Source: Blastocatellia bacterium (GTDB taxonomy: Bacteria > Acidobacteriota > Blastocatellia > UBA7656). From it: a stretch of DNA of 64,000 bases. The notes beneath the pieces were generated by a model. It saw only the letters and a program-made list of their open reading frames with translations. It was not told the origin of the DNA and did not search any database. The position numbers and the translations under genes are program-made. Positions 1-64,000 of this stretch are shown one piece after another; positions within the stretch are counted from its first letter, which is position 1; each line of letters begins with the position of its first letter. The stretch covers positions 576,001 through 640,000 of the forward strand of contig CAVXWP010000007.1 in the NCBI GenBank assembly GCA_963765495.1, written 5' to 3'.

Positions 1-1
1 C

Positions 2-523
2 GGAGCGTCGGTCCTGCTGATAGACTGCGATCTTCGAAGACCTACTACGCACAAGGTTCTCGGCGTAGACCACGCGCAAGGGCTATCGACCTATCTTTCG
101 CGCGACGTTGATATTGACGATGTGATACAGAAGTTGCCCATAGCGAACCTGTCGTTGCTGCCCTGCGGCCCGATCCCTCCGAACCCCGCCGAGTTGATTA
201 GCTCCGACAAGATGAAAGAGATGTTAGAGATGCTCGCCGAGCGGTACGATCATATTTTGATCGATTCGCCGCCGCTGATAAACGTGACCGATCCGGTGAT
301 TTTATCCACGATGGTCGACGGCGTGATGCTTGTAGTGCATGGCGGAAAGAGCACTCGCGACATTGTGAGGCGCGCGCGCCAGGAGCTTTCAAGCGTGGGA
401 GCCAAGATATTCGGAGTGGTGCTCAATAACGTAGACCTCCGCCGCGAAGGATACGATGATTACTACTATTATCGTTATTATTCGGGCTATGGTGAGGAAG
501 AACAGAAAGCGGCTAAAGGCTAG
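2..523 (+). CDS. CpsD/CapB (Wzc-type) tyrosine-protein kinase, C-terminal part (5'-truncated by window)
   Basis: In-frame VLLIDCDLRRP (Walker A'), PPNPAEL, ILIDSPP (Walker B) and C-terminal Tyr cluster YDDYYYYRYYSGY. Confidence 0.92.
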   Translation, partial: GASVLLIDCDLRRPTTHKVLGVDHAQGLSTYLSRDVDIDDVIQKLPIANLSLLPCGPIPPNPAELISSDKMKEMLEMLAERYDHILIDSPPLINVTDPVILSTMVDGVMLVVHGGKSTRDIVRRARQELSSVGAKIFGVVLNNVDLRREGYDDYYYYRYYSGYGEEEQKAAKG

Positions 524-533
524 AAGCATCAGA

Positions 534-740
534 ACCAGGGCCATTCATTTTTCCAAAATGTAGCATAGGAAAATAGAAATAGACCAGGACGGACGCGGAT
601 CTGACAATTTATGATCTAATCCGCGTAAATCCGCCGCATCCGCGTTATCCGCGGCCTATTTCAACACGCCTTTGCTTGAACTCAACTTTTAACATTTCTT
701 CCGCCTCTTGTCCGCTACTCAAAAACTGAATGGCCCTGGT
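534..740. repeat. MITE/REP-like element with 14-bp perfect terminal inverted repeats
   Basis: accagggccattca (534-547) and tgaatggccctggt (727-740); internal acgcggat/atccgcgt repeats; no target-site duplication seen. Confidence 0.6.
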
Positions 741-864
741 CCGTCCCGGTCTATTAATCATTGTCTTTCGCTCAAATGAACCTTTAATACTCTTGCCGTC
801 TATATAGATTCAAAGGCGATGAAGCGAGAAACGCACCGCTAGAGAGAAACCCGATCAAAACGAG

Positions 865-2445
865 ATGAATGACAGCCCCGTAGTCAGAGAGATAGATGTC
901 TCTGCCGCTACAATTGTGCCTCCTGTGCCCGCCGTCGGCATGACCACGCGAGTGATGCGGGGAACGATGTGGGGCGTGGGCGGACATGGGGTGATATTTC
1001 TTACTACGTTTATCGCGACCCCGTTTGTCATCAGACTTCTCGGTGCGGAAGGCTACGGAGTGCTGGCGCTTATCAATGTCTTGATCGGTTATCTGGCATT
1101 TGCCGATATGGGCATGGGAACGGCATCTACCCGGTTTGGAGCAGATGCCCATGCAAAAGACGATGATTGCGAAGAAGCGAGCGTGATCTGGACCTCGCTT
1201 CTTATCGCGTTTGTGCCCTCTGCATTGTTTGCCCTGGCGTTGTTTTTTTTTGCCGGGTTTCTTGTAGAACAGATTCTGCAATTGCCGGTCTTTCTGCAAG
1301 AAGAGGCTATCCTGGCATTGCGACTCGCCGCTATAGCATATGTAGCGCGGACTATTGCAAATGTGCTCAATACCCCGCAACTCGTACGCCTGCGCCTGGA
1401 TTTGAATATTCTGATTACCGTGGGAACCAGTGTTTTGCAAATAGCACTGGTTCCCGTCGTGCTGGTGCTTGGCGGAGGGCTGGTATCGGCAGTAGCCGTT
1501 ATGATGGGCGCTACGCTTGCGAATATGATAATTCACGGAATAGTCTCTCAACGATTGCTCCCGAGCTTATCGCGGCCTCGAATCTCTTCGAGCCTGTTGC
1601 GGCCCCTGATGATCTTCGGAGGCGGGCTTGTAGTTTCGACCTTAGCCGATGTGCTGCTTGTAAATTCGGAAAAGATAATGTTGCCGCGTTTTGCTTCGGT
1701 GACGGCGCTGGCGCACTATGCGGTTGCCTTCAACGTCGCCGGAATGCTGGCGCTTTTGCCCAGAGTTATGTGTCAGGTTCTATTGCCTGCTTTCAGCCAG
1801 TTGCAGGCAAAGCCTGATCGTGAGCCGCTTCAACGACTCTACGTGCGAGCATTGCGGGGAACATTGCTCTGGATCGCTCCGGTTGTCCTTTTGCTCTGCG
1901 TAGCGGCCAGGCCGTTTTTTACATTGTGGGCGGGCGCTGAATATGGCCGGGAAAGCACCTTACCGTTTTATGTGCTCATAGTCGGTCTTATATTCAACAT
2001 AATGTCAAATGTCCCCTACACTCTGCTCATGGCTTATGGCAGAAGCGATCTTATAGCGCGGTTCCATCTGGCCGAATTATTGCCCTACTTATTCTGCGCG
2101 GCCCTCTTTGTTTATTTGTGGGGAGCGGTCGGTGCCGCGCTGGCCTGGAGTTTGCGCGTGATCGCAGACGCCTTGCTGTTTATAGCGGCGGAACGACGAA
2201 TTTCAGCCTTCTCCTTCTCGCTGGTTCCGATCAATCGCGGCAGTTATATGGCCGCGATTGCGATCCTGTTTTTACCTCTGTTGCTGACATGGAATTCCGT
2301 CCTTGCTCCGGGGTTATTGTTCAGTCTGGTTTTTCTCTGCGTTCTTTCATATTGCGGGCTGGTTTGGGCGCGGGTGCTTACCGATGAAGAGCGAAACTGG
2401 GCTCTGGGTCAGTGGCCGCTTTATGGTCTTAAAAGGTCTGATTGA
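865..2445 (+). CDS. wzx: Oligosaccharide flippase (Wzx family)
   Basis: 526 aa, many hydrophobic helices, TPFVIRLLGAEGYG...DMGMG N-terminal pattern, polysaccharide locus context. Confidence 0.88.
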   Translation: MNDSPVVREIDVSAATIVPPVPAVGMTTRVMRGTMWGVGGHGVIFLTTFIATPFVIRLLGAEGYGVLALINVLIGYLAFADMGMGTASTRFGADAHAKDDDCEEASVIWTSLLIAFVPSALFALALFFFAGFLVEQILQLPVFLQEEAILALRLAAIAYVARTIANVLNTPQLVRLRLDLNILITVGTSVLQIALVPVVLVLGGGLVSAVAVMMGATLANMIIHGIVSQRLLPSLSRPRISSSLLRPLMIFGGGLVVSTLADVLLVNSEKIMLPRFASVTALAHYAVAFNVAGMLALLPRVMCQVLLPAFSQLQAKPDREPLQRLYVRALRGTLLWIAPVVLLLCVAARPFFTLWAGAEYGRESTLPFYVLIVGLIFNIMSNVPYTLLMAYGRSDLIARFHLAELLPYLFCAALFVYLWGAVGAALAWSLRVIADALLFIAAERRISAFSFSLVPINRGSYMAAIAILFLPLLLTWNSVLAPGLLFSLVFLCVLSYCGLVWARVLTDEERNWALGQWPLYGLKRSD

Positions 2446-2533
2446 GCAAAGCGACAGGCAGGATATTTGAGTTGTTTTGATTTGAGGCCCGGAATATCAA
2501 ACCCTCAGATAAAGAGAGGACCCTGATTTTTAT

Positions 2534-4690
2534 TTGATGAGAGGACGGTTAGGATTTTACATCAAAGAGTCTTACAGAAGCGTGCAAAGACGCAAAGCTG
2601 ATTTGCGGGTTTGGGCCGGGACGTTTTCCCTTGGTCGCAAAGCTCTGGAAATCAGAGCCGGTCTCAAAGGCCGCGCTCTGCCTCGCCTTTCAACCGAACC
2701 GCCGGTTCGCTTTGTAAGACACTCGTTGAAAGAATTTGCGGCTGCAAATCGCAGGATCGAATTTCCTCACTCCGTATCCCCGGAAGTCAGCATAATCATT
2801 TTCGAATCGAAAAACACCGAACTGACCCTGAATTGTCTTTATTCGATTTCGCAAAGCAGTCTGAGTCAATACGAAGTCATCATCTGTAACAACGGCGATT
2901 CGGAATTACCGCTTGGGCAGATCAAAGGGGCTGAAATAATTGAAAGCGCCGGAAATTTGAGTGTGGCGCGGGCATACAACCTCGCCGCGCGACAGGCAAA
3001 GGGCAAGCAGCTGTTGTTTTTGAATGACACTGCGGTAGTTCTGCCCGACAGTATCTCGTCCGCTTTAAGGGCTATTAAAGAGTCGGATGTGATCGGCGCT
3101 GTGGGCGGCAAAGTCATCTCGGCAGATAATGTCTTGCAGGAAGCAGGCGCGATCATCTGGCGGGATGGGACCCGAACCGCCTATGGAAAAGGAGACACGC
3201 CCTTTGCTCCGATGTATATGTTCAGGCGGAAAGTTGACTGCTGTCTGGGCAATTTGCTGCTGACAAGAAAAGATGTCTTCTCAGAACGCAGGGGATTTGA
3301 CGAGACGCTCAAGAGCGCATGGTGTCAGGATTATTGCGTCAGGCTCTGGAAAGTCGGCAGGGAAGTGATCTATGAGCCAGGGGCTCTGGCCGTAAGTTTC
3401 GAACACACAAATCTCGAACAGAGGCAGAGGCTTTCAGTAGATGCTGATTCGGTCGAATCGGAAGAGGCGGACCTCCTGACCGAGAAACATAAGGAATGGT
3501 TGAAATCGAGATACCCTGCTTCTCAGAAGAGTATTTTATTTGCCCGCGCCCACACGCCTCGCAACAAACGGATTCTTTTTATTGATGACAGGGTGCCGCA
3601 TTCCTTTTTAGGGGCAGGCTTCCCGCGAAGCAATCTGATGCTTTCGGAGATGGTCAGGCTTGGATATTCAGTAACCTTCTATCCGATGAACATTCATGCG
3701 GAAACGTGGGAAAACGTCTACGCGGATATTCCTGATGAAGCGGAAGTGATGCTTGATTATGATTCTGTGAAACTGCCGCAGTTTTTGAGACAGAGAGAAG
3801 GATACTATGACCTGATCATAGTAAGTCGGCCGTCAAATATGGCGCTGGCCAAATCGTTTCTCTTTGGCCGGAGAGACAGAGGCGGGAAACCCAAGGTCAT
3901 CTATGATATGGAGGCTCTTGCCAGCCTGAGAGACATCGAGCGATTGCGCCTTGATGGAGAAGACCCGCCCCGCCATTTTGAGCGGAGATTATGCGGGAAG
4001 GAGATGGCGCTGACACGGGGAAGCTCGGCGGTGATTTCCGTCTCTGAGGCCGAGCGGCAGAGATTTACCGAGCTTGGGATCGAGCCTACTTATATACTCG
4101 GCCACGCTGTTGAACCGCGCCGGACCGACAATCCTTTTCACTCGCGCGAAGGGATACTCTTTGTCGGGCCTGTAGGCAGTTCCCGCTCTCCCAACGAAGA
4201 TTCTATAACCTGGTTTATAGAGGAGATATTCCCAACCATTCAAATGAGACTGGGCAGAGAGGTGAGCTTTATGATAGCGGGCACAAATCGCCCGGATCAG
4301 GTGAGTCGCTATTCGAGCAAATCAATCAGGTTTTTCGGCAGGGTGGATGATCTCGAGCCGCTATATAATCAGGCGCGCATATTCGTCGCCCCTACCCGTT
4401 TTGCGGCCGGTATCCCGCTCAAAATTTACGACGCCGCGAGTTTCGGCGTTCCTGCTGTTACCACGCGCCTGCTTGAAGCCCAGCTTGGCTGGCGCGATGA
4501 GGTGGAGTTACTTACGGCTACTGATGCCGCAGGCTTTGCCGATCAGTGCGTGAGGCTCTATAGCGACGAGAGGCTCTGGACTCGAATCAGAAACAGTGCG
4601 CTTAAACAGATCGAAAGTCAGTGCGCGCCGGAAAGCTTCTCATCAAGTTTGGAAGCCATCATTGAAGAAACGCTTGGGTCAACCCGATAG
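2534..4690 (+). CDS. Two-domain glycosyltransferase (GT2 N-terminal plus GT4-like C-terminal)
   Basis: VSIII...LLFLND...LQEAGAIIWRDG (GT2) followed by FFGRVDDL...FVAPTRFAAGIPLKIYDA (GT-B). Confidence 0.85.
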   Translation: MMRGRLGFYIKESYRSVQRRKADLRVWAGTFSLGRKALEIRAGLKGRALPRLSTEPPVRFVRHSLKEFAAANRRIEFPHSVSPEVSIIIFESKNTELTLNCLYSISQSSLSQYEVIICNNGDSELPLGQIKGAEIIESAGNLSVARAYNLAARQAKGKQLLFLNDTAVVLPDSISSALRAIKESDVIGAVGGKVISADNVLQEAGAIIWRDGTRTAYGKGDTPFAPMYMFRRKVDCCLGNLLLTRKDVFSERRGFDETLKSAWCQDYCVRLWKVGREVIYEPGALAVSFEHTNLEQRQRLSVDADSVESEEADLLTEKHKEWLKSRYPASQKSILFARAHTPRNKRILFIDDRVPHSFLGAGFPRSNLMLSEMVRLGYSVTFYPMNIHAETWENVYADIPDEAEVMLDYDSVKLPQFLRQREGYYDLIIVSRPSNMALAKSFLFGRRDRGGKPKVIYDMEALASLRDIERLRLDGEDPPRHFERRLCGKEMALTRGSSAVISVSEAERQRFTELGIEPTYILGHAVEPRRTDNPFHSREGILFVGPVGSSRSPNEDSITWFIEEIFPTIQMRLGREVSFMIAGTNRPDQVSRYSSKSIRFFGRVDDLEPLYNQARIFVAPTRFAAGIPLKIYDAASFGVPAVTTRLLEAQLGWRDEVELLTATDAAGFADQCVRLYSDERLWTRIRNSALKQIESQCAPESFSSSLEAIIEETLGSTR

Positions 4691-4729
4691 AGAGAACTAT
4701 CATAAAAGATAGTTAGAGGGGAGTAATAA

Positions 4730-5746
4730 ATGAAACCAGGGAAGATGCCTCGAGTTTCTATTGTTGTGCTGAACTGGAATAATTACGAAGACACCAGAAA
4801 GTGTTTGGAGTCTTTGCGAAAGGTTATCTACTCTGAGTTGAGAGTTCTGGTTGTAGATAACGGATCGAGTGACGGCTCGGGCAGACGTTTGGTGTCTGAA
4901 TTTCGGGAGTTTGAATTTATTTTTAACGATAAGAACCTGGGCTTTTCCAGAGGCTGCAATGTTGGGATACGCGCTGCTCTGGAAGATGAAGGATGCGGCT
5001 ATGTGCTGCTGCTAAACAACGACACGATAGTCACTGCCAATTTTCTGGATAAGGCAATCGAGCATGCTGAGGCAAATGCATCTGCCGGTTTGATCGGCGG
5101 TAAAATTCTTACCCTGTCCGATCCCAGTAAGATATGGTACGCCGGGGGCTCGGTGAATTGTTGGAAAGGACGAATGGTTGTCCGCGGTTATGGCGAGAAA
5201 GATTGTGGCCAATATGATGAGCCGGTTGAGGTTGGATTCGTTACGGGCGCGCTCATGATGATCAAAAGAGAGGTGATTGAGAAGGTCGGGCCGCTCCCGG
5301 AAGAGTATTTCTTCGGGGTAGAAGAGATGGATTATTCGGTCAGTGTGATGAAGGCCGGTTATAAGCTCTATTATGTGCCTGAGTTCTTCATATACCATCT
5401 GGCCGACGGCAGTCACTATAACTCTGATCCAAAATTCGTTTATAACAGCTATCGCAACAAGCTGATATTTGCAGAAAAATTTCTTCCCAAAGGACTGTTT
5501 CCAATATGGAAGCTGGTCTTTTCTATATATGCAAAATACCTGGCGCAAAGAGTCTGGCGCGGTCTTATAAAGAAATATGACTACGATGAGTTAGCCACTG
5601 CCAGGGGCAAAGTAATAAATATGAGTGAAATGAAATATGCTCTGGACAAAGCGATCAAAGATCATGGGAGAGACGCTCTTTCCGAAGAGACCCTCACGCG
5701 CTTTGACGAAGGATTGAAAAAAAGAAGAAGAGTTATGGCCGAATGA
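4730..5746 (+). CDS. Glycosyltransferase family 2
   Basis: VSIVVLNWN, VVDNGSSD, NLGFSRGCN, LLNNDT motifs. Confidence 0.9.
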   Translation: MKPGKMPRVSIVVLNWNNYEDTRKCLESLRKVIYSELRVLVVDNGSSDGSGRRLVSEFREFEFIFNDKNLGFSRGCNVGIRAALEDEGCGYVLLLNNDTIVTANFLDKAIEHAEANASAGLIGGKILTLSDPSKIWYAGGSVNCWKGRMVVRGYGEKDCGQYDEPVEVGFVTGALMMIKREVIEKVGPLPEEYFFGVEEMDYSVSVMKAGYKLYYVPEFFIYHLADGSHYNSDPKFVYNSYRNKLIFAEKFLPKGLFPIWKLVFSIYAKYLAQRVWRGLIKKYDYDELATARGKVINMSEMKYALDKAIKDHGRDALSEETLTRFDEGLKKRRRVMAE

Positions 5747-5813
5747 ATCGAAGCGCTTTCAAAGCAGCGATAGCTCCGTATCACTGGAATGCGCTATTTG
5801 ATGAAGTGACGGC

Positions 5814-6779
5814 ATGAGTTCTGAAATAAAGATTGCCTATATTGTTTCGGCGCACAGATACCCTGACCAGTTGATTCGCCTCATTGACAGACTTAACACC
5901 GAAACGGACTCTTTTTTTATTCATGTTGATAAGAAAACCGATGATGAGACATATCGCCGTATCGTTGATGGATTGAGCCGTTTCCCGAATATATATCTTC
6001 TTAAAAGGCATAACAGCCCCTGGGCAAGCTTTGGCACTGTGGAGTCGAGCATCAAGGGGATAAATAAGCTTATCGAGCGGAAAATCGCTTTTGATTATGC
6101 CGCGTTGCTTACGGGGCAGGATTATCCGATAAAGACTAATGATTATATAAAAGAGTTTCTCAGCAGAAATAAGGGCAAATCCTTTATCGACTATTCCGCC
6201 TTGCCTGCCCGACCTCTGCGCCTTGAAAGAGGCGGGTTTGACAGGATCGAGCGCTGGCACTTTCGTCTGTTTGGCAAGCGCCATTGCTTTCCTGCGATGC
6301 GGCAATTTCAGAACCCGGTAATCTCAATCTTATACTCGGCGCTGGCCGGTCTATTGCCCGAACGGCGTAAATTTATTGCCGGGCATACTCCTTTCTTTGG
6401 CTTTGCATACTGGTGCCTGACGAAAGAGCGTGTGGAGTATTTGTATGATTTCATAAGAAAGAATCGCTCTTTTGTCAAATATTTCAAATATGTTCATATT
6501 CCCGACGAGATGTTCTTTCAGACCGTGCTTTTGAACTCTTCTGAAACAGACAATCTGGTCAATGATGATTTGAGGCACATAATCTGGCCCGAAGAAGGCT
6601 CGCATCACCCCGCGATCCTGCGCGAGCAAGACCTCGATAGCTTAAAGAGATCGCCAAAGCTTTTTGCCAGAAAATTCGACGCGACCGTAGCCCCGGTCAT
6701 ACTGGATTTGATCGATAAAGAAATCCTGATGCGGGACGCGGGACAAGGATCGGCTTACAAAGGGTCGGCTTACAATTGA
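5814..6779 (+). CDS. Beta-1,6-N-acetylglucosaminyltransferase-like protein (GT14, Core-2/I-branching family)
   Basis: IAYIVSAH, FIHVDKK, LLTGQDYP, PDEMFFQT, LFARKFD motifs. Confidence 0.85.
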   Translation: MSSEIKIAYIVSAHRYPDQLIRLIDRLNTETDSFFIHVDKKTDDETYRRIVDGLSRFPNIYLLKRHNSPWASFGTVESSIKGINKLIERKIAFDYAALLTGQDYPIKTNDYIKEFLSRNKGKSFIDYSALPARPLRLERGGFDRIERWHFRLFGKRHCFPAMRQFQNPVISILYSALAGLLPERRKFIAGHTPFFGFAYWCLTKERVEYLYDFIRKNRSFVKYFKYVHIPDEMFFQTVLLNSSETDNLVNDDLRHIIWPEEGSHHPAILREQDLDSLKRSPKLFARKFDATVAPVILDLIDKEILMRDAGQGSAYKGSAYN

Positions 6780-6786
6780 GGAACTG

Positions 6787-7653
6787 ATGGAAATGGCTGC
6801 CGGAACCCTGGTTGAAATCGGCATCACAACCAGGAATCGCTGGGACGATTTGAAAGACACGCTTCAGAAGATACGCGATTTTGGACTCTCCGATTTGCGT
6901 GTCCTGGTCTTTGATGACGGCTCTGAGCAGAAATGCCCATACGATATTTTCTCCTTTTGCAAGCGCCTGACATTCAAGAGATTTTCCGAATCAAGGGGCC
7001 TGATAGTTCGTCGCAATCAACTGGCCAGGGCTATGACCTCAAAATACTATTTGAGCCTCGATGACGATTCTTATCCTGTTTCAGGGTCTCTGGAGAAGGC
7101 AGTCGAACTGGCTGAAAGTCTTGAGGATTTGCTCGGGTTGAGTTTTCCGATCTATAACCCCGTCACAAAGAAGCATCAGGTCAGGTCTTTGAAAGAGGAA
7201 CCTTACAGGGTTCGGTCGTTTATAGGGTGCGGCCATTTGCTTCACCGAGAGAGGTTTTTGCAGATTGGCGGATACCGCGAAGAGCTTGTCCACTTTGGCG
7301 AAGAGGTGGATTTGACTGTTCGCGGATTTCAGCAGGGCCTCTATTGCTATCACTATCCCAATCTGCAAATTCATCATACGGCATCGAATGCCGGTCGTAA
7401 CTGGGAGAGGATGGATTTTTACGGGGCGCGCAATGCCGTTTTGTGGAACGACTGGTTTATGCCGTCGGGACTGAGGAGCGTAAAACAGGTTCGCACTGCT
7501 GTTTCAAGAGTTATTCAGGTTGTAAAAAACAGGCGATTGGGCCAGGCAAAAGGGGAGCTTGCCGGATTGAAACAGGTTGGAAGCTACAAACATAACCGCC
7601 GCCCCATGAGTCGCAACCTCTATAGAGAGTGGATAAGACTCCCCCAGGGTTGA
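6787..7653 (+). CDS. Glycosyltransferase family 2
   Basis: ITTRNR, VFDDGS, LSLDDDS, GGYREE...GEEVDL. Confidence 0.85.
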   Translation: MEMAAGTLVEIGITTRNRWDDLKDTLQKIRDFGLSDLRVLVFDDGSEQKCPYDIFSFCKRLTFKRFSESRGLIVRRNQLARAMTSKYYLSLDDDSYPVSGSLEKAVELAESLEDLLGLSFPIYNPVTKKHQVRSLKEEPYRVRSFIGCGHLLHRERFLQIGGYREELVHFGEEVDLTVRGFQQGLYCYHYPNLQIHHTASNAGRNWERMDFYGARNAVLWNDWFMPSGLRSVKQVRTAVSRVIQVVKNRRLGQAKGELAGLKQVGSYKHNRRPMSRNLYREWIRLPQG

Positions 7654-7669
7654 TAGCGGAAAAAGCGAT

Positions 7670-8389
7670 ATGAGCGCTCATCATAAGAATGAAGAGGAAC
7701 TCCAGAGGGCTTATTACAGCAGAACGGCTCAAGCATATAATGAAATGCAGGTTCACGAGAAAGACGGGCATTTTCTCGCCCTGTGCTTTCTGGTCGGCGT
7801 TCTGGAACATCTTGAAATCGGATCCGTTCTCGACATCGGTTCAGGCACAGGCAGGGCGCTGGCTTATATCAAAAAGCAAAAGCCGGGTATTCGCGCCATC
7901 GGAATAGAGCCTGTTGATGAATTGAGAAAGGTTGGATATGACTCCGGCATTGATGAGAATGAGCTTCTGGCGGGCGACGCTACAAGGCTGCAATTTAAGG
8001 ACAAAGAGTTTGATCTGGTCTGCTCATTTGCGGTCCTGCACCACATCAGAAAACCGGATGATGTGATCGCCGAGATGCTGAGAGTGGCAAAAAAAGCGAT
8101 CTTTGTCTCCGATGCGAATACTTTCGGGCAAGGCTCGGCGGGCTTAAGAGTTGTGAAGCAGGCAATAAACTTTTTCGGATTGTGGAGGGTGGCCAATTTT
8201 ATAAGAACCCGGGGAAAGGGCTATACGATCTCAGAAGGTGATGGATTGGCTTACTCATATTCTGTGTTTGATAATTACAAGCAAATCAAAGAGCATTGCG
8301 GGCGCATTCACCTGCTAAACCTAACCGGCGACTCGATCAATCCATATAGAACCTCGGATCAGGTCGCTCTACTTGGAATCAAGAAATAA
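7670..8389 (+). CDS. Class I SAM-dependent methyltransferase
   Basis: VLDIGSGTG motif I, GDATRLQF, FDLV...VLHH, EMLRV. Confidence 0.88.
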   Translation: MSAHHKNEEELQRAYYSRTAQAYNEMQVHEKDGHFLALCFLVGVLEHLEIGSVLDIGSGTGRALAYIKKQKPGIRAIGIEPVDELRKVGYDSGIDENELLAGDATRLQFKDKEFDLVCSFAVLHHIRKPDDVIAEMLRVAKKAIFVSDANTFGQGSAGLRVVKQAINFFGLWRVANFIRTRGKGYTISEGDGLAYSYSVFDNYKQIKEHCGRIHLLNLTGDSINPYRTSDQVALLGIKK

Positions 8390-8425
8390 GAGCGGGGAAG
8401 AGATCAACAGTGATCAGTCTTTTTT

Positions 8426-9676
8426 ATGAGTGAGTCGAATTCATTGCCCCGGGCAGTTGTTGCTCTTGCCGGAGCCAGAGATTATTACCAGCTACCTCTG
8501 GCGCTCTGCGAAGCCGGCTTGCTGCAAAAGCTTGTGACGGATGTTTACTGGCCTGCCGACAGGGCGTGGTTCAGGTCTTCGATAGGCGCATTCCTGCCTG
8601 AGAAGATCATAGCTTCCAGATTTTGCGCGGGGCTATCGAGCGAAAAGGTCGAAATATCCGGGGGGGCTTTATCCGCTTTTGCCTTGATGAAAATGGTTCC
8701 CTCGTGGAATCTCAATAGAATCAAGGACCGCAATCTTGCGCGAAGAGCCAGACGACTGGCGCTGCGTGATGATGCCGCGCTTTTCTGCTACAACTACTAT
8801 GCGTCAGAGGCCTTTTTGGACAGGCCGGACCGCCCGCGATATAGATTCCTGTTTCAAATTCAGGCAAGCCCGGATGTTGCGCGCCAGATTTTGCTAGAAG
8901 AGATCGAGCGAACACCCGCCGCGCATGCCTCGCTTGCGGCAGAGTATGAAATTTTGCTCCCTCAGGAACAACTCCAGGCGCTACGTGATGAGCCGCATCT
9001 GGCCAACGGATGGGTGACCACCTGTGGCTTTGCGGCAGATTCGCTCGTTAAAAGCGGCATTTCATCCGACGCAATACGGATTGTTCCTTACGGGGTTGAT
9101 TCAACGGTGTTTATCAAGCGTCCCTCCGCTCCCGATCCGCGAAAAGCATTCAAGATAATCTATGTGGGCAGCCTTATACAGAGAAAGGGCATATCTTATC
9201 TGCTTGAAGCCGCGCGGTTGTTGAAGTCTTCCAATATTCGCCTTGTCTTTTGCGTTCGCGGTTTTATTGACAGGAATCTGCTTGCCGAATACTCAGACAT
9301 TGCTATAGAAATCAAGGTGGGTCTTTCGGGCAGGCAACTGGCGTATGAACTGCACAGCAGCGACGTATTCGTTTTCCCCTCCCTCAGCGAAGGCTTTGGG
9401 CACGTCATACTTGAAACGATGGCGTGCGGAGTGCCGGTCATCGCCACCCCTCATACTTGCGCGCCCGATGTGATGGTGGATGGAAAGCACGGTTTTATCG
9501 TCCCCATTCGCGATAGCGAAGCGATAGCCGAAAAGCTGGCCTGGGGGATTGATCACAGGGCCGAGCTTGCTGCAATGGGCGAACTGGCCGCCGAGCAGGC
9601 GCGCCATTTTACATGGCGGCGCTTTAGAGACGGTGTTAGAGATGCTTACGGGCAAATGATCGCTGCCGTAGGCTGA
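8426..9676 (+). CDS. Glycosyltransferase family 4
   Basis: YVGSLIQRKG, FVFPSLSEGFGHVILETMACGVPVI (EX7E). Confidence 0.9.
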   Translation: MSESNSLPRAVVALAGARDYYQLPLALCEAGLLQKLVTDVYWPADRAWFRSSIGAFLPEKIIASRFCAGLSSEKVEISGGALSAFALMKMVPSWNLNRIKDRNLARRARRLALRDDAALFCYNYYASEAFLDRPDRPRYRFLFQIQASPDVARQILLEEIERTPAAHASLAAEYEILLPQEQLQALRDEPHLANGWVTTCGFAADSLVKSGISSDAIRIVPYGVDSTVFIKRPSAPDPRKAFKIIYVGSLIQRKGISYLLEAARLLKSSNIRLVFCVRGFIDRNLLAEYSDIAIEIKVGLSGRQLAYELHSSDVFVFPSLSEGFGHVILETMACGVPVIATPHTCAPDVMVDGKHGFIVPIRDSEAIAEKLAWGIDHRAELAAMGELAAEQARHFTWRRFRDGVRDAYGQMIAAVG

Positions 9677-9714
9677 ATCTTTGTGAGAGTAACTGGAAGA
9701 GCAGGTATATTATT

Positions 9715-11099
9715 TTGTCCTACATATTCTCAATTATAGATATACCCGTCGCATTATTGATAGATTTGGTGGTCCTGGCGGCTTCGACGACCGTTCTCCT
9801 GCGTTACGGGCGGTTGTCGCATTCTCACCCGGCTACTATCTATCTCTTCTTTCATCTCTATACTTTTACGACCCGGCTGATAGGGCTTGCCTTCGGCGCT
9901 CCTACTCTGTTCAGCGAGTATCTGGTCTTCTTTGAGCCTATCAGGGATTCTGAAATTGTGAGGGCCGCATTTATCGGTGATCTCGCCCTGCTCGTCATGA
10001 CGATTGCCTGGATAAAGGCCTCCCGCGATGAGTATAAGCGTGAAAAGCGGGCAAGCAATGAGGATGAGAATTATCGAAGGCTTTCATTGAGACATATCTG
10101 GGCAGTTGTATTTATCGCTTTTCCGTTAGGGATTCTGGGGCTTCTGGCATTTTCAAATTTACCCGGATTTGACGGCGACCCTATAGAACTGGGCGAATGG
10201 CAAACCTCAAGCTGGTTCTTTGTTGTGCAGGTATGGGCAGGGCTTTCGATACTGGCCCTTATCTACTGGTACGGTTTCCGGTGGTGGCTTATGGTGCCGA
10301 TGAGCCTCTATTTATTGATTATGTCCTATCAGGGATATCATCGTTTTCGCGTTGTTATTCCGGTTATTCTGTTGATCCAGATATATCTGGACAGGCATAG
10401 ACTGCGCTGGCCGCCGCCCTACGTTATGGCGCTTGCTTCTTCTCTTAATCGTCGATCTTTTTCCCGCTCAAGCAGATCGGTAAAATGGCTCAGGAAGGGG
10501 AGGGGGTCGAAGAGATAGCCGATGTCACCCGGCAGTCGGTCAATAAGGCGCTTGTGGCCAAGGCTCCCGATCAGATGTTTCTCGATGAGTTTGCCTGCGC
10601 GCTTACGCTTTCAGATGATGCGGGCCATTTTTATTACGGGGCCACCTATTTGCCACTGATAACTCTGCCCATACCCAGACAGTGGTGGCCCGAAAAGCCC
10701 GGGCTTGCCGATTACATGAATGAGATTTCAAAACCCTGGCGTCCGATGGGAGAGATGGGGATGATCGTGACTTTTCTGGGCGAGTCATATATCAATTTCG
10801 GTTATCTGGGCATCTTCCTGATCTCCTTCTTACTGGCCTATGGGTTGGGACGAATCTATTTCGTTGCCTATCGCAACCCGTACCTTTCAGTCGTCAGAAT
10901 GGCTTATCTGCTGATAGCCTGCAATCTGTTGCAAGTGTATCGCGATGGACTTGCCTCGATAGTTGTATTTACCTGGGTCAATATGATGCCTTTGATGGTT
11001 ATCATAGGACTTCATTATGTCCTGCCGGGCAAGACCGTAAAGAAACGCGCTTCTTTGACGGCTCGGGTGAGCCTTTCCGAAGGGCAGGCGCAGCCTTAG
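9715..11099 (+). pseudogene. wzy: O-antigen/EPS polymerase (Wzy-like), frameshifted near 10430-10460
   Basis: Two overlapping hydrophobic ORFs (9715-10518 and 10485-11099); second has LPIPRQWWPEKP and GESYINFGYLG typical of Wzy; ORF1 becomes hydrophilic after YVMA. Confidence 0.72.
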
Positions 11100-11139
11100 C
11101 GTTTTCCGTCTTAGCGTTTTCCGTCCGCCGGTTTTTATA

Positions 11140-12288
11140 ATGCTTCCAGTCACCGTTTGGATGAATTATCCATCTTTCTACCAGGGAGACCTGTATAGAG
11201 AACTGGTTTCGTCGGGAGAGGTAGATATAGAGGTGGTCTTTGCCAAGAATCTGACCCCGGACAGGCTGGAACTCGGATGGCAGGACGATCTGGCGGGATA
11301 CCCGCATCGGTTTATCGACCGGAGCATTTCGGCGGCCGTGCGGCTGGCGCGATCACAGCGCGACCGTATACATATTGTCAACGGGCTTTGGGCCGAACCT
11401 TCTTTTGCCGCCGCCCTTCTCACGCTCGCTTTATCAGGAAGCGCATACGCGATCTATTCCGAAGCGCCCGACCCCTGGCAGCACCGATCAGCCGGAAAGA
11501 GACTGCTGCAAACATCATTTGGAAAGACCCTCGTAGGGAGGGCTGTCGGCGTCTTACCCGTCTCTTCTCTGGCGGTTGATTTCTATAAGAGGCTGGGCGT
11601 GCCTGATAAGGCCATCTATCCTTTCGGCTACTTTCGATCCGGAGAGCGATGGGTCAGCCGCTCGACACATTCCGATGACAGGGCGAAGATTGAGATAATC
11701 TTTGCAGGGCAGATTGTTTACAGAAAAGGGCTTGATCTTCTGATTGATGCGACCAAACCGCTCTTTGAGCAGCACGGCAACCTGTTTCTGACCATAATCG
11801 GCACGGGTGAAATGAAATCGAAACTTCAAGATCAGGCAGAAGCCTGTGGCCTGACGGATCGAATACTTTTCGAAGGAGTGATACCGCCCGAAAAGATACC
11901 GGCTCGGCTGGCGAAAGCTGACCTGCTGGTTTTACCCTCGCGCTGGGATGGGTGGGGAGTGGTTGTGAACGAGGCATTCTCTGTAGGTTTGCCGGTTATC
12001 GTTTCAGATAGTTGCGGAGCATCGGACCTCGTCAATAGTGATCTGAACGGATATGTTTTTAGGAGCGGAGATGCGGATGATCTGCGCGCCTGTTTGAGTA
12101 GTTTTCTGAGCAGAAAAGCCTTCTGGCCGCATCTGCGAGCTGGTTCGCTCGAGACGGGCGCTAAGATTTCTACCGAAGAGGCGGCCCCCTATCTGATCGA
12201 ATGCATAAGACATATGATGGGGCTTCGCAGCCAACAGCCTGCCCCGCCGTGGATGCGGATGAGTGTCATCGAAGGTGCGGACCTCTAA
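11140..12288 (+). CDS. Glycosyltransferase family 4
   Basis: FAGQIVYRKG, LVLPSRWDGWGVVVNEAFSVGLPVI. Confidence 0.9.
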   Translation: MLPVTVWMNYPSFYQGDLYRELVSSGEVDIEVVFAKNLTPDRLELGWQDDLAGYPHRFIDRSISAAVRLARSQRDRIHIVNGLWAEPSFAAALLTLALSGSAYAIYSEAPDPWQHRSAGKRLLQTSFGKTLVGRAVGVLPVSSLAVDFYKRLGVPDKAIYPFGYFRSGERWVSRSTHSDDRAKIEIIFAGQIVYRKGLDLLIDATKPLFEQHGNLFLTIIGTGEMKSKLQDQAEACGLTDRILFEGVIPPEKIPARLAKADLLVLPSRWDGWGVVVNEAFSVGLPVIVSDSCGASDLVNSDLNGYVFRSGDADDLRACLSSFLSRKAFWPHLRAGSLETGAKISTEEAAPYLIECIRHMMGLRSQQPAPPWMRMSVIEGADL

Positions 12289-12289
12289 A

Positions 12290-13561
12290 ATGAGAATTGT
12301 CTTTATAGCAGATGCCCGCAGCCCCATCGCCCTCGGCTGGATCAGCCATTTTGTAGATAGCGGGCATGATGTTCACATCATCTCAACTTATCCTTGCTCG
12401 CCGGAGGTTTTGCCTCGGGCGGATATTCATCAGTTCCCGACAGCTTTTTCATCCTTTGCCCGAGCCACAAACAATAATTTATCAAAGCCTGATCTAAAGC
12501 CTTCCACAAACTCGAAAAGACTGGTGAATCTGCGAATTCCGGCGCGGTCGAGTCTGTCAATGACCGTACTGCCCTGGCTTGGGTCGGTGGATTTATACAG
12601 ATATGTTTCGCGCGCGCGCGCGTTGATAAACAGCCTGGCCCCGGATGTCGTACATGCAATGCGCATCCCTTTTGAAGGCTTGCTCGCAGCCAAAGCGACA
12701 CCTGCTCGCTTCCCTCTTATGATTTCAGTGTGGGGCAATGACTTCACATTGTTTGCCAGCCGCTATCGCGTGATAGCGCGGCAGACAAGACAGGCGATGC
12801 AAAGAGCAGACGCATTGCACTCCGATTGCCGTCGCGACATAAATCTGGCAATTCGGGATTGGGGATTTGAGGCAAAGAAACCGACTATTGTGCTGCCAAG
12901 CTCAGGAGGGATTCGCCTCTCAATATTTCATGCGGAGAATGCCGATTCTGCGATTCGAGATGATCTGGGCATCGCGCGCGACGCGCCCGTTATAATCAAC
13001 CCGCGCGGCTTTCGCAGTTATGTGCGCAACGATATCTTTTTTCAGGCGATTCCGCAGGTGCTCGGTTCGTTTCCAAAAGCCGTCTTCATTTGCAGCGCGA
13101 TGCAGGGGAATCCAGTCGCCGAAAAGTGGGTCAGACGGATGCGGATTCGAGAAAACGTGCGGTTGCTGCCCCCCGTGCCGCACGAACAGATGGCGGATTT
13201 GTTTCGTCTGGCACATGTAGCCGTATCCCCCAGCCTGCATGACGGGACTCCGAACACTCTGCTTGAGGCGATGGCCTGTGGATGTTTCCCCGTTGCGGGC
13301 GATATCGAATCCGTGCGCGAATGGATCACCGATGGAGTGAACGGATTGTTGTGCGATCCGAACGATGTTGAATCGCTCGCCGGGGCGGTTGAGTGTTCCC
13401 TGAGTGACGGCGCGTTGCGTGCAAGAGCAAAAGAGCACAACGCCGTGTTGATACGCGAGCGGGCCGAATATTCTCAGGTGATGTCGCGTGCAGAGATCTT
13501 CTATTTTGATATTGCGAAAGGCTTTGCCCGCAGCGGAGTCTCTCGATCAGTCGAGGCTTGA
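12290..13561 (+). CDS. Glycosyltransferase family 4
   Basis: MRIVFIAD start, VSPSLHDGTPNTLLEAMACG. Confidence 0.88.
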   Translation: MRIVFIADARSPIALGWISHFVDSGHDVHIISTYPCSPEVLPRADIHQFPTAFSSFARATNNNLSKPDLKPSTNSKRLVNLRIPARSSLSMTVLPWLGSVDLYRYVSRARALINSLAPDVVHAMRIPFEGLLAAKATPARFPLMISVWGNDFTLFASRYRVIARQTRQAMQRADALHSDCRRDINLAIRDWGFEAKKPTIVLPSSGGIRLSIFHAENADSAIRDDLGIARDAPVIINPRGFRSYVRNDIFFQAIPQVLGSFPKAVFICSAMQGNPVAEKWVRRMRIRENVRLLPPVPHEQMADLFRLAHVAVSPSLHDGTPNTLLEAMACGCFPVAGDIESVREWITDGVNGLLCDPNDVESLAGAVECSLSDGALRARAKEHNAVLIRERAEYSQVMSRAEIFYFDIAKGFARSGVSRSVEA

Positions 13562-13575
13562 GCATCTGGAAAATT

Positions 13576-15120
13576 ATGGATCCTCGGAGTGTTGCCGCAT
13601 ACGTTGGCGAAAGCAAATCATATCCGCGCCAACCGCCTTTTCACCCGGATCAGCGATATGCTGAGTATGAGTTTGGCGAAACGGGGTCGGAGCCAAACCA
13701 GGCCTACGGGGCGGTGCGTGCCTGTTTGCGGGAAGCCGGGCTCGATTATGAGCGATTCGACACGCAGCAGTGGAACCCATTGAGCGGTCTCATAAATCCC
13801 GGGGAGACGGTCCTGCTCAAGCCGAATCTGGTCAAAGAATCCCACCCTCGCGACCCCGAAGGCTGGCGCTATGTGCTCACGCACGGCAGTATCATCCGCG
13901 TTGTTGCCGACTACGTCTGGAAAGCGCTCGCTGGTCGGGGCAAAGTCATCATAGCCGATGCGCCTCAAACCGATTCTTCCTTTGCGGAGATAGCGCGCCT
14001 GCTCGGGCTTGCGGAGTTGCGCGAATTTTACAGGTCTCGCGGGTTGGATTTTGAACTGATCGATCTTCGACAGGAAGAGTGGGTCAACAAAGACAATGTC
14101 ATAATCAGTCGCCGGAAACTTTCAGGCGACCCTTATGGCTCGGTCGCATTCGATCTGGGTGAGAAAAGCGAATTTTCTTCTCATAAAGGCAGCGGCAATT
14201 ATTACGGGGCTGATTATGATATGGGCGCGGTCAATTATCACCACAGCGACGGCCGCCACGAATACCTGATCGCAGGGTGCGCCATAAAATGCGATGTCGT
14301 CTTCAGTCTGCCCAAACTGAAGACGCACAAAAAAGCCGGGATCACCGTGAGCTTGAAGAACCTCGTGGGCGTAAACGGCGACAAGAACTGGCTCCCTCAT
14401 CACACGGAAGGCCACCCCTCCGAAGGCGGAGACGAACATCCGAATCCCGACACCAGGCATAAAGCAGAGCGAAAGCTGGCCTCATACTTTCGCCGGATGT
14501 CGCTCAGGCTGCCCGGCGCAGGGACATGGCTTCATCGCCACGCGAGGCGCGTAGGCGCTCACATCTTTGGCGATACGGAAAAGGTGATTCGCAGCGGGAA
14601 CTGGTGGGGCAACGATACTATCTGGCGAATGTGCCTCGATCTTAACAAGATAATTCTTTACGGCGATCAGGATGGAACTATGCGGCAGGCCAAGCCTGAA
14701 AACAGAAAGCGCCATTTTGTGCTTGTAGACGGCCTGATTGCGGGCGAAGGGCGCGGGCCTGCAAATCCTGACCCGATTGAGGCGGGTCTTATAGTCTTTG
14801 GCACGCATCCGGCAAGCGTCGATGCCGCGTGCGCCTGCTTGATGGGTTTCGATCCTGAACGAATCCCCATCGTGCGCCAGGCCTTTAAGTGTCTTCACTA
14901 CCCGCTTGCCGAATGGCGCTGGACCGATGTGCGCCTCGTAAGCAATCGCGCGGAGTGGAGCCGAAATATTTCTGAGATTACCGATAAAGATACTTTTCAC
15001 TTCCGCCCCCATTTCGGATGGAAAGATCATATCGAACGCGCGACGAGCGGGGCGGGCTCAGATTACCAGCACAATGCCTTTATTCAGGATACGGAAAGTG
15101 ATGCGATATCTCACAGATGA
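13576..15120 (+). CDS. DUF362 domain-containing protein
   Basis: VLLKPNLV, LPKLKTHKKAGITVSLKNLVG, VDGLIAGEGRGP, VDAACACLMGFDP motifs. Confidence 0.8.
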   Translation: MDPRSVAAYVGESKSYPRQPPFHPDQRYAEYEFGETGSEPNQAYGAVRACLREAGLDYERFDTQQWNPLSGLINPGETVLLKPNLVKESHPRDPEGWRYVLTHGSIIRVVADYVWKALAGRGKVIIADAPQTDSSFAEIARLLGLAELREFYRSRGLDFELIDLRQEEWVNKDNVIISRRKLSGDPYGSVAFDLGEKSEFSSHKGSGNYYGADYDMGAVNYHHSDGRHEYLIAGCAIKCDVVFSLPKLKTHKKAGITVSLKNLVGVNGDKNWLPHHTEGHPSEGGDEHPNPDTRHKAERKLASYFRRMSLRLPGAGTWLHRHARRVGAHIFGDTEKVIRSGNWWGNDTIWRMCLDLNKIILYGDQDGTMRQAKPENRKRHFVLVDGLIAGEGRGPANPDPIEAGLIVFGTHPASVDAACACLMGFDPERIPIVRQAFKCLHYPLAEWRWTDVRLVSNRAEWSRNISEITDKDTFHFRPHFGWKDHIERATSGAGSDYQHNAFIQDTESDAISHR

Positions 15121-16580
15121 CAAGGTTTGCCATGTCTGATTTGAAGGAGAGAATATACCCTCATCTGCCGATATTTTTGCAGAACATAGCCTGCGGAATT
15201 CAGGGGGCTTCGCAGCGAAAGCTCCGCTACGGAGGCGCATTTCAGGAACTGCTCGCGTGGCTTGGCGAAAGCGAGTGGTGGCCCGCCGAAAAGATTCGGG
15301 AATACCAGGAAGAACAACTGGAAAAATTGCTCGCGCACGCATACCGAACGGTTCCTTATTACCGGCGAGTCTTCGATGAGCGCGGGCTGAAACCGGCGGA
15401 CATAAGATCAATAGAGGACCTGCCGAAGTTGCCCGTGCTTACCAAAGAAGATGTGCGCGATCATTTTGATGAGATGGTCTCTACCGAGTTTCCCCGCAAC
15501 CGGATGGTCTCTTGTCATACGAGCGGGACCATGGGCAAGAGCCTGCAATTTTACATGGAGCCGCGAGCCTTTCAATTTCGGTGGGCCGTATGGTGGAGAC
15601 ACCGCGGGCGATTCAAAATCAAATTCGATGAGCCTTACGCCACCTTCACAGGGCTTGCGGCTGTTCCGCTCCATCAAGAAAGCCCGCCCTTCTGGCGCGA
15701 GAATCACCCCATGCATCAGACAATTTTCACGATGCATCATATCGTGCCTTCCAAGGTGGAAGCGATTGCCAAACGGCTGAACGCCGGAGGTTTCAAATAC
15801 TATTCCGGCTACCCCTCGATACTCGCCGTGCTTGCCAATTTCATCGAAGAGAGCGGGCTCGAAATCAAAAAAACTCCCGCGATGATCTTTACGGGAGCTG
15901 AGAATCTGTATGAGGATCAGCGGCAATTGATCACAAGGGTTTTCAAGGCTTTTGTGACTGACGAGTACGGCTTTTCGGAAGGGTGCGGAAACGCTTCGCG
16001 TTGCGAGGCAGACTTGTTTCATGAAGATTTCGAATACGGTATTCTTGAATGCTCTGAGCCGGAAGCGATTGACGCTGAAACCACGCAGGGGCGAATTCTC
16101 GCCACCGGTTTTGCAGGGTACGGCATGCCTTTTATCCGCTATGACGTTGGAGATATGGGCATGTGGAAATCTAAAAGATGCGCCTGCGGGCGAAACACGC
16201 GGGTGCTTTCAAAGATAAACGGCAGGGTCGAAGATTATGTCATCACGCCGGAAGGCCGCAAGATACTGCGCTTCGATTATATTTTCAAGGATACGCGGAA
16301 TGTGCGAGAGGCTCAGGTAGTTCAAAAAGAACTCGGCCGTATCTGTTTGCGAATCGCGCGGCGACCCGATTACTCCGAGGCCGATGAAGAGTTTCTCAGA
16401 CGCGAGGTCAAGGCCAGAGTCAGTTCACACCTGCTTGTAGACTTCGAGTATGTCAGCGAGATAGAGCGCGAATCTAACGGAAAGGTCCGGGCCGTGAAAT
16501 CGCTCATCAAATCAAAAGGCGCAGAAAATGATAGGCAAAGCCCGTCAAATCCAACAACTGTGGCAACACTTCGGCCCTGA
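15117..16580 (+). CDS. Phenylacetate-CoA ligase family protein (CapK-like adenylate-forming enzyme)
   Basis: AYRTVPYYR, LPVLTKEDVR, HTSGTMG, YGFSEG, MPFIRYDVGD, GRVED. Confidence 0.87.
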   Translation: MTRFAMSDLKERIYPHLPIFLQNIACGIQGASQRKLRYGGAFQELLAWLGESEWWPAEKIREYQEEQLEKLLAHAYRTVPYYRRVFDERGLKPADIRSIEDLPKLPVLTKEDVRDHFDEMVSTEFPRNRMVSCHTSGTMGKSLQFYMEPRAFQFRWAVWWRHRGRFKIKFDEPYATFTGLAAVPLHQESPPFWRENHPMHQTIFTMHHIVPSKVEAIAKRLNAGGFKYYSGYPSILAVLANFIEESGLEIKKTPAMIFTGAENLYEDQRQLITRVFKAFVTDEYGFSEGCGNASRCEADLFHEDFEYGILECSEPEAIDAETTQGRILATGFAGYGMPFIRYDVGDMGMWKSKRCACGRNTRVLSKINGRVEDYVITPEGRKILRFDYIFKDTRNVREAQVVQKELGRICLRIARRPDYSEADEEFLRREVKARVSSHLLVDFEYVSEIERESNGKVRAVKSLIKSKGAENDRQSPSNPTTVATLRP

Positions 16581-18717
16581 GTGGCTGGCCTATCGCCTCA
16601 CCTATGCTACTCGCCTGCGCACCGGCATGCTGCGCAGGAGCATCCCCGCGACCGACTGGCCCTCTCAACCTCTGGGCGGCTTTCTGAAAAACCCGGCTCT
16701 CAAAGAGCCGGAGAGCTATTTGAATTATCGCCGAGAGCAAGCCCCCTCTTTTTTTTTCACACCTTCCAGTCGCAGTCTTTATCAACCCTGTTTCGCCCGA
16801 TGGGATAAAGAGAACACGGGGCCGCTCGATCTGAGCGACGAGATAGCGCGGGGGACTCTCAGGTATTTCGATCACACCCCGGTGCAGACGGGCTTTCCTC
16901 CCGACTGGCATCTCAATCCTTTCACAAAAGAGCGAGCGCCCGCCGACCGTCACTGGAGCGAGATAAATGATTTCGACCACGGCGACATAAAGATCATCTG
17001 GGAGGCGTCACGCTTCGGATTCGCCTTTACGCTTGTGCGCGCATACTGGCGCACGACGGATGCGCGCTACGCCGAAATGTTCTGGCAGGCGGTCGAAGAC
17101 TGGCGAGAGAACAATCCGCCGCAGCAGGGGGCTAACTGGAAATGCGGTCAGGAGACGAGTCTGCGTTTGATGGCGTGGTGTTTTGCGCTCTACGGCCTTC
17201 TGGACTCTCCTGCCACGACCGCCGGTCGCGTTCGAATGCTTGCGCAGATGATAGCCGTATCCGCTTGCCGCACAGAGGCCAATTTCAGCTACGGGCTCTC
17301 GCAACGCAACAACCACGGCATCAGCGAAGCGGTCGGGCTTTACACGGTCGGTCGGTTATTTCCCGAATTCTATCAGGCCCCGAAGTGGAAGCGGATGGGC
17401 GCGGAGGCGCTGGAATCTCAAGCGCGCCAGTTGATCTACGATGACGGGGCCTTTTCGCAACACTCGGTCAATTACCATCGGTTGATGTTGCACGATTATC
17501 TCTGGGCGATCAGGCTCGGCGATTTGCAGGACTCGCCCTTTAGCGAAGAAGTGAAAGATCGCGTAAGGCGAGCGGGCGAGTTTCTTTACCTGATTCAAGA
17601 CGCTGAGACGGGTCGCCTGCCCTGTTATGGTCAAAACGACGGGGCGCTCATTCTGCCGCTCAACAACTGCGACTATCAGGATTTTCGGCCCGTCATTCAA
17701 TCCATCAATTATCTCTCGACCGGCGCTCGTTGTTATGACGACGGAGCTTGGGATGAAGACTTGCTCTGGCTGTTTGGTCCCGACGCTGTGAGCGCAAAGG
17801 TAGCAAAACCGCTCCAATCTGATCTCAATGCTGAGACTGGCGGATACTATACGATGCGCTCCGGGTCGGGCTTTGCTTTTATCAGGTGCGCCACTTTCCG
17901 CGACCGTCCGAGCCAGGCCGATATGCTCCATTTCGATCTGTGGTGGCGAGGCCGGAATATAGCTATAGACGCGGGAACCTACAGTTATAACGCTCCTGAT
18001 CCGTGGAATAATCCTCTTGCTCATACGGCTTACCACAATACTGTGAGCGTAGACTCGCTTGATCAGATGGAGCGCGTGAGCAGGTTTTTGTGGATGCCCT
18101 GGCTCAAGGGGCGCGCGGGTTACGCCGAGAAATCTATCGGCGGTAGACTGGCTTACTGGGAAGGCGGGCACAACGGTTATCAGAGATTGAAAACGCCGGT
18201 CAATTACAGGCGCGGCGTATTGCGACTCGGCGATGAGTGGTGGCTTGTGCTCGATGATCTGACAAGCGGCGCGGAGCATCTTTACAGATTGCACTGGTTG
18301 CTTGCAGACGCTCCCTGCGAGTGGAAACAGGATCGGGGGAGACTATCGCTTGAGACTGCTGCCGGAGATTATGGAATCGAAATTGGGACTTTCTCAGGCA
18401 GCGCCGACAGTTCGCTTGTGCGCGCCGATGAAGAGAGCCCGCGAGGCTGGCGCGCTCCATATTACAATTATCGCGAGCCTGCGTTGTCTCTGGACCTGAT
18501 TCAGAAAGCCGCCTCCATCCGGTTCTGGACCCTCTTCGGGCCGGGCAGCGCGCACGTGATTATGGATGAGGCAAGTTTCAGGATAGAGGCAGAAGAGTGG
18601 CAGGCGAGAGTTCAATTGCAGACTGATGATCGGGGGCCGCTGATAAACTCGGTTATGTTAAGCTCGGTTATTTCGACCGGAGCGATTGCAGACGAATTGA
18701 GGATTTCAGGATATTAG
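16528..18717 (+). CDS. Heparinase II/III family protein
   Basis: DIKIIWEASRF, QRNNHGISE, QHSVNYHR, DAGTYSY, HNTV motifs. Confidence 0.85.
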   Translation: MIGKARQIQQLWQHFGPEWLAYRLTYATRLRTGMLRRSIPATDWPSQPLGGFLKNPALKEPESYLNYRREQAPSFFFTPSSRSLYQPCFARWDKENTGPLDLSDEIARGTLRYFDHTPVQTGFPPDWHLNPFTKERAPADRHWSEINDFDHGDIKIIWEASRFGFAFTLVRAYWRTTDARYAEMFWQAVEDWRENNPPQQGANWKCGQETSLRLMAWCFALYGLLDSPATTAGRVRMLAQMIAVSACRTEANFSYGLSQRNNHGISEAVGLYTVGRLFPEFYQAPKWKRMGAEALESQARQLIYDDGAFSQHSVNYHRLMLHDYLWAIRLGDLQDSPFSEEVKDRVRRAGEFLYLIQDAETGRLPCYGQNDGALILPLNNCDYQDFRPVIQSINYLSTGARCYDDGAWDEDLLWLFGPDAVSAKVAKPLQSDLNAETGGYYTMRSGSGFAFIRCATFRDRPSQADMLHFDLWWRGRNIAIDAGTYSYNAPDPWNNPLAHTAYHNTVSVDSLDQMERVSRFLWMPWLKGRAGYAEKSIGGRLAYWEGGHNGYQRLKTPVNYRRGVLRLGDEWWLVLDDLTSGAEHLYRLHWLLADAPCEWKQDRGRLSLETAAGDYGIEIGTFSGSADSSLVRADEESPRGWRAPYYNYREPALSLDLIQKAASIRFWTLFGPGSAHVIMDEASFRIEAEEWQARVQLQTDDRGPLINSVMLSSVISTGAIADELRISGY

Positions 18718-18853
18718 GCGAGGAGGCCGCGCCCTGAAAGGGCGCAGATCACTGGCCACTGATCATTGATCGCTGATCACTAAACGCTGGTCCGGCTATC
18801 ATTCTTCGCCCCTTCCACCGTCAGGGATTTTGCGTAACTTGAGCGGGAATTTC

Positions 18854-20746
18854 ATGATGCGTGTTCTTCTCATCCATCAGGCATTCGCCTCGCCCGGAGA
18901 GCCGGGCGGGACTCGCCATTTCGAACTGGCTCGCCATTCGATGGCCCGTGGGATTGACTTTACTATAGTCGCCTCAAACCTGAGCTATTTGACCGGCGAG
19001 CGTGTTGCCTCAGACGAAGGGGCCACACCCGAACAAGACCTTGATGGAGTGCGGGTACTCAGGGCTTACGTCTATCCTTCGCTCCATCGCAGCTTCTTCT
19101 GGCGCGTCGTTTCCTTCCTGAGCTTTATGCTCACCTCGATCAAAGTGGCTCTCGGAGCCGGGCCTGTAGACATAGTGATGGGAACTTCGCCTCCGATTTT
19201 CCAGGCTGTTTCGGCCTGGATCGTAGCCGTTATTCGTCGTCGGCCTTTCCTGCTTGAGATACGCGATCTCTGGCCCGAGTTCGCAATAGACATGGGGGTG
19301 CTGACCAATCCGATTCTTATAAAATGCTCTCGCCTGCTTGAACGATTCCTTTACCGGCGAGCCGCGCACCTCGTAGTCAACTCTCCGGCCTATCGCTACT
19401 ATCTTCTCGAAAGAGGGGTGGCGGAATCGAAAATCAGCCTGATACCAAACGGCGTAGACCCGAATATGTTTGACCCTCGGGCAAGAGGCGAGCGCGTAAG
19501 GCAGGAGTTGAATCTGCGAGACCGATTCGTAGTGACATACGCCGGGGCGCTTGGTATGGCCAATGACATCCCTACTATTTTGAGGGCGGCAGATCGTCTG
19601 CGCGATCACACAGAGATTCACTTTTTACTTGTAGGCGACGGCAAAGAGCGCGCCAATCTGGAAGCATTAGCCGACCGGATGCAACTTCATAACGTGACTC
19701 TGGCAGGCCCGCGCCCAAAGGCGGAGATGGCCGATATACTGGCCGCAAGCGATGTCTGCGTCGCTACCTTGAAAGACATTCCGATGTTTCGCACCACATA
19801 CCCCAACAAGGTTTTCGATTATATGGCTGCCGGGCGGCCCACCATTCTTGCGATAGACGGCGTTATCCGCGAGGTGGTTGAAGCCTCATACGGAGGGATA
19901 TTCGTGCCGCCGGGCGATGACGCCGCTCTTGCCGCTGCCGTGGTTGCGCTTGGCGAAAATAAAGAGATGTGTGCGGCAATGGGAGAGGCAGCCCGGGCCT
20001 ATGTGGTTGAGCGTTTCAGTCGAGGGCGGCAGGCAACCGATTTCGTAGAACTGCTAAATAGGCTTGCGCAGTCTAAAAAGACACAACCTAAAAAGACACA
20101 GCCTGAAAATAAACATATCGCCGCCGGGTTCTATAGCCGCGCGGGCAAGCGCCTCTTCGATCTAATAGTGACAATCCCGGCGGTCATCCTGCTTTTGCCT
20201 GTATTTGCGATTGTCGCGCTGCTTGTGCGAATCAAACTCGGTTCGCCTGTTCTGTTTCGGCAGCAAAGACCGGGTCTCGACGGAAAGCCTTTCGTGCTGT
20301 TCAAGTTTCGCACCATGACGGACGGGCGCTCGGCAAACGGGCAACTGCTGCCCGATGCAGAGAGACTGACGCCGTTCGGATTGTTTCTACGCAGCACAAG
20401 TCTTGATGAATTGCCCGAACTCCTGAACGTCTTGAGAGGGAAGATGAGCCTTGTCGGCCCGCGCCCGCTCCTGATGGAATATCTCGTTCGCTACACTCCC
20501 GAACAGATGAGGAGGCACGCCGTAAAGCCGGGAATCACGGGCTGGGCGCAGATCAACGGGCGCAATGCAATCACCTGGGAAGCGAGATTCAAGCTCGATG
20601 TCTGGTATGTTGACAGATGTAGTCTGTGGTTGGACATCAGGATTCTATGCTTGACGTTTATTAAGATGCTGAAGCGCGAAGGCATCAGCGCGGAAGGGCA
20701 CTCGACTATGCCGGTCTTTATGGGATCTGAGGGAGAGGAGCGATGA
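18854..20746 (+). CDS. Fusion: GT4 (WbuB-like) plus bacterial sugar transferase (PglC-like phosphoglycosyl transferase)
   Basis: N-part LEIRDLWPE, YPNKVFDYMAAGRP; C-part KRLFDL, KFRTM, SLDELPEL, MSLVGPRP, KPGITGWAQINGRN. Confidence 0.88.
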   Translation: MMRVLLIHQAFASPGEPGGTRHFELARHSMARGIDFTIVASNLSYLTGERVASDEGATPEQDLDGVRVLRAYVYPSLHRSFFWRVVSFLSFMLTSIKVALGAGPVDIVMGTSPPIFQAVSAWIVAVIRRRPFLLEIRDLWPEFAIDMGVLTNPILIKCSRLLERFLYRRAAHLVVNSPAYRYYLLERGVAESKISLIPNGVDPNMFDPRARGERVRQELNLRDRFVVTYAGALGMANDIPTILRAADRLRDHTEIHFLLVGDGKERANLEALADRMQLHNVTLAGPRPKAEMADILAASDVCVATLKDIPMFRTTYPNKVFDYMAAGRPTILAIDGVIREVVEASYGGIFVPPGDDAALAAAVVALGENKEMCAAMGEAARAYVVERFSRGRQATDFVELLNRLAQSKKTQPKKTQPENKHIAAGFYSRAGKRLFDLIVTIPAVILLLPVFAIVALLVRIKLGSPVLFRQQRPGLDGKPFVLFKFRTMTDGRSANGQLLPDAERLTPFGLFLRSTSLDELPELLNVLRGKMSLVGPRPLLMEYLVRYTPEQMRRHAVKPGITGWAQINGRNAITWEARFKLDVWYVDRCSLWLDIRILCLTFIKMLKREGISAEGHSTMPVFMGSEGEER

Positions 20747-21381
20747 GCGCAGGCGGTTCCAGATGGGTGGCGGTCATTGGGGCGGGTGGGCACGCCAAAG
20801 TAGTAGTCTCTGCTTTGCAGGCTGCCGGGCACAATGTGTCGGCCGTCTTCGATGATGATCCCGGCAAACTCGGAACATCATTATTAGGCGTTTCCGTCGT
20901 GGGGGGGGTCGCTGATTTACCGGAATCTGGTTTCAAAACTGCTGTGATCGGCGTGGGAGATAATTCCATCCGAGAAAAACTTGCCCGACAGTTTGCCGAT
21001 ATCGAATGGCTCACCGTAATTCATCCCTCGGCTTATGTCCATCCATCCGTTTGCGTGGGGGAAGGAACGGTCATCTTTGCCGGGGCTGTGATTCAGCCTG
21101 ATACCCGCCTTGGAGCGCACGCGATAATCAATACCGGAGCCACCGTAGATCATGACTGTGTGATTGCAGACTACGTTCACCTGGCCCCGGGAGTGCATCT
21201 GGCCGGAGGCGTGCAGGTAGGGCGAGGCGCTTTTATGGGAATCGGGGCAATCGCATTGCCATACAAATCCATTGGGCAAAGGGCTATCGTTGGAGCGGGA
21301 GGGGTCGTAAGTATTGATCTACCGGATGGAATTACCGCTGTTGGAATGCCTGCAAGGCCTGTTGAGAAGCGAGATATATGA
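20743..21381 (+). CDS. Sugar acetyltransferase, PglD/NeuD family
   Basis: IGAGGHAKVV, GDNSIR, INTGATVDHDC, hexapeptide repeats. Confidence 0.88.
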   Translation: MSAGGSRWVAVIGAGGHAKVVVSALQAAGHNVSAVFDDDPGKLGTSLLGVSVVGGVADLPESGFKTAVIGVGDNSIREKLARQFADIEWLTVIHPSAYVHPSVCVGEGTVIFAGAVIQPDTRLGAHAIINTGATVDHDCVIADYVHLAPGVHLAGGVQVGRGAFMGIGAIALPYKSIGQRAIVGAGGVVSIDLPDGITAVGMPARPVEKRDI

Positions 21382-22496
21382 TAGAGAAAATTCCTATGTC
21401 GTCGGAAGACCTGGACGAGTCGGATGTTGAGGCCGTGCTGGAAGTGCTACGCAGCGGCCGACTGGCGCTCGGTCCGCGAATGGTCAAATTCGAGCAGATG
21501 ATGGCCGACTATATCGGCGTAAAGCATGCCGTTGCGGTCAGCAGCGGCACGGCCGCGCTTCACCTGATAGTAAAGGCGCTCGGCATCAGCGAGGGCGATG
21601 AGGTGCTCGTGCCTTCGTTCACTTTTGCCGCAAGCGTCAACGCGTTTCTTTATGAGGGCGCGAAGCCCGTCTTTATTGACATAGAGCCCGATACTTACAA
21701 CCTCGACACGGAAGACCTCAGGCGAAAAATCACCGCTCGCGCAAAGGCTGTTATGGTGGTCGATGTATTCGGGCATCCGGCCGAATGGGATGAGATTTTG
21801 TCTGTCGCAGACCTCCACGGATTGAAAATAATCGACGACTCGTGCGAGGCGCTTGGAGCCGAATACCGTGGCCGCAGGATAGGACAGTTTGGCAATGCCG
21901 CCGCGTTTGCCTTTTATCCAAACAAACAGATGACTACGGGCGAAGGCGGCATCATCGTGACAGATGATGCGGAAATAGCCTCGTTGTGCCGCAGCCTTCG
22001 CAATCAGGGCAGGGGCGAGATGGGCGCGTGGCTCGAACACGAACGACTTGGCTACAATTATCGGCTCGATGAGATGTCGGCGGCGCTGGGCTTATCGCAG
22101 CTCAAGCGACTCGAGCAGTTCCTGGCGAAGCGAGAGCAGGTGGCCCGAATGTATACCGAAAGCCTCAAAGAGTTCGATTGGGTCCGGCCTCCCGTCACAA
22201 GACCTGATGTGCGTATGAGCTGGTTTGTCTATGTCGCCACACTTGCCGAAGGTCTGAATCGTGATCGGGTTATGCAGGCTATGGAGGAGCGTGGCCTTCC
22301 CGTTCGAGGCTATTTCTCGCCGGTTCATTTGCAGCCGTATATAAGAGAGCGCTTTGGCACGGGGCCAGAGGAACTCCCCGTCACCGAAGCCGTGGCGCGG
22401 CGCACTATCGCCCTGCCTTTCCATAATAATTTGACCGGGGCGCAGGTCACTCGCGTAGTAGAAACGCTTGCCGAATCTGTGAGCCGTTTTCTCTGA
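21378..22496 (+). CDS. DegT/DnrJ/EryC1/StrS aminotransferase
   Basis: SSGTAALH, DSCEALGA, FYPNKQMTTGEGG (PLP lysine), GYNYRL. Confidence 0.92.
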   Translation: MIEKIPMSSEDLDESDVEAVLEVLRSGRLALGPRMVKFEQMMADYIGVKHAVAVSSGTAALHLIVKALGISEGDEVLVPSFTFAASVNAFLYEGAKPVFIDIEPDTYNLDTEDLRRKITARAKAVMVVDVFGHPAEWDEILSVADLHGLKIIDDSCEALGAEYRGRRIGQFGNAAAFAFYPNKQMTTGEGGIIVTDDAEIASLCRSLRNQGRGEMGAWLEHERLGYNYRLDEMSAALGLSQLKRLEQFLAKREQVARMYTESLKEFDWVRPPVTRPDVRMSWFVYVATLAEGLNRDRVMQAMEERGLPVRGYFSPVHLQPYIRERFGTGPEELPVTEAVARRTIALPFHNNLTGAQVTRVVETLAESVSRFL

Positions 22497-22767
22497 CTCC
22501 AGGCGGGACCATTTAGTTTTCAAATTAGTCTGTTGAGACAGTAGAAGACCTCTCATCCCTTGATGAACAGTCTTTTTCGAGAATTAATGGCGCTGGATTG
22601 CAAGAGAGACAGCATAGGGTTTTAGCAGTCGTAACTGGTTTTCAAGCGTCCGTCGTGGTATGCTGCAAGCCTGTTTTGGGCTTTCTAAAATCGCTTTCTA
22701 AAGATCGGATGCAATCAATGGAACAAGGGGGGCTGTTTGCGTCTCGGCGGGTCAGGGATTTGCAATT

Positions 22768-24741
22768 ATGAGTTCATTAAAGCGAGAGCAAAATTTCAGG
22801 TCGCGGATCTGGTGGTCGCGCCTTTTGACCAGAAAGACTCAACTGGGGATGGATATCTCCATACTGGTTATAGCCTTCTGGGTGGCTTATCTGCTCAGAT
22901 TCGATTTTCAAATCCCGCGCGAGAATTTCTTTCAGGCCCTCAGGCAATTTCCTTATGTGGTTATGATTCAATTCGCCGCGCTTGTCTTCGCAGGCGTTTA
23001 CACATTTATCTGGCGCTACATAGGAATGGCCGAGATAAGAACCTTTGTCAATGCTTCCTTCTGGTCTATATTGCCGGTCCTGCTTATCCGAATAGGGCTG
23101 CCTACTATGTTTCACCAGTGGAGGGTTCCGCTTTCTATAATAGTCGTTGATGCGATTCTGGCTTCGGGTGGGGTTTTGGGGCTGCGTGTTTTGAGACGCG
23201 CTCTGTATGAACAGTTTGAGAAGCAGAACCGCGCTTCCCGAAACGGCGACAGTCATAAGAAACCCGTGCTGCTGATAGGCGCGGGCCGCGCAGGCGTACT
23301 GGCTGCGAGAGAGATACGCGGACGAGGCGATGCCGACCTCGACATAAAGGGCTTTATTGATAACGATCCGCAAAAACAGGGTTCCGTCATCTACGGGGTG
23401 GAGGTGCTCGGCACGATCGAAGACCTCTCGGCCCGTGTGCATGAACTGAACATTGATCACGTAGTCATAACCATAGCCGAAGCTTCCCGCGACGTTATCC
23501 GCCGGATCGTGACCGTATGTGAACAGGTGCCCGTCAAGGTTCGCATAATCCCCGGCTTGTACGAAATACTTCAGGGCGATGTAGAGGTGACTCGTTTCCG
23601 CGACATACAGGTCGAAGACCTTCTGGGGCGCGAACCTGTATGTCTCGATCAGGAAGGCGTCAGCGAGTTTCTTGCGGGGCGCACGGTGATGGTGACGGGC
23701 GCGGGCGGTTCTATAGGCGCCGAGCTTGCCCGTCAGGTGGCGCGGTTCAACCCTTCGAGATTATTGCTGGTCGAGCGAGCCGAGTTCGCCCTTTTCAATA
23801 TAGATCGAGAGTTGCGCGAAATGCGGCCCGGCATTTCAATCGTGCCGCTTGTAGCAGACATTGGCGATGAGGGCCGTCTGCGCTCGCTCTTTGCCCTCTA
23901 CCGACCACAGGTGATACTTCACGCGGCGGCTCACAAGCATGTGCCTATGATGGAGCGCAACGCGCCGGAGGCGATAAAGAACAATGCGCTTGCCACTCGA
24001 TTGCTCGGAGAGATCGCCGGGCAAAGCGGCGTCGAAGCCCTGGTGCTTATCTCAACGGACAAGGCCGTGCGTCCTACCTCTGTGATGGGGGCTTCCAAAC
24101 GTGTCGCCGAGCTTGTGATACAGGATCTGGACCGCCGCTACCAGACCCGTTATGTTGCCGTGCGATTTGGAAACGTGATCGGCTCGGCCGGGTCGGTGAT
24201 ACCAATATTTCGCGAGCAGATAAAAAAGGGTGGCCCGGTGACGGTCACACATCCCGACATGGTGCGCTATTTCATGACGATTCCCGAAGCCGCGCAACTG
24301 GTTTTGCAGGCCGGAGCTATGGGAGAAGGCGGTGAGATTTTTATCCTCGATATGGGCGAGCCTGTGCGAATACTGGACCTGGCAAAAGATACGATCAGGC
24401 TTTCAGGATTAAAACCTTATGAAGATATCGACATAGTGTTTACGGGTGTAAGAGAGGGAGAAAAGCTCTTTGAAGAACTCGAGATCAGCGAAGAGCGAAT
24501 GGCCAAGACGCGGCATCCGAAAATCTTCATAGGCAAGATAGCGGCTTATCCCGAAGAGGTTGTGCACGAAGCGCTCGATCAACTCATTACGCTTTCGTCG
24601 AACGGACACGAGCGCGAGTTGCGCCTTTATCTGAGCAAACTGTTGCCGGAGGCGAGGCTCGAGGAGGGAACTGAGTCGAAAGATTCCTCTGCTCTGGGCG
24701 AGCCTTCCGTGGCTCCGCGACGCGCGGAGGCTACCTTCTAA
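22768..24741 (+). CDS. Membrane-anchored UDP-sugar 4,6-dehydratase (PglF/CapD family)
   Basis: N-terminal TM helices, DLLGREP, TGAGGSIGAEL, HAAAHKHVP, STDKAV, RFGNV, MTIPEA. Confidence 0.93.
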   Translation: MSSLKREQNFRSRIWWSRLLTRKTQLGMDISILVIAFWVAYLLRFDFQIPRENFFQALRQFPYVVMIQFAALVFAGVYTFIWRYIGMAEIRTFVNASFWSILPVLLIRIGLPTMFHQWRVPLSIIVVDAILASGGVLGLRVLRRALYEQFEKQNRASRNGDSHKKPVLLIGAGRAGVLAAREIRGRGDADLDIKGFIDNDPQKQGSVIYGVEVLGTIEDLSARVHELNIDHVVITIAEASRDVIRRIVTVCEQVPVKVRIIPGLYEILQGDVEVTRFRDIQVEDLLGREPVCLDQEGVSEFLAGRTVMVTGAGGSIGAELARQVARFNPSRLLLVERAEFALFNIDRELREMRPGISIVPLVADIGDEGRLRSLFALYRPQVILHAAAHKHVPMMERNAPEAIKNNALATRLLGEIAGQSGVEALVLISTDKAVRPTSVMGASKRVAELVIQDLDRRYQTRYVAVRFGNVIGSAGSVIPIFREQIKKGGPVTVTHPDMVRYFMTIPEAAQLVLQAGAMGEGGEIFILDMGEPVRILDLAKDTIRLSGLKPYEDIDIVFTGVREGEKLFEELEISEERMAKTRHPKIFIGKIAAYPEEVVHEALDQLITLSSNGHERELRLYLSKLLPEARLEEGTESKDSSALGEPSVAPRRAEATF

Positions 24742-24903
24742 GCGCGACTCTTTTTGAAATCGCGCTTGATAAATCCGGGCTATATGTTGTTATAAAAAGG
24801 TATTGACTTTGCATTATTTATTTCATATTCTGGGGTTGCCGGGAGCGGGAACGAGTGGACCTTTAGGAAAATGCGTCCCGACAGATCCGAGCCAGGAGGA
24901 GCA

Positions 24904-25560
24904 ATGAAATCATCTAGTCCGAGTCTCAGAGTATTAATCAGTTTTACTCTGGTCATAACGCTCACCACCGTCTTCACATTCCGCTCATTTGCTGCGGCTG
25001 AAAAGAGGGTGAAAGCCGAACCGGGTCCGCTGCTTCAAGAGCCTACCGGGACCGTCACAGTAGAGGGAAGCGTAAATGTAAACGGCAACGCGATCCAGAC
25101 CGGCGCGACCCTTTTGTCCGGCAGCATAATATCGACAGGCTCGGGCGGCAGGGCTACGATTGATCTTGGAACGCTCGGACGCATTGTCGTAGGCGACAGC
25201 ACGACCGTCACTTTGATATTTTCGCCCGGCAGCCTGCAGGTAACGTCGCAATGCTCGCAAACCGAGATCGAGGTGATGAGCGGCGAAGTTCGTGTGTCGT
25301 CTCCGAGCGTAGAGACGCTCACTGGCGGCAAAGAAAAGACTTATAACGGCAACGTAGTAGCCATGACAAACGGCGGCACGGATTTCGAGATTGATTGTAA
25401 GAGCAAAAAAGGCGCGGCTGGTGCCTTCACAGACGCGGGACTTCTGGGTCTGCTCGCGCTGATCGGAGTCGGTGCGGCAATTGCCGCCGGAATAGCGATT
25501 GGCGACGAAGGCCCGGTAACGCCGATCAATCAGCCGCCGGTCAGCCCAAGCGTGCCTTAA
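24904..25560 (+). CDS. Secreted hypothetical protein, FecR-like beta domain, C-terminal hydrophobic anchor
   Basis: RBS aggagga, signal peptide ending near SFA, beta-rich Gly/Thr/Val core, C-terminal GLLGLLALIGVGAAIAAGIAI then Pro-rich VSPSVP. Confidence 0.6.
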   Translation: MKSSSPSLRVLISFTLVITLTTVFTFRSFAAAEKRVKAEPGPLLQEPTGTVTVEGSVNVNGNAIQTGATLLSGSIISTGSGGRATIDLGTLGRIVVGDSTTVTLIFSPGSLQVTSQCSQTEIEVMSGEVRVSSPSVETLTGGKEKTYNGNVVAMTNGGTDFEIDCKSKKGAAGAFTDAGLLGLLALIGVGAAIAAGIAIGDEGPVTPINQPPVSPSVP

Positions 25561-25619
25561 CGAGAAGCGGACGGTTTTATAGAGAGCCTTAGCAGCTAAA
25601 TTTCAGCGAGTTCATTGTC

Positions 25620-25656
25620 AGCGCCCCGGAAGTCTTTCGACACCGGGGCGCTTTGC
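25620..25656 (+). terminator. Putative intrinsic terminator hairpin
   Basis: agcgccccgg (25620-25629) / ccggggcgct (25643-25652) followed by short T tract, 60 nt after stop. Confidence 0.55.
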
Positions 25657-25722
25657 TTATCACTTAAATTTGCCTGTCACTTAAAAGGGGTTGCGCAAAA
25701 GAGTATTTGCTGGAGGTCTGAT

Positions 25723-25977
25723 TTGGCCGAGACGTTTTGCCCTGAATGCGGAGACGATCTGCACCGCTCGCATAGTCGAGGGCTCAACGAAAAACTGATC
25801 AAATCCTTTACCTCTTACAGAGCCTACCGATGTCTCGACTGCGGATGGCGCGGATGGCTGCCCAAGAGCCAGCGTCCGTTGCTTGCAAACCGGATGGCTA
25901 TCATCCAGGCCATCATAGTTTTTGTCGCTACTATCCTCATCATCCTGATTGCCCTCTTCGTCGCGCACCGCGCCTGA
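25723..25977 (+). CDS. Small zinc-ribbon protein with C-terminal TM helix
   Basis: ggagg RBS before TTG; CPEC...CLDC; hydrophobic IIQAIIVFVATILIILIALFV. Confidence 0.65.
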   Translation: MAETFCPECGDDLHRSHSRGLNEKLIKSFTSYRAYRCLDCGWRGWLPKSQRPLLANRMAIIQAIIVFVATILIILIALFVAHRA

Positions 25978-25988
25978 AGGCGACCAGA

Positions 25989-26118
25989 GCAGTAGGCGGT
26001 AGGCAGTAAGCAGTAGGCAGTAAATACTGAACTGACGGCTACTGCTAAAGAGAGCACGGCATATGAATAGGTGGTACCCAACTCCGTTACTGCCTACTGC
26101 CTACCGCCTACTGTCTAC
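25989..26118. repeat. Inverted arrays of GCAGTAG heptamers (REP-like)
   Basis: gcagtag gcggtag gcagtaa gcagtag gcagtaa (25989-26023) and ttactgc ctactgc ctaccgc ctactgt ctac (26087-26118). Confidence 0.8.
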
Positions 26119-26243
26119 ACTTAGCTCTTGCTTCGCCGGTCTGTCTTTGTCACAATGTTAAACCATCATATCCCCGATGGGTTTTGTGTTTATTTCTGCG
26201 CGGTCCTGTACCGCCGGGTCAGCGTTAAACTTAGGAGGCGAGA

Positions 26244-27257
26244 TTGAAAGTCGCAGTAAAGATCGCTCTTTTTGTTTTATCTATTTCAGCATCAGTTGCG
26301 TGGGGCCAGTCACCCATAACAAGCCTTGCGCTCGGACCGGATCAGATAGGACAGGTCAAGGCAGCGGTAGGCATCTCGACCAGGATTTCATTTCCTGAAC
26401 CTGTACAGGAAATCATTTGCGGAGACCTGTATGACCCTGGCAGCGGCAAAGGGACTTTTGTCGTCCAGCGTAGCGGCACAGATCAGCGCCCGGGCAATGA
26501 CGTTTTCCTCAAGCCCGTGGCCTCCAAAGGTATGAGCAACATGTTTGTCAGAACAGGAGAGGGCGGCGAGCATGTCTATAACTTCGACCTTGAGATCGTT
26601 CCGACATCCCAGGCGCAAAGAGTTGTCAATATTACCTATACTCCCAAGTCTCGCTCAAAAGAGGGAGAAGACTCCTCGATGGCTCAACCCAACGGCGAAA
26701 ATCCGGGTGACCTTGAACAGCGAAAGACTCAGGTGCTGGAAGCTGCTCGCCGCCAGGCCGACGATATAGTTCGCAATGCCCGGCAGCAGGCCGACCGCAT
26801 AGCCGCCGAGGCCGAAGCCAAAGTCGCCGAAACTGAGCGGCAGTCTACAGAACGGCTCCAGCAGGAACGCTTTCGCTCCTTCATGAGGGCCTATATGCTT
26901 GGTGTTCGCGAAACCAAAATCAAGAACTCCCGCGTGGCCGTCAACAAAGTAGTGCTGGCGCTTGATCCAAAGATTTTCACCTTCGACGATAAAGCCTTTG
27001 TGCGTTACACGATTCAAAATGGGGGCGATCAGCCTTTTAGCTTTGTCTCTTTGTCGCTTGAAACGACCTACGGCGATGAGACTCGCCCCGTCACATCTGA
27101 GTCGGTTCAGACAAAGACGGAAAACAAGCTTGACCCGGGCGAATCGCTCACAGGCGTTATAGCCTATGATCCGAAACAGATCGGGGCAAAGGACAAGCTG
27201 GCGCTTGTGATGCGCGGAGAGGAAAAGGCCGAAATCCTGCGCGTTAATATTCAGTAG
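26244..27257 (+). CDS. Secreted protein with VirB9/TrbG-like N-terminal domain and coiled-coil
   Basis: Signal peptide; STRISFPEPV...NDVFLKP...SNMFVRT...YNFDL pattern recalls VirB9/CagX/TrbG; central ARRQADDIVRNARQQAD coiled-coil. Confidence 0.5.
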   Translation: MKVAVKIALFVLSISASVAWGQSPITSLALGPDQIGQVKAAVGISTRISFPEPVQEIICGDLYDPGSGKGTFVVQRSGTDQRPGNDVFLKPVASKGMSNMFVRTGEGGEHVYNFDLEIVPTSQAQRVVNITYTPKSRSKEGEDSSMAQPNGENPGDLEQRKTQVLEAARRQADDIVRNARQQADRIAAEAEAKVAETERQSTERLQQERFRSFMRAYMLGVRETKIKNSRVAVNKVVLALDPKIFTFDDKAFVRYTIQNGGDQPFSFVSLSLETTYGDETRPVTSESVQTKTENKLDPGESLTGVIAYDPKQIGAKDKLALVMRGEEKAEILRVNIQ

Positions 27258-27263
27258 ATATCT

Positions 27264-28019
27264 ATGAAGAAGCTAGCTGCACTCATTATTTTATTGGTTG
27301 CGCACGGGCTTGCAGAGGCGCAACAGCAGAGCATGTCTGCGCCTTCCCATTCCCCTATACCTATGCGTGTTACCAGCCAACAACCGGCTGATTCCAGGGA
27401 GAAGGTTGGGCAGGCTGAAAGCGAGAAGTCTCCTGCGCCCCCGACCGTGCAAATTAAGGCGATCACGGGCCGTCATATATCTACGAATAACCCGGCCCTT
27501 GATCAGATGGTGAAAGAGGCCGCCGCTCAGTACGGGATCGACCCCTGTTTGATAGTTTCCGTGATGAAGGCCGAGTCGTCATTTCACCTCGGAGCCGTAT
27601 CACCGAAAGGCGCTTCCGGGTTGATGCAGTTGATGCCTGCAACAGCGATCAGATTCGGAGTCCGAAATATATTTGATGCGCGAGAGAATGTCTTTGGCGG
27701 CGCGCGGTATTTGCGCTGGCTTCTGGATCGCTTTAACGGCGACGTGCGGCTCGCGCTCGCCGGATACAACGCGGGCGAGGGTGCCGTAGAGTTTTACGGT
27801 TATCGCATACCGCCTTTTCTCGAAACGCAGAATTATGTGCGAATGATCTATGCGCGCTACAGCGGTATTCACCTTACCTCGCCGCCCGAAGCGCCTGTAA
27901 CCGTTCAACCTGCGCCATCTGAGGTCGCCGAGGAAAAGACTCCTACCTATAACTACAACCAGGTCGTCAAGGGCTCTTCTTCGAGTCTGCCGGACGCGGA
28001 TGTAAAGGTTAAGCAATGA
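27264..28019 (+). CDS. Lytic transglycosylase (SLT domain), secreted
   Basis: MKAESSF (catalytic E), SPKGASGLMQLMPATA, GGARYL, AGYNAGEG, ETQNYV. Confidence 0.92.
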   Translation: MKKLAALIILLVAHGLAEAQQQSMSAPSHSPIPMRVTSQQPADSREKVGQAESEKSPAPPTVQIKAITGRHISTNNPALDQMVKEAAAQYGIDPCLIVSVMKAESSFHLGAVSPKGASGLMQLMPATAIRFGVRNIFDARENVFGGARYLRWLLDRFNGDVRLALAGYNAGEGAVEFYGYRIPPFLETQNYVRMIYARYSGIHLTSPPEAPVTVQPAPSEVAEEKTPTYNYNQVVKGSSSSLPDADVKVKQ

Positions 28020-28128
28020 AGCTTTCATCCGGGCTGCCGGTCTGTTAGGCTGCCTGTCTGTCATCGCAGACACCATTGATGAGACCGGAATATTGATTGA
28101 GGAAGCCTGCCCCGCTTATTCCTGAGAG

Positions 28129-28548
28129 GTGGAAACATTGGATGTTAAACTGGAAGTGGCTCTCAAAAAGCACAGACAGTGGTTTGGGTCGTATAAGAAA
28201 TCGGGCGATTTGAAAAAGGTCCAGGTATGGCTCACAGTCAATGAAGGGCGGATTGAATTTATGTCTGCGGCTGAATCCTACAAGGTAAAACGCGCCCGCA
28301 GAAATCCACAGGTCGTCTGCTTCATTGGCAGCGAGAACGGTCCTTCGATTTCGGGAACCGCAGAGATCGTCACAGACAAACAGGCTTTGTGGCGCACCTA
28401 TCGCGCATATTGGAAGACTCATCCCTTGGGTATGCTCCTTTTATTTCTGGTGCTTCGCAGCCGTATAAAATCCGGCACGCAGGTGCAGGTTCGCGTGCGC
28501 CCGGATGAGCCTAACCCGCTTGCGGGGGTCTCTGATCCTGAACTGTGA
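28129..28548 (+). CDS. Pyridoxamine 5'-phosphate oxidase-like (split-barrel) protein
   Basis: KKSG...VW, SYKVKRARRNPQV, GTAEIV pattern. Confidence 0.68.
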   Translation: METLDVKLEVALKKHRQWFGSYKKSGDLKKVQVWLTVNEGRIEFMSAAESYKVKRARRNPQVVCFIGSENGPSISGTAEIVTDKQALWRTYRAYWKTHPLGMLLLFLVLRSRIKSGTQVQVRVRPDEPNPLAGVSDPEL

Positions 28549-28676
28549 GAGATGCACCCGCGTTTTGTGTTCCGGGTATTTAGCGCCTCAACATATACTG
28601 TTGATACGGCGCACGCATAGGCAGGCGTTTGAGTCGGTAGAGGATCGAAGTTAAATCTGGGAGGAAGATCGAGCAA

Positions 28677-30128
28677 GTGAATATTTGTATTATAGGAACC
28701 GGGTATGTGGGTCTGGTTACCGGAGCGAGCCTGGCTTATCTGGATAACTCTGTCTGCTGTGTTGATATTGACAGGCAGAAGATAAGCAGACTGAAGGCGG
28801 GCCAGTCCCCGATCTTTGAGCCGGGCATAGAAGAGTTGATAGAGTCGGGAATAAAGGCCGGGCGATTGTCGTTTACCACCGATCTGGATGAAGCGATGCT
28901 TAATGCCGAGGTCATCTTTATCGCGGTAGGCACTCCGCCCCTGGCCGATGGAAGTTCCGATCTGAGTTATGTGAAATCGGCGGCACAGGGAATCGGGCGC
29001 GGCATTCTGGCAAATCACGGCAGCGGCCTTTTCAAGATCATAATAAATAAATCCACCGTCCCCGTCGGCAGCGGCAACTGGGTCGAGATGATCGTGCGAG
29101 AGCAGGTTCGCTCGCTTATCGCCACATCCGTCTTCAAAACGGATATACCAAACAATGACCGATCACAGAAAGTGCGCGAAATGGTCGATGAGATTTCGTC
29201 TACTTTTACCGTAGTCAGCAACCCGGAATTCCTCAGAGAAGGAACGGCGATCAGCGACACTTTTTATCCCGACAGGATTGTCATAGGCGCAAACGACGAG
29301 CGCGCTTTTCAGGTGCTTGAACGGCTCTACCGCCCGCTGCTCGATCAGAGCTTCGATCCTCCTCCCTCGATTTTGTCCCGCCCAAAGAATTTCGGGGCTG
29401 TGCCTCTTGTGACTACCGATCTGACGAGCGCCGAGATGATAAAATATGCGGCCAATGCTTTTCTGGCCATGAAGATCAGTTTTGCAAACGAGATCGCAAA
29501 TGTCTGCGAGCAGACCGGAGCAGACATCCTGCGAGTGATGCAGGGCATAGGGCTTGACGAGCGCATAGGAACCGGCTTTCTGAACGCCGGAATAGGCTGG
29601 GGCGGTAGCTGCTTTGGCAAAGATATATCAGCCCTGATACAGATCGCCCGCGAATATAACTATCACCCGCAGTTGCTCGAAGCGGTGAGCGCGGTCAACC
29701 GGCGACAGCGATCCGTGCTTATTCAAAAGCTTCAGGGAGCACTCAAGATAATCAAAGGTCGAACCATAGGGCTATTGGGACTCTCCTTCAAACCCAACAC
29801 GGATGATGTTCGCGATGCGCCGAGTTTCGACATCGCATCGGAACTGGTCAAGATGGGTGCGCGTGTAAAAGTCTATGACCCGGTAGCGATGGACTCATTC
29901 CGGGCGCAGCATCCCGATCTCGATCTGATCTATGCCCCAAACGTCACAGAACTGGCCGATGATTGCGATGCACTGGTCGTGGTCACCGAGTGGGAAGAGT
30001 TTCGTCAGCTTGACCTGAAATCGCTGCACAGGGAGATGACCGGGTGCGTACTTGTGGACGGGCGGAACGTTTTTGATGCGGCGGCTGCGACCGCAGTCGG
30101 ATTCAATTACATCGGAATTGGCAGATAA
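28677..30128 (+). CDS. ugd: UDP-glucose/GDP-mannose dehydrogenase family protein
   Basis: IGTGYVG, KSTVPVG, NPEFLREG, KYAANAFLA, GWGGSCFGKD, FKPNTDD. Confidence 0.93.
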   Translation: MNICIIGTGYVGLVTGASLAYLDNSVCCVDIDRQKISRLKAGQSPIFEPGIEELIESGIKAGRLSFTTDLDEAMLNAEVIFIAVGTPPLADGSSDLSYVKSAAQGIGRGILANHGSGLFKIIINKSTVPVGSGNWVEMIVREQVRSLIATSVFKTDIPNNDRSQKVREMVDEISSTFTVVSNPEFLREGTAISDTFYPDRIVIGANDERAFQVLERLYRPLLDQSFDPPPSILSRPKNFGAVPLVTTDLTSAEMIKYAANAFLAMKISFANEIANVCEQTGADILRVMQGIGLDERIGTGFLNAGIGWGGSCFGKDISALIQIAREYNYHPQLLEAVSAVNRRQRSVLIQKLQGALKIIKGRTIGLLGLSFKPNTDDVRDAPSFDIASELVKMGARVKVYDPVAMDSFRAQHPDLDLIYAPNVTELADDCDALVVVTEWEEFRQLDLKSLHREMTGCVLVDGRNVFDAAAATAVGFNYIGIGR

Positions 30129-30146
30129 ACCCCAGGCGACTCGATT

Positions 30147-30752
30147 ATGGTTGATACTCTCATAGAAGAAAAGATCGAATCTGGAACGGAGCATTTACCC
30201 GCTCCGCGCAAGTTTACCGTCGAAGAGTATTACCGGATGGGTGAGGCAGGCGTATTTCAGCCCGGAGAGCGAGTCGAACTTATCGAAGGGGTGATTCTAC
30301 GAATGAGTCCTAAAGGTACGAGACATGCCGCAAGCACAACATGCGCCGCCGTTTACTTTATCAAGACGCTCGGCGATCAGGTTGTCGTAAGAATACAAGA
30401 CCCCATCGACATCGGTCGCCATTCAGAGCCGGAACCCGATATAGTGCTCGCCGTCCCGCAGGAGAAAAAGTATTTCGATCATCACCCTCTCCCCTCAGAG
30501 ATTCTGCTTGTCCTCGAAATAGCTGACACGACCATTCCATATGATCGAGTGAAGAAGGGGCGTATCTATGCCCGCGCCGGGATTGCTCAGTATTTGATCC
30601 TGAATGTAAACACGAGAGAGCTTGAAGATTATACCGACCCCGATGAAGACGGGTATCGCGCTCGACAGACTTACCGAGCCGATCAAAGTTTTACCCTCCT
30701 TGCCTTCCCTGACATCGCCGTAGCGGTTCACGAACTGCTCCCACCCGAATAG
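30147..30752 (+). CDS. Uma2 family endonuclease-like protein
   Basis: FTVEEYYRM, VELIEG, SEPEPD, LVLEIADT, YARAGIAQY. Confidence 0.9.
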   Translation: MVDTLIEEKIESGTEHLPAPRKFTVEEYYRMGEAGVFQPGERVELIEGVILRMSPKGTRHAASTTCAAVYFIKTLGDQVVVRIQDPIDIGRHSEPEPDIVLAVPQEKKYFDHHPLPSEILLVLEIADTTIPYDRVKKGRIYARAGIAQYLILNVNTRELEDYTDPDEDGYRARQTYRADQSFTLLAFPDIAVAVHELLPPE

Positions 30753-30879
30753 AGGCTCTCTTCCCACCCGTTCATATCAATAGCGAACCTGCGGGCGCAG
30801 TTCTCCTAATATGTCTTTGCCATCAGTGTCCGGGGCAGGCTAATATGCTTTTTCAAAAATTTAACCTGTGGAGTATTCG

Positions 30880-31923
30880 ATGAATGATCAAGCCGGGGGC
30901 GTTGAACTTTCAACGCCGGTCAATGTAGCGGTGGTTGGATGTGGTTACTGGGGCAAAAACCTTGTGCGAAACTTTTCCCAGCTTCGCGCGCTTCGATGGA
31001 TATGCGACAGTAACCCGGCGTTGTTGCAATCGCAGGCTCTGGCTTATCCAAACGTCCGTTTGACCGACAGCATCGAAGAGGTGCTTGATGATGCGAGCGT
31101 CCAGGCGCTTGTGATCGCAGCGCCGGCGGCCCTGCATTACGACCTCGCAAAACAGGCGATCTCAAAAGGCAAAGATGTGTTTGTCGAAAAACCTCTGGCG
31201 CTCAGATACCACGAGGGCCGCCAGCTTGTAGAGATGGCCGAAGCCGGAGGCGTCATCCTTATGGTCGGCCACATTCTGGAATACCATCCGGCCATTGTGT
31301 TGCTCAAAGACCTGATAAGCCGGGGCGAACTGGGCCGCGTGCGTTATATTTATTCCAACCGTTTGAACCTGGGCAAGGTACGCCAGGAAGAGAACATTTT
31401 GTGGAGCTTCGCGCCGCACGATATTTCAGTCATATCGAGCCTTGTCGGAGCCGACCCCGAAGTGGTCAGCACTTCCGGCGGCAGCTATCTTCAATCCGGC
31501 ATAGTGGATGTGACAGTAACCGATCTGTTGTTCGACGATGGAGTGAGGGCGCACATCTTCGTAAGCTGGCTGCACCCTTACAAGGAGCAGAAACTCGTGG
31601 TAATCGGCGACCGCAAGATGGCGGTCTTTGATGATACGGCTCGCGAAGGCAAACTGAAATTATATGACAAGGGCATCGAATGGCGGGCCGGGCTTCCCGT
31701 CCCCCGACAGACGGCCGAGACGACGCTCTTTTTTGAAGAGACCGAACCTCTGCGGCTTGAATGCGAGCATTTTCTCAGTTGCGTCGGCGCTCGCCGCCGA
31801 CCTCTGACCGATGGAGAAAACGCATTGCGGGTGCTCAAGATTTTGGAGGCCAGCCAGTTGTCTCTTGAGCGAGGCAACGTTCCCGTAGCCCTTGCCGAGA
31901 TCGAAAAAGGAGGCGAGGCATGA
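30880..31923 (+). CDS. Gfo/Idh/MocA oxidoreductase (WbpB/WlbA-like)
   Basis: [25 protein letters not shown]. Confidence 0.87.
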
Positions 31924-32525
31924 CCGATTATTTTGCCCACGAATCGAGCTTTGTAGACGAGGGCGCGCGCATAGGGCAGGGCACGAAAATCTGGCATTTC
32001 TGCCATGTTTCGAAGGGTGCTCGGATAGGCGAACGCTCCGTGCTTGGACAGAATGTTTTCGTAGCCGATGATGTTGTGATCGGCAACAACGTAAAGATTC
32101 AAAACAACGTTTCGGTCTACACGGGCGTAACGCTTGAAGACGATGTGTTTTGCGGCCCCTCGTGTGTCTTTACAAACGTGATAAATCCCCGGTCGCAGAT
32201 CGTGCGCCATCACCTGTACGAGCGTACGCTTGTGCGCCGGGGCGCAACCATCGGGGCCAATTCGACAATCGTATGCGGCGCAGTGATCGGGCGCTACGCA
32301 TTTATAGGCGCGGGTGCCGTGGTGCGGGGAGACGCGCCCGATTACGCGCTGATGCTTGGTGTGCCCGCCACGCGCAAGGGATGGATGAGCAGACACGGTC
32401 ATCGGCTGGGCGAGCCTGACGCGGATGGGGTAATGATTTGCCCGGAAAGCGGATGGCGATACAAAGAGACTGAACCGGGCGTGCTTCGCTGCCTCGACAA
32501 ATCTGAGGATGAGCCGCTCTCTTAA
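31920..32525 (+). CDS. Sugar N-acetyltransferase (WbpD/WlbB-like)
   Basis: [33 protein letters not shown], hexapeptide repeats. Confidence 0.88.
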
Positions 32526-32575
32526 AAGTAAATGCGCCGAAGCGTTCTTTAGCAATCAACCGGGAGGAGAGCCCT

Positions 32576-32944
32576 ATGGACAAAGGCGAGTTTCGCTTCG
32601 TCTTCTTTGCCAGAGATTATGAGGCCTCGACAGCCTTTTACCGCGATGGTTTGCAGTTGCCCGTGATCGGAGGGTGGGACCGTTCAGCAGATGATCGCGG
32701 TATGTTGTTCCAGGCGGCTTCGGGCATAATCGAAGTCATATTTGCAGGTGAAGGCGAATATGTGTCGCCTCAAGGGGCGTGGCTCTATTTTGAAGTGGAT
32801 GATGTAGACCAGTGGTTTGAACGCGCTCAAAGCAAGGGGCTGACGATCAGAGATGAACCGGCCGATACATCCTGGGGCCATCGCAAATTCGCTCTAATTG
32901 ATCCCGACGGGATCATAGTCTCTATGTTTTCCCCCATCAGATGA
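32576..32944 (+). CDS. VOC/glyoxalase family protein
   Basis: AFYRDGL, FEVDDVD, WGHRKFALIDPDG. Confidence 0.88.
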   Translation: MDKGEFRFVFFARDYEASTAFYRDGLQLPVIGGWDRSADDRGMLFQAASGIIEVIFAGEGEYVSPQGAWLYFEVDDVDQWFERAQSKGLTIRDEPADTSWGHRKFALIDPDGIIVSMFSPIR

Positions 32945-32963
32945 GAGCCCGATTGAAGAATAC

Positions 32964-33024
32964 AGCGTAGCCACAAACAATCACGAATCACGGATGGGGA
33001 TTCGTGATTGTTTGTGGCTACGCT
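32964..33024. terminator. 26-bp perfect inverted repeat between convergent genes (REP-like or bidirectional terminator)
   Basis: agcgtagccacaaacaatcacgaatc - 9 nt loop - gattcgtgattgtttgtggctacgct. Confidence 0.7.
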
Positions 33025-33038
33025 TCGAATAAGCCATT

Positions 33039-33509
33039 TTAACTTGCGCTTAATCCTGCAGCCGGATGGCGATACTCCATTATGGCTTTGGCGTGATGTG
33101 AGTCATGCTCTATCAGCGTGTGGACCAGCTTCGCCGTCATGCGCTCGGGAGACCAGAGACCGCTGTCATCGGGCAGGTCGGTCAGAATGGCTAGCAATCG
33201 TTTGCGTACCTCGTAGAGTTCATGGCGATTCTCTTCGGGCGTGCGGTCCTTGCGCTTATCGGCCTCGACTTTGTTCCATGCATTGAAGTCGGTAATCTGA
33301 CCGATAGTGGGGCGCTCGCCCCTCGCCTTTTGCTCAAAAGCCTTTACCACTTCGCCTTCCCAGGCCGCCAGATGTCCCAGTACATCTTTGTATGACCACT
33401 TGCCTTCCTGCATTGGCTGTGACATCTCTTCATCACTCATCCCCTCGAGCGCCCTCATGACATTCTGACGCTCAGTGAGCAGCTTTTCTATATACTCTTG
33501 CTTATCCAT
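33039..33509 (-). CDS. DinB family protein
   Basis: WSYKDVLGHLAAWE and C-terminal HDSHH. Confidence 0.85.
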   Translation of the reverse strand: MDKQEYIEKLLTERQNVMRALEGMSDEEMSQPMQEGKWSYKDVLGHLAAWEGEVVKAFEQKARGERPTIGQITDFNAWNKVEADKRKDRTPEENRHELYEVRKRLLAILTDLPDDSGLWSPERMTAKLVHTLIEHDSHHAKAIMEYRHPAAGLSAS

Positions 33510-33553
33510 TCACTTGCCTGCCTTTCTTAATAAAAGAGTCTAACGCCTGACTC

Positions 33554-34543
33554 TCAGGGCCGATTGGCATTGGCAGCCGGGCGGTTAGCGTTCGAGTTGG
33601 CTGTCGGTGGTGTCATAGGCGTTTCGCCCCCCTGTTGTCTCAGGGTTTGAGCGAGCACCTGGACGAAGGTGACAAAACTCTGGACCTGCTGTTTCAACTC
33701 CTGTGTGCTGACTTTTTTCATATCCGTCGGGACATCAAACAGAGTCGGGCTCGGATTCAAATTGATGTCACGAGTCTCGACCGCGATTCGCGCGGTCGCT
33801 CCGCTTGTTGTGCTGAGGTTTATGTCTGCGCGCAGTGGAAGGCTGGTATCCTGATCTACGTAAACGAAGCTGTCGGCCTGAACGGTCCCTGCCTGAGTGC
33901 CGGTTGCCTTCTCTCCCGCGAAACGGTACTTGGTTGCCGTGCGCCCGTTGATTGTTTCAGTCCCGAGCGATTCATATTGAGCGTGCGGTTTCAGATGTTC
34001 GACCATGGCGGTTGGGGTCAATACGTCGCCGAGGCGGAATCCAAGCTCTTCGGGCGCTAGCTGCACATACTGGTTGCGCGCAGGCGTGATCAGATATTTT
34101 TGACCGGCTTTCTCAAGATAAGTTACTTGTCCGATGGCCGGAAGAGTGATCCCCCACCGGTAATCAGTTCCCATCTTCGCATAATCTATCTGCTGCGGAG
34201 GTAACTCTCTTTGCTGATTATTGGCCGAGCCGATCCCGCTGATGGTGAGCGTCAGGCTATAGTTTTGCGGCTCTTTTGCCGATTCGAAAGGCGATGCGGT
34301 GGTCGCGCCCGTCTCGGTATTGGAATTCGTGTTTGTGACGGCTGCGCCGTTTAGATTGGCGTTGGTGTTTGCGTTTGAATTAGAAGTCTCCGTAGAGCAT
34401 CCAAACGATGCCAGCGCGAGAACCGAGATTACGAGCGCAGCGACCATCACCCGGGTGTTTAACATGCCGGTTGTCAGGCGGGTCTTTGTATTTATGCCGT
34501 TCAGTGAACGGGAAGTTGTGGTAATCGGATGATTGTTGAGCAT
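33554..34543 (-). CDS. Hypothetical lipoprotein with Asn/Thr-rich linker
   Basis: Lipobox LASFG-C, NSNANTNAN low-complexity linker, beta-rich core (GTETINGR...VYVDQDTSLPLR). Confidence 0.65.
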   Translation of the reverse strand: MLNNHPITTTSRSLNGINTKTRLTTGMLNTRVMVAALVISVLALASFGCSTETSNSNANTNANLNGAAVTNTNSNTETGATTASPFESAKEPQNYSLTLTISGIGSANNQQRELPPQQIDYAKMGTDYRWGITLPAIGQVTYLEKAGQKYLITPARNQYVQLAPEELGFRLGDVLTPTAMVEHLKPHAQYESLGTETINGRTATKYRFAGEKATGTQAGTVQADSFVYVDQDTSLPLRADINLSTTSGATARIAVETRDINLNPSPTLFDVPTDMKKVSTQELKQQVQSFVTFVQVLAQTLRQQGGETPMTPPTANSNANRPAANANRP

Positions 34544-34576
34544 TTGATCCTCCAGTGCGGCGCTTCGCCGCGCAAG

Positions 34577-35884
34577 TTAAAATAAGCGACGAACGTCCAC
34601 CTGAATTTGCGGATTGCGCATGTTACCCGTGATGCTGACGGGGATCGAAACGCGACTGTTTTTCTCAAGCAGCGTAACGGCGAAACCTATCAACGGGCTC
34701 GTTGTCTTCACTCTGGCCGTAGCATCGTTCGACAGCAGAACCGTCGCGTTATAATTGACTACAAGCGCAGATTCGACTTTGAACCAGCCCTGATCGGCTG
34801 TGGCATCGCCCAGCCCGTCGAGTTCCTGTATGCGCAGATTTGTTGTGTTGATCAGACTGTCGGCTATCTGGAAATCGGTCTGTATCTCACCAATATTAGT
34901 GCCCGTATCCATGTTGCCAATCTGCTCTATCTGAAGCGCTTTCGCCACCTCCTGGCTCAGATTGATGCTCTGTATAAATACGGCATTTGATGTAATGTGA
35001 CCGTTGCCGCCCAGAGACGGATTTGATCCTGGCGCGCGATTGGCGCTGATCTGACCGCTTGCGCCGAAGGCTTCGGCGTTGAAATTTTTTGTATGGAAAG
35101 GCCCCGGACCTATTGATCCGTTAACGGAAAGAATGGCGGGCGTGCTTCGATCTATTACGATGTCGAAGGGGATTTGCGCGTTGAGCTGATCGGTCCCTTC
35201 TGCGGCGGCGTCCGATTGCGCTAGCAACTCGCCTTTGACGTGACTGCTGCCGGGCGAGTTGTCTGTAACCGGATTGATCCAGGCATTCAAAGCTATGTTT
35301 CGATAGAGAGATTCCGGAGCCTGTACATCGGTTTTATCCAGGAATCTGACGGAGGCGTTCTCGATAGCGATCTGGCTAAAGCTGGCGTTTGAAAGGTTCG
35401 CATCCAGCCCACCCAACAGCCCGGCAAGCAGGGCGGGCCCGCCCTGAACCGATGGCGCGGCAGATGTGGTTGAAGTATCGGATCCCGGTTGACCTATGGT
35501 AGTCCAACTCCACACACCGTTATTGTTTTTTACAAACGTGAAATCGGGCGACTTGATAGAGAGCTTATCAATGACGAGCTGGCGGTGAAAGAGGAACTGT
35601 TTGATAGAGAAATCAGCCCTGACTTCGTCAGCCTTTAGAAATTCGCCGTCTCCGAATGCCGAATCTTCTTTTGCGCTCATGCCCCGGATAGTAAAGTAGG
35701 GGCCGCCCATAAAGCTGAGGCGCATTGATGCGATAGAGACTTTTCGACCAAGCAATGTTGAGAGCCGGGCCTCCACTTTAGATTGCAGAGGCGCAAGTGG
35801 GATAAGAGGCGCGAGCAAAACAGGCAGGGCCAGAAGAACTATAAAGATCAGTAGGCGAAAAAGACAGCTTCTAGATTTTGCCAT
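34577..35884 (-). CDS. AsmA family protein
   Basis: N-terminal TM, LSTLLGRKVSI, NGVWSW, C-terminal IPVSITGNMRNP. Confidence 0.75.
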   Translation of the reverse strand: MAKSRSCLFRLLIFIVLLALPVLLAPLIPLAPLQSKVEARLSTLLGRKVSIASMRLSFMGGPYFTIRGMSAKEDSAFGDGEFLKADEVRADFSIKQFLFHRQLVIDKLSIKSPDFTFVKNNNGVWSWTTIGQPGSDTSTTSAAPSVQGGPALLAGLLGGLDANLSNASFSQIAIENASVRFLDKTDVQAPESLYRNIALNAWINPVTDNSPGSSHVKGELLAQSDAAAEGTDQLNAQIPFDIVIDRSTPAILSVNGSIGPGPFHTKNFNAEAFGASGQISANRAPGSNPSLGGNGHITSNAVFIQSINLSQEVAKALQIEQIGNMDTGTNIGEIQTDFQIADSLINTTNLRIQELDGLGDATADQGWFKVESALVVNYNATVLLSNDATARVKTTSPLIGFAVTLLEKNSRVSIPVSITGNMRNPQIQVDVRRLF

Positions 35885-35986
35885 CAACCCTCACAAAATC
35901 TCCAAGCGAAACACCTATATATGCTACTTTGTGAAAGCCGACAGCGCAAGCAATTAAAAATTATCCAGGCGTGGTTATTGGAAAAC

Positions 35987-36016
35987 TTGACAATGAAACT
36001 CTCAGACCGATATATT
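35987..36016 (+). promoter_or_regulatory. Sigma70-type promoter of tRNA-Gln
   Basis: TTGACA (35987-35992), 18-nt spacer, TATATT (36011-36016), 13 nt before the tRNA. Confidence 0.65.
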
Positions 36017-36029
36017 TCCCTACCGTTGC

Positions 36030-36103
36030 TGGGAGGTCGTTCAACGGTAGGACAGCAGACTCTGGATCTGCTTATCGGGGTTCAAATCCCTGCCTCCCAG
36101 CCA
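36030..36103 (+). tRNA. tRNA-Gln (anticodon CTG)
   Basis: Acceptor tgggagg/cctccca, anticodon arm gcaga-ctCTGga-tctgc, T-loop ggttcaaatcc, encoded CCA. Confidence 0.95.
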
Positions 36104-36182
36104 TTATTATCAACGGTTTAGGAGCCACCACCGCGTGGCCTTTTCCTTTTTGTGCGCGGATCGTGCGCCGATTCACGCTTTC

Positions 36183-37109
36183 TTAAAGTTCAAGGTTGCT
36201 GCGAAGCCTGGCGATGTCACGTTGCGGCGGAGCGCCGAAATGCTTCTTGTATTCGCGGCTGAAGTACGACGGATCTTCGTAGCCCACGCGGATTGCGGCG
36301 CTCGCAGCGTCCAGGTCCTCGCCAAGCATCAGGCGGCGTGCTTCCTGGAGCCGTATCTGTTTCTGGAATTGCAACGGGCTCATCGCCGTGACCGACTTGA
36401 AGTGATGGTGGAAGCCCGAGACGCTCATCCCGAGCTCGCGTGCCATGTCTTCGATTTTAAGCGGCTCATCGAAGTTTTCGCGCAAACGCCCGATCGCCTT
36501 GGATATGCGGCGGGTTTCCCCGGCCGAAGCCAGCAGGTGGCCGAGCCGCGCACCCTGGCCCCCCGCCAGGAGGCGGTAGACGATTTCTCTGATGGTGAGC
36601 AGCGCGAGGAATGTGCGCTCTCCCGGCGCATCGAGCAGACGCACCAGCCTGACGACCGCGTCAAGCATATCGGCGTCGATCGGACTGACGGCTATCGCCC
36701 TTACGCTCGCGTCACTCTTCTTTGATTCCACGCCGGACTCCATCAGGACCGAGGCGACGAGGGACGGGTCGAGGTTCAGCCGGAGGCCGAGGTAAGGTCT
36801 TTCCTTCGACGCCTCTTCTACCTGGAAGATGACCGGCAAATCGACCGTGAAGATCAAGTAGTGTCCCGGGTCGTACCGGAACAGTTCCTCGCCCAAAAGA
36901 ACTTGCTTGCTGCCCTGAACAACAAAGCAAAAGGCAGGCTGGTAAACGGACTGTACCGATTCGATCGGCTTCGATGAACGGGCGAGGGAAAAACCGGGGA
37001 AGGCCTCCATCGCTCCGTCTTCGGGAAGGGCGGTCGCCATCCGCTCGACCAGTTCCTCTCTGATGCTTTGCATCCTTTGCGCCTCGCCTTTCACTTCTCG
37101 ACGGTTCAT
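36183..37109 (-). CDS. AraC family transcriptional regulator (YqhC-like)
   Basis: QGSKQVLLG...PYLGLRL N-domain; GMSVSGFHHHFK, SPLQFQKQIRLQEAR, VGYEDPSYFSREYKK. Confidence 0.92.
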   Translation of the reverse strand: MNRREVKGEAQRMQSIREELVERMATALPEDGAMEAFPGFSLARSSKPIESVQSVYQPAFCFVVQGSKQVLLGEELFRYDPGHYLIFTVDLPVIFQVEEASKERPYLGLRLNLDPSLVASVLMESGVESKKSDASVRAIAVSPIDADMLDAVVRLVRLLDAPGERTFLALLTIREIVYRLLAGGQGARLGHLLASAGETRRISKAIGRLRENFDEPLKIEDMARELGMSVSGFHHHFKSVTAMSPLQFQKQIRLQEARRLMLGEDLDAASAAIRVGYEDPSYFSREYKKHFGAPPQRDIARLRSNLEL

Positions 37110-37154
37110 AAACTCATATTAGCCTCCTCGTTTCCAATCGTCACGTCGCATGTT

Positions 37155-37194
37155 GAGTTTTTGCAGGATTATACAATTATTCGCGAGGATCCTC
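37155..37194. promoter_or_regulatory. Conserved operator candidate between AraC and divergent target (copy 1)
   Basis: 37/40 identical to 54459-54498 in the paralogous module; TATAAT about 25 nt downstream in both. Confidence 0.6.
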
Positions 37195-37284
37195 ACTGCC
37201 GCCTTATATCCCATAGCTCTTATAATTAACATCAGACAGGGGGATAGTGGGTGAGCAGACTTCGTGGCAAACAGGAGCAAGGTT

Positions 37285-38031
37285 ATGAGCGATAACATCG
37301 AAGGTAAGGTGGTGGTCATCACGGGCGCGAGCAGCGGGCTTGGCGAGGCGACGGCCCGATTGCTATCCGCAGAGGGCGCGAGCGTCGTGCTGGGCGCTCG
37401 GCGCGTCGAGCGCATCAAGTCACTGGCCGACGAGTTGACCAACAGCGGCGGCAAGGCGTTCGCTGTTACGACAGACGTTACCCGGTTCGACCAGATGAAG
37501 AGATTGGTTGACGCTGCTGTAGAGACCTACGGGCGTATCGACGTCATGCTTAACAACGCCGGGCTGATGCCGCACTCGCCGCTCGAACGCCTCAAGGTCG
37601 AAGACTGGGAGCAGATGATCGACGTCAACATCAAGGGCGTGCTCTACGGCATCGCTGCGGCGCTCCCGTACATGAAGGAGCAGAAGTCGGGGCACTTCAT
37701 TAACGTCTCTTCCGTGGCCGGCCACAAGGTGCGCCCCGGCGGCGTGGTCTATGCGGCGACCAAGCACGCCGTGCGCGCAATCTCGGAAGGGCTGCGGATG
37801 GAGGTGAAGCCCTACAACATCCGCACGACGGTGATCTCGCCGGGCGCTGTTGCCACGGAACTCGTTGACAGGATCACCGAGCCGGATATTCGGGAGGGCA
37901 TCCGCAAGATGACCGCCGAGATGGCGCTACCCGCCGAGACGTTCGCGCGCATGGTCGCCTTCGCCATGAGCCAGCCGGAGGAGGTGGACGTTAACGAGAT
38001 ACTGTTCCGGCCAACCCGTCAAGAATTGTAA
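37285..38031 (+). CDS. SDR family oxidoreductase
   Basis: [32 protein letters not shown]. Confidence 0.93.
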
Positions 38032-38099
38032 CCACAGTGAGTAGCGCAAATTGAGAATAGTCTTTCCAGGTTTTGAAAAGAAGATCTGATTTTCATCCC

Positions 38100-40855
<2,756 letters not shown>

Positions 40856-40927
40856 TAGCATTTTGAAGTGGGCAGAATGGTCTTGGGGCGACACCGCCAG
40901 GACCATCTAACTCCGCAGGGGCAAGGT

Positions 40928-40975
40928 GTGGACGTTAACGAAATCCAGTTCCGCCCCACGCGCCAGGAGCTGTAA
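40928..40975 (+). pseudogene. Remnant C-terminus of an SDR oxidoreductase
   Basis: Translates [15 protein letters not shown], nearly identical to the end of the SDR at 37984-38031. Confidence 0.75.
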
Positions 40976-41033
40976 GTACCTCTGTTTGCCGTGGGAGGGT
41001 TCCGCCTATATTCACCGAATCGAAAGGATCGAA

Positions 41034-41504
41034 ATGAAACTGCTTGCCGCAACGGCTATAACGCTTTCTCTGTTTGCCTCGGCGTTCGCCCAGACGAATC
41101 AGGCGGAGGCCGCCGCGAGTCCCGGCGTCGCCCAGGCTCCGGGCTCGCAGTCAATCAGGATCACTCGCGGCGGCTCGCAGCCCTCCCGGAAGGGACCGGC
41201 CGAGAACTTCACCGGCTCCGTGCGCGTCGCCCCCAAGTTGGCCGAACTGACTGACGACGTGCTGTACGGCGACGTCTGGGAACGTCCGCAGCTGTCGAAA
41301 CGTGACCGAAGCCTGGTGACGGTGGCCGCGCTGATCGCCTTGAACCGTCCAGACCATCTCCGGTCTCACCTCGTCAAGGCGCGCGAAAACGGCGTGACCG
41401 AGGAGGAGTTGATCGAGACGATCACTCACCTGGCGTTTTACGCGGGCTGGCCTAACGCGGTAACTGCCATCGGCGTTGCAAGGGAAGTTTTCGAGAAGAA
41501 GTGA
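41034..41504 (+). CDS. Carboxymuconolactone decarboxylase family protein with signal peptide and truncated cupin start
   Basis: MKLLAATAI signal; GPAENFTGSVRV (cupin N-terminus) joined directly to APKLAELTDDVLYGDVWERP...HLAFYAGWP (CMD). Confidence 0.75.
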   Translation: MKLLAATAITLSLFASAFAQTNQAEAAASPGVAQAPGSQSIRITRGGSQPSRKGPAENFTGSVRVAPKLAELTDDVLYGDVWERPQLSKRDRSLVTVAALIALNRPDHLRSHLVKARENGVTEEELIETITHLAFYAGWPNAVTAIGVAREVFEKK

Positions 41505-41602
41505 GTTAAGGAGAGCACATCGAAGGAGGAATAATGCAAAAGCAGGAACCCGGAAAGAGCAAGCTGAACTTCTCGCCCCTTGTGGGCACTGGGGCAACTT
41601 CT

Positions 41603-42785
<1,183 letters not shown>

Positions 42786-43145
42786 GACAAGGCATTAGCG
42801 GCGGAAGAACTGAGTGAACGTAAACCAGATCGATTTAGCATGAGGAGATAAATTCACGGAGATCTTTCCAGCACTGCTCATTTATGGAATAGCGAAGATG
42901 AGATTGCTCGCCGGCGGCCAGAGTCATCACGCCATCGTCAAGCCTCTGACCAGCGGCATTGTAACCATGCTCTTGTCTGTGTTGAGCTAGCGCCTGTCTT
43001 TTGTGCACCAGTTGTGCGCCAAGGCAGTCGCACAGGATGAAACTGGACGGCACAGGAGTGAAGAAAACGGGTTCGAAAGGCGCAACGGAATCAAAGGAAA
43101 GAGAGCAGGATTGCACCCACTGAAACGAGACAAAACAGGTCCGGG

Positions 43146-43195
43146 GCAGACTCGGGATCTGCTCGCTCGGGGTTCGCCTACCTGCCTCCCAGCCA
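43146..43195 (+). pseudogene. Degenerate 3' fragment of tRNA-Gln (att-like site)
   Basis: gcagactcgggatctgc...ggggttcg...cctgcctcccagcca aligns to 36055-36103; 5' acceptor strand and D-arm absent. Confidence 0.8.
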
Positions 43196-43213
43196 TTATT
43201 ATCAAGGGTTTAA

Positions 43214-43241
43214 GGCCATCGAAAGGTGGCCCTTTTCATTT
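43214..43241 (+). terminator. Intrinsic terminator after tRNA fragment
   Basis: ggccatc-gaaa-ggtggcc hairpin followed by cttttcattt. Confidence 0.65.
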
Positions 43242-43339
43242 CAAAAATACAGTTTAATTTGCGCGTATTGAGCACTTGCACTAGACTAACTGACTGCGCT
43301 AATCGAGTTTTTTGAGAATCAAAGCAAGAGAGGTAACTT

Positions 43340-44254
43340 ATGAGCGATAAATCGGGTCTGGCCTCTTCGGCCAGGACCAATAATCCGTCAATGATTGATG
43401 TATCGGAACTGGCCGCATCTGTTGGCGAAGCGCGACGCGAACTTCTCAACGAGGTCAAGCAGAGGCGCGATGTAATCAAGCCGCTTGAGCAGGCGTTGCG
43501 CGCGCTTAAAGACCCGCATGGAAACGCCGTTGCGCTTTATGAAGCGAGCGTGCTGCTCGAAAAACCGCCCGAAGAATTGACTCTGCCGGAAGGGTACACC
43601 CGGTTTGTGGCCGAGTTGCGCTCGCTCGCGGATGCCCAACTCTCCGAGCTTGAGTTTACATTTGCCCGCGACCTGCGCGCTGCCTTCAAGGAAAAGGGTG
43701 TTAAGCTTGAAGGTCCACCTTCGGAATTGATCAGCGATCTCTTTGTTATCAAACCTGATTTACGCAAGAAACAGGTGCAAATGACATTTTCACGCCAGCC
43801 CGTCACCGGCAAGAAAATCAAGCTCGATGTGGATCAGGTAGTATCTGCTTACGAGCGAGCGCGGCGAGAAATCTGTGAGCGCAAGGTTGATCCTGACAAA
43901 CTCCTGGCGGAGATTTTCGAAGCCTACGAGCGCACCCTCAAACTCACAGGGAAACAGATGGGCGCGCGCGCAAGCATAGTCGATTGTTATCGTGAACTCG
44001 TACTGGTTCGCCAGCCGCTCGGTTTTCGCAAGGCTCCGTCGAAACTCAGCTTCGTCGATTATCCCAAGACTCATTTCGCTTACGACATGCTCGAACTGCG
44101 CCGCCGACATAAGCTTACGCACCAGGGACATCGCCTTAACCTCGGCACCGCAACCATCGATGTGGGCAGCGACACCACCCGCGCCATGTTCTTAGCGACA
44201 GGCGCAACCGAGGGCCAGTTCATTAAAGATATTTACTTCACACGGGAGAAATAG
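43340..44254 (+). CDS. Hypothetical protein, first gene of putative defence cluster
   Basis: 304-aa ORF, gaggt RBS, helical N-terminus, stop overlaps GTG of next gene; no family recognised. Confidence 0.8.
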   Translation: MSDKSGLASSARTNNPSMIDVSELAASVGEARRELLNEVKQRRDVIKPLEQALRALKDPHGNAVALYEASVLLEKPPEELTLPEGYTRFVAELRSLADAQLSELEFTFARDLRAAFKEKGVKLEGPPSELISDLFVIKPDLRKKQVQMTFSRQPVTGKKIKLDVDQVVSAYERARREICERKVDPDKLLAEIFEAYERTLKLTGKQMGARASIVDCYRELVLVRQPLGFRKAPSKLSFVDYPKTHFAYDMLELRRRHKLTHQGHRLNLGTATIDVGSDTTRAMFLATGATEGQFIKDIYFTREK

Positions 44255-44256
44255 TG

Positions 44257-45540
44257 ATGACACTCACGCAGCAGGAAGCGCAGCACGTGGTGCGCAAACT
44301 GGGCGAATCCGGCATCCCGCCTACACGAGGACTCGAAGCGTATAGTGTAGGGCTGGATTCGCTGCTTGAAACGCTCGAAAGCGAATATTTATGTGGTTAC
44401 CTCAAAGACGGCGGCTCAAGTTTCAAACTTGTAGTCGGCGAATATGGCAGCGGCAAATCACATTTTCTCTATCGTCTCAGGGACAAGGCGTGGGAGAGCG
44501 GATACGTCGTCAGCCGCACCGAATTGAGTCCGAAAGAATGCCCTTATGACAATCAACTGAAAGTCTATCAAGCAATCGTAAGCAACCTGATTTCTCACAG
44601 CCGTGACCCAAACGTCGAAGATACTCAAGGTATCGAGGCTTTCCTCGAGAGCCATTTCTTTCATACTCTGAACACACTTGGAGTCGAGCAGCCCGTCACA
44701 TCGATCGGGCTGGATCTGCGCGTCAAGCTGTGGCTGGAGACGATTCTGCGATTCAAGGTCGAAAGTCCTTCATACCGTCACGCGGTCTATTTTTACTTGC
44801 AGGCCGTGGCCGAGGAGAACGAGGCCAATAAGAGGCTCATTAGCGCCTGGCTGCGTGGCGAAGCAATATCTCTTAGAGATGTGCGCGAGTTCAGCATTAC
44901 CGAAAGAATGGATCGCTCAGTCGCTTTCAAGATGCTGCGGTCGCTTTCGCAGTTGATACATGAGTTTGGTTATGTCGGGCTTGTCCTCTTATTCGACGAA
45001 GGTGATCGCATGGTCAGCATCAGTTCATCGCGCTCCGAAAAGATCGCTTGCGACAACTTGCGCGAGGTCATCGACCGGTGCGCCGGGGAGAGTCTACCCT
45101 CAACGATGTTCGTCTATGCGGTCCCTCCTTATTTCGTCAGCAATATCGCGCCCCAGTATGAAGCGCTCAGCCAGAGAATCAGTTCCAAAGTAAAATTCTC
45201 GCGCAAAAACCCTTTCAGCGTGCAGATCAGCCTCGACCAGCTAGATTATCCGGGCGAGAAACTGCTGACGTTGATAGGCGAGAAACTGCTGGGCGTTTTC
45301 GAGACTGCTTATGACGTTAAATTTGACCGCGAGATTCAGACTCAAAATATCGCCGGACTGGCCCAGTCCTGTGCCTCTCTACTTTCAACCAGCCACCGCC
45401 GCCATTTTGTGAAATCGCTGATAAATATATTGACCGAACAGCACGTCGAGGGCGAAAAGCTTTACGAAGCCGATAGCGTGCAAGGCATAGTGCGGCAGGT
45501 GACTGAACAACTGGGCCGCTCCGAAGGGGGAGAGTATTAA
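44257..45540 (+). CDS. P-loop ATPase, BrxD/DUF2791-like
   Basis: KLGESGIPP, Walker A VGEYGSGKSH, Walker B LVLLFDEGD, NLREVID, YEALSQRI. Confidence 0.82.
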   Translation: MTLTQQEAQHVVRKLGESGIPPTRGLEAYSVGLDSLLETLESEYLCGYLKDGGSSFKLVVGEYGSGKSHFLYRLRDKAWESGYVVSRTELSPKECPYDNQLKVYQAIVSNLISHSRDPNVEDTQGIEAFLESHFFHTLNTLGVEQPVTSIGLDLRVKLWLETILRFKVESPSYRHAVYFYLQAVAEENEANKRLISAWLRGEAISLRDVREFSITERMDRSVAFKMLRSLSQLIHEFGYVGLVLLFDEGDRMVSISSSRSEKIACDNLREVIDRCAGESLPSTMFVYAVPPYFVSNIAPQYEALSQRISSKVKFSRKNPFSVQISLDQLDYPGEKLLTLIGEKLLGVFETAYDVKFDREIQTQNIAGLAQSCASLLSTSHRRHFVKSLINILTEQHVEGEKLYEADSVQGIVRQVTEQLGRSEGGEY

Positions 45541-45547
45541 TTCCGTT

Positions 45548-46975
45548 ATGATCGGTTCAATTGTTAATCACCCGCTTTTTGGGCGCGGGCGGGTGCTTGA
45601 GATGCGCAATGCCGCGCGGGAGGCTGTCGTGCGCTTCGACAACCGAATCCGCGCGGTAGTACAGACAAACATGCTTTCGGTCTTAGAGCAGGCGCAGCCG
45701 CGAGCCGCCTCATATTCCCCGCGCCCGTCGCCGCCAGAGCGCGTTGAGGTTGTGCTTACACCCGAAGAGATGGATCAGCTTAAGGCTCGACGCACAATCG
45801 AGGCTCTACGCTACGGCGTTGTGCCAGGCGAACGCATACGCGAGCTTAGCGTTGGGCTTGAGAAGGAGCGAGAAAGCCTTCATCGCGCATTCGATGAAGT
45901 CGAGCGTGCTGGCGGCGACGTCCGCGTAATCATCGGCGAATACGGCGCGGGCAAGAGCCACTTCTTTGAGATGTCGGCGCAGGAAGCGCTTGAGCGAAAC
46001 TTCCTGGTAGCCAGCGCCAGCCTTGATATACGCGAGGTTCCTCCGAATCGCCCCCAGCGCATTTATAACGCGCTGATTCGTTCGCTGCGGTATCCAGACT
46101 CCGAGGAAACCGGCACGCTGGTTCCTCTCTTTGATCGCGTCCTTAGCGAGCCTGCGCTTTCCGCCTCACTTATGGAAAGGTTGCACGGCACAGCCTTTGG
46201 CACGGTGCTCTACAATTACTCTCTGATGCGCTCTTCGCCCGGCGAAGAGCTTGACCTGCTGCTCGATTGGATTTCAGGCGAGAAAGTATACATCAAGTCG
46301 GTGCGAGATTCGCTTGCGGTTAAGAGTAAAGATTTCCCCGTGCGCGCTCTATCAATGATGACCACGTCCGCCGACCAGTATTGCTATCTGCTTAACGGGT
46401 GGGGATGGCTGGCATCAAGAGTGGGATACGCCGGACTGGCCGTCTTTCTCGACGAGTCAGAACATTACAGCCTGCTTAACCAGCGCGGACAGGAGCGCGC
46501 GGACAACTTTTTTAAAGCGATGATCTACACGGCTATGGCTTCACGCCCCGATTGCCGTTTGAGCGAGAGCGACCTGACCCATCAGCAGCGCGAACATCCG
46601 TTTCGTTTCTCCGACCGAAGCGAGTTGCTCTTGATGTTTGCGGTCACGCCCGCAGCCAGCACGTTCGACTACCGCCGGTGGTTGGATGAAGATCAGCTAT
46701 TGACACTCAACGGCCATTTGCCTGCGGATGAGATAGATAAGCTGATGGCGCAAATTCATGCGCTGCATCGCCAGGCGTACTCTTATGAGCAGAATATATC
46801 GCACCTTGAGATATCTCAAAGCGTCCGGGATTGTCTGGATAGAAGACTCATCAACCTTCGCCAGACGATTCGCCTCACCACAGAAATTTATGACCTCTGC
46901 TACGCTTATCCTGATTACAGCGCATCGCAAGCAGCCGAAGATATACGCCGCAGCTTGATAGGAATTGCCTTATAG
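45548..46975 (+). CDS. P-loop ATPase, BrxD/DUF2791-like, with N-terminal Tudor/SH3-like segment
   Basis: IEALRYGVVP, Walker A IGEYGAGKSH, Walker B AVFLDESE; N-terminal VNHPLFGRGRV. Confidence 0.82.
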   Translation: MIGSIVNHPLFGRGRVLEMRNAAREAVVRFDNRIRAVVQTNMLSVLEQAQPRAASYSPRPSPPERVEVVLTPEEMDQLKARRTIEALRYGVVPGERIRELSVGLEKERESLHRAFDEVERAGGDVRVIIGEYGAGKSHFFEMSAQEALERNFLVASASLDIREVPPNRPQRIYNALIRSLRYPDSEETGTLVPLFDRVLSEPALSASLMERLHGTAFGTVLYNYSLMRSSPGEELDLLLDWISGEKVYIKSVRDSLAVKSKDFPVRALSMMTTSADQYCYLLNGWGWLASRVGYAGLAVFLDESEHYSLLNQRGQERADNFFKAMIYTAMASRPDCRLSESDLTHQQREHPFRFSDRSELLLMFAVTPAASTFDYRRWLDEDQLLTLNGHLPADEIDKLMAQIHALHRQAYSYEQNISHLEISQSVRDCLDRRLINLRQTIRLTTEIYDLCYAYPDYSASQAAEDIRRSLIGIAL

Positions 46976-47074
46976 GGTTTGAGACCCGAGACGAAAGGCC
47001 GGGGGCAGGGAGTTTAAATTCACGTCCCTGCAAGCCTGGATTATAGCTGCAACTGTCGACCTCGGATTTCGGTC

Positions 47075-47117
47075 CTGAACTCTTAAGCTGAACCCTTAAG
47101 CTGAACCCTTAAGCTGA
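47075..47117 (+). repeat. 13-bp tandem repeat (CTGAACCCTTAAG, about 3.3 copies)
   Basis: ctgaactcttaag ctgaacccttaag ctgaacccttaag ctga, ending 6 nt before the helicase ATG. Confidence 0.85.
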
Positions 47118-47123
47118 GTTTTT

Positions 47124-49217
47124 ATGCCTGATCTCAAGAACAAGCTGCCGCACACCTGGGAGGCGCTGCTGGCCCGCTTTGGCCGCTTTACCGAAATACA
47201 GGCTCTCGCGATAGAACCGCTTCTTGCGGGAAACAATTGCATCCTGATTTCAGCTACTGCGAGCGGCAAGACGGAGGCGGCGCTCGCGCCTATACTTGAG
47301 CGGCACAAACAAAACATCGACCGAAATCGCGCCTACGACTCTTGTCTTAATATCGTTTACATAGTTCCCACGCGCGCGCTCACGCGGGATCTGGCCCGGC
47401 GTCTCGAACAACCCCTTGATAGAATCGCCGTGTCTATGCGTGTAAAAACCGGCGATGAGCCTGCGCTCAATCGCCGCCGCCCTCCCGAATTGTTGCTTAC
47501 CACTCCTGAATCGCTCGATTCGTTGCTTGCAAACTCACCGCGAATGCTCAAAGACGTGAGTACAGTCATTCTTGATGAGATTCATCTATGCGACAATACC
47601 CCGCGCGGCGATCAGTTGCGCATACTCCTGAATCGCCTGCGAAGAATAAAGCGCTATGCGCTTGCGCGCGGGGACGTAGGAAATGATCGGATGCAGTTTT
47701 GCGCGCTTTCAGCCACGGTGGATGATCCTCAAAGCGTGGCGTCTCGTTATTTTGCGGATCCGATTATCGTCAAAGCCGGCGGTCGGCGCGATCTCGATGC
47801 CGAGTTGATCGCTATGGAAAGCATAGATTCACTCCGGCTGCTATTGGCTGATCTCAAGCGCCGGGCCTTTAAGAAGGTCCTCGCCTTTTGCAATCGCCGA
47901 GCGGAGTGTGAAGAACTGGCGCACGTGTTTGGCCAGGGCTCTGTGTTTGGCAATCGCGTGTTTGTGCATCACGCAAGCCTGGATGCGCGACTTCGGCGCA
48001 GGGCAGAGAAAGAGTTTGCGATATCGGATGCTGCACTATGCTTTACCACTTCGACGCTTGAGCTTGGGATAGACATAGGCGATGTTGATCTGGTTATTCT
48101 CATAGGACCCCCGGAAAACACAAGCGCATTCTTGCAGCGCATAGGCCGTGGCAATCGCCGCACATCTCGCGCGGCGGTGGTTTGCTTTTACCGCACTGCG
48201 ATGGAGCGAGCGATATTTCATGCATTCATACGCGCAGCCGAGTCGGGTGATGTTGAATCGAATCCCTACTATTTCCGCCCTTCGGTTGTAGTGCAACAAC
48301 TTTGCTCCTATGTAAAGCAGACGCATCTGGGAGAGATCGATCCTGACAGCGCCTACGAGTTGTTCGCGTCACCTCAAGGCGGTCCGCTCATCGCTAGAGA
48401 CTTATATGATCAGATCATAGATCACCTGCTTACAAAAGCCTATTTCGTCCCGGCGCGCGGAAACTCTCTCAGGCCCGGTCCAAAGTGGAAAGAGCTAAAC
48501 GAGCAACGCGCAATTTATACAAATCTAACCGATGCGAATCCCGGTTCGTTTGATATTGTAGATGAGCTTACAGGGCGTAAGTTAGGTGAGGTGGACCGGG
48601 GAGCCGTCCGTGAGGACACGTTTTTATTTGGCGGCAAGACGCGGCAGGCTATAGGGCTTAAAGGGAATAGGTTGGTAGTGCGTCCAGTGGAAGATGAAAC
48701 AGCCGCCGCCGCGCCCAGGTTTCGCACGCCCTGGCGTCCTTTGACGCACAAACTGGCCAGGGCTATTGCCGCAGAATTGGGTGTGCCTCAAGCCCCTTCC
48801 GCCTCCGAGATAGTGATGGTAGTTGGCAAGGACGATAGTCAGGTTGATGGTCGGTCCGTGACTGAGCGTGGACAAGGTGAGACAGCCTGGGTCTTCCATT
48901 GTGCGGGGGATACTTATGGAGTGGTACTTGGCGATTTATTAGAGGTTTCATACGGGGTGAAACTGAAAGAGTACAATGGGCTTTATCTGGTATTGGGGGG
49001 AAGGCTGACAGCCAACCTGGTCTCATTCAGCGTCGAGCAGGTTCGTGCACGACTCCGGCGCAGGTGGAATCAATTTGAGAGATGGTTTGACATGGGCCGC
49101 TTTCAAAGCCATCTACCGTTAGCAGTTCGCCGCGCAAGCGTAATAGAGGCTTTTAATATAGAAGAGTTCTTGCGCGTCTTCTCAGGGCGCAAAGTGGTTG
49201 AAGTCCATAGGCGATAG
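47124..49217 (+). CDS. DEAD/DEAH-box SF2 helicase, Lhr-type
   Basis: FTEIQ, ATASGKT, PTRAL, TTPESL, DEIH, SAT, HHASL, TSTLELGIDIG, QRIGRGNRR. Confidence 0.92.
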   Translation: MPDLKNKLPHTWEALLARFGRFTEIQALAIEPLLAGNNCILISATASGKTEAALAPILERHKQNIDRNRAYDSCLNIVYIVPTRALTRDLARRLEQPLDRIAVSMRVKTGDEPALNRRRPPELLLTTPESLDSLLANSPRMLKDVSTVILDEIHLCDNTPRGDQLRILLNRLRRIKRYALARGDVGNDRMQFCALSATVDDPQSVASRYFADPIIVKAGGRRDLDAELIAMESIDSLRLLLADLKRRAFKKVLAFCNRRAECEELAHVFGQGSVFGNRVFVHHASLDARLRRRAEKEFAISDAALCFTTSTLELGIDIGDVDLVILIGPPENTSAFLQRIGRGNRRTSRAAVVCFYRTAMERAIFHAFIRAAESGDVESNPYYFRPSVVVQQLCSYVKQTHLGEIDPDSAYELFASPQGGPLIARDLYDQIIDHLLTKAYFVPARGNSLRPGPKWKELNEQRAIYTNLTDANPGSFDIVDELTGRKLGEVDRGAVREDTFLFGGKTRQAIGLKGNRLVVRPVEDETAAAAPRFRTPWRPLTHKLARAIAAELGVPQAPSASEIVMVVGKDDSQVDGRSVTERGQGETAWVFHCAGDTYGVVLGDLLEVSYGVKLKEYNGLYLVLGGRLTANLVSFSVEQVRARLRRRWNQFERWFDMGRFQSHLPLAVRRASVIEAFNIEEFLRVFSGRKVVEVHRR

Positions 49218-49336
49218 ATGAACTGCTGACATTAGATCTGATAGACGCGCAAGAACTCTTTTAACGCCGCTCGGAACTCAGATTCATTTGTACCAATCTC
49301 TTGCGGAGTGATTTAGCAAACGAAAGGAAAAAATAC

Positions 49337-49726
49337 ATGAGTAATCTCAATGCGGTTCAAGATGTCTATAAGGCATTTGCTGAAGGCGACATTCCCAGAG
49401 TGCTGGGATTTTTAAGCCCCGGTATTGCCTGGACAGAAGCCGAGGGATTCCCCTACGGCGGGACGTACAACGGTCCCGAAGCCGTGCTTGAAGGTGTGTT
49501 TATGCGGTTGGGAACCGAGTGGGATGGTTTTGCCGCCGTGCCTGATGAGTTCATTGACGGTGGAGATACCATCGTCGTGTTGGGGAAATACAGCGGCACG
49601 TACAAGGCTACGGGCAAGAGCTTTCAAGCAAATTTTGCGCACGTATGGACTATACAAGAGGGGAAATCGATCAGGTTTGTGCAGTATGCGGATACGCTGT
49701 TGGTGCAAAGAGCGTTACAAGCATAA
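49337..49726 (+). CDS. NTF2/SnoaL-like protein
   Basis: YKAFAEGD, WTEAEGFPYGGTYNG, FAHVW, FVQYADT. Confidence 0.87.
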   Translation: MSNLNAVQDVYKAFAEGDIPRVLGFLSPGIAWTEAEGFPYGGTYNGPEAVLEGVFMRLGTEWDGFAAVPDEFIDGGDTIVVLGKYSGTYKATGKSFQANFAHVWTIQEGKSIRFVQYADTLLVQRALQA

Positions 49727-49743
49727 AAGCAGGCGTCACGCTT

Positions 49744-49842
49744 ATGGGAGAATGTAAGAATAGATTGCTCCGCGCGCTGACACTGACGGATGCGATCGCG
49801 ATCGTCGTTGGCACGGTGATCGGGACGGGCATCTTCCTGAAG
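49744..49842 (+). pseudogene. N-terminal remnant of an APC-family amino acid permease
   Basis: LLRALTLTDAIAIVVGTVIGTGIFLK (TM1 motif), then loss of similarity next to the GMC gene end. Confidence 0.7.
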
Positions 49843-49864
49843 GATGGGCGACGCAGCGGGCAGT

Positions 49865-51550
49865 CTACAGATTGCCGCGTTTTAGCTCCTTCACTGCGTA
49901 ATCACATGCCCGCGCCGTCAGTGCCATGTAAGTGAGCGAGGGGTTCTGACAGGCCGTAGAAACCATGCAGGAGCCATCCGTCACAAACACATTGAGCGCG
50001 TCGTGGCATTGGTTGAATCGGTTCAACACAGAAGTCTTAGGGTCATTGCCCATCCGAGCCGTTCCCATCTCGTGAATGCAGCCGCCGGGTACCGGCTCTA
50101 AAGGCAAAGGCTGAATATTCTTCAACCCGCCTACGGCAAGCATCTCTTCGGCAGATGCCTGCATGTCTTTGCGCATGGCCAGTTCGTTTTCGCCGTACTC
50201 GATATCAAGGTTGAGCGTCGGCAGTCCCCATTGATCCTTCTTGTCCCGGTTCAGCGTCACGCGATTCTTATCATCAGGCAAACACTCGCCGTAACCTACC
50301 AGCAGCATAGACCAGCTGCCGGGTCGCACCATCTCGCTCTTGAAATCCGCACCCATCCCCTGCCGGTAGAATCCCCGCTGCCAGTTCTCCCTTCCCGAAT
50401 AGGCTTCAAAGGCGAACCCGCGCAGGTAATCGGTTCGCTTCTCTGCGATATTCCTGAAACGCGGAATATACATGCCGTTCGGCTTGCGACCGCGATAATA
50501 CTTATCCTCGAAGCCGTCATAATTGCCCATCGCGCCGCCGGTCTCCTGATGATCCATGAGGTAATGACCGAGCACGCCACTCGAATTGGCAAAGCCATTC
50601 GGAAAATGCGCCGAGGTCGAGTTCAACAGAATCAAAGTCGTGTTCAGCGTTCCGGCATTCAGGAAGATGATGCGGGCGAAATACTCATACGTCTTTTTCG
50701 TTTCGGCATCAATGACGCGCACGCCGACCGCGCGTTTTTTGTCGGCGTCATAAATCAGGCTGTGCACGATTGAAAAAGGGCGTAGCGTCAGATTGCCGGT
50801 CTTTGCCGCCGCAGGCAACGTCGATGAGTTGCTACTGAAATATGCACCATAAGGACAGCCCCGCGCGCACATGTTGCGCGACTGGCAGCGGCCTCTGCCC
50901 TTGTGGGGGCGCGTCAACACCGCTACGCGAGCGACGATCATGCGGCGGTCGCTGTAGTGACTGGCGATGCGCTGCTTTACGTGACGTTCAAGACAATTCA
51001 TCTCCAGAGGCGGCAGCAGGATTTGATCGGGCAGTTGCGCGAGACCGGCATTTTCGCCGCTGACGCCGACGAACTCTTCGACGTGGTCGTACCACGGCGC
51101 GATGTCGCGGTAGCGTATGGGCCAGTCAATCGCTATGCCTTCTTTGGCATTGGCCTCAAAGTCGAGGTCGCTCAAGCGGAAACAGTGGCGCGACCACATC
51201 AGCGACTTGCCGCCGGTCTGGTAGCCGCGCATCCAGTTGAACGGCTTGATCTGATTATAAGGATGATCCGTGTCTTTAACGAAGAAATGCTTGGTGTCCT
51301 GTTTAAAGTTATAAACCTTCTTCTGGATGAAATACTCATCTTGATCCTTGAGGCTCAGTTCGTTAGCATACGGCAGATCCCATGGATCTTTATTGGCGGT
51401 CGGGTAGTCCTTGATGTGTTCGACGTGTCGACCTCGTTCGAGAACTAAAGTCTTCAGCCCTTTTTCGGTCAGTTCCTTGGCTGCCCAGCCGCCCGACATG
51501 CCTGAGCCGACAACGATAGCGTCATAGGTATGAGATTCTTTTGCCGACAT
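49865..51550 (-). CDS. GMC family oxidoreductase (flavoprotein subunit)
   Basis: VGSGMSGGWAAKEL, GGKSLMW, CxxxxxCxxxC cluster, HEMGTARMG, NPSLTYMALTARA. Confidence 0.92.
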   Translation of the reverse strand: MSAKESHTYDAIVVGSGMSGGWAAKELTEKGLKTLVLERGRHVEHIKDYPTANKDPWDLPYANELSLKDQDEYFIQKKVYNFKQDTKHFFVKDTDHPYNQIKPFNWMRGYQTGGKSLMWSRHCFRLSDLDFEANAKEGIAIDWPIRYRDIAPWYDHVEEFVGVSGENAGLAQLPDQILLPPLEMNCLERHVKQRIASHYSDRRMIVARVAVLTRPHKGRGRCQSRNMCARGCPYGAYFSSNSSTLPAAAKTGNLTLRPFSIVHSLIYDADKKRAVGVRVIDAETKKTYEYFARIIFLNAGTLNTTLILLNSTSAHFPNGFANSSGVLGHYLMDHQETGGAMGNYDGFEDKYYRGRKPNGMYIPRFRNIAEKRTDYLRGFAFEAYSGRENWQRGFYRQGMGADFKSEMVRPGSWSMLLVGYGECLPDDKNRVTLNRDKKDQWGLPTLNLDIEYGENELAMRKDMQASAEEMLAVGGLKNIQPLPLEPVPGGCIHEMGTARMGNDPKTSVLNRFNQCHDALNVFVTDGSCMVSTACQNPSLTYMALTARACDYAVKELKRGNL

Positions 51551-51575
51551 TGATAAACGCGCCTCCGACTCGTGG

Positions 51576-52160
51576 TTAAATGAATGGCATTGCGTCTGCT
51601 TTTTGCCCGGGCTGCAGTTGTGTGCAACCTTCAAAAGGGCCGGGCGACCGCACGTAGGTAGCGGCTTTCGTCGCGCCCGGCTGCGAAGAGAAAAAGCCCA
51701 TCAGCGTCAGGTTCTTCAACATCCGAATGAAGGACTGTTCTGCGGCTTCACCTCGGTCCCAGCTTTCCTTCTCTATCTGTTTGAGCAAGCTGAGTCGCTC
51801 GTCCGCCGACAGATTGAGAAAGGGTTGGCGCAACTGTTTCCGGCTAATCGCGTCGAGGTCGTCCAAACCTTTGAGAAAGAGCTCCTGCTGCGCTTTGGGA
51901 TAACAATCTTTGACATATAGATCAACGAAGACGTGTGTAAGCGCCTCTTTTGCGCCGGGCGTGTCAGTCGCGGGAATAATGACTTCGACCAGTTCCTGAA
52001 GCAACGCCGCCTGTTGTGCCGACAATAGGCGCGGCTGCCACACCCTTTCCCCCGCCTTGATCGAGGCAGCGGTTTGTAAAAAGTCGGCAACCACACCAGC
52101 GGCCAGCAAATTTCCCCCGACCAGCAACCCTAGTCCTTTGAGCGAGTCTCTTCTATTCAT
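51576..52160 (-). CDS. Gluconate 2-dehydrogenase subunit 3 family (Tat hitch-hiker subunit)
   Basis: MNRRDSLK twin-arginine, IIPATDTPGA, LTLMGFFSS, PGPFEGC. Confidence 0.87.
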   Translation of the reverse strand: MNRRDSLKGLGLLVGGNLLAAGVVADFLQTAASIKAGERVWQPRLLSAQQAALLQELVEVIIPATDTPGAKEALTHVFVDLYVKDCYPKAQQELFLKGLDDLDAISRKQLRQPFLNLSADERLSLLKQIEKESWDRGEAAEQSFIRMLKNLTLMGFFSSQPGATKAATYVRSPGPFEGCTQLQPGQKADAMPFI

Positions 52161-52269
52161 ATGAAAGCCCTCAAATCCTGTGCGCCGTTCGCGCCTCAAC
52201 TGACGAGAACATGGCAGCAAATAACTTGCTGTTCGGTTTAGAGATGGTTTCTAAACTTCCCGGATTCGC

Positions 52270-52857
52270 TCAATTCCCTCGCCGCCCGAAAAGACCTCCA
52301 GCCATTCTCAGTATGTCATCGAGCGAGGACCCGTCGTGGTTGCTGTCGAGCATACTCGTTAGAATGTCAGAAATAGGAGAATTAGAAGCGGTCTGTCTGG
52401 TTGCCCCTCCAAGCACTTCGGGCAGTGAATTCTCATCGATGTTGCCCTGTTGCCGCGATTGACCAACCGCGCCCATCACTATTGGCGCGAGCATCATCAG
52501 CAGCGAGGCCACGCGGCCAAGGTCCAGCCCGCTCGCCTGGCTCACGCCGTTTTGGGCCGTTCCCAGTTTGTCGCCAAATATGTGACCGAGAATTCCTGCG
52601 CCGGGACCAGCCTCGTAGCTTCCGAGGAACCCGCCGAGATCGTTAAGGATGCTTCCGTCGTGGTTTTTATCGAGCGCAGACAGCAGCGACGATGCCCCTT
52701 CGGGCGTCGAGCTGTTTTGCGTCAAGGCACTTAGTAACAACGGCAAGGCTGTTTGCACGGCATTAGATGTAGTCGCTTCGTCCGTGTCAAGTACCTGACT
52801 CATTTGATTGATCGTGTTGCCGTTGAGAGCTTGATTCAAGATTCCTTCGAGATTCAT
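52270..52857 (-). CDS. DUF937 domain-containing protein
   Basis: ALPLLLSAL, ALDKNHDGSIL, GILGHIFG, LMMLAPIVMG, LDSNHDG. Confidence 0.8.
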   Translation of the reverse strand: MNLEGILNQALNGNTINQMSQVLDTDEATTSNAVQTALPLLLSALTQNSSTPEGASSLLSALDKNHDGSILNDLGGFLGSYEAGPGAGILGHIFGDKLGTAQNGVSQASGLDLGRVASLLMMLAPIVMGAVGQSRQQGNIDENSLPEVLGGATRQTASNSPISDILTSMLDSNHDGSSLDDILRMAGGLFGRRGN

Positions 52858-53365
52858 AATCTGTTCCTTTCTATCTGCTCTAACACACCTGCACGCGAGG
52901 CGCAGGCCGGGTCGGGAGTTCCAATCTTGCGCCGAATAAACGATTGCAAGATTATGCCTGGCAGCGAGAGTATAGACCCGTCGGGGTGGAATAAGCTACT
53001 CCTCGCGAGTCTCCGGGGTCGCTACCTCCACTCCACCTGAAAATCTGTACTAACACGGATGAAATGAATTGACCTCACCGGCACGCAAACAAGACAGAAC
53101 GGCCATAGAACCGGGTGGGAGAAGACAAACCATGATTCCGTATGTCAATCAACTCTCCCTGTCGGCTCTGTCTCTCGTTTACACATATCAACGACCCCAT
53201 TATAGCGTTTTGCAAATGGATGCAGCTTGTAGGGACAACCCGAATGAATACATTTTATTATGGTTGCCCGGATCGCCCGAGATGGCCTGAGATGTGCTTC
53301 GCACACGGCGGGCGATGACTGCCCTCGCGCTTACGACGGATTCGGGCAGGGACAAGCCCGCGCCG

Positions 53366-53425
53366 TGCGAAGCACCGTTTGCGCCAATCGCCCCCTACAG
53401 CTACACGCAATTGCAAACAGCTATA
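53366..53425 (+). repeat. Imperfect ~60-bp direct repeat, left copy
   Basis: tgcgaagc...tgcgccaatcgcccc.taca.gctaca...gctata, matches 55788-55847. Confidence 0.7.
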
Positions 53426-53486
53426 GGAGTCACCAACGCGTGGCCTTTTCCTTTTGCGCGCTGCTCGTGCGCCGATTCACGCTTTC

Positions 53487-54413
53487 TTAAAATTCACGAT
53501 TGGTGCGAAACCTGGCGATGTCACGTTGTGGCGGCGCGCCGAAAAGCTTTTTGTACTCTCGGCTAAAGTAGGAGGGGTCCTCATAGCCCACACGGAACCC
53601 GGCGCTCGCTGCGTCCAGGTCTTCACCGAGCATCAGGCGACGTGCTTCCTGGAGTCTTATCTGTTTCTGAAACTGCAAAGGGCTCATCGCCGTGACGGAT
53701 TTGAAGTGATGATGAAAGCCGGAAACACTCATTCCGAGTTCACGCGCGATATTTTCAATTTTAAGTGGCTCATCGAAGTGTTCGCGAAGATGCCCGATTG
53801 CCTTGGAGATGCGGCGAGTGTCTCCTCCAGAAACCAGGAGATGGCTGAGCCGCGCGCCCTGTTCTTCTCTTAAAAGACGGTAGACAATCTCGCGAATGAT
53901 GAGCGGCGCAAGGGCATCTATCTCGTCCGGCGTGTCGAGGAGCCTGGCCAATCTGACAACCGCGTCAAGCAGATTGGCGTCAATCGAGCTAACATCCATC
54001 GCCTTGACGCCAGCGTCGCCCTTTCCAGGTTTGACGCCGGATTCCATCATGACTGAGGCGACCAAAGAAGCATTGAAATTTAACCGAAAGCTCAAATATG
54101 GTTGTTCCTTTGATGCTTCTACTACCTGGCTGACGATCGGCAAATCGACCGTAGAGATTAAATAGTGCCCCGGATCGTAGCGGAATACTTCCTCGCCTAA
54201 AAGCACCTGCTTGCTGCCCTGCGCAATGACGCAAAGGGCAGGCTTGAAGACGGAATGCAGCATCTCCGTCGGTTGAGATGAACGACCGAGGAAAAGGCCG
54301 GGAAATACCTCCGATATTCCGTCCTCGGGAACGGCGCGAGCCATCCGCTCGATCAGTTCCATCCTGTTGATTTCCATCCTTTGCTTCTCACGTTCTGCAT
54401 CCCTGTAGGTCAT
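53487..54413 (-). CDS. AraC family transcriptional regulator (YqhC-like), paralog of 36183-37109
   Basis: Same 308-aa length and near-identical HTH region. Confidence 0.92.
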   Translation of the reverse strand: MTYRDAEREKQRMEINRMELIERMARAVPEDGISEVFPGLFLGRSSQPTEMLHSVFKPALCVIAQGSKQVLLGEEVFRYDPGHYLISTVDLPIVSQVVEASKEQPYLSFRLNFNASLVASVMMESGVKPGKGDAGVKAMDVSSIDANLLDAVVRLARLLDTPDEIDALAPLIIREIVYRLLREEQGARLSHLLVSGGDTRRISKAIGHLREHFDEPLKIENIARELGMSVSGFHHHFKSVTAMSPLQFQKQIRLQEARRLMLGEDLDAASAGFRVGYEDPSYFSREYKKLFGAPPQRDIARFRTNREF

Positions 54414-54458
54414 AAATTCATATTAGCTTCTTTCTTGCCTGTCAGCACGCCGCACGCA

Positions 54459-54498
54459 GAGTTTTTGCAGAATTGTACAATTATTCGCGAGTATCCTC
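54459..54498. promoter_or_regulatory. Conserved operator candidate (copy 2)
   Basis: 37/40 identical to 37155-37194. Confidence 0.6.
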
Positions 54499-54601
54499 TT
54501 ATCTCCCTTTATCCCGGAGCTTTTATAATCAAACTCAAGCAGCAGGACGCAAAAAATGGCTGCTAACAAAACTAAAAGATATTTGGAGAAAGCTGAGGTA
54601 A

Positions 54602-55650
<1,049 letters not shown>

Positions 55651-55787
55651 TTAAGATAGGCGTGCTCTAAGGCATTGCCGCGGCCTTGCCTGGCTGTGTG
55701 TTTTATCTGGACCTGCCATGGTTTAGTGGGCGGTTTTTGACCTGATTATCAGGCGATCTTGTGCCCGCGCAGCAACCGTGACCGCTA

Positions 55788-55847
55788 TGCGAAGCGCATT
55801 ATGCGCCAATCGCCCCTACAGGCTACATCCATTTGAAAATCGCTATA
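55788..55847 (+). repeat. Imperfect ~60-bp direct repeat, right copy
   Basis: Matches 53366-53425. Confidence 0.7.
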
Positions 55848-55964
55848 AATGACGCTGATATACAACTAACTGATCTGCGTTATGAGCGCGGCCCGCATAG
55901 CACCGCTCCCAGAAATGGAGGTATAATACACAGCAGTAAATGAAAGCTGAGTGACTCTAGCTAT

Positions 55965-56957
55965 ATGCGCAAGATCATCACAGCTACTGTCTTTCGTATC
56001 ATCCAGATCATCCTGCTCCCGGTCGGAGTCGTAGGCTACATACTCTTCGTCGTCAAATTGATAGCATACGCCCGTCGGACGGGCTCATCGGCGACAGTGC
56101 TCGCCTCACTCTACACCCGGTACATGCAGCACAAGCTGGGCACGAGACGCGACGATCTGGGCGTGCGGTTGATGTTGGTGATGCCTAATGTCTCTCATCC
56201 TGGATTGCATCTTTCGACGGCTCCGACGCTGGTTGCGCACCGCCTGACCGGCTACGTACCGAGGATCTATCGTTATCCATATGAAGGGGAGCCTCCTATG
56301 GTTCATCAGTCGGCTGCCCGGACGACCTTCTACGACGCCACCCTGGAGCGGCACCTTCCCGGCATCAATCAACTCGTCGTCCTCGGTGCGGGCTTCGACA
56401 CACGCTCATACAGGTTGTCGGCGGGAACGCGCGTTCGATGCTTCGAGGTCGACGAGCCGAAGACTCAATCGTTCAAGCGCGAGATGCTGAAGAAGGCCGG
56501 CGTGGACACGACCCGAGTCACATACGTGTCTGCCGATTTCCTGAAGGAGGACTGGTTCGAGAAACTTGTAGACGCAGGCTTCGACCCGGACAGTGCGACC
56601 TTCTTCCTGTGGGAGTCCGTAACGATGTATCTGGACCGTGAGGCGGTCGAGGATACGCTACGCAAGATCGCCGGAACGGCCACCGGCAACATTGTGGCAT
56701 TCGATTACTTCTCGACCGAAATCATCGACTCGCGATCATTCTTTATGCGCTACGCGAGAGCGATGATCAGCGCTACCGGCGAGCCCTGGAGGTTTGGTAT
56801 CGACAATACGCCGCCGGTAAGAGAACGCGTTGCCGCCTTTCTTGAAAATTGCGGTCTCGTGTTGGAAGAGCAGCGCAACTTTGGGCCGGAGACGGAGCGG
56901 CAGCGTGCGATGGCGGGCTTCGCTGTCGCACGCGTGCCGTCTGCCGAGAAACTGTGA
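55965..56957 (+). CDS. SAM-dependent methyltransferase (leucine carboxyl methyltransferase-like) with N-terminal TM
   Basis: ARTTFYD, QLVVLGAGFDTR, FEVD, WESVTMYL. Confidence 0.85.
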   Translation: MRKIITATVFRIIQIILLPVGVVGYILFVVKLIAYARRTGSSATVLASLYTRYMQHKLGTRRDDLGVRLMLVMPNVSHPGLHLSTAPTLVAHRLTGYVPRIYRYPYEGEPPMVHQSAARTTFYDATLERHLPGINQLVVLGAGFDTRSYRLSAGTRVRCFEVDEPKTQSFKREMLKKAGVDTTRVTYVSADFLKEDWFEKLVDAGFDPDSATFFLWESVTMYLDREAVEDTLRKIAGTATGNIVAFDYFSTEIIDSRSFFMRYARAMISATGEPWRFGIDNTPPVRERVAAFLENCGLVLEEQRNFGPETERQRAMAGFAVARVPSAEKL

Positions 56958-57113
56958 GCCGCTGAGACAGCCTGCCGAATGCGAATCCGACTGCCATGCA
57001 TCATCATCTGAAAAGATTTGGTATCGGGTGTAAGAAAGGGTGCTTGTTGTGACGCCTTATTTCCAAAAGCAGGGGAAGAGTTGACCGTCTATTTACGAGG
57101 GAGGATAATTTTG

Positions 57114-58016
57114 ATGATGGCTACGGGGTACGCAAGGGGCAGAGGCACGGTGTTTGAGCAGTTCCGGGGACGCCTCTTCGCAGTTGCCTACAGGATGATG
57201 GGTACGAGGGCCGATGCCGAGGACATCATCCAGGAAGCTTATCTTCGCTGGCACAGGGCGGACAAAGATGAGATTCGCTCTCCTGAGGCGTGGCTCGTCA
57301 GTGTGGTCACGAGGCTTTCTATCGACCGCCTGCGCAGGGCCAGGGTCGAGCGCGAGACGTACACCGGGCCGTGGCTGCCGGAGCCGCTTTTCGGCACTCC
57401 CGCACGGTCGCCTGAGGAGCGGCTGATATTTGCATCCGATCTTTCGATGGCCTTCATGGTTCTCCTCGAGCGCCTCGCACCTGTTGAGCGCGCGGCCTTC
57501 CTCCTGCACGATGTTTTCGACTGCGCCTATCCAGAAATCGCTCACACCCTGGGCAAGAGCGAGTCAGCATGCCGCCAGGTGGTGCACCGGGCAAGGGAAC
57601 GTGTGCGGCGCGACCAACCGCGCTTCAAGGTCGGCGAGAAAGACCACCGCCGTCTGATAGAGAAGTTTATGGACGCCACCACTGCCGGTGACGATGCGAC
57701 ACTGCTCTCCCTTTTTGCCGAGGAAGCGACATTGACGAGCGACGGCGGCGGCGTGGTTCATGCCGCGCGCAAGGTCGTACGCGGGCGTGAACTGATCGCC
57801 CGCCTCTTTCTCATCACCACGCGCCGAAACAGTGGGCGACTCACCCAGACGATTCTCCCGATTAATGGCGAGCCCGGCCTTGTTACCTTCCTCGACGGGG
57901 TGCCGTTCTCGGCCACCTCGTTTGAGACCGACGGACGCTCCATCCTGGCTCTCTACAGCGTCCTGAACCCGGAAAAACTGAAAGGCATCGGCCGACTCGA
58001 AGACGCGACCGACTGA
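57114..58016 (+). CDS. ECF sigma factor, ECF41/SigJ type with SnoaL-like extension
   Basis: DAEDIIQE, YTGPWLPEP, SDGGG, NPEKL. Confidence 0.9.
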   Translation: MMATGYARGRGTVFEQFRGRLFAVAYRMMGTRADAEDIIQEAYLRWHRADKDEIRSPEAWLVSVVTRLSIDRLRRARVERETYTGPWLPEPLFGTPARSPEERLIFASDLSMAFMVLLERLAPVERAAFLLHDVFDCAYPEIAHTLGKSESACRQVVHRARERVRRDQPRFKVGEKDHRRLIEKFMDATTAGDDATLLSLFAEEATLTSDGGGVVHAARKVVRGRELIARLFLITTRRNSGRLTQTILPINGEPGLVTFLDGVPFSATSFETDGRSILALYSVLNPEKLKGIGRLEDATD

Positions 58017-58025
58017 GAGAGGGGC

Positions 58026-58051
58026 TGTCACAGAAACGCACCTCATCCGTC
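58026..58051 (+). promoter_or_regulatory. ECF41-type promoter upstream of CMD gene
   Basis: TGTCACA-15 nt-CGTC, matching the published ECF41 consensus. Confidence 0.72.
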
Positions 58052-58163
58052 TTCGTGTTAGATGCGGGACGACCGCGGCGGCAGACCTGATCGCGCTCGG
58101 GCGCGGGGATGCCGCATGCGCGGTGCTGCTCCGTCTATTATTTTTCTTGAAAAGGAGTAAGTC

Positions 58164-58649
58164 ATGAAAAAGAGATTGAATCACTTGGAAGTCGCGCAGG
58201 GCGCGTTAAAGGCGATGTTCGGGCTTGGTGAGTACCTGGCGAAGAGCGGACTGGAGCCGTCGCTGCTCCAACTTATTGATTTCCGGGTGTCACAGATAAA
58301 CGGCTGCGCCTACTGTCTCGATATGCACTCGAAGGACTTGCGGGCCGGTGGCGAGAGCGAGCAGCGGCTCTACGTGTTAGATGCCTGGCGCGAAGCGCCC
58401 TTCTACACGGAGCGAGAGCGAGCCGCGCTCGCGTGGGCCGAGGCCGTGACGCTTGTTACCGAGGGGCACGTCCCCGATGAAGTGTACGAACAGGCTCGGG
58501 CGCAGTTCAGCGAGGAGGAACTTGTGAACCTGACGCTGGCCGTAGTGACGATCAACGGTTGGAACCGCCTGAACATTGCTTTCCGTACCGAGGCGGGCAG
58601 TTACCAACCGTCCTCGGCCCACAGCGCCGCGCGAGCCATTAAAGGATAG
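58164..58649 (+). CDS. Carboxymuconolactone decarboxylase/AhpD family protein
   Basis: RVSQINGCAYCLDMH, INGWNRL. Confidence 0.92.
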   Translation: MKKRLNHLEVAQGALKAMFGLGEYLAKSGLEPSLLQLIDFRVSQINGCAYCLDMHSKDLRAGGESEQRLYVLDAWREAPFYTERERAALAWAEAVTLVTEGHVPDEVYEQARAQFSEEELVNLTLAVVTINGWNRLNIAFRTEAGSYQPSSAHSAARAIKG

Positions 58650-58743
58650 AGCATCACGAGCGGAGGACACAGGCTCTTCCGTTCATGGCTAAGTAGTTTA
58701 CGTGGAGACGATTGCTCTATGAAGAATCTTCGCGTACATTGCG

Positions 58744-58788
58744 ACTCTGCATCTTTGCGAGCATTAGGCTCTCGCAAAGATGCAGAGT
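58744..58788. repeat. 18-bp perfect inverted repeat (REP-like hairpin)
   Basis: actctgcatctttgcgag - 9 nt - ctcgcaaagatgcagagt. Confidence 0.75.
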
Positions 58789-59053
58789 AAGCGAAGGTTT
58801 TTCTGAGACTCAAATGGCCCTGGTAATCCCTCTTCACTTGTTTCTTTTTCCTGCCTGCATCATATCAGGGGAATGGCGTCACAGAAGGTCACTCTGCCCC
58901 GATTACCGGAATTTGCTACACAAGGCCCACGAACATCCGGTACTATGGTGAATCCCGTTTTTATTTAATGAATCAGACATCTTCGACCCTTGATCGAGCC
59001 TTCGATCTTGAAGCAAATTAACGAGGGGGTGAACCCCCATCAGGACGGCGGAT

Positions 59054-60682
59054 ATGAGACTCAAAAATCAAACTCAATACGGGGTTTTCATGAAGCCCCG
59101 CACCCGGATGATTGACCCGAGGGTCATCACACTGGTTCTGATTTTACTGGCAGGAACGGCTATGAGTGGCCGCTCGACACCGCAAAAGAATCGGCCTTCG
59201 GTTGCCCCTTCATACAGGGAAACATATCGACCGCAGTTTCACTTCACGCCACAGAAGAACTGGATGAACGATCCGAACGGACTGGTTTACTTTGACGGCG
59301 AGTACCATTTGTTCTACCAGTACAACCCGTTCGGCGACAAGTGGGGACACATGAGCTGGGGGCATGCAATCAGCAAAGACCTGGTGCACTGGCAACATCT
59401 GCCGGTAGCTCTGCCCGAAGAGAACGGAGTCATGATCTTCTCAGGCAGTGCCGTTGTCGATGAAAAAAATACAAGCGGATTCGGGCTGAAAAACAGGCCC
59501 GCGATTGTGGCTATCTATACCGGATACCGACCGTCGGATCACATCCAGAACCAGCACATCGCCTATAGCACGGATCGCGGGCGAACCTGGACAAAGTATA
59601 GCGGCAACCCGGTCATCGACATCAATTCCACCGATTTTCGAGACCCGAAAGTCTTCTGGCACGAGCCGACCAGGCGTTGGATCATGGTAGTATCGCTTTC
59701 GGCCGAACACCGGGTCCGTTTCTATGCCTCGGCCGATCTGAAGCGGTGGACACGCTTGAGCGAGTTCGGCCCGGCGGGTGCCACTGGCGGGGTATGGGAA
59801 TGTCCGGACCTGTTTGAGTTGCCTGTGGAGGGCAGACCCGGCCAGAGAAAGTGGGCATTGATCGTTAATCTGAATCCGGGCAGCGTGGCTGGCGGTTCGG
59901 GGGCGCAATACTTCGTCGGCTCATTCGACGGGAAGCAGTTCTCCGCAGACGATCAGGGCCATTGGATCGATTATGGTAAGGATTTTTATGCGGTTGTCTC
60001 GTGGTCCAACCTGCCGCTCAGGGACAAACGCCGGCTCTGTATCGGCTGGGTCAACAACTGGGAATACGGACAGGAGATTCCCACCTCTCCCTGGCGCAGT
60101 GCCCAGAGTATCCCGCGCGAGCTTCGTCTGAAAAACTATAGCGACGGCCTGCGTATAGTGCAGTCGCCGGTAGCGGAATTGCAGCGTTTACGCGGCACAC
60201 GTTACAGCTTATCCGGTAAAACGATCACGGGGGAAAGCGACACGCTTGCCGGGGGGCGGATTAACGGCAAGACGCTCGAAATCGTCGCCACCTTTGAACC
60301 GGGCACGGCCTACGAGTTTGGGCTGAAGATCCGCAAAGGGGTGAATGAAGAGACCATAGTCGGCTATGACGCTGCTGCTGCTGAACTCTTTGTAGACCGC
60401 AGTCGCTCAGGCAAGGTTGATTTCAATCCGCAGTTTTCGGGCAAGCACGGAGGGCCGCTCGCCGCCGAGCAGGGCCGTGTCAAGATGCATCTGTTTGTGG
60501 ACTGGTCATCGGTCGAGGTATTCGGCAATGACGGGCAAACGGTGATCACGGAGCAGATTTTCCCGGCCCCTTCAAGTGACGGGCTGGCCCTTTACGCAAA
60601 AGGCGGCGCGGCCAAACTGGTTTCGCTTGAGGTTTGGGATTTGAAGTCGATCTGGAAAAATGCCGGGGGCGCGAGGCGCTAG
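59054..60682 (+). CDS. Glycoside hydrolase family 32 (levanase/beta-fructofuranosidase), secreted; start may be further downstream
   Basis: WMNDPNG, FSGSA, FRDP, WECP motifs and C-terminal beta-sandwich (DWSSVEVF). Confidence 0.93.
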   Translation: MRLKNQTQYGVFMKPRTRMIDPRVITLVLILLAGTAMSGRSTPQKNRPSVAPSYRETYRPQFHFTPQKNWMNDPNGLVYFDGEYHLFYQYNPFGDKWGHMSWGHAISKDLVHWQHLPVALPEENGVMIFSGSAVVDEKNTSGFGLKNRPAIVAIYTGYRPSDHIQNQHIAYSTDRGRTWTKYSGNPVIDINSTDFRDPKVFWHEPTRRWIMVVSLSAEHRVRFYASADLKRWTRLSEFGPAGATGGVWECPDLFELPVEGRPGQRKWALIVNLNPGSVAGGSGAQYFVGSFDGKQFSADDQGHWIDYGKDFYAVVSWSNLPLRDKRRLCIGWVNNWEYGQEIPTSPWRSAQSIPRELRLKNYSDGLRIVQSPVAELQRLRGTRYSLSGKTITGESDTLAGGRINGKTLEIVATFEPGTAYEFGLKIRKGVNEETIVGYDAAAAELFVDRSRSGKVDFNPQFSGKHGGPLAAEQGRVKMHLFVDWSSVEVFGNDGQTVITEQIFPAPSSDGLALYAKGGAAKLVSLEVWDLKSIWKNAGGARR

Positions 60683-60852
60683 AACAAAGCGCAAGGGATT
60701 GGTACGAATGCATGTTAATAAAAGGCAGATGAGAATAGATCGCGGATGACGCGGCCTATTTCTACTCCCGCTACTTTAGAGTTTAGTTTGTACCAATCTT
60801 GTGCATTTCGATATAGGTAAGGCACCTGTTAAACCGGGGAGAATCCGAACTC

Positions 60853-61806
60853 ATGAATAGAAGAATACTTGCTATCGCAATCCTTGGCGCGCTGTTTGTC
60901 TTATCGGCTTGCGCCGGTCGTGATTCACAACCGGATAAACCTGTCATCGGAGTCTCGCTGTTGACGCTGACAAACCCTTTCTTCCGTGATCTCGGCAATG
61001 CGATCAAGGAAGCGGCAGAACGGCAAGGGTACAAAGTCATCCTGACGGCCGGAGACTTCGATATAGGCAAGCAGAAGAATCAAATCGCAGACTTCATTGT
61101 TCAAGATGTCGCGGCGATTGTCATCACGCCCATTGATTCCAAATCCATCGGCACATCTATTGCCGAAGCCAACCGCGCGGGCATACCCGTCTTTACGGCC
61201 GACATCAAGGCGACGGCTGAAGGCGTGCGGGTGATCTCTCACATCGCCACAGACAATTATCAGGCTGGCAGCATGGCTGCCAGGGCGCTTATTGAGGCGC
61301 TCGGCGGACGGGGCAAAGTCGGCATCATCGACCACCCCGAAGTCGAATCCGTAATCATGCGCACGCGGGGTTTCCTCGACGAGGTCGAAAAACAGCACCA
61401 GCAATCGGGGAGCAATATACAGATCGTCTCGCGTCTGGCCGCAGGCGGCGCTAAAGAGAAAGCCTTCCAGGTTGCGGTAGATATGTTGCAGGCGCATCCC
61501 GATCTGGATGGAATTTTTGCCATCAACGACCCTTCGGCGCTCGGGGCGCTTGCGGCCATCGAGAGCGCCGGAAAATCGGGGCGCATCCGCATCATCAGCA
61601 TAGACGGTTTGCCGGAAGGCCGGCAGGCGATCAAGGGTGGGAAGATTTATGCCGACGCGATTCAACACCCGGACCTGATCGGCGAGAAGACCGTAGAAGC
61701 GATTACGGCCTACATGAGCGGCGAAGAGGTTCCCGCAGAGATATTGATCCCGACCGATATCTATCGCCAGGAGGATGCGATAAAAGATCCGACATTGCGC
61801 CCATGA
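60853..61806 (+). CDS. Sugar ABC transporter substrate-binding lipoprotein (RbsB-like)
   Basis: Lipobox LSAC, TLTNPFF, ATDNY, FAINDPSALGA. Confidence 0.9.
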   Translation: MNRRILAIAILGALFVLSACAGRDSQPDKPVIGVSLLTLTNPFFRDLGNAIKEAAERQGYKVILTAGDFDIGKQKNQIADFIVQDVAAIVITPIDSKSIGTSIAEANRAGIPVFTADIKATAEGVRVISHIATDNYQAGSMAARALIEALGGRGKVGIIDHPEVESVIMRTRGFLDEVEKQHQQSGSNIQIVSRLAAGGAKEKAFQVAVDMLQAHPDLDGIFAINDPSALGALAAIESAGKSGRIRIISIDGLPEGRQAIKGGKIYADAIQHPDLIGEKTVEAITAYMSGEEVPAEILIPTDIYRQEDAIKDPTLRP

Positions 61807-61872
61807 CCGGCTGATTAGCTGGCTGATTGGTAGAACAGGGCTGACAGCAACCGAAACGGAGCACGTTTGCCA

Positions 61873-63396
61873 ATGAGGAATGGACAGGCAGAACCCGTCG
61901 TCGTGATGGAAGGCATAGAAAAGACCTTCCCGGGCGTGCGTGCCCTCAAGGGCGCATCCTTGCGCCTCTACCCCGGCGAGGTGCACGCCTTGATGGGAGA
62001 AAACGGCGCGGGAAAGAGCACGCTGATCAAGACGCTGGCCGGGGCCATCAGACCGGATGCCGGAAAGATTCGAATTGGCGGCAGCGAAGTAACCATCGAA
62101 TCACCAAAGGCGGCGCAGCAACTCGGTGTTGCCGTCATCTATCAGGAGTTCAACCTCGTTCCTTATCTATCGGCGAGAGAGAATATCTTCCTCGGTCAGG
62201 AGCACACGACAGCCGGTTTCTTTTCAAGACAGGAGGAGCGAAAGCGCGCCCGCAAACTACTTGAACGCCTCGGTGTCCGCCTCGACCCGGATACGCGCTG
62301 CGGAAGCCTCACGGTTGCCGGACAGCAAACCGTTGAGATTGCCAGGGCGCTTTCCACAGGCGCGCGCATACTCGTCATGGACGAGCCCACTGCTGCTTTG
62401 AGCGTGCAGGAGGTCGAGAAACTCTTTGAGGTGATCCGCGATCTCAAAGCGCGCGGCATCAGCATAGTTTATGTCAGCCATCGCATGGAAGAGATTTTCC
62501 GCATCGCCGACCACATCACCGTTATGCGCGACGGAGAGACAGTCGGCACGCGGCCTGCAAGCGAACTTACACGCGAGAGCCTGATCGAGATGATGGTAGG
62601 ACGAAAACTGGAAAACGAATTTCCCAAACAACCGGCCGAGATCGGCGAGAAGCACCTTGAGGCAATCGGCCTGCGGCGCAAAGAGACGGTCAGGGATGTA
62701 TCTTTTCACGTTCGCCGAGGGGAAGTCCTCGGGCTTACGGGACTCGTCGGCTCGGGCCGCACAGAGGTGGCGCGGCTCATCTTTGGAGCAGATGCCCGCG
62801 ACGCGGGCGAAATCCGAATCGACGGCAAAGCGGTCGACATACGCTCGCCGCGTGACGCGATCCGTAAGGGCATCTGTCTTCTGAGCGAAGATCGCAAGGT
62901 TGAAGGGCTTGTGCTAGGCATGTCGGCGCGCGAAAACTTCGGCCTGCCCAATCTCGATCAGTTCTCCGACTTCGGGTTGATCAAGCCTCAGACCGAGCGC
63001 AGTGCTTTTGCCCGCTACATCAGAGAACTCTTGATAAAACTCGCCGGTCAGGAGCAGACGGCCAGGACGCTGTCGGGCGGTAATCAGCAGAAGATCGTGC
63101 TGGCCAAGTGGCTCGAAGCAAACAGCGACCTTATCATCTTTGATGAGCCGACGCGCGGCATAGACGTCGGCGCGAAGTACGAGATTTATCTGCTGATGAA
63201 CCGACTGGTTGCCGAGGGCAAGGCGATCATCATGATCTCATCCGAGTTGCCCGAAGTGCTGGGGATGAGTGATCGCATCATCGTCATGCACGAGGGCCGG
63301 ATCAGCGGCGAAATCACCGATGTGGCCCGCGCCACCCAGGAGCAGATCATGACGCTTGCGGTCGGCGTGAAGTCCGGGCAGGACACAAAGGCCTGA
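61873..63396 (+). CDS. Sugar ABC transporter ATP-binding protein (RbsA-like, tandem NBD)
   Basis: GENGAGKST, MDEPT, LSGGNQQK, DEPTRGIDVGAK. Confidence 0.94.
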   Translation: MRNGQAEPVVVMEGIEKTFPGVRALKGASLRLYPGEVHALMGENGAGKSTLIKTLAGAIRPDAGKIRIGGSEVTIESPKAAQQLGVAVIYQEFNLVPYLSARENIFLGQEHTTAGFFSRQEERKRARKLLERLGVRLDPDTRCGSLTVAGQQTVEIARALSTGARILVMDEPTAALSVQEVEKLFEVIRDLKARGISIVYVSHRMEEIFRIADHITVMRDGETVGTRPASELTRESLIEMMVGRKLENEFPKQPAEIGEKHLEAIGLRRKETVRDVSFHVRRGEVLGLTGLVGSGRTEVARLIFGADARDAGEIRIDGKAVDIRSPRDAIRKGICLLSEDRKVEGLVLGMSARENFGLPNLDQFSDFGLIKPQTERSAFARYIRELLIKLAGQEQTARTLSGGNQQKIVLAKWLEANSDLIIFDEPTRGIDVGAKYEIYLLMNRLVAEGKAIIMISSELPEVLGMSDRIIVMHEGRISGEITDVARATQEQIMTLAVGVKSGQDTKA

Positions 63397-63439
63397 AACC
63401 GTTTGATCACCAGTCACGCTGCCTCCAGGAGCTAAGAAT

Positions 63440-64000
63440 ATGACGGGAGAAAACAGACCACCCCGCCCGCCTGCCGATGACAAAGGCCATGGCAGGGGCG
63501 AGGGAGTTCAGCAGGAAGGCTTACGCACGGAAAAAAGAGAACTGTCGGGCGCGCGGTTGTTCGCGTCGCGGTTCTTTACCGACTATGGGATGCTGGCCGT
63601 GTTGCTGCTGCTCATTATCTTCTTCTCTCTGGTCACGGTTGAAAAACAGAAGCCGGTTGGGGCTGAAGCGGCGGAATCGGTGGCCGGACAGATCGCGAGC
63701 AGTTCCGGGCAGGGCGCGCGCGTCCTGATTGTGGGGCGCGCAAGCGCGCAGGATACGGCCTTTGTCGAACAACTCGGGAACCTGCTTAAGGCCAGGGGCA
63801 CAGAGGTGGTAGGCCCGGTTGTGGGCGAACCGCGTGATGTTCGCCTCGCCCTTGAAAAAGAGGCGCAGGCAGGTAAACCTGTCCAGGTTATTGCGACTAC
63901 CGAGCACAACGCCTGGATGGTAAATAATATAAAATCGCGTATCGGCGGTCTCACAGAGACCAGCGTGATCATACCGGCGAGCTATCGATGGCCGGTCTTT
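63440..64000 (+). CDS. Probable sugar ABC transporter permease, N-terminal part (runs off window)
   Basis: Open frame from ATG 63440 to window end, DYGMLAVLLLLIIFFSLVT TM1, position after ATPase. Confidence 0.7.
   Translation, partial: MTGENRPPRPPADDKGHGRGEGVQQEGLRTEKRELSGARLFASRFFTDYGMLAVLLLLIIFFSLVTVEKQKPVGAEAAESVAGQIASSSGQGARVLIVGRASAQDTAFVEQLGNLLKARGTEVVGPVVGEPRDVRLALEKEAQAGKPVQVIATTEHNAWMVNNIKSRIGGLTETSVIIPASYRWPVF

Follow-up and report, generated by a model that had tools for sequence, protein, structure and literature searches.

A four-gene cassette at 43340..49217 of the window (the whole stretch of DNA that was analysed, 64,000 nt) is best explained as an unnamed third sister to two known pairs, SngB-SngC from Shango and BrxD-BrxHI from BREX types 2 and 6. 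We found no description of this four-gene cassette in print. A single operon for a four-part nucleic-acid machine is the best explanation of the interval.

Layout and surroundings of the cassette

The genes and the sequence features associated with them are as follows.

43214..43240, + strand, terminator-like hairpin from the terminator scan, about 100 nt upstream of gene 1
43340..44254, + strand, gene 1, 304 aa, unnamed protein family
44254..45540, + strand, gene 2, 428 aa, GTG start, BrxC/BrxD-family (PF10923) AAA+ ATPase
45548..46975, + strand, gene 3, 475 aa, second, paralogous PF10923 ATPase with an N-terminal Tudor domain
47075..47117, no strand assigned, three overlapping copies of a 17-nt unit, 13 nt apart, from the repeat search, inside the 148-nt spacer between genes 3 and 4
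47124..49217, + strand, gene 4, 697 aa, Lhr/BrxHI/SngC-type SF2 helicase
49159..49263, + strand, 21-nt inverted repeat, 95% complementary, spanning the gene 4 stop codon, with T-rich sequence after its 3′ arm

The open reading frames confirm the four co-directional genes of the first-pass annotation and the tight coupling of the first three. Genes 1 and 2 share one base, as had been noted, if the GTG start of gene 2 is used; the alternative ATG at 44257 would leave a 2-nt spacer after gene 1, and alignments with relatives begin at residue 2. Genes 2 and 3 are separated by the 7 nt reported earlier, and the spacer between genes 3 and 4 is apparently shorter in the closest relatives, at about 85 nt (L001) and 44 nt (L031) as judged from match coordinates. 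The upstream hairpin is likely the boundary to the preceding unit. The inverted repeat over the end of gene 4, for which the terminator scan made no call, possibly marks the end of the operon. Neither a nuclease or toxin gene nor any other recognisable effector is encoded within the cassette.

The GC content of the cassette is not anomalous, no flanking direct repeat marks an island around it, and Rfam returned nothing at E ≤ 1 between 42000 and 50000. The cassette had been placed right after a tRNA att-like site, which proved incorrect: the sole tRNA in the window, tRNA-Gln at 36030-36103, lies 7.2 kb upstream with five metabolic genes intervening. The reported lack of pglX, pglZ and brxC nearby was borne out, as the 15 neighbouring ORFs scanned (37264 to 56957) include no BREX or TerB gene and encode oxidoreductases, an AraC regulator and similar proteins. 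The same genome carries the BREX genes PglX, PglZ and BrxL on another contig (C5), in a locus of the BrxL-containing kind.

Protein families and domains

Both ATPases lie far above the gathering cut-off of 22.2 bits for PF10923 (BrxC_BrxD, formerly DUF2791), one of the models that the first-pass annotation had named as a check: gene 2 reaches 164.9 bits over its full length, and gene 3 reaches 126.8 bits. They are the only PF10923 genes in the genome, and the proposed duplication of the ATPase is upheld by two paralogues of one family. The P-loop motifs recognised earlier as GEYGxGKSH and hhhhDE read GEYGSGKSH (Walker A) and LLFDEGD (Walker B) in gene 2, and GEYGAGKSH and FLDESE in gene 3; in both ATPases they are intact, and they are kept throughout the family. 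Conservation within the cassette is highest for gene 2, with 76-89% identity in Blastocatellia relatives. In PADLOC, another of the proposed checks, genes 2 and 3 were best named BrxD/SngB and gene 4 was best named BrxHI/SngC, and gene 1 was assigned to no family, SngA included. PMC12839542 classes PF10923 ATPases as ORC/Cdc6-type.

Gene 3 consists of a Tudor domain at residues ~1-50 (DNA 45548-45700), a low-complexity linker and the ATPase from residue ~76. As modelled by AF2, its N-terminus is a Tudor domain, probably of the PcrA/UvrD kind. The top Foldseek rows for the model are all Tudor domains, with that of PHF1 first and those of UvrD/PcrA among them, at a best E of 4.5e-3 and with no row at E ≤ 0.001. 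Superposition on 9dqs, 7egt and 5dma gave TM scores of 0.72-0.73 (normalised by target) at an rmsd of 1.7-2.2 Å, the values for 9dqs being 0.73 and 1.7 Å over 50 columns. The N-terminus also aligned with the C-terminus of the genome's own UvrD-like protein (hhalign 66%, E 5.6e-5, 43% identity over 30 columns). The sequence motif of the domain is present in 54 of 56 family sequences, and the Tudor domain is absent from the cassette copy on Aulosira laxa plasmid3. The PF21196 HMM had no match in residues 1-123 of gene 3 at E ≤ 10, and its search of the whole genome (E ≤ 1) found the UvrD-like gene and not gene 3.

Gene 4 contains the DEAD (PF00270, 103 bits) and Helicase_C (PF00271, 61 bits) domains with motif I ATASGKT and motif II DEIH, and its best solved relatives are the mycobacterial Lhr structures 5v9x (E 8e-27) and 7lhl (E 4e-26), in agreement with the complete Lhr-type SF2 helicase described from the first reading. 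Against the NCBIfam Lhr-type families it reaches 210 bits with a cut-off of 850, and it is the equivalog of none of them. Mycobacterial Lhr is a DNA-damage-response helicase.

Gene 1 belongs to a new protein family. It had no match in any library searched, Pfam and PADLOC included; together with its 83 relatives it shares no common Pfam family, and TerB families are not among the matches. The protein starts with a helical bundle (residues ~21-118), which is followed by a small alpha/beta domain (~120-180) and, at the C-terminus, by a winged-helix-like domain (~183-304) whose sole matches are weak ones to ORC1/Cdc6 winged-helix domains. This last domain may bind DNA as a winged helix of a kind absent from BrxD-type ATPases. 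The first-pass annotation had the TerB sensor replaced by an unrecognised 304-aa protein, and we likewise rejected gene 1 as a TerB/SngA protein, since its family profile aligned with a real SngA from a Rhodobacter plasmid at 0.5% probability (hhalign). A search of the whole genome for SngA gave no match, but the control of that search likewise matched nowhere, which leaves this negative without weight of its own.

Distribution and possible roles

All four genes are present in 48 of the 50 related loci having at least 6.5 kb downstream, a count that includes near-identical contigs, and the gene order, whose conservation had been posed as a question, is kept across phyla. Acidobacteriota contribute loci, as do metagenome contigs representing a subfamily in which two members carry Chloroflexota names, and one copy is on a cyanobacterial conjugative plasmid. 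In Blastocatellia, 22 of 31 loci have all four genes, eight run off the end of a contig, and L002 retains gene 1 without the other three; of the 11 loci fetched from other Acidobacteriota classes, 7 keep the four genes by tblastn. The metagenome subfamily comprises 80 loci with a gene 1 only 25-33% identical, and the order is intact wherever the contig reaches. Median gaps between the genes across loci are 8, 13 and 15.5 nt.

Gene 1 was found in 40 of 401 genomes of the class (a count taking in G000 and one unpublished genome, G245), representing 21 of 88 genera, and in 17 of 401 genomes of the phylum sample. About 90% of the genomes in the class lack the cassette, as do 44 of the 52 genomes in its own family, many of which are >95% complete. 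Among the 144 nearest neighbours from 56 loci, 20 have mobile-element or defence-type Pfam domains and 124 are housekeeping or metabolic, and about 7 of the 144 have a specific PADLOC match by our reading; as these counts have no baseline, we make no claim of enrichment. Genes flanking other loci encode, among others, IS transposases, a type IV restriction enzyme, a type IIG enzyme, an NB-ARC/TPR protein, an EAD1 protein, and a primase-polymerase alongside a terminase. Gene 1 matched none of 72,556 plasmids by tblastn, the one plasmid copy being detectable by profile only, and none of 2.9 million viral contigs.

On the homology to defence modules and the patchy distribution, the most likely role of the cassette is defence against phages or other mobile DNA, to which we give about an even chance. 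The alternative is a cellular genome-maintenance module rather than immunity, in which an RNA-polymerase-docked helicase and its loader would act on stalled transcription, R-loops, replication-transcription conflicts or DNA damage. Such a module would be passed on mostly by vertical descent, with losses in many lineages; we consider this alternative possible, if somewhat doubtful. The absence from most genomes favours defence over maintenance, as do flanks that vary even between closest relatives, a position not conserved between genera, a second version just 37% identical within the same family (G174), the two decayed copies (L002 and L066), the membership of both characterised sister modules in anti-phage systems and the plasmid3 copy immediately behind a BREX locus. 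Maintenance is favoured by the kinship of gene 4 with Lhr helicases, by the best superposition of the gene 3 Tudor on those of UvrD/PcrA, solved in complexes with the RNA polymerase lobe and UvrB (7egs, 7egt), and by gene 1 identity that roughly parallels taxonomy within the class. The mostly housekeeping flanks, the lack of an effector gene and of viral copies, and the single plasmid copy fit maintenance and count against defence. So does the universal presence of the genes in two small Acidobacteriota orders (4/4 and 3/3 genomes). In one of these orders gene 1 lies on another contig than the ATPase pair, which is unusual for a defence cassette, and the only locus read there (L144) has a divergent gene-4-like helicase beside the pair. 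It is the housekeeping flanks and this universal, once unlinked, occurrence that keep the maintenance role in consideration. For the defence reading of the first-pass annotation, the patchiness speaks in favour, and the pattern in the two orders, which that annotation had itself listed as refuting, speaks against.

A further possibility is that an integrated mobile element uses the cassette for its own replication or maintenance, the ORC/Cdc6-like ATPases and winged-helix protein acting as initiator and loader for the element's own helicase. This is improbable: the window and most loci lack an integrase, an att repeat or other element genes, the cassette stands isolated amid metabolic genes, and the viral contigs hold no match. 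Moreover, Lhr-type helicases are not known to be replicative helicases. In favour of this reading are the ORC/Cdc6 classing of PF10923 ATPases in PMC12839542, the weak but exclusive resemblance of the gene 1 C-terminal domain to ORC1/Cdc6 winged helices, and a locus (L080) adjoining a primase-polymerase and a terminase, together with several beside IS transposases.

The products of genes 2 and 3 could form a hetero-oligomeric ATP switch or loader. This switch and gene 1 would sense the state of DNA or transcription and then load or activate the helicase, and the Tudor domain might dock the assembly on RNA polymerase or a UvrB-like partner, as in UvrD/PcrA. Since the cassette has neither nuclease nor toxin, the end result would be that the helicase displaces or unwinds a foreign replication or transcription complex, or that host nucleases are recruited. 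A more specific proposal, which we think unlikely to hold, is a nuclease-free surveillance machine riding RNA polymerase, in which the Tudor-bearing ATPase tethers an ORC/Cdc6-like hetero-oligomeric loader, the winged-helix adaptor and the Lhr-like helicase. Transcription of the invader, or its signature of R-loops or stalled complexes, would be the trigger, and helicase loading would then abort the invader's replication or transcription. If true, this would represent a defence principle other than restriction, abortive infection or signalling, and would hint at the role of SngB-SngC in Shango and of BrxD-BrxHI in BREX.

Comparison with Shango, BREX and related helicases

Could the cassette be merely a divergent Shango, or a BrxD-BrxHI remnant of a decayed BREX type 2/6 locus? 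The PADLOC names of genes 2 to 4 and the BREX genes elsewhere in the genome point that way. The sequence comparisons already contradict this explanation, which we regard as very improbable. The gene 1 family is unrelated to SngA by profile, none of its 83 members has a TerB Pfam domain, two ATPases are present in 48 of the 50 loci with enough sequence, and the genome's BREX locus is on a different contig and of the BrxL-containing kind. The two ATPases, at 126 and 70 bits, fall short of the 350-bit cut-off of the NCBIfam BrxD equivalog. The conjugative plasmid3 of Aulosira laxa provides the most direct comparison, since there the cassette directly follows a complete type-6 BREX locus, BrxE-BrxA-BrxB-BrxC-PglX-PglZ-BrxD-BrxHI. 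The true BrxD of this plasmid scores 552 bits and its true BrxHI 848-929 bits on the PADLOC models, against 121, 55 and 326 bits for the adjoining cassette copy and 124, 70 and 252 bits for the genes of the window. The cassette and BrxD-BrxHI coexist side by side on this plasmid and are therefore not interchangeable orthologues.

Shango is reportedly composed of the TerB-domain protein SngA, the ATPase SngB and the helicase SngC (Millman et al. 2022; Johnson et al. 2022/2023). Its validation against phages is described in 10.1101/2022.11.11.516204. The cassette resembles Shango in combining a PF10923-type ATPase with an Lhr-like DEAH helicase behind a leading third protein and without a nuclease or methyltransferase. 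The SngB model gave 104 bits for gene 2 and 78 bits for gene 3 (PADLOC), and the SngC model gave 197 bits for gene 4 over profile positions 24-551 of 720, lower than the 252 bits obtained with BrxHI. Whereas Shango has one ATPase and a TerB lead, the cassette has two paralogous ATPases, the second with a Tudor domain, and a lead unrelated to SngA/TerB. In the opposite direction, HMMs of the cassette family gave a real SngB 102 bits, where true gene 2 orthologues exceed 400, and gave a real SngC 230 bits, where the gene 4 orthologue of the cyanobacterial plasmid reaches 435.

PMC12839542 describes BrxD-BrxHI as a linked dyad of BREX-2 and also carries the proposal that BrxHI is loaded or activated by BrxD. 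The cassette shares with the dyad of BREX types 2 and 6 the same two protein families in the same order, but it scores 4- to 5-fold under true BrxD and BrxHI on the same models, has no adjoining PglX, PglZ, BrxC or PglW, and adds an ATPase and a lead gene. Gene 4 is a DExH SF2 helicase like mycobacterial Lhr (5v9x, 7lhl), but differs in its C-terminal part, in its obligate ATPase partners and in bit scores far below the Lhr-type cut-offs. The Tudor domain of gene 3 has the five-stranded small barrel and the H-x3-G-x-G ... V-x-F signature of the PcrA/UvrD Tudors (PF21196; PDB 9dqs, 7egs, 7egt, 6yi2, 5dma), but theirs is C-terminal on a helicase, whereas that of gene 3, missed by the PF21196 HMM, is N-terminal on an ATPase. 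These comparisons agree with the first-pass view of an architecture distinct from Shango and BREX.

Organization of the four-gene cassette and its surroundings

The first-pass annotation had described four co-directional genes as a candidate anti-phage system, and the arrangement was borne out by the ORF coordinates.

Features of the cassette and the gene pairs that bracket it
43340-44254, + strand: gene 1 (304 aa), ORF call
44254-45540, + strand: gene 2 (ATPase), ORF call
45548-46975, + strand: gene 3 (ATPase), ORF call
47124-49217, + strand: gene 4 (helicase), ORF call
36183-37109 and 41934-42785: AraC-regulator and aldo/keto-reductase pair (locus compared, L148)
53487-54413 and 54632-55627: paralogous AraC-regulator and aldo/keto-reductase pair (locus compared, L148)

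Gene 2 can start at a GTG sharing one base with the gene 1 stop codon or at an ATG three bases on, and the alignment of its relatives begins at residue 2. Genes 2 and 3 are separated by 7 nt, and genes 3 and 4 by 148 nt. The latter spacer, which judging from match coordinates is shorter in the two closest relatives, carries at 47075-47117 three overlapping 17-nt units spaced by 13 nt, CTGAAC[C/T]CTTAAGCTGA. Upstream of gene 1, within a gap of 554 nt, lies a 93-aa ORF on the minus strand (42835-43116) which has no match in Pfam and may not be a gene.

Both ATPases matched Pfam PF10923 (BrxC_BrxD) at 164.9 bits for gene 2 and 126.8 bits for gene 3, against a cut-off of 22.2, and gene 4 contains the DEAD and Helicase_C domains. 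PADLOC labels genes 2 and 3 as BrxD/SngB and gene 4 as BrxHI/SngC. The ATPase and helicase motifs quoted by the first-pass annotation are all present in the sequences. Walker A and Walker B are kept in both ATPases throughout the cassette family, and to judge by these sequences both paralogues appear active. Gene 4 is an Lhr-type helicase, its best solved relatives being mycobacterial Lhr (5v9x, 7lhl); for gene 2, a profile run against PDB sequences brought up no relative of solved structure. A search of the window's own genome recovered no PF10923 gene besides genes 2 and 3.

The cassette is flanked by oxidoreductases, an AraC regulator and similar genes, and the two paralogous AraC-regulator and aldo/keto-reductase pairs listed above bracket it. 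As the AraC gene and both reductase orthologues are adjacent in a related genome (G081), the window region is rearranged relative to that genome. The cassette had also been placed right after a tRNA att-like site, but the sole tRNA in the window is a tRNA-Gln at 36030-36103, 7.2 kb upstream and separated by five metabolic genes. Rfam gave no match at E<=1 over 42000-50000, no repeats were found flanking the cassette, and its composition is unremarkable. The tRNA, Rfam and repeat scans thus rule out a tRNA/att reading of 42786-43339.

Conservation of gene order and the gene 1 family

Related loci were traced through gene 1, taken as the specific marker. Species-representative genomes, mostly labelled Blastocatellia or Pyrinomonadaceae, yielded 31 loci, of which 22 have all four genes in order, eight are truncated by the end of the contig and the remaining one, L002, has only gene 1; the window's flanking genes are common to none of the 31. 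Among 11 further Acidobacteriota loci, ten from other classes and one (L059 in genome G174) from the window's own family, tblastn found all four genes in seven, gene 1 being 24-37% identical in its matches. The gene 1 of L055 and that of L058 were missed by tblastn and found by the profile of a broad gene 1 alignment, and L056 is cut. A narrower alignment was used to collect 80 metagenome loci of a gene 1 subfamily of ~345 aa, in which the genes follow one another from 1 to 4 on every contig of sufficient length.

Conservation of the four-gene order in other genomes, which the first-pass annotation had proposed as a check, was found in 48/50 pooled loci that have 6.5 kb or more of sequence downstream of gene 1, and gene 2 was present in 91/91 that have 1.5 kb or more; these counts include near-identical contigs and some short duplicate loci, and exclude L054 and L057, whose weak gene-1-like matches fall under the threshold. 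The two exceptions are the decayed copies L002 and L066. The median intergenic gaps are 8, 13 and 15.5 nt, which are lower bounds because ORF starts were set at the first start codon. The four-gene unit is therefore real, and co-occurrence of gene 1 with the ATPases and helicase is obligate. Since two members of the 345-aa subfamily are named at source as Aggregatilineales and Anaerolineae, the range of the cassette takes in Acidobacteriota and Chloroflexota at the least, the taxon names of distant homologues resting on these two Chloroflexota proteins and on unverified Atlas cluster labels.

Several loci depart from the usual arrangement. In L002, gene 1 is 86% identical and the other genes are absent; in L066, gene 3 is frameshifted and split in two, gene 4 is absent and a Uma2 gene stands in the helicase's place. 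L058 (G718:C3, 5973-12983) has three consecutive PF10923 ATPases of 399, 434 and 455 aa, the last bearing the Tudor motif, and a helicase, with a 319-aa protein weakly related to gene 1 upstream and an IS630-type transposase fragment downstream. An empty insertion site was sought in relatives and none was recovered, family-level synteny being confined to gene pairs.

Gene 1 has no match in Pfam or PADLOC. An exhaustive HMMER search places it in a large, unnamed family, of which 455 representatives were found at E<=1e-3. Its fold is predicted confidently (pLDDT 94.0) as a bundle of three helices, a small alpha/beta domain and a C-terminal domain of helix-helix-helix-hairpin form. Foldseek of this model against the PDB gave no row at E<=0.001, and the gene 1 profile against PDB sequences returned coiled-coil noise only. 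A divergent TerB protein was ruled out, as the family has no TerB domain and its profile aligned to real SngA, the TerB protein of Shango, with a probability of 0.5%. A 733-aa 'fusion' (P0218) of phosphoglucomutase with a gene 1 fragment is most likely a gene-calling artefact. The distant homologue P0237 (366 aa) carries an N-terminal Rho_N (SAP-like) match with an E-value of 1.4e-5, just above the cut-off, a hint that the gene 1 family may bind nucleic acids.

Distribution, neighbourhoods and candidate roles

We put the chance that the cassette serves in defence at about even. Both sister modules, SngB-SngC of Shango and BrxD-BrxHI of BREX, are part of anti-phage systems according to 10.1101/2022.11.11.516204 and PMC12839542. 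A defence role is also favored by patchy occurrence: gene 1, its marker, is found in 40/401 genomes of the class (32/350 of high quality, 21/88 genera; G000, the window's own genome, and the unpublished G245 are counted) and in 17/401 genomes of the phylum sample. The flanks vary between genera, a second type that is 37% identical exists within the same family (G174), decayed copies occur (L002 and L066), and one copy, carried by a conjugative plasmid, follows a BREX locus. Among the scattered neighbours that point the same way are IS transposases, type IV and type IIG restriction enzymes, a methylase with a PDC-S01 gene, NB-ARC/TPR and EAD1 proteins, four Uma2 genes, and a terminase together with a primase-polymerase. 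Because the L080 cassette (4048-7889) is directly downstream of these primase-polymerase and large-terminase genes, it may belong to a prophage or satellite, or adjoin one.

The rival reading, a role in genome maintenance or one linked to transcription, is possible, though we consider it less likely than defence. Evidence against defence comes from two small Acidobacteriota orders in which the genes occur in 4/4 and 3/3 genomes, and the former has gene 1 and the ATPase pair on separate contigs. Loci of that order are L054 and L143 in G406, and L057 and L144 in G424; its gene 1 relative has only housekeeping genes around it, and at L144, the one locus read, a gene-4-like helicase lies divergent beside the ATPase pair. 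Neighbourhoods argue in the same direction: Pfam families of mobile-element or defence type occur in only 20/144 sampled nearest neighbours and 15/56 loci as raw counts, and PADLOC matches at E<=1e-10 in 15/144 neighbours, likewise a raw count. Of these PADLOC matches ~7 were judged specific, and the others were to ABC ATPases, a generic methyltransferase, and TPR or HEAT repeats. In addition, tblastn of gene 1 and a distant homologue gave no match in plasmids, two viral-contig scans for gene 1 gave no usable match, and the cassette encodes no effector. A sequencing-run search returned no RNA run and only one soil-metagenome DNA run.

If the defence reading is true, the cassette would be an unnamed system, uncalled by PADLOC 2.0 models, Pfam and NCBIfam, and an addition for Acidobacteriota and Chloroflexota, soil phyla that have received little study. 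If instead it serves maintenance, the Shango/BREX engine would have been recruited from, or into, housekeeping DNA metabolism.

The Tudor domain of gene 3 and comparison with Shango and BREX

Gene 3 has ~75 additional N-terminal residues, with a conserved signature within the first ~50. This signature, H-x3-G-x-G ... V-x-F, is present in 54/56 family sequences, and one of the two exceptions is masked there. The PF21196 HMM did not detect the domain. The N-terminal profile aligned to the C-terminal tail of a UvrD-like helicase of the same genome with an hhalign probability of 66% (E 5.6e-5; 43% identity over 30 columns). AlphaFold predicted residues 1-50 as a five-stranded barrel (pLDDT 86-95), for which Tudor domains filled the top Foldseek rows, none of them reaching E<=0.001. 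The tightest superpositions were with UvrD1 (9dqs; rmsd 1.7 A, TM 0.73), T. thermophilus UvrD (7egt) and PcrA (5dma), and the list also had 7egs, E. coli UvrD in complex with the lobe of RNA polymerase, at a looser fit (rmsd 2.5 A). Gene 3 thus carries a Tudor domain in Acidobacteriota and Chloroflexota-type copies.

PF10923 ATPases are of the ORC/Cdc6 type and have no DNA-binding domain, according to PMC12839542. Such ATPases would be well matched by a winged helix that gene 1 provides in trans, and gene 1 may be a DNA-binding adaptor. The two ATPases might form a heteromeric switch or loader, and the output would be helicase-driven and nuclease-free. The Tudor domain may dock on RNA polymerase or UvrB, which gives one concrete testable hypothesis.

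The cyanobacterium Aulosira laxa NIES-50 has a further copy, on its conjugative plasmid3. All four genes have a relative there: that of gene 1 encodes 279 aa (hhalign probability 98% with E 1e-13 across 151 columns), that of gene 3 is missing the N-terminal domain, and relatives of genes 2 and 4 complete the set. The copy lies directly behind BrxE-BrxA-BrxB-BrxC-PglX-PglZ-BrxD-BrxHI, a complete type-6 BREX locus, and we used this plasmid as a natural calibrator for BrxD and BrxHI scores.

PADLOC scores (bits) of true BREX proteins and cassette proteins
True BrxD and BrxHI on the Aulosira plasmid: BrxD 552; BrxHI models 848-929
Adjacent Aulosira cassette: BrxD 121 and 55; BrxHI models 326
Window genes 2, 3 and 4: BrxD 124 and 70; BrxHI models 252

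The NCBIfam BrxD equivalog likewise gave a cassette ATPase 126 bits against a cut-off of 350. On the cassette-family HMMs, Shango SngB scored 102 bits compared with >400 for true gene 2 orthologues, and SngC 230 bits compared with 435 for a true gene 4 orthologue. Whereas the lead protein of Shango, SngA, is a TerB protein, the family of the cassette's lead protein has no TerB domain. The low scores and the non-TerB gene 1 therefore indicate that the cassette is neither Shango nor a BREX fragment, and the distinct architecture proposed in the first-pass annotation is upheld by the model scores and the non-alignment of SngA. We found no description of the four-gene cassette in the literature searched, including passages of 10.1101/2022.11.11.516204, 10.1101/2025.09.30.679545 and PMC12839542, whose Supplementary Data S1-S3 might list such neighbourhoods.

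The window's own genome also holds, on a contig other than the cassette's (C5:192000-211900, minus strand; L149), genes for PglX (1219 aa), an unassigned 286-aa protein, PglZ (873 aa) and BrxL (679 aa), with a SoFic-like gene adjoining PglX. No BrxC turned up when the whole genome was searched with PF10923.

To our knowledge, the mechanism is not known for either Shango or the BrxD-BrxHI pair of BREX. With the cassette, the ATPase-helicase pair common to both forms the base of a third module, and a widespread sister module offers comparative leverage on what this engine senses and does. What sets the cassette apart from the other two is that its lead protein differs, that its ATPase is duplicated with neither active site lost, and that it carries a Tudor domain, probably of PcrA/UvrD type.
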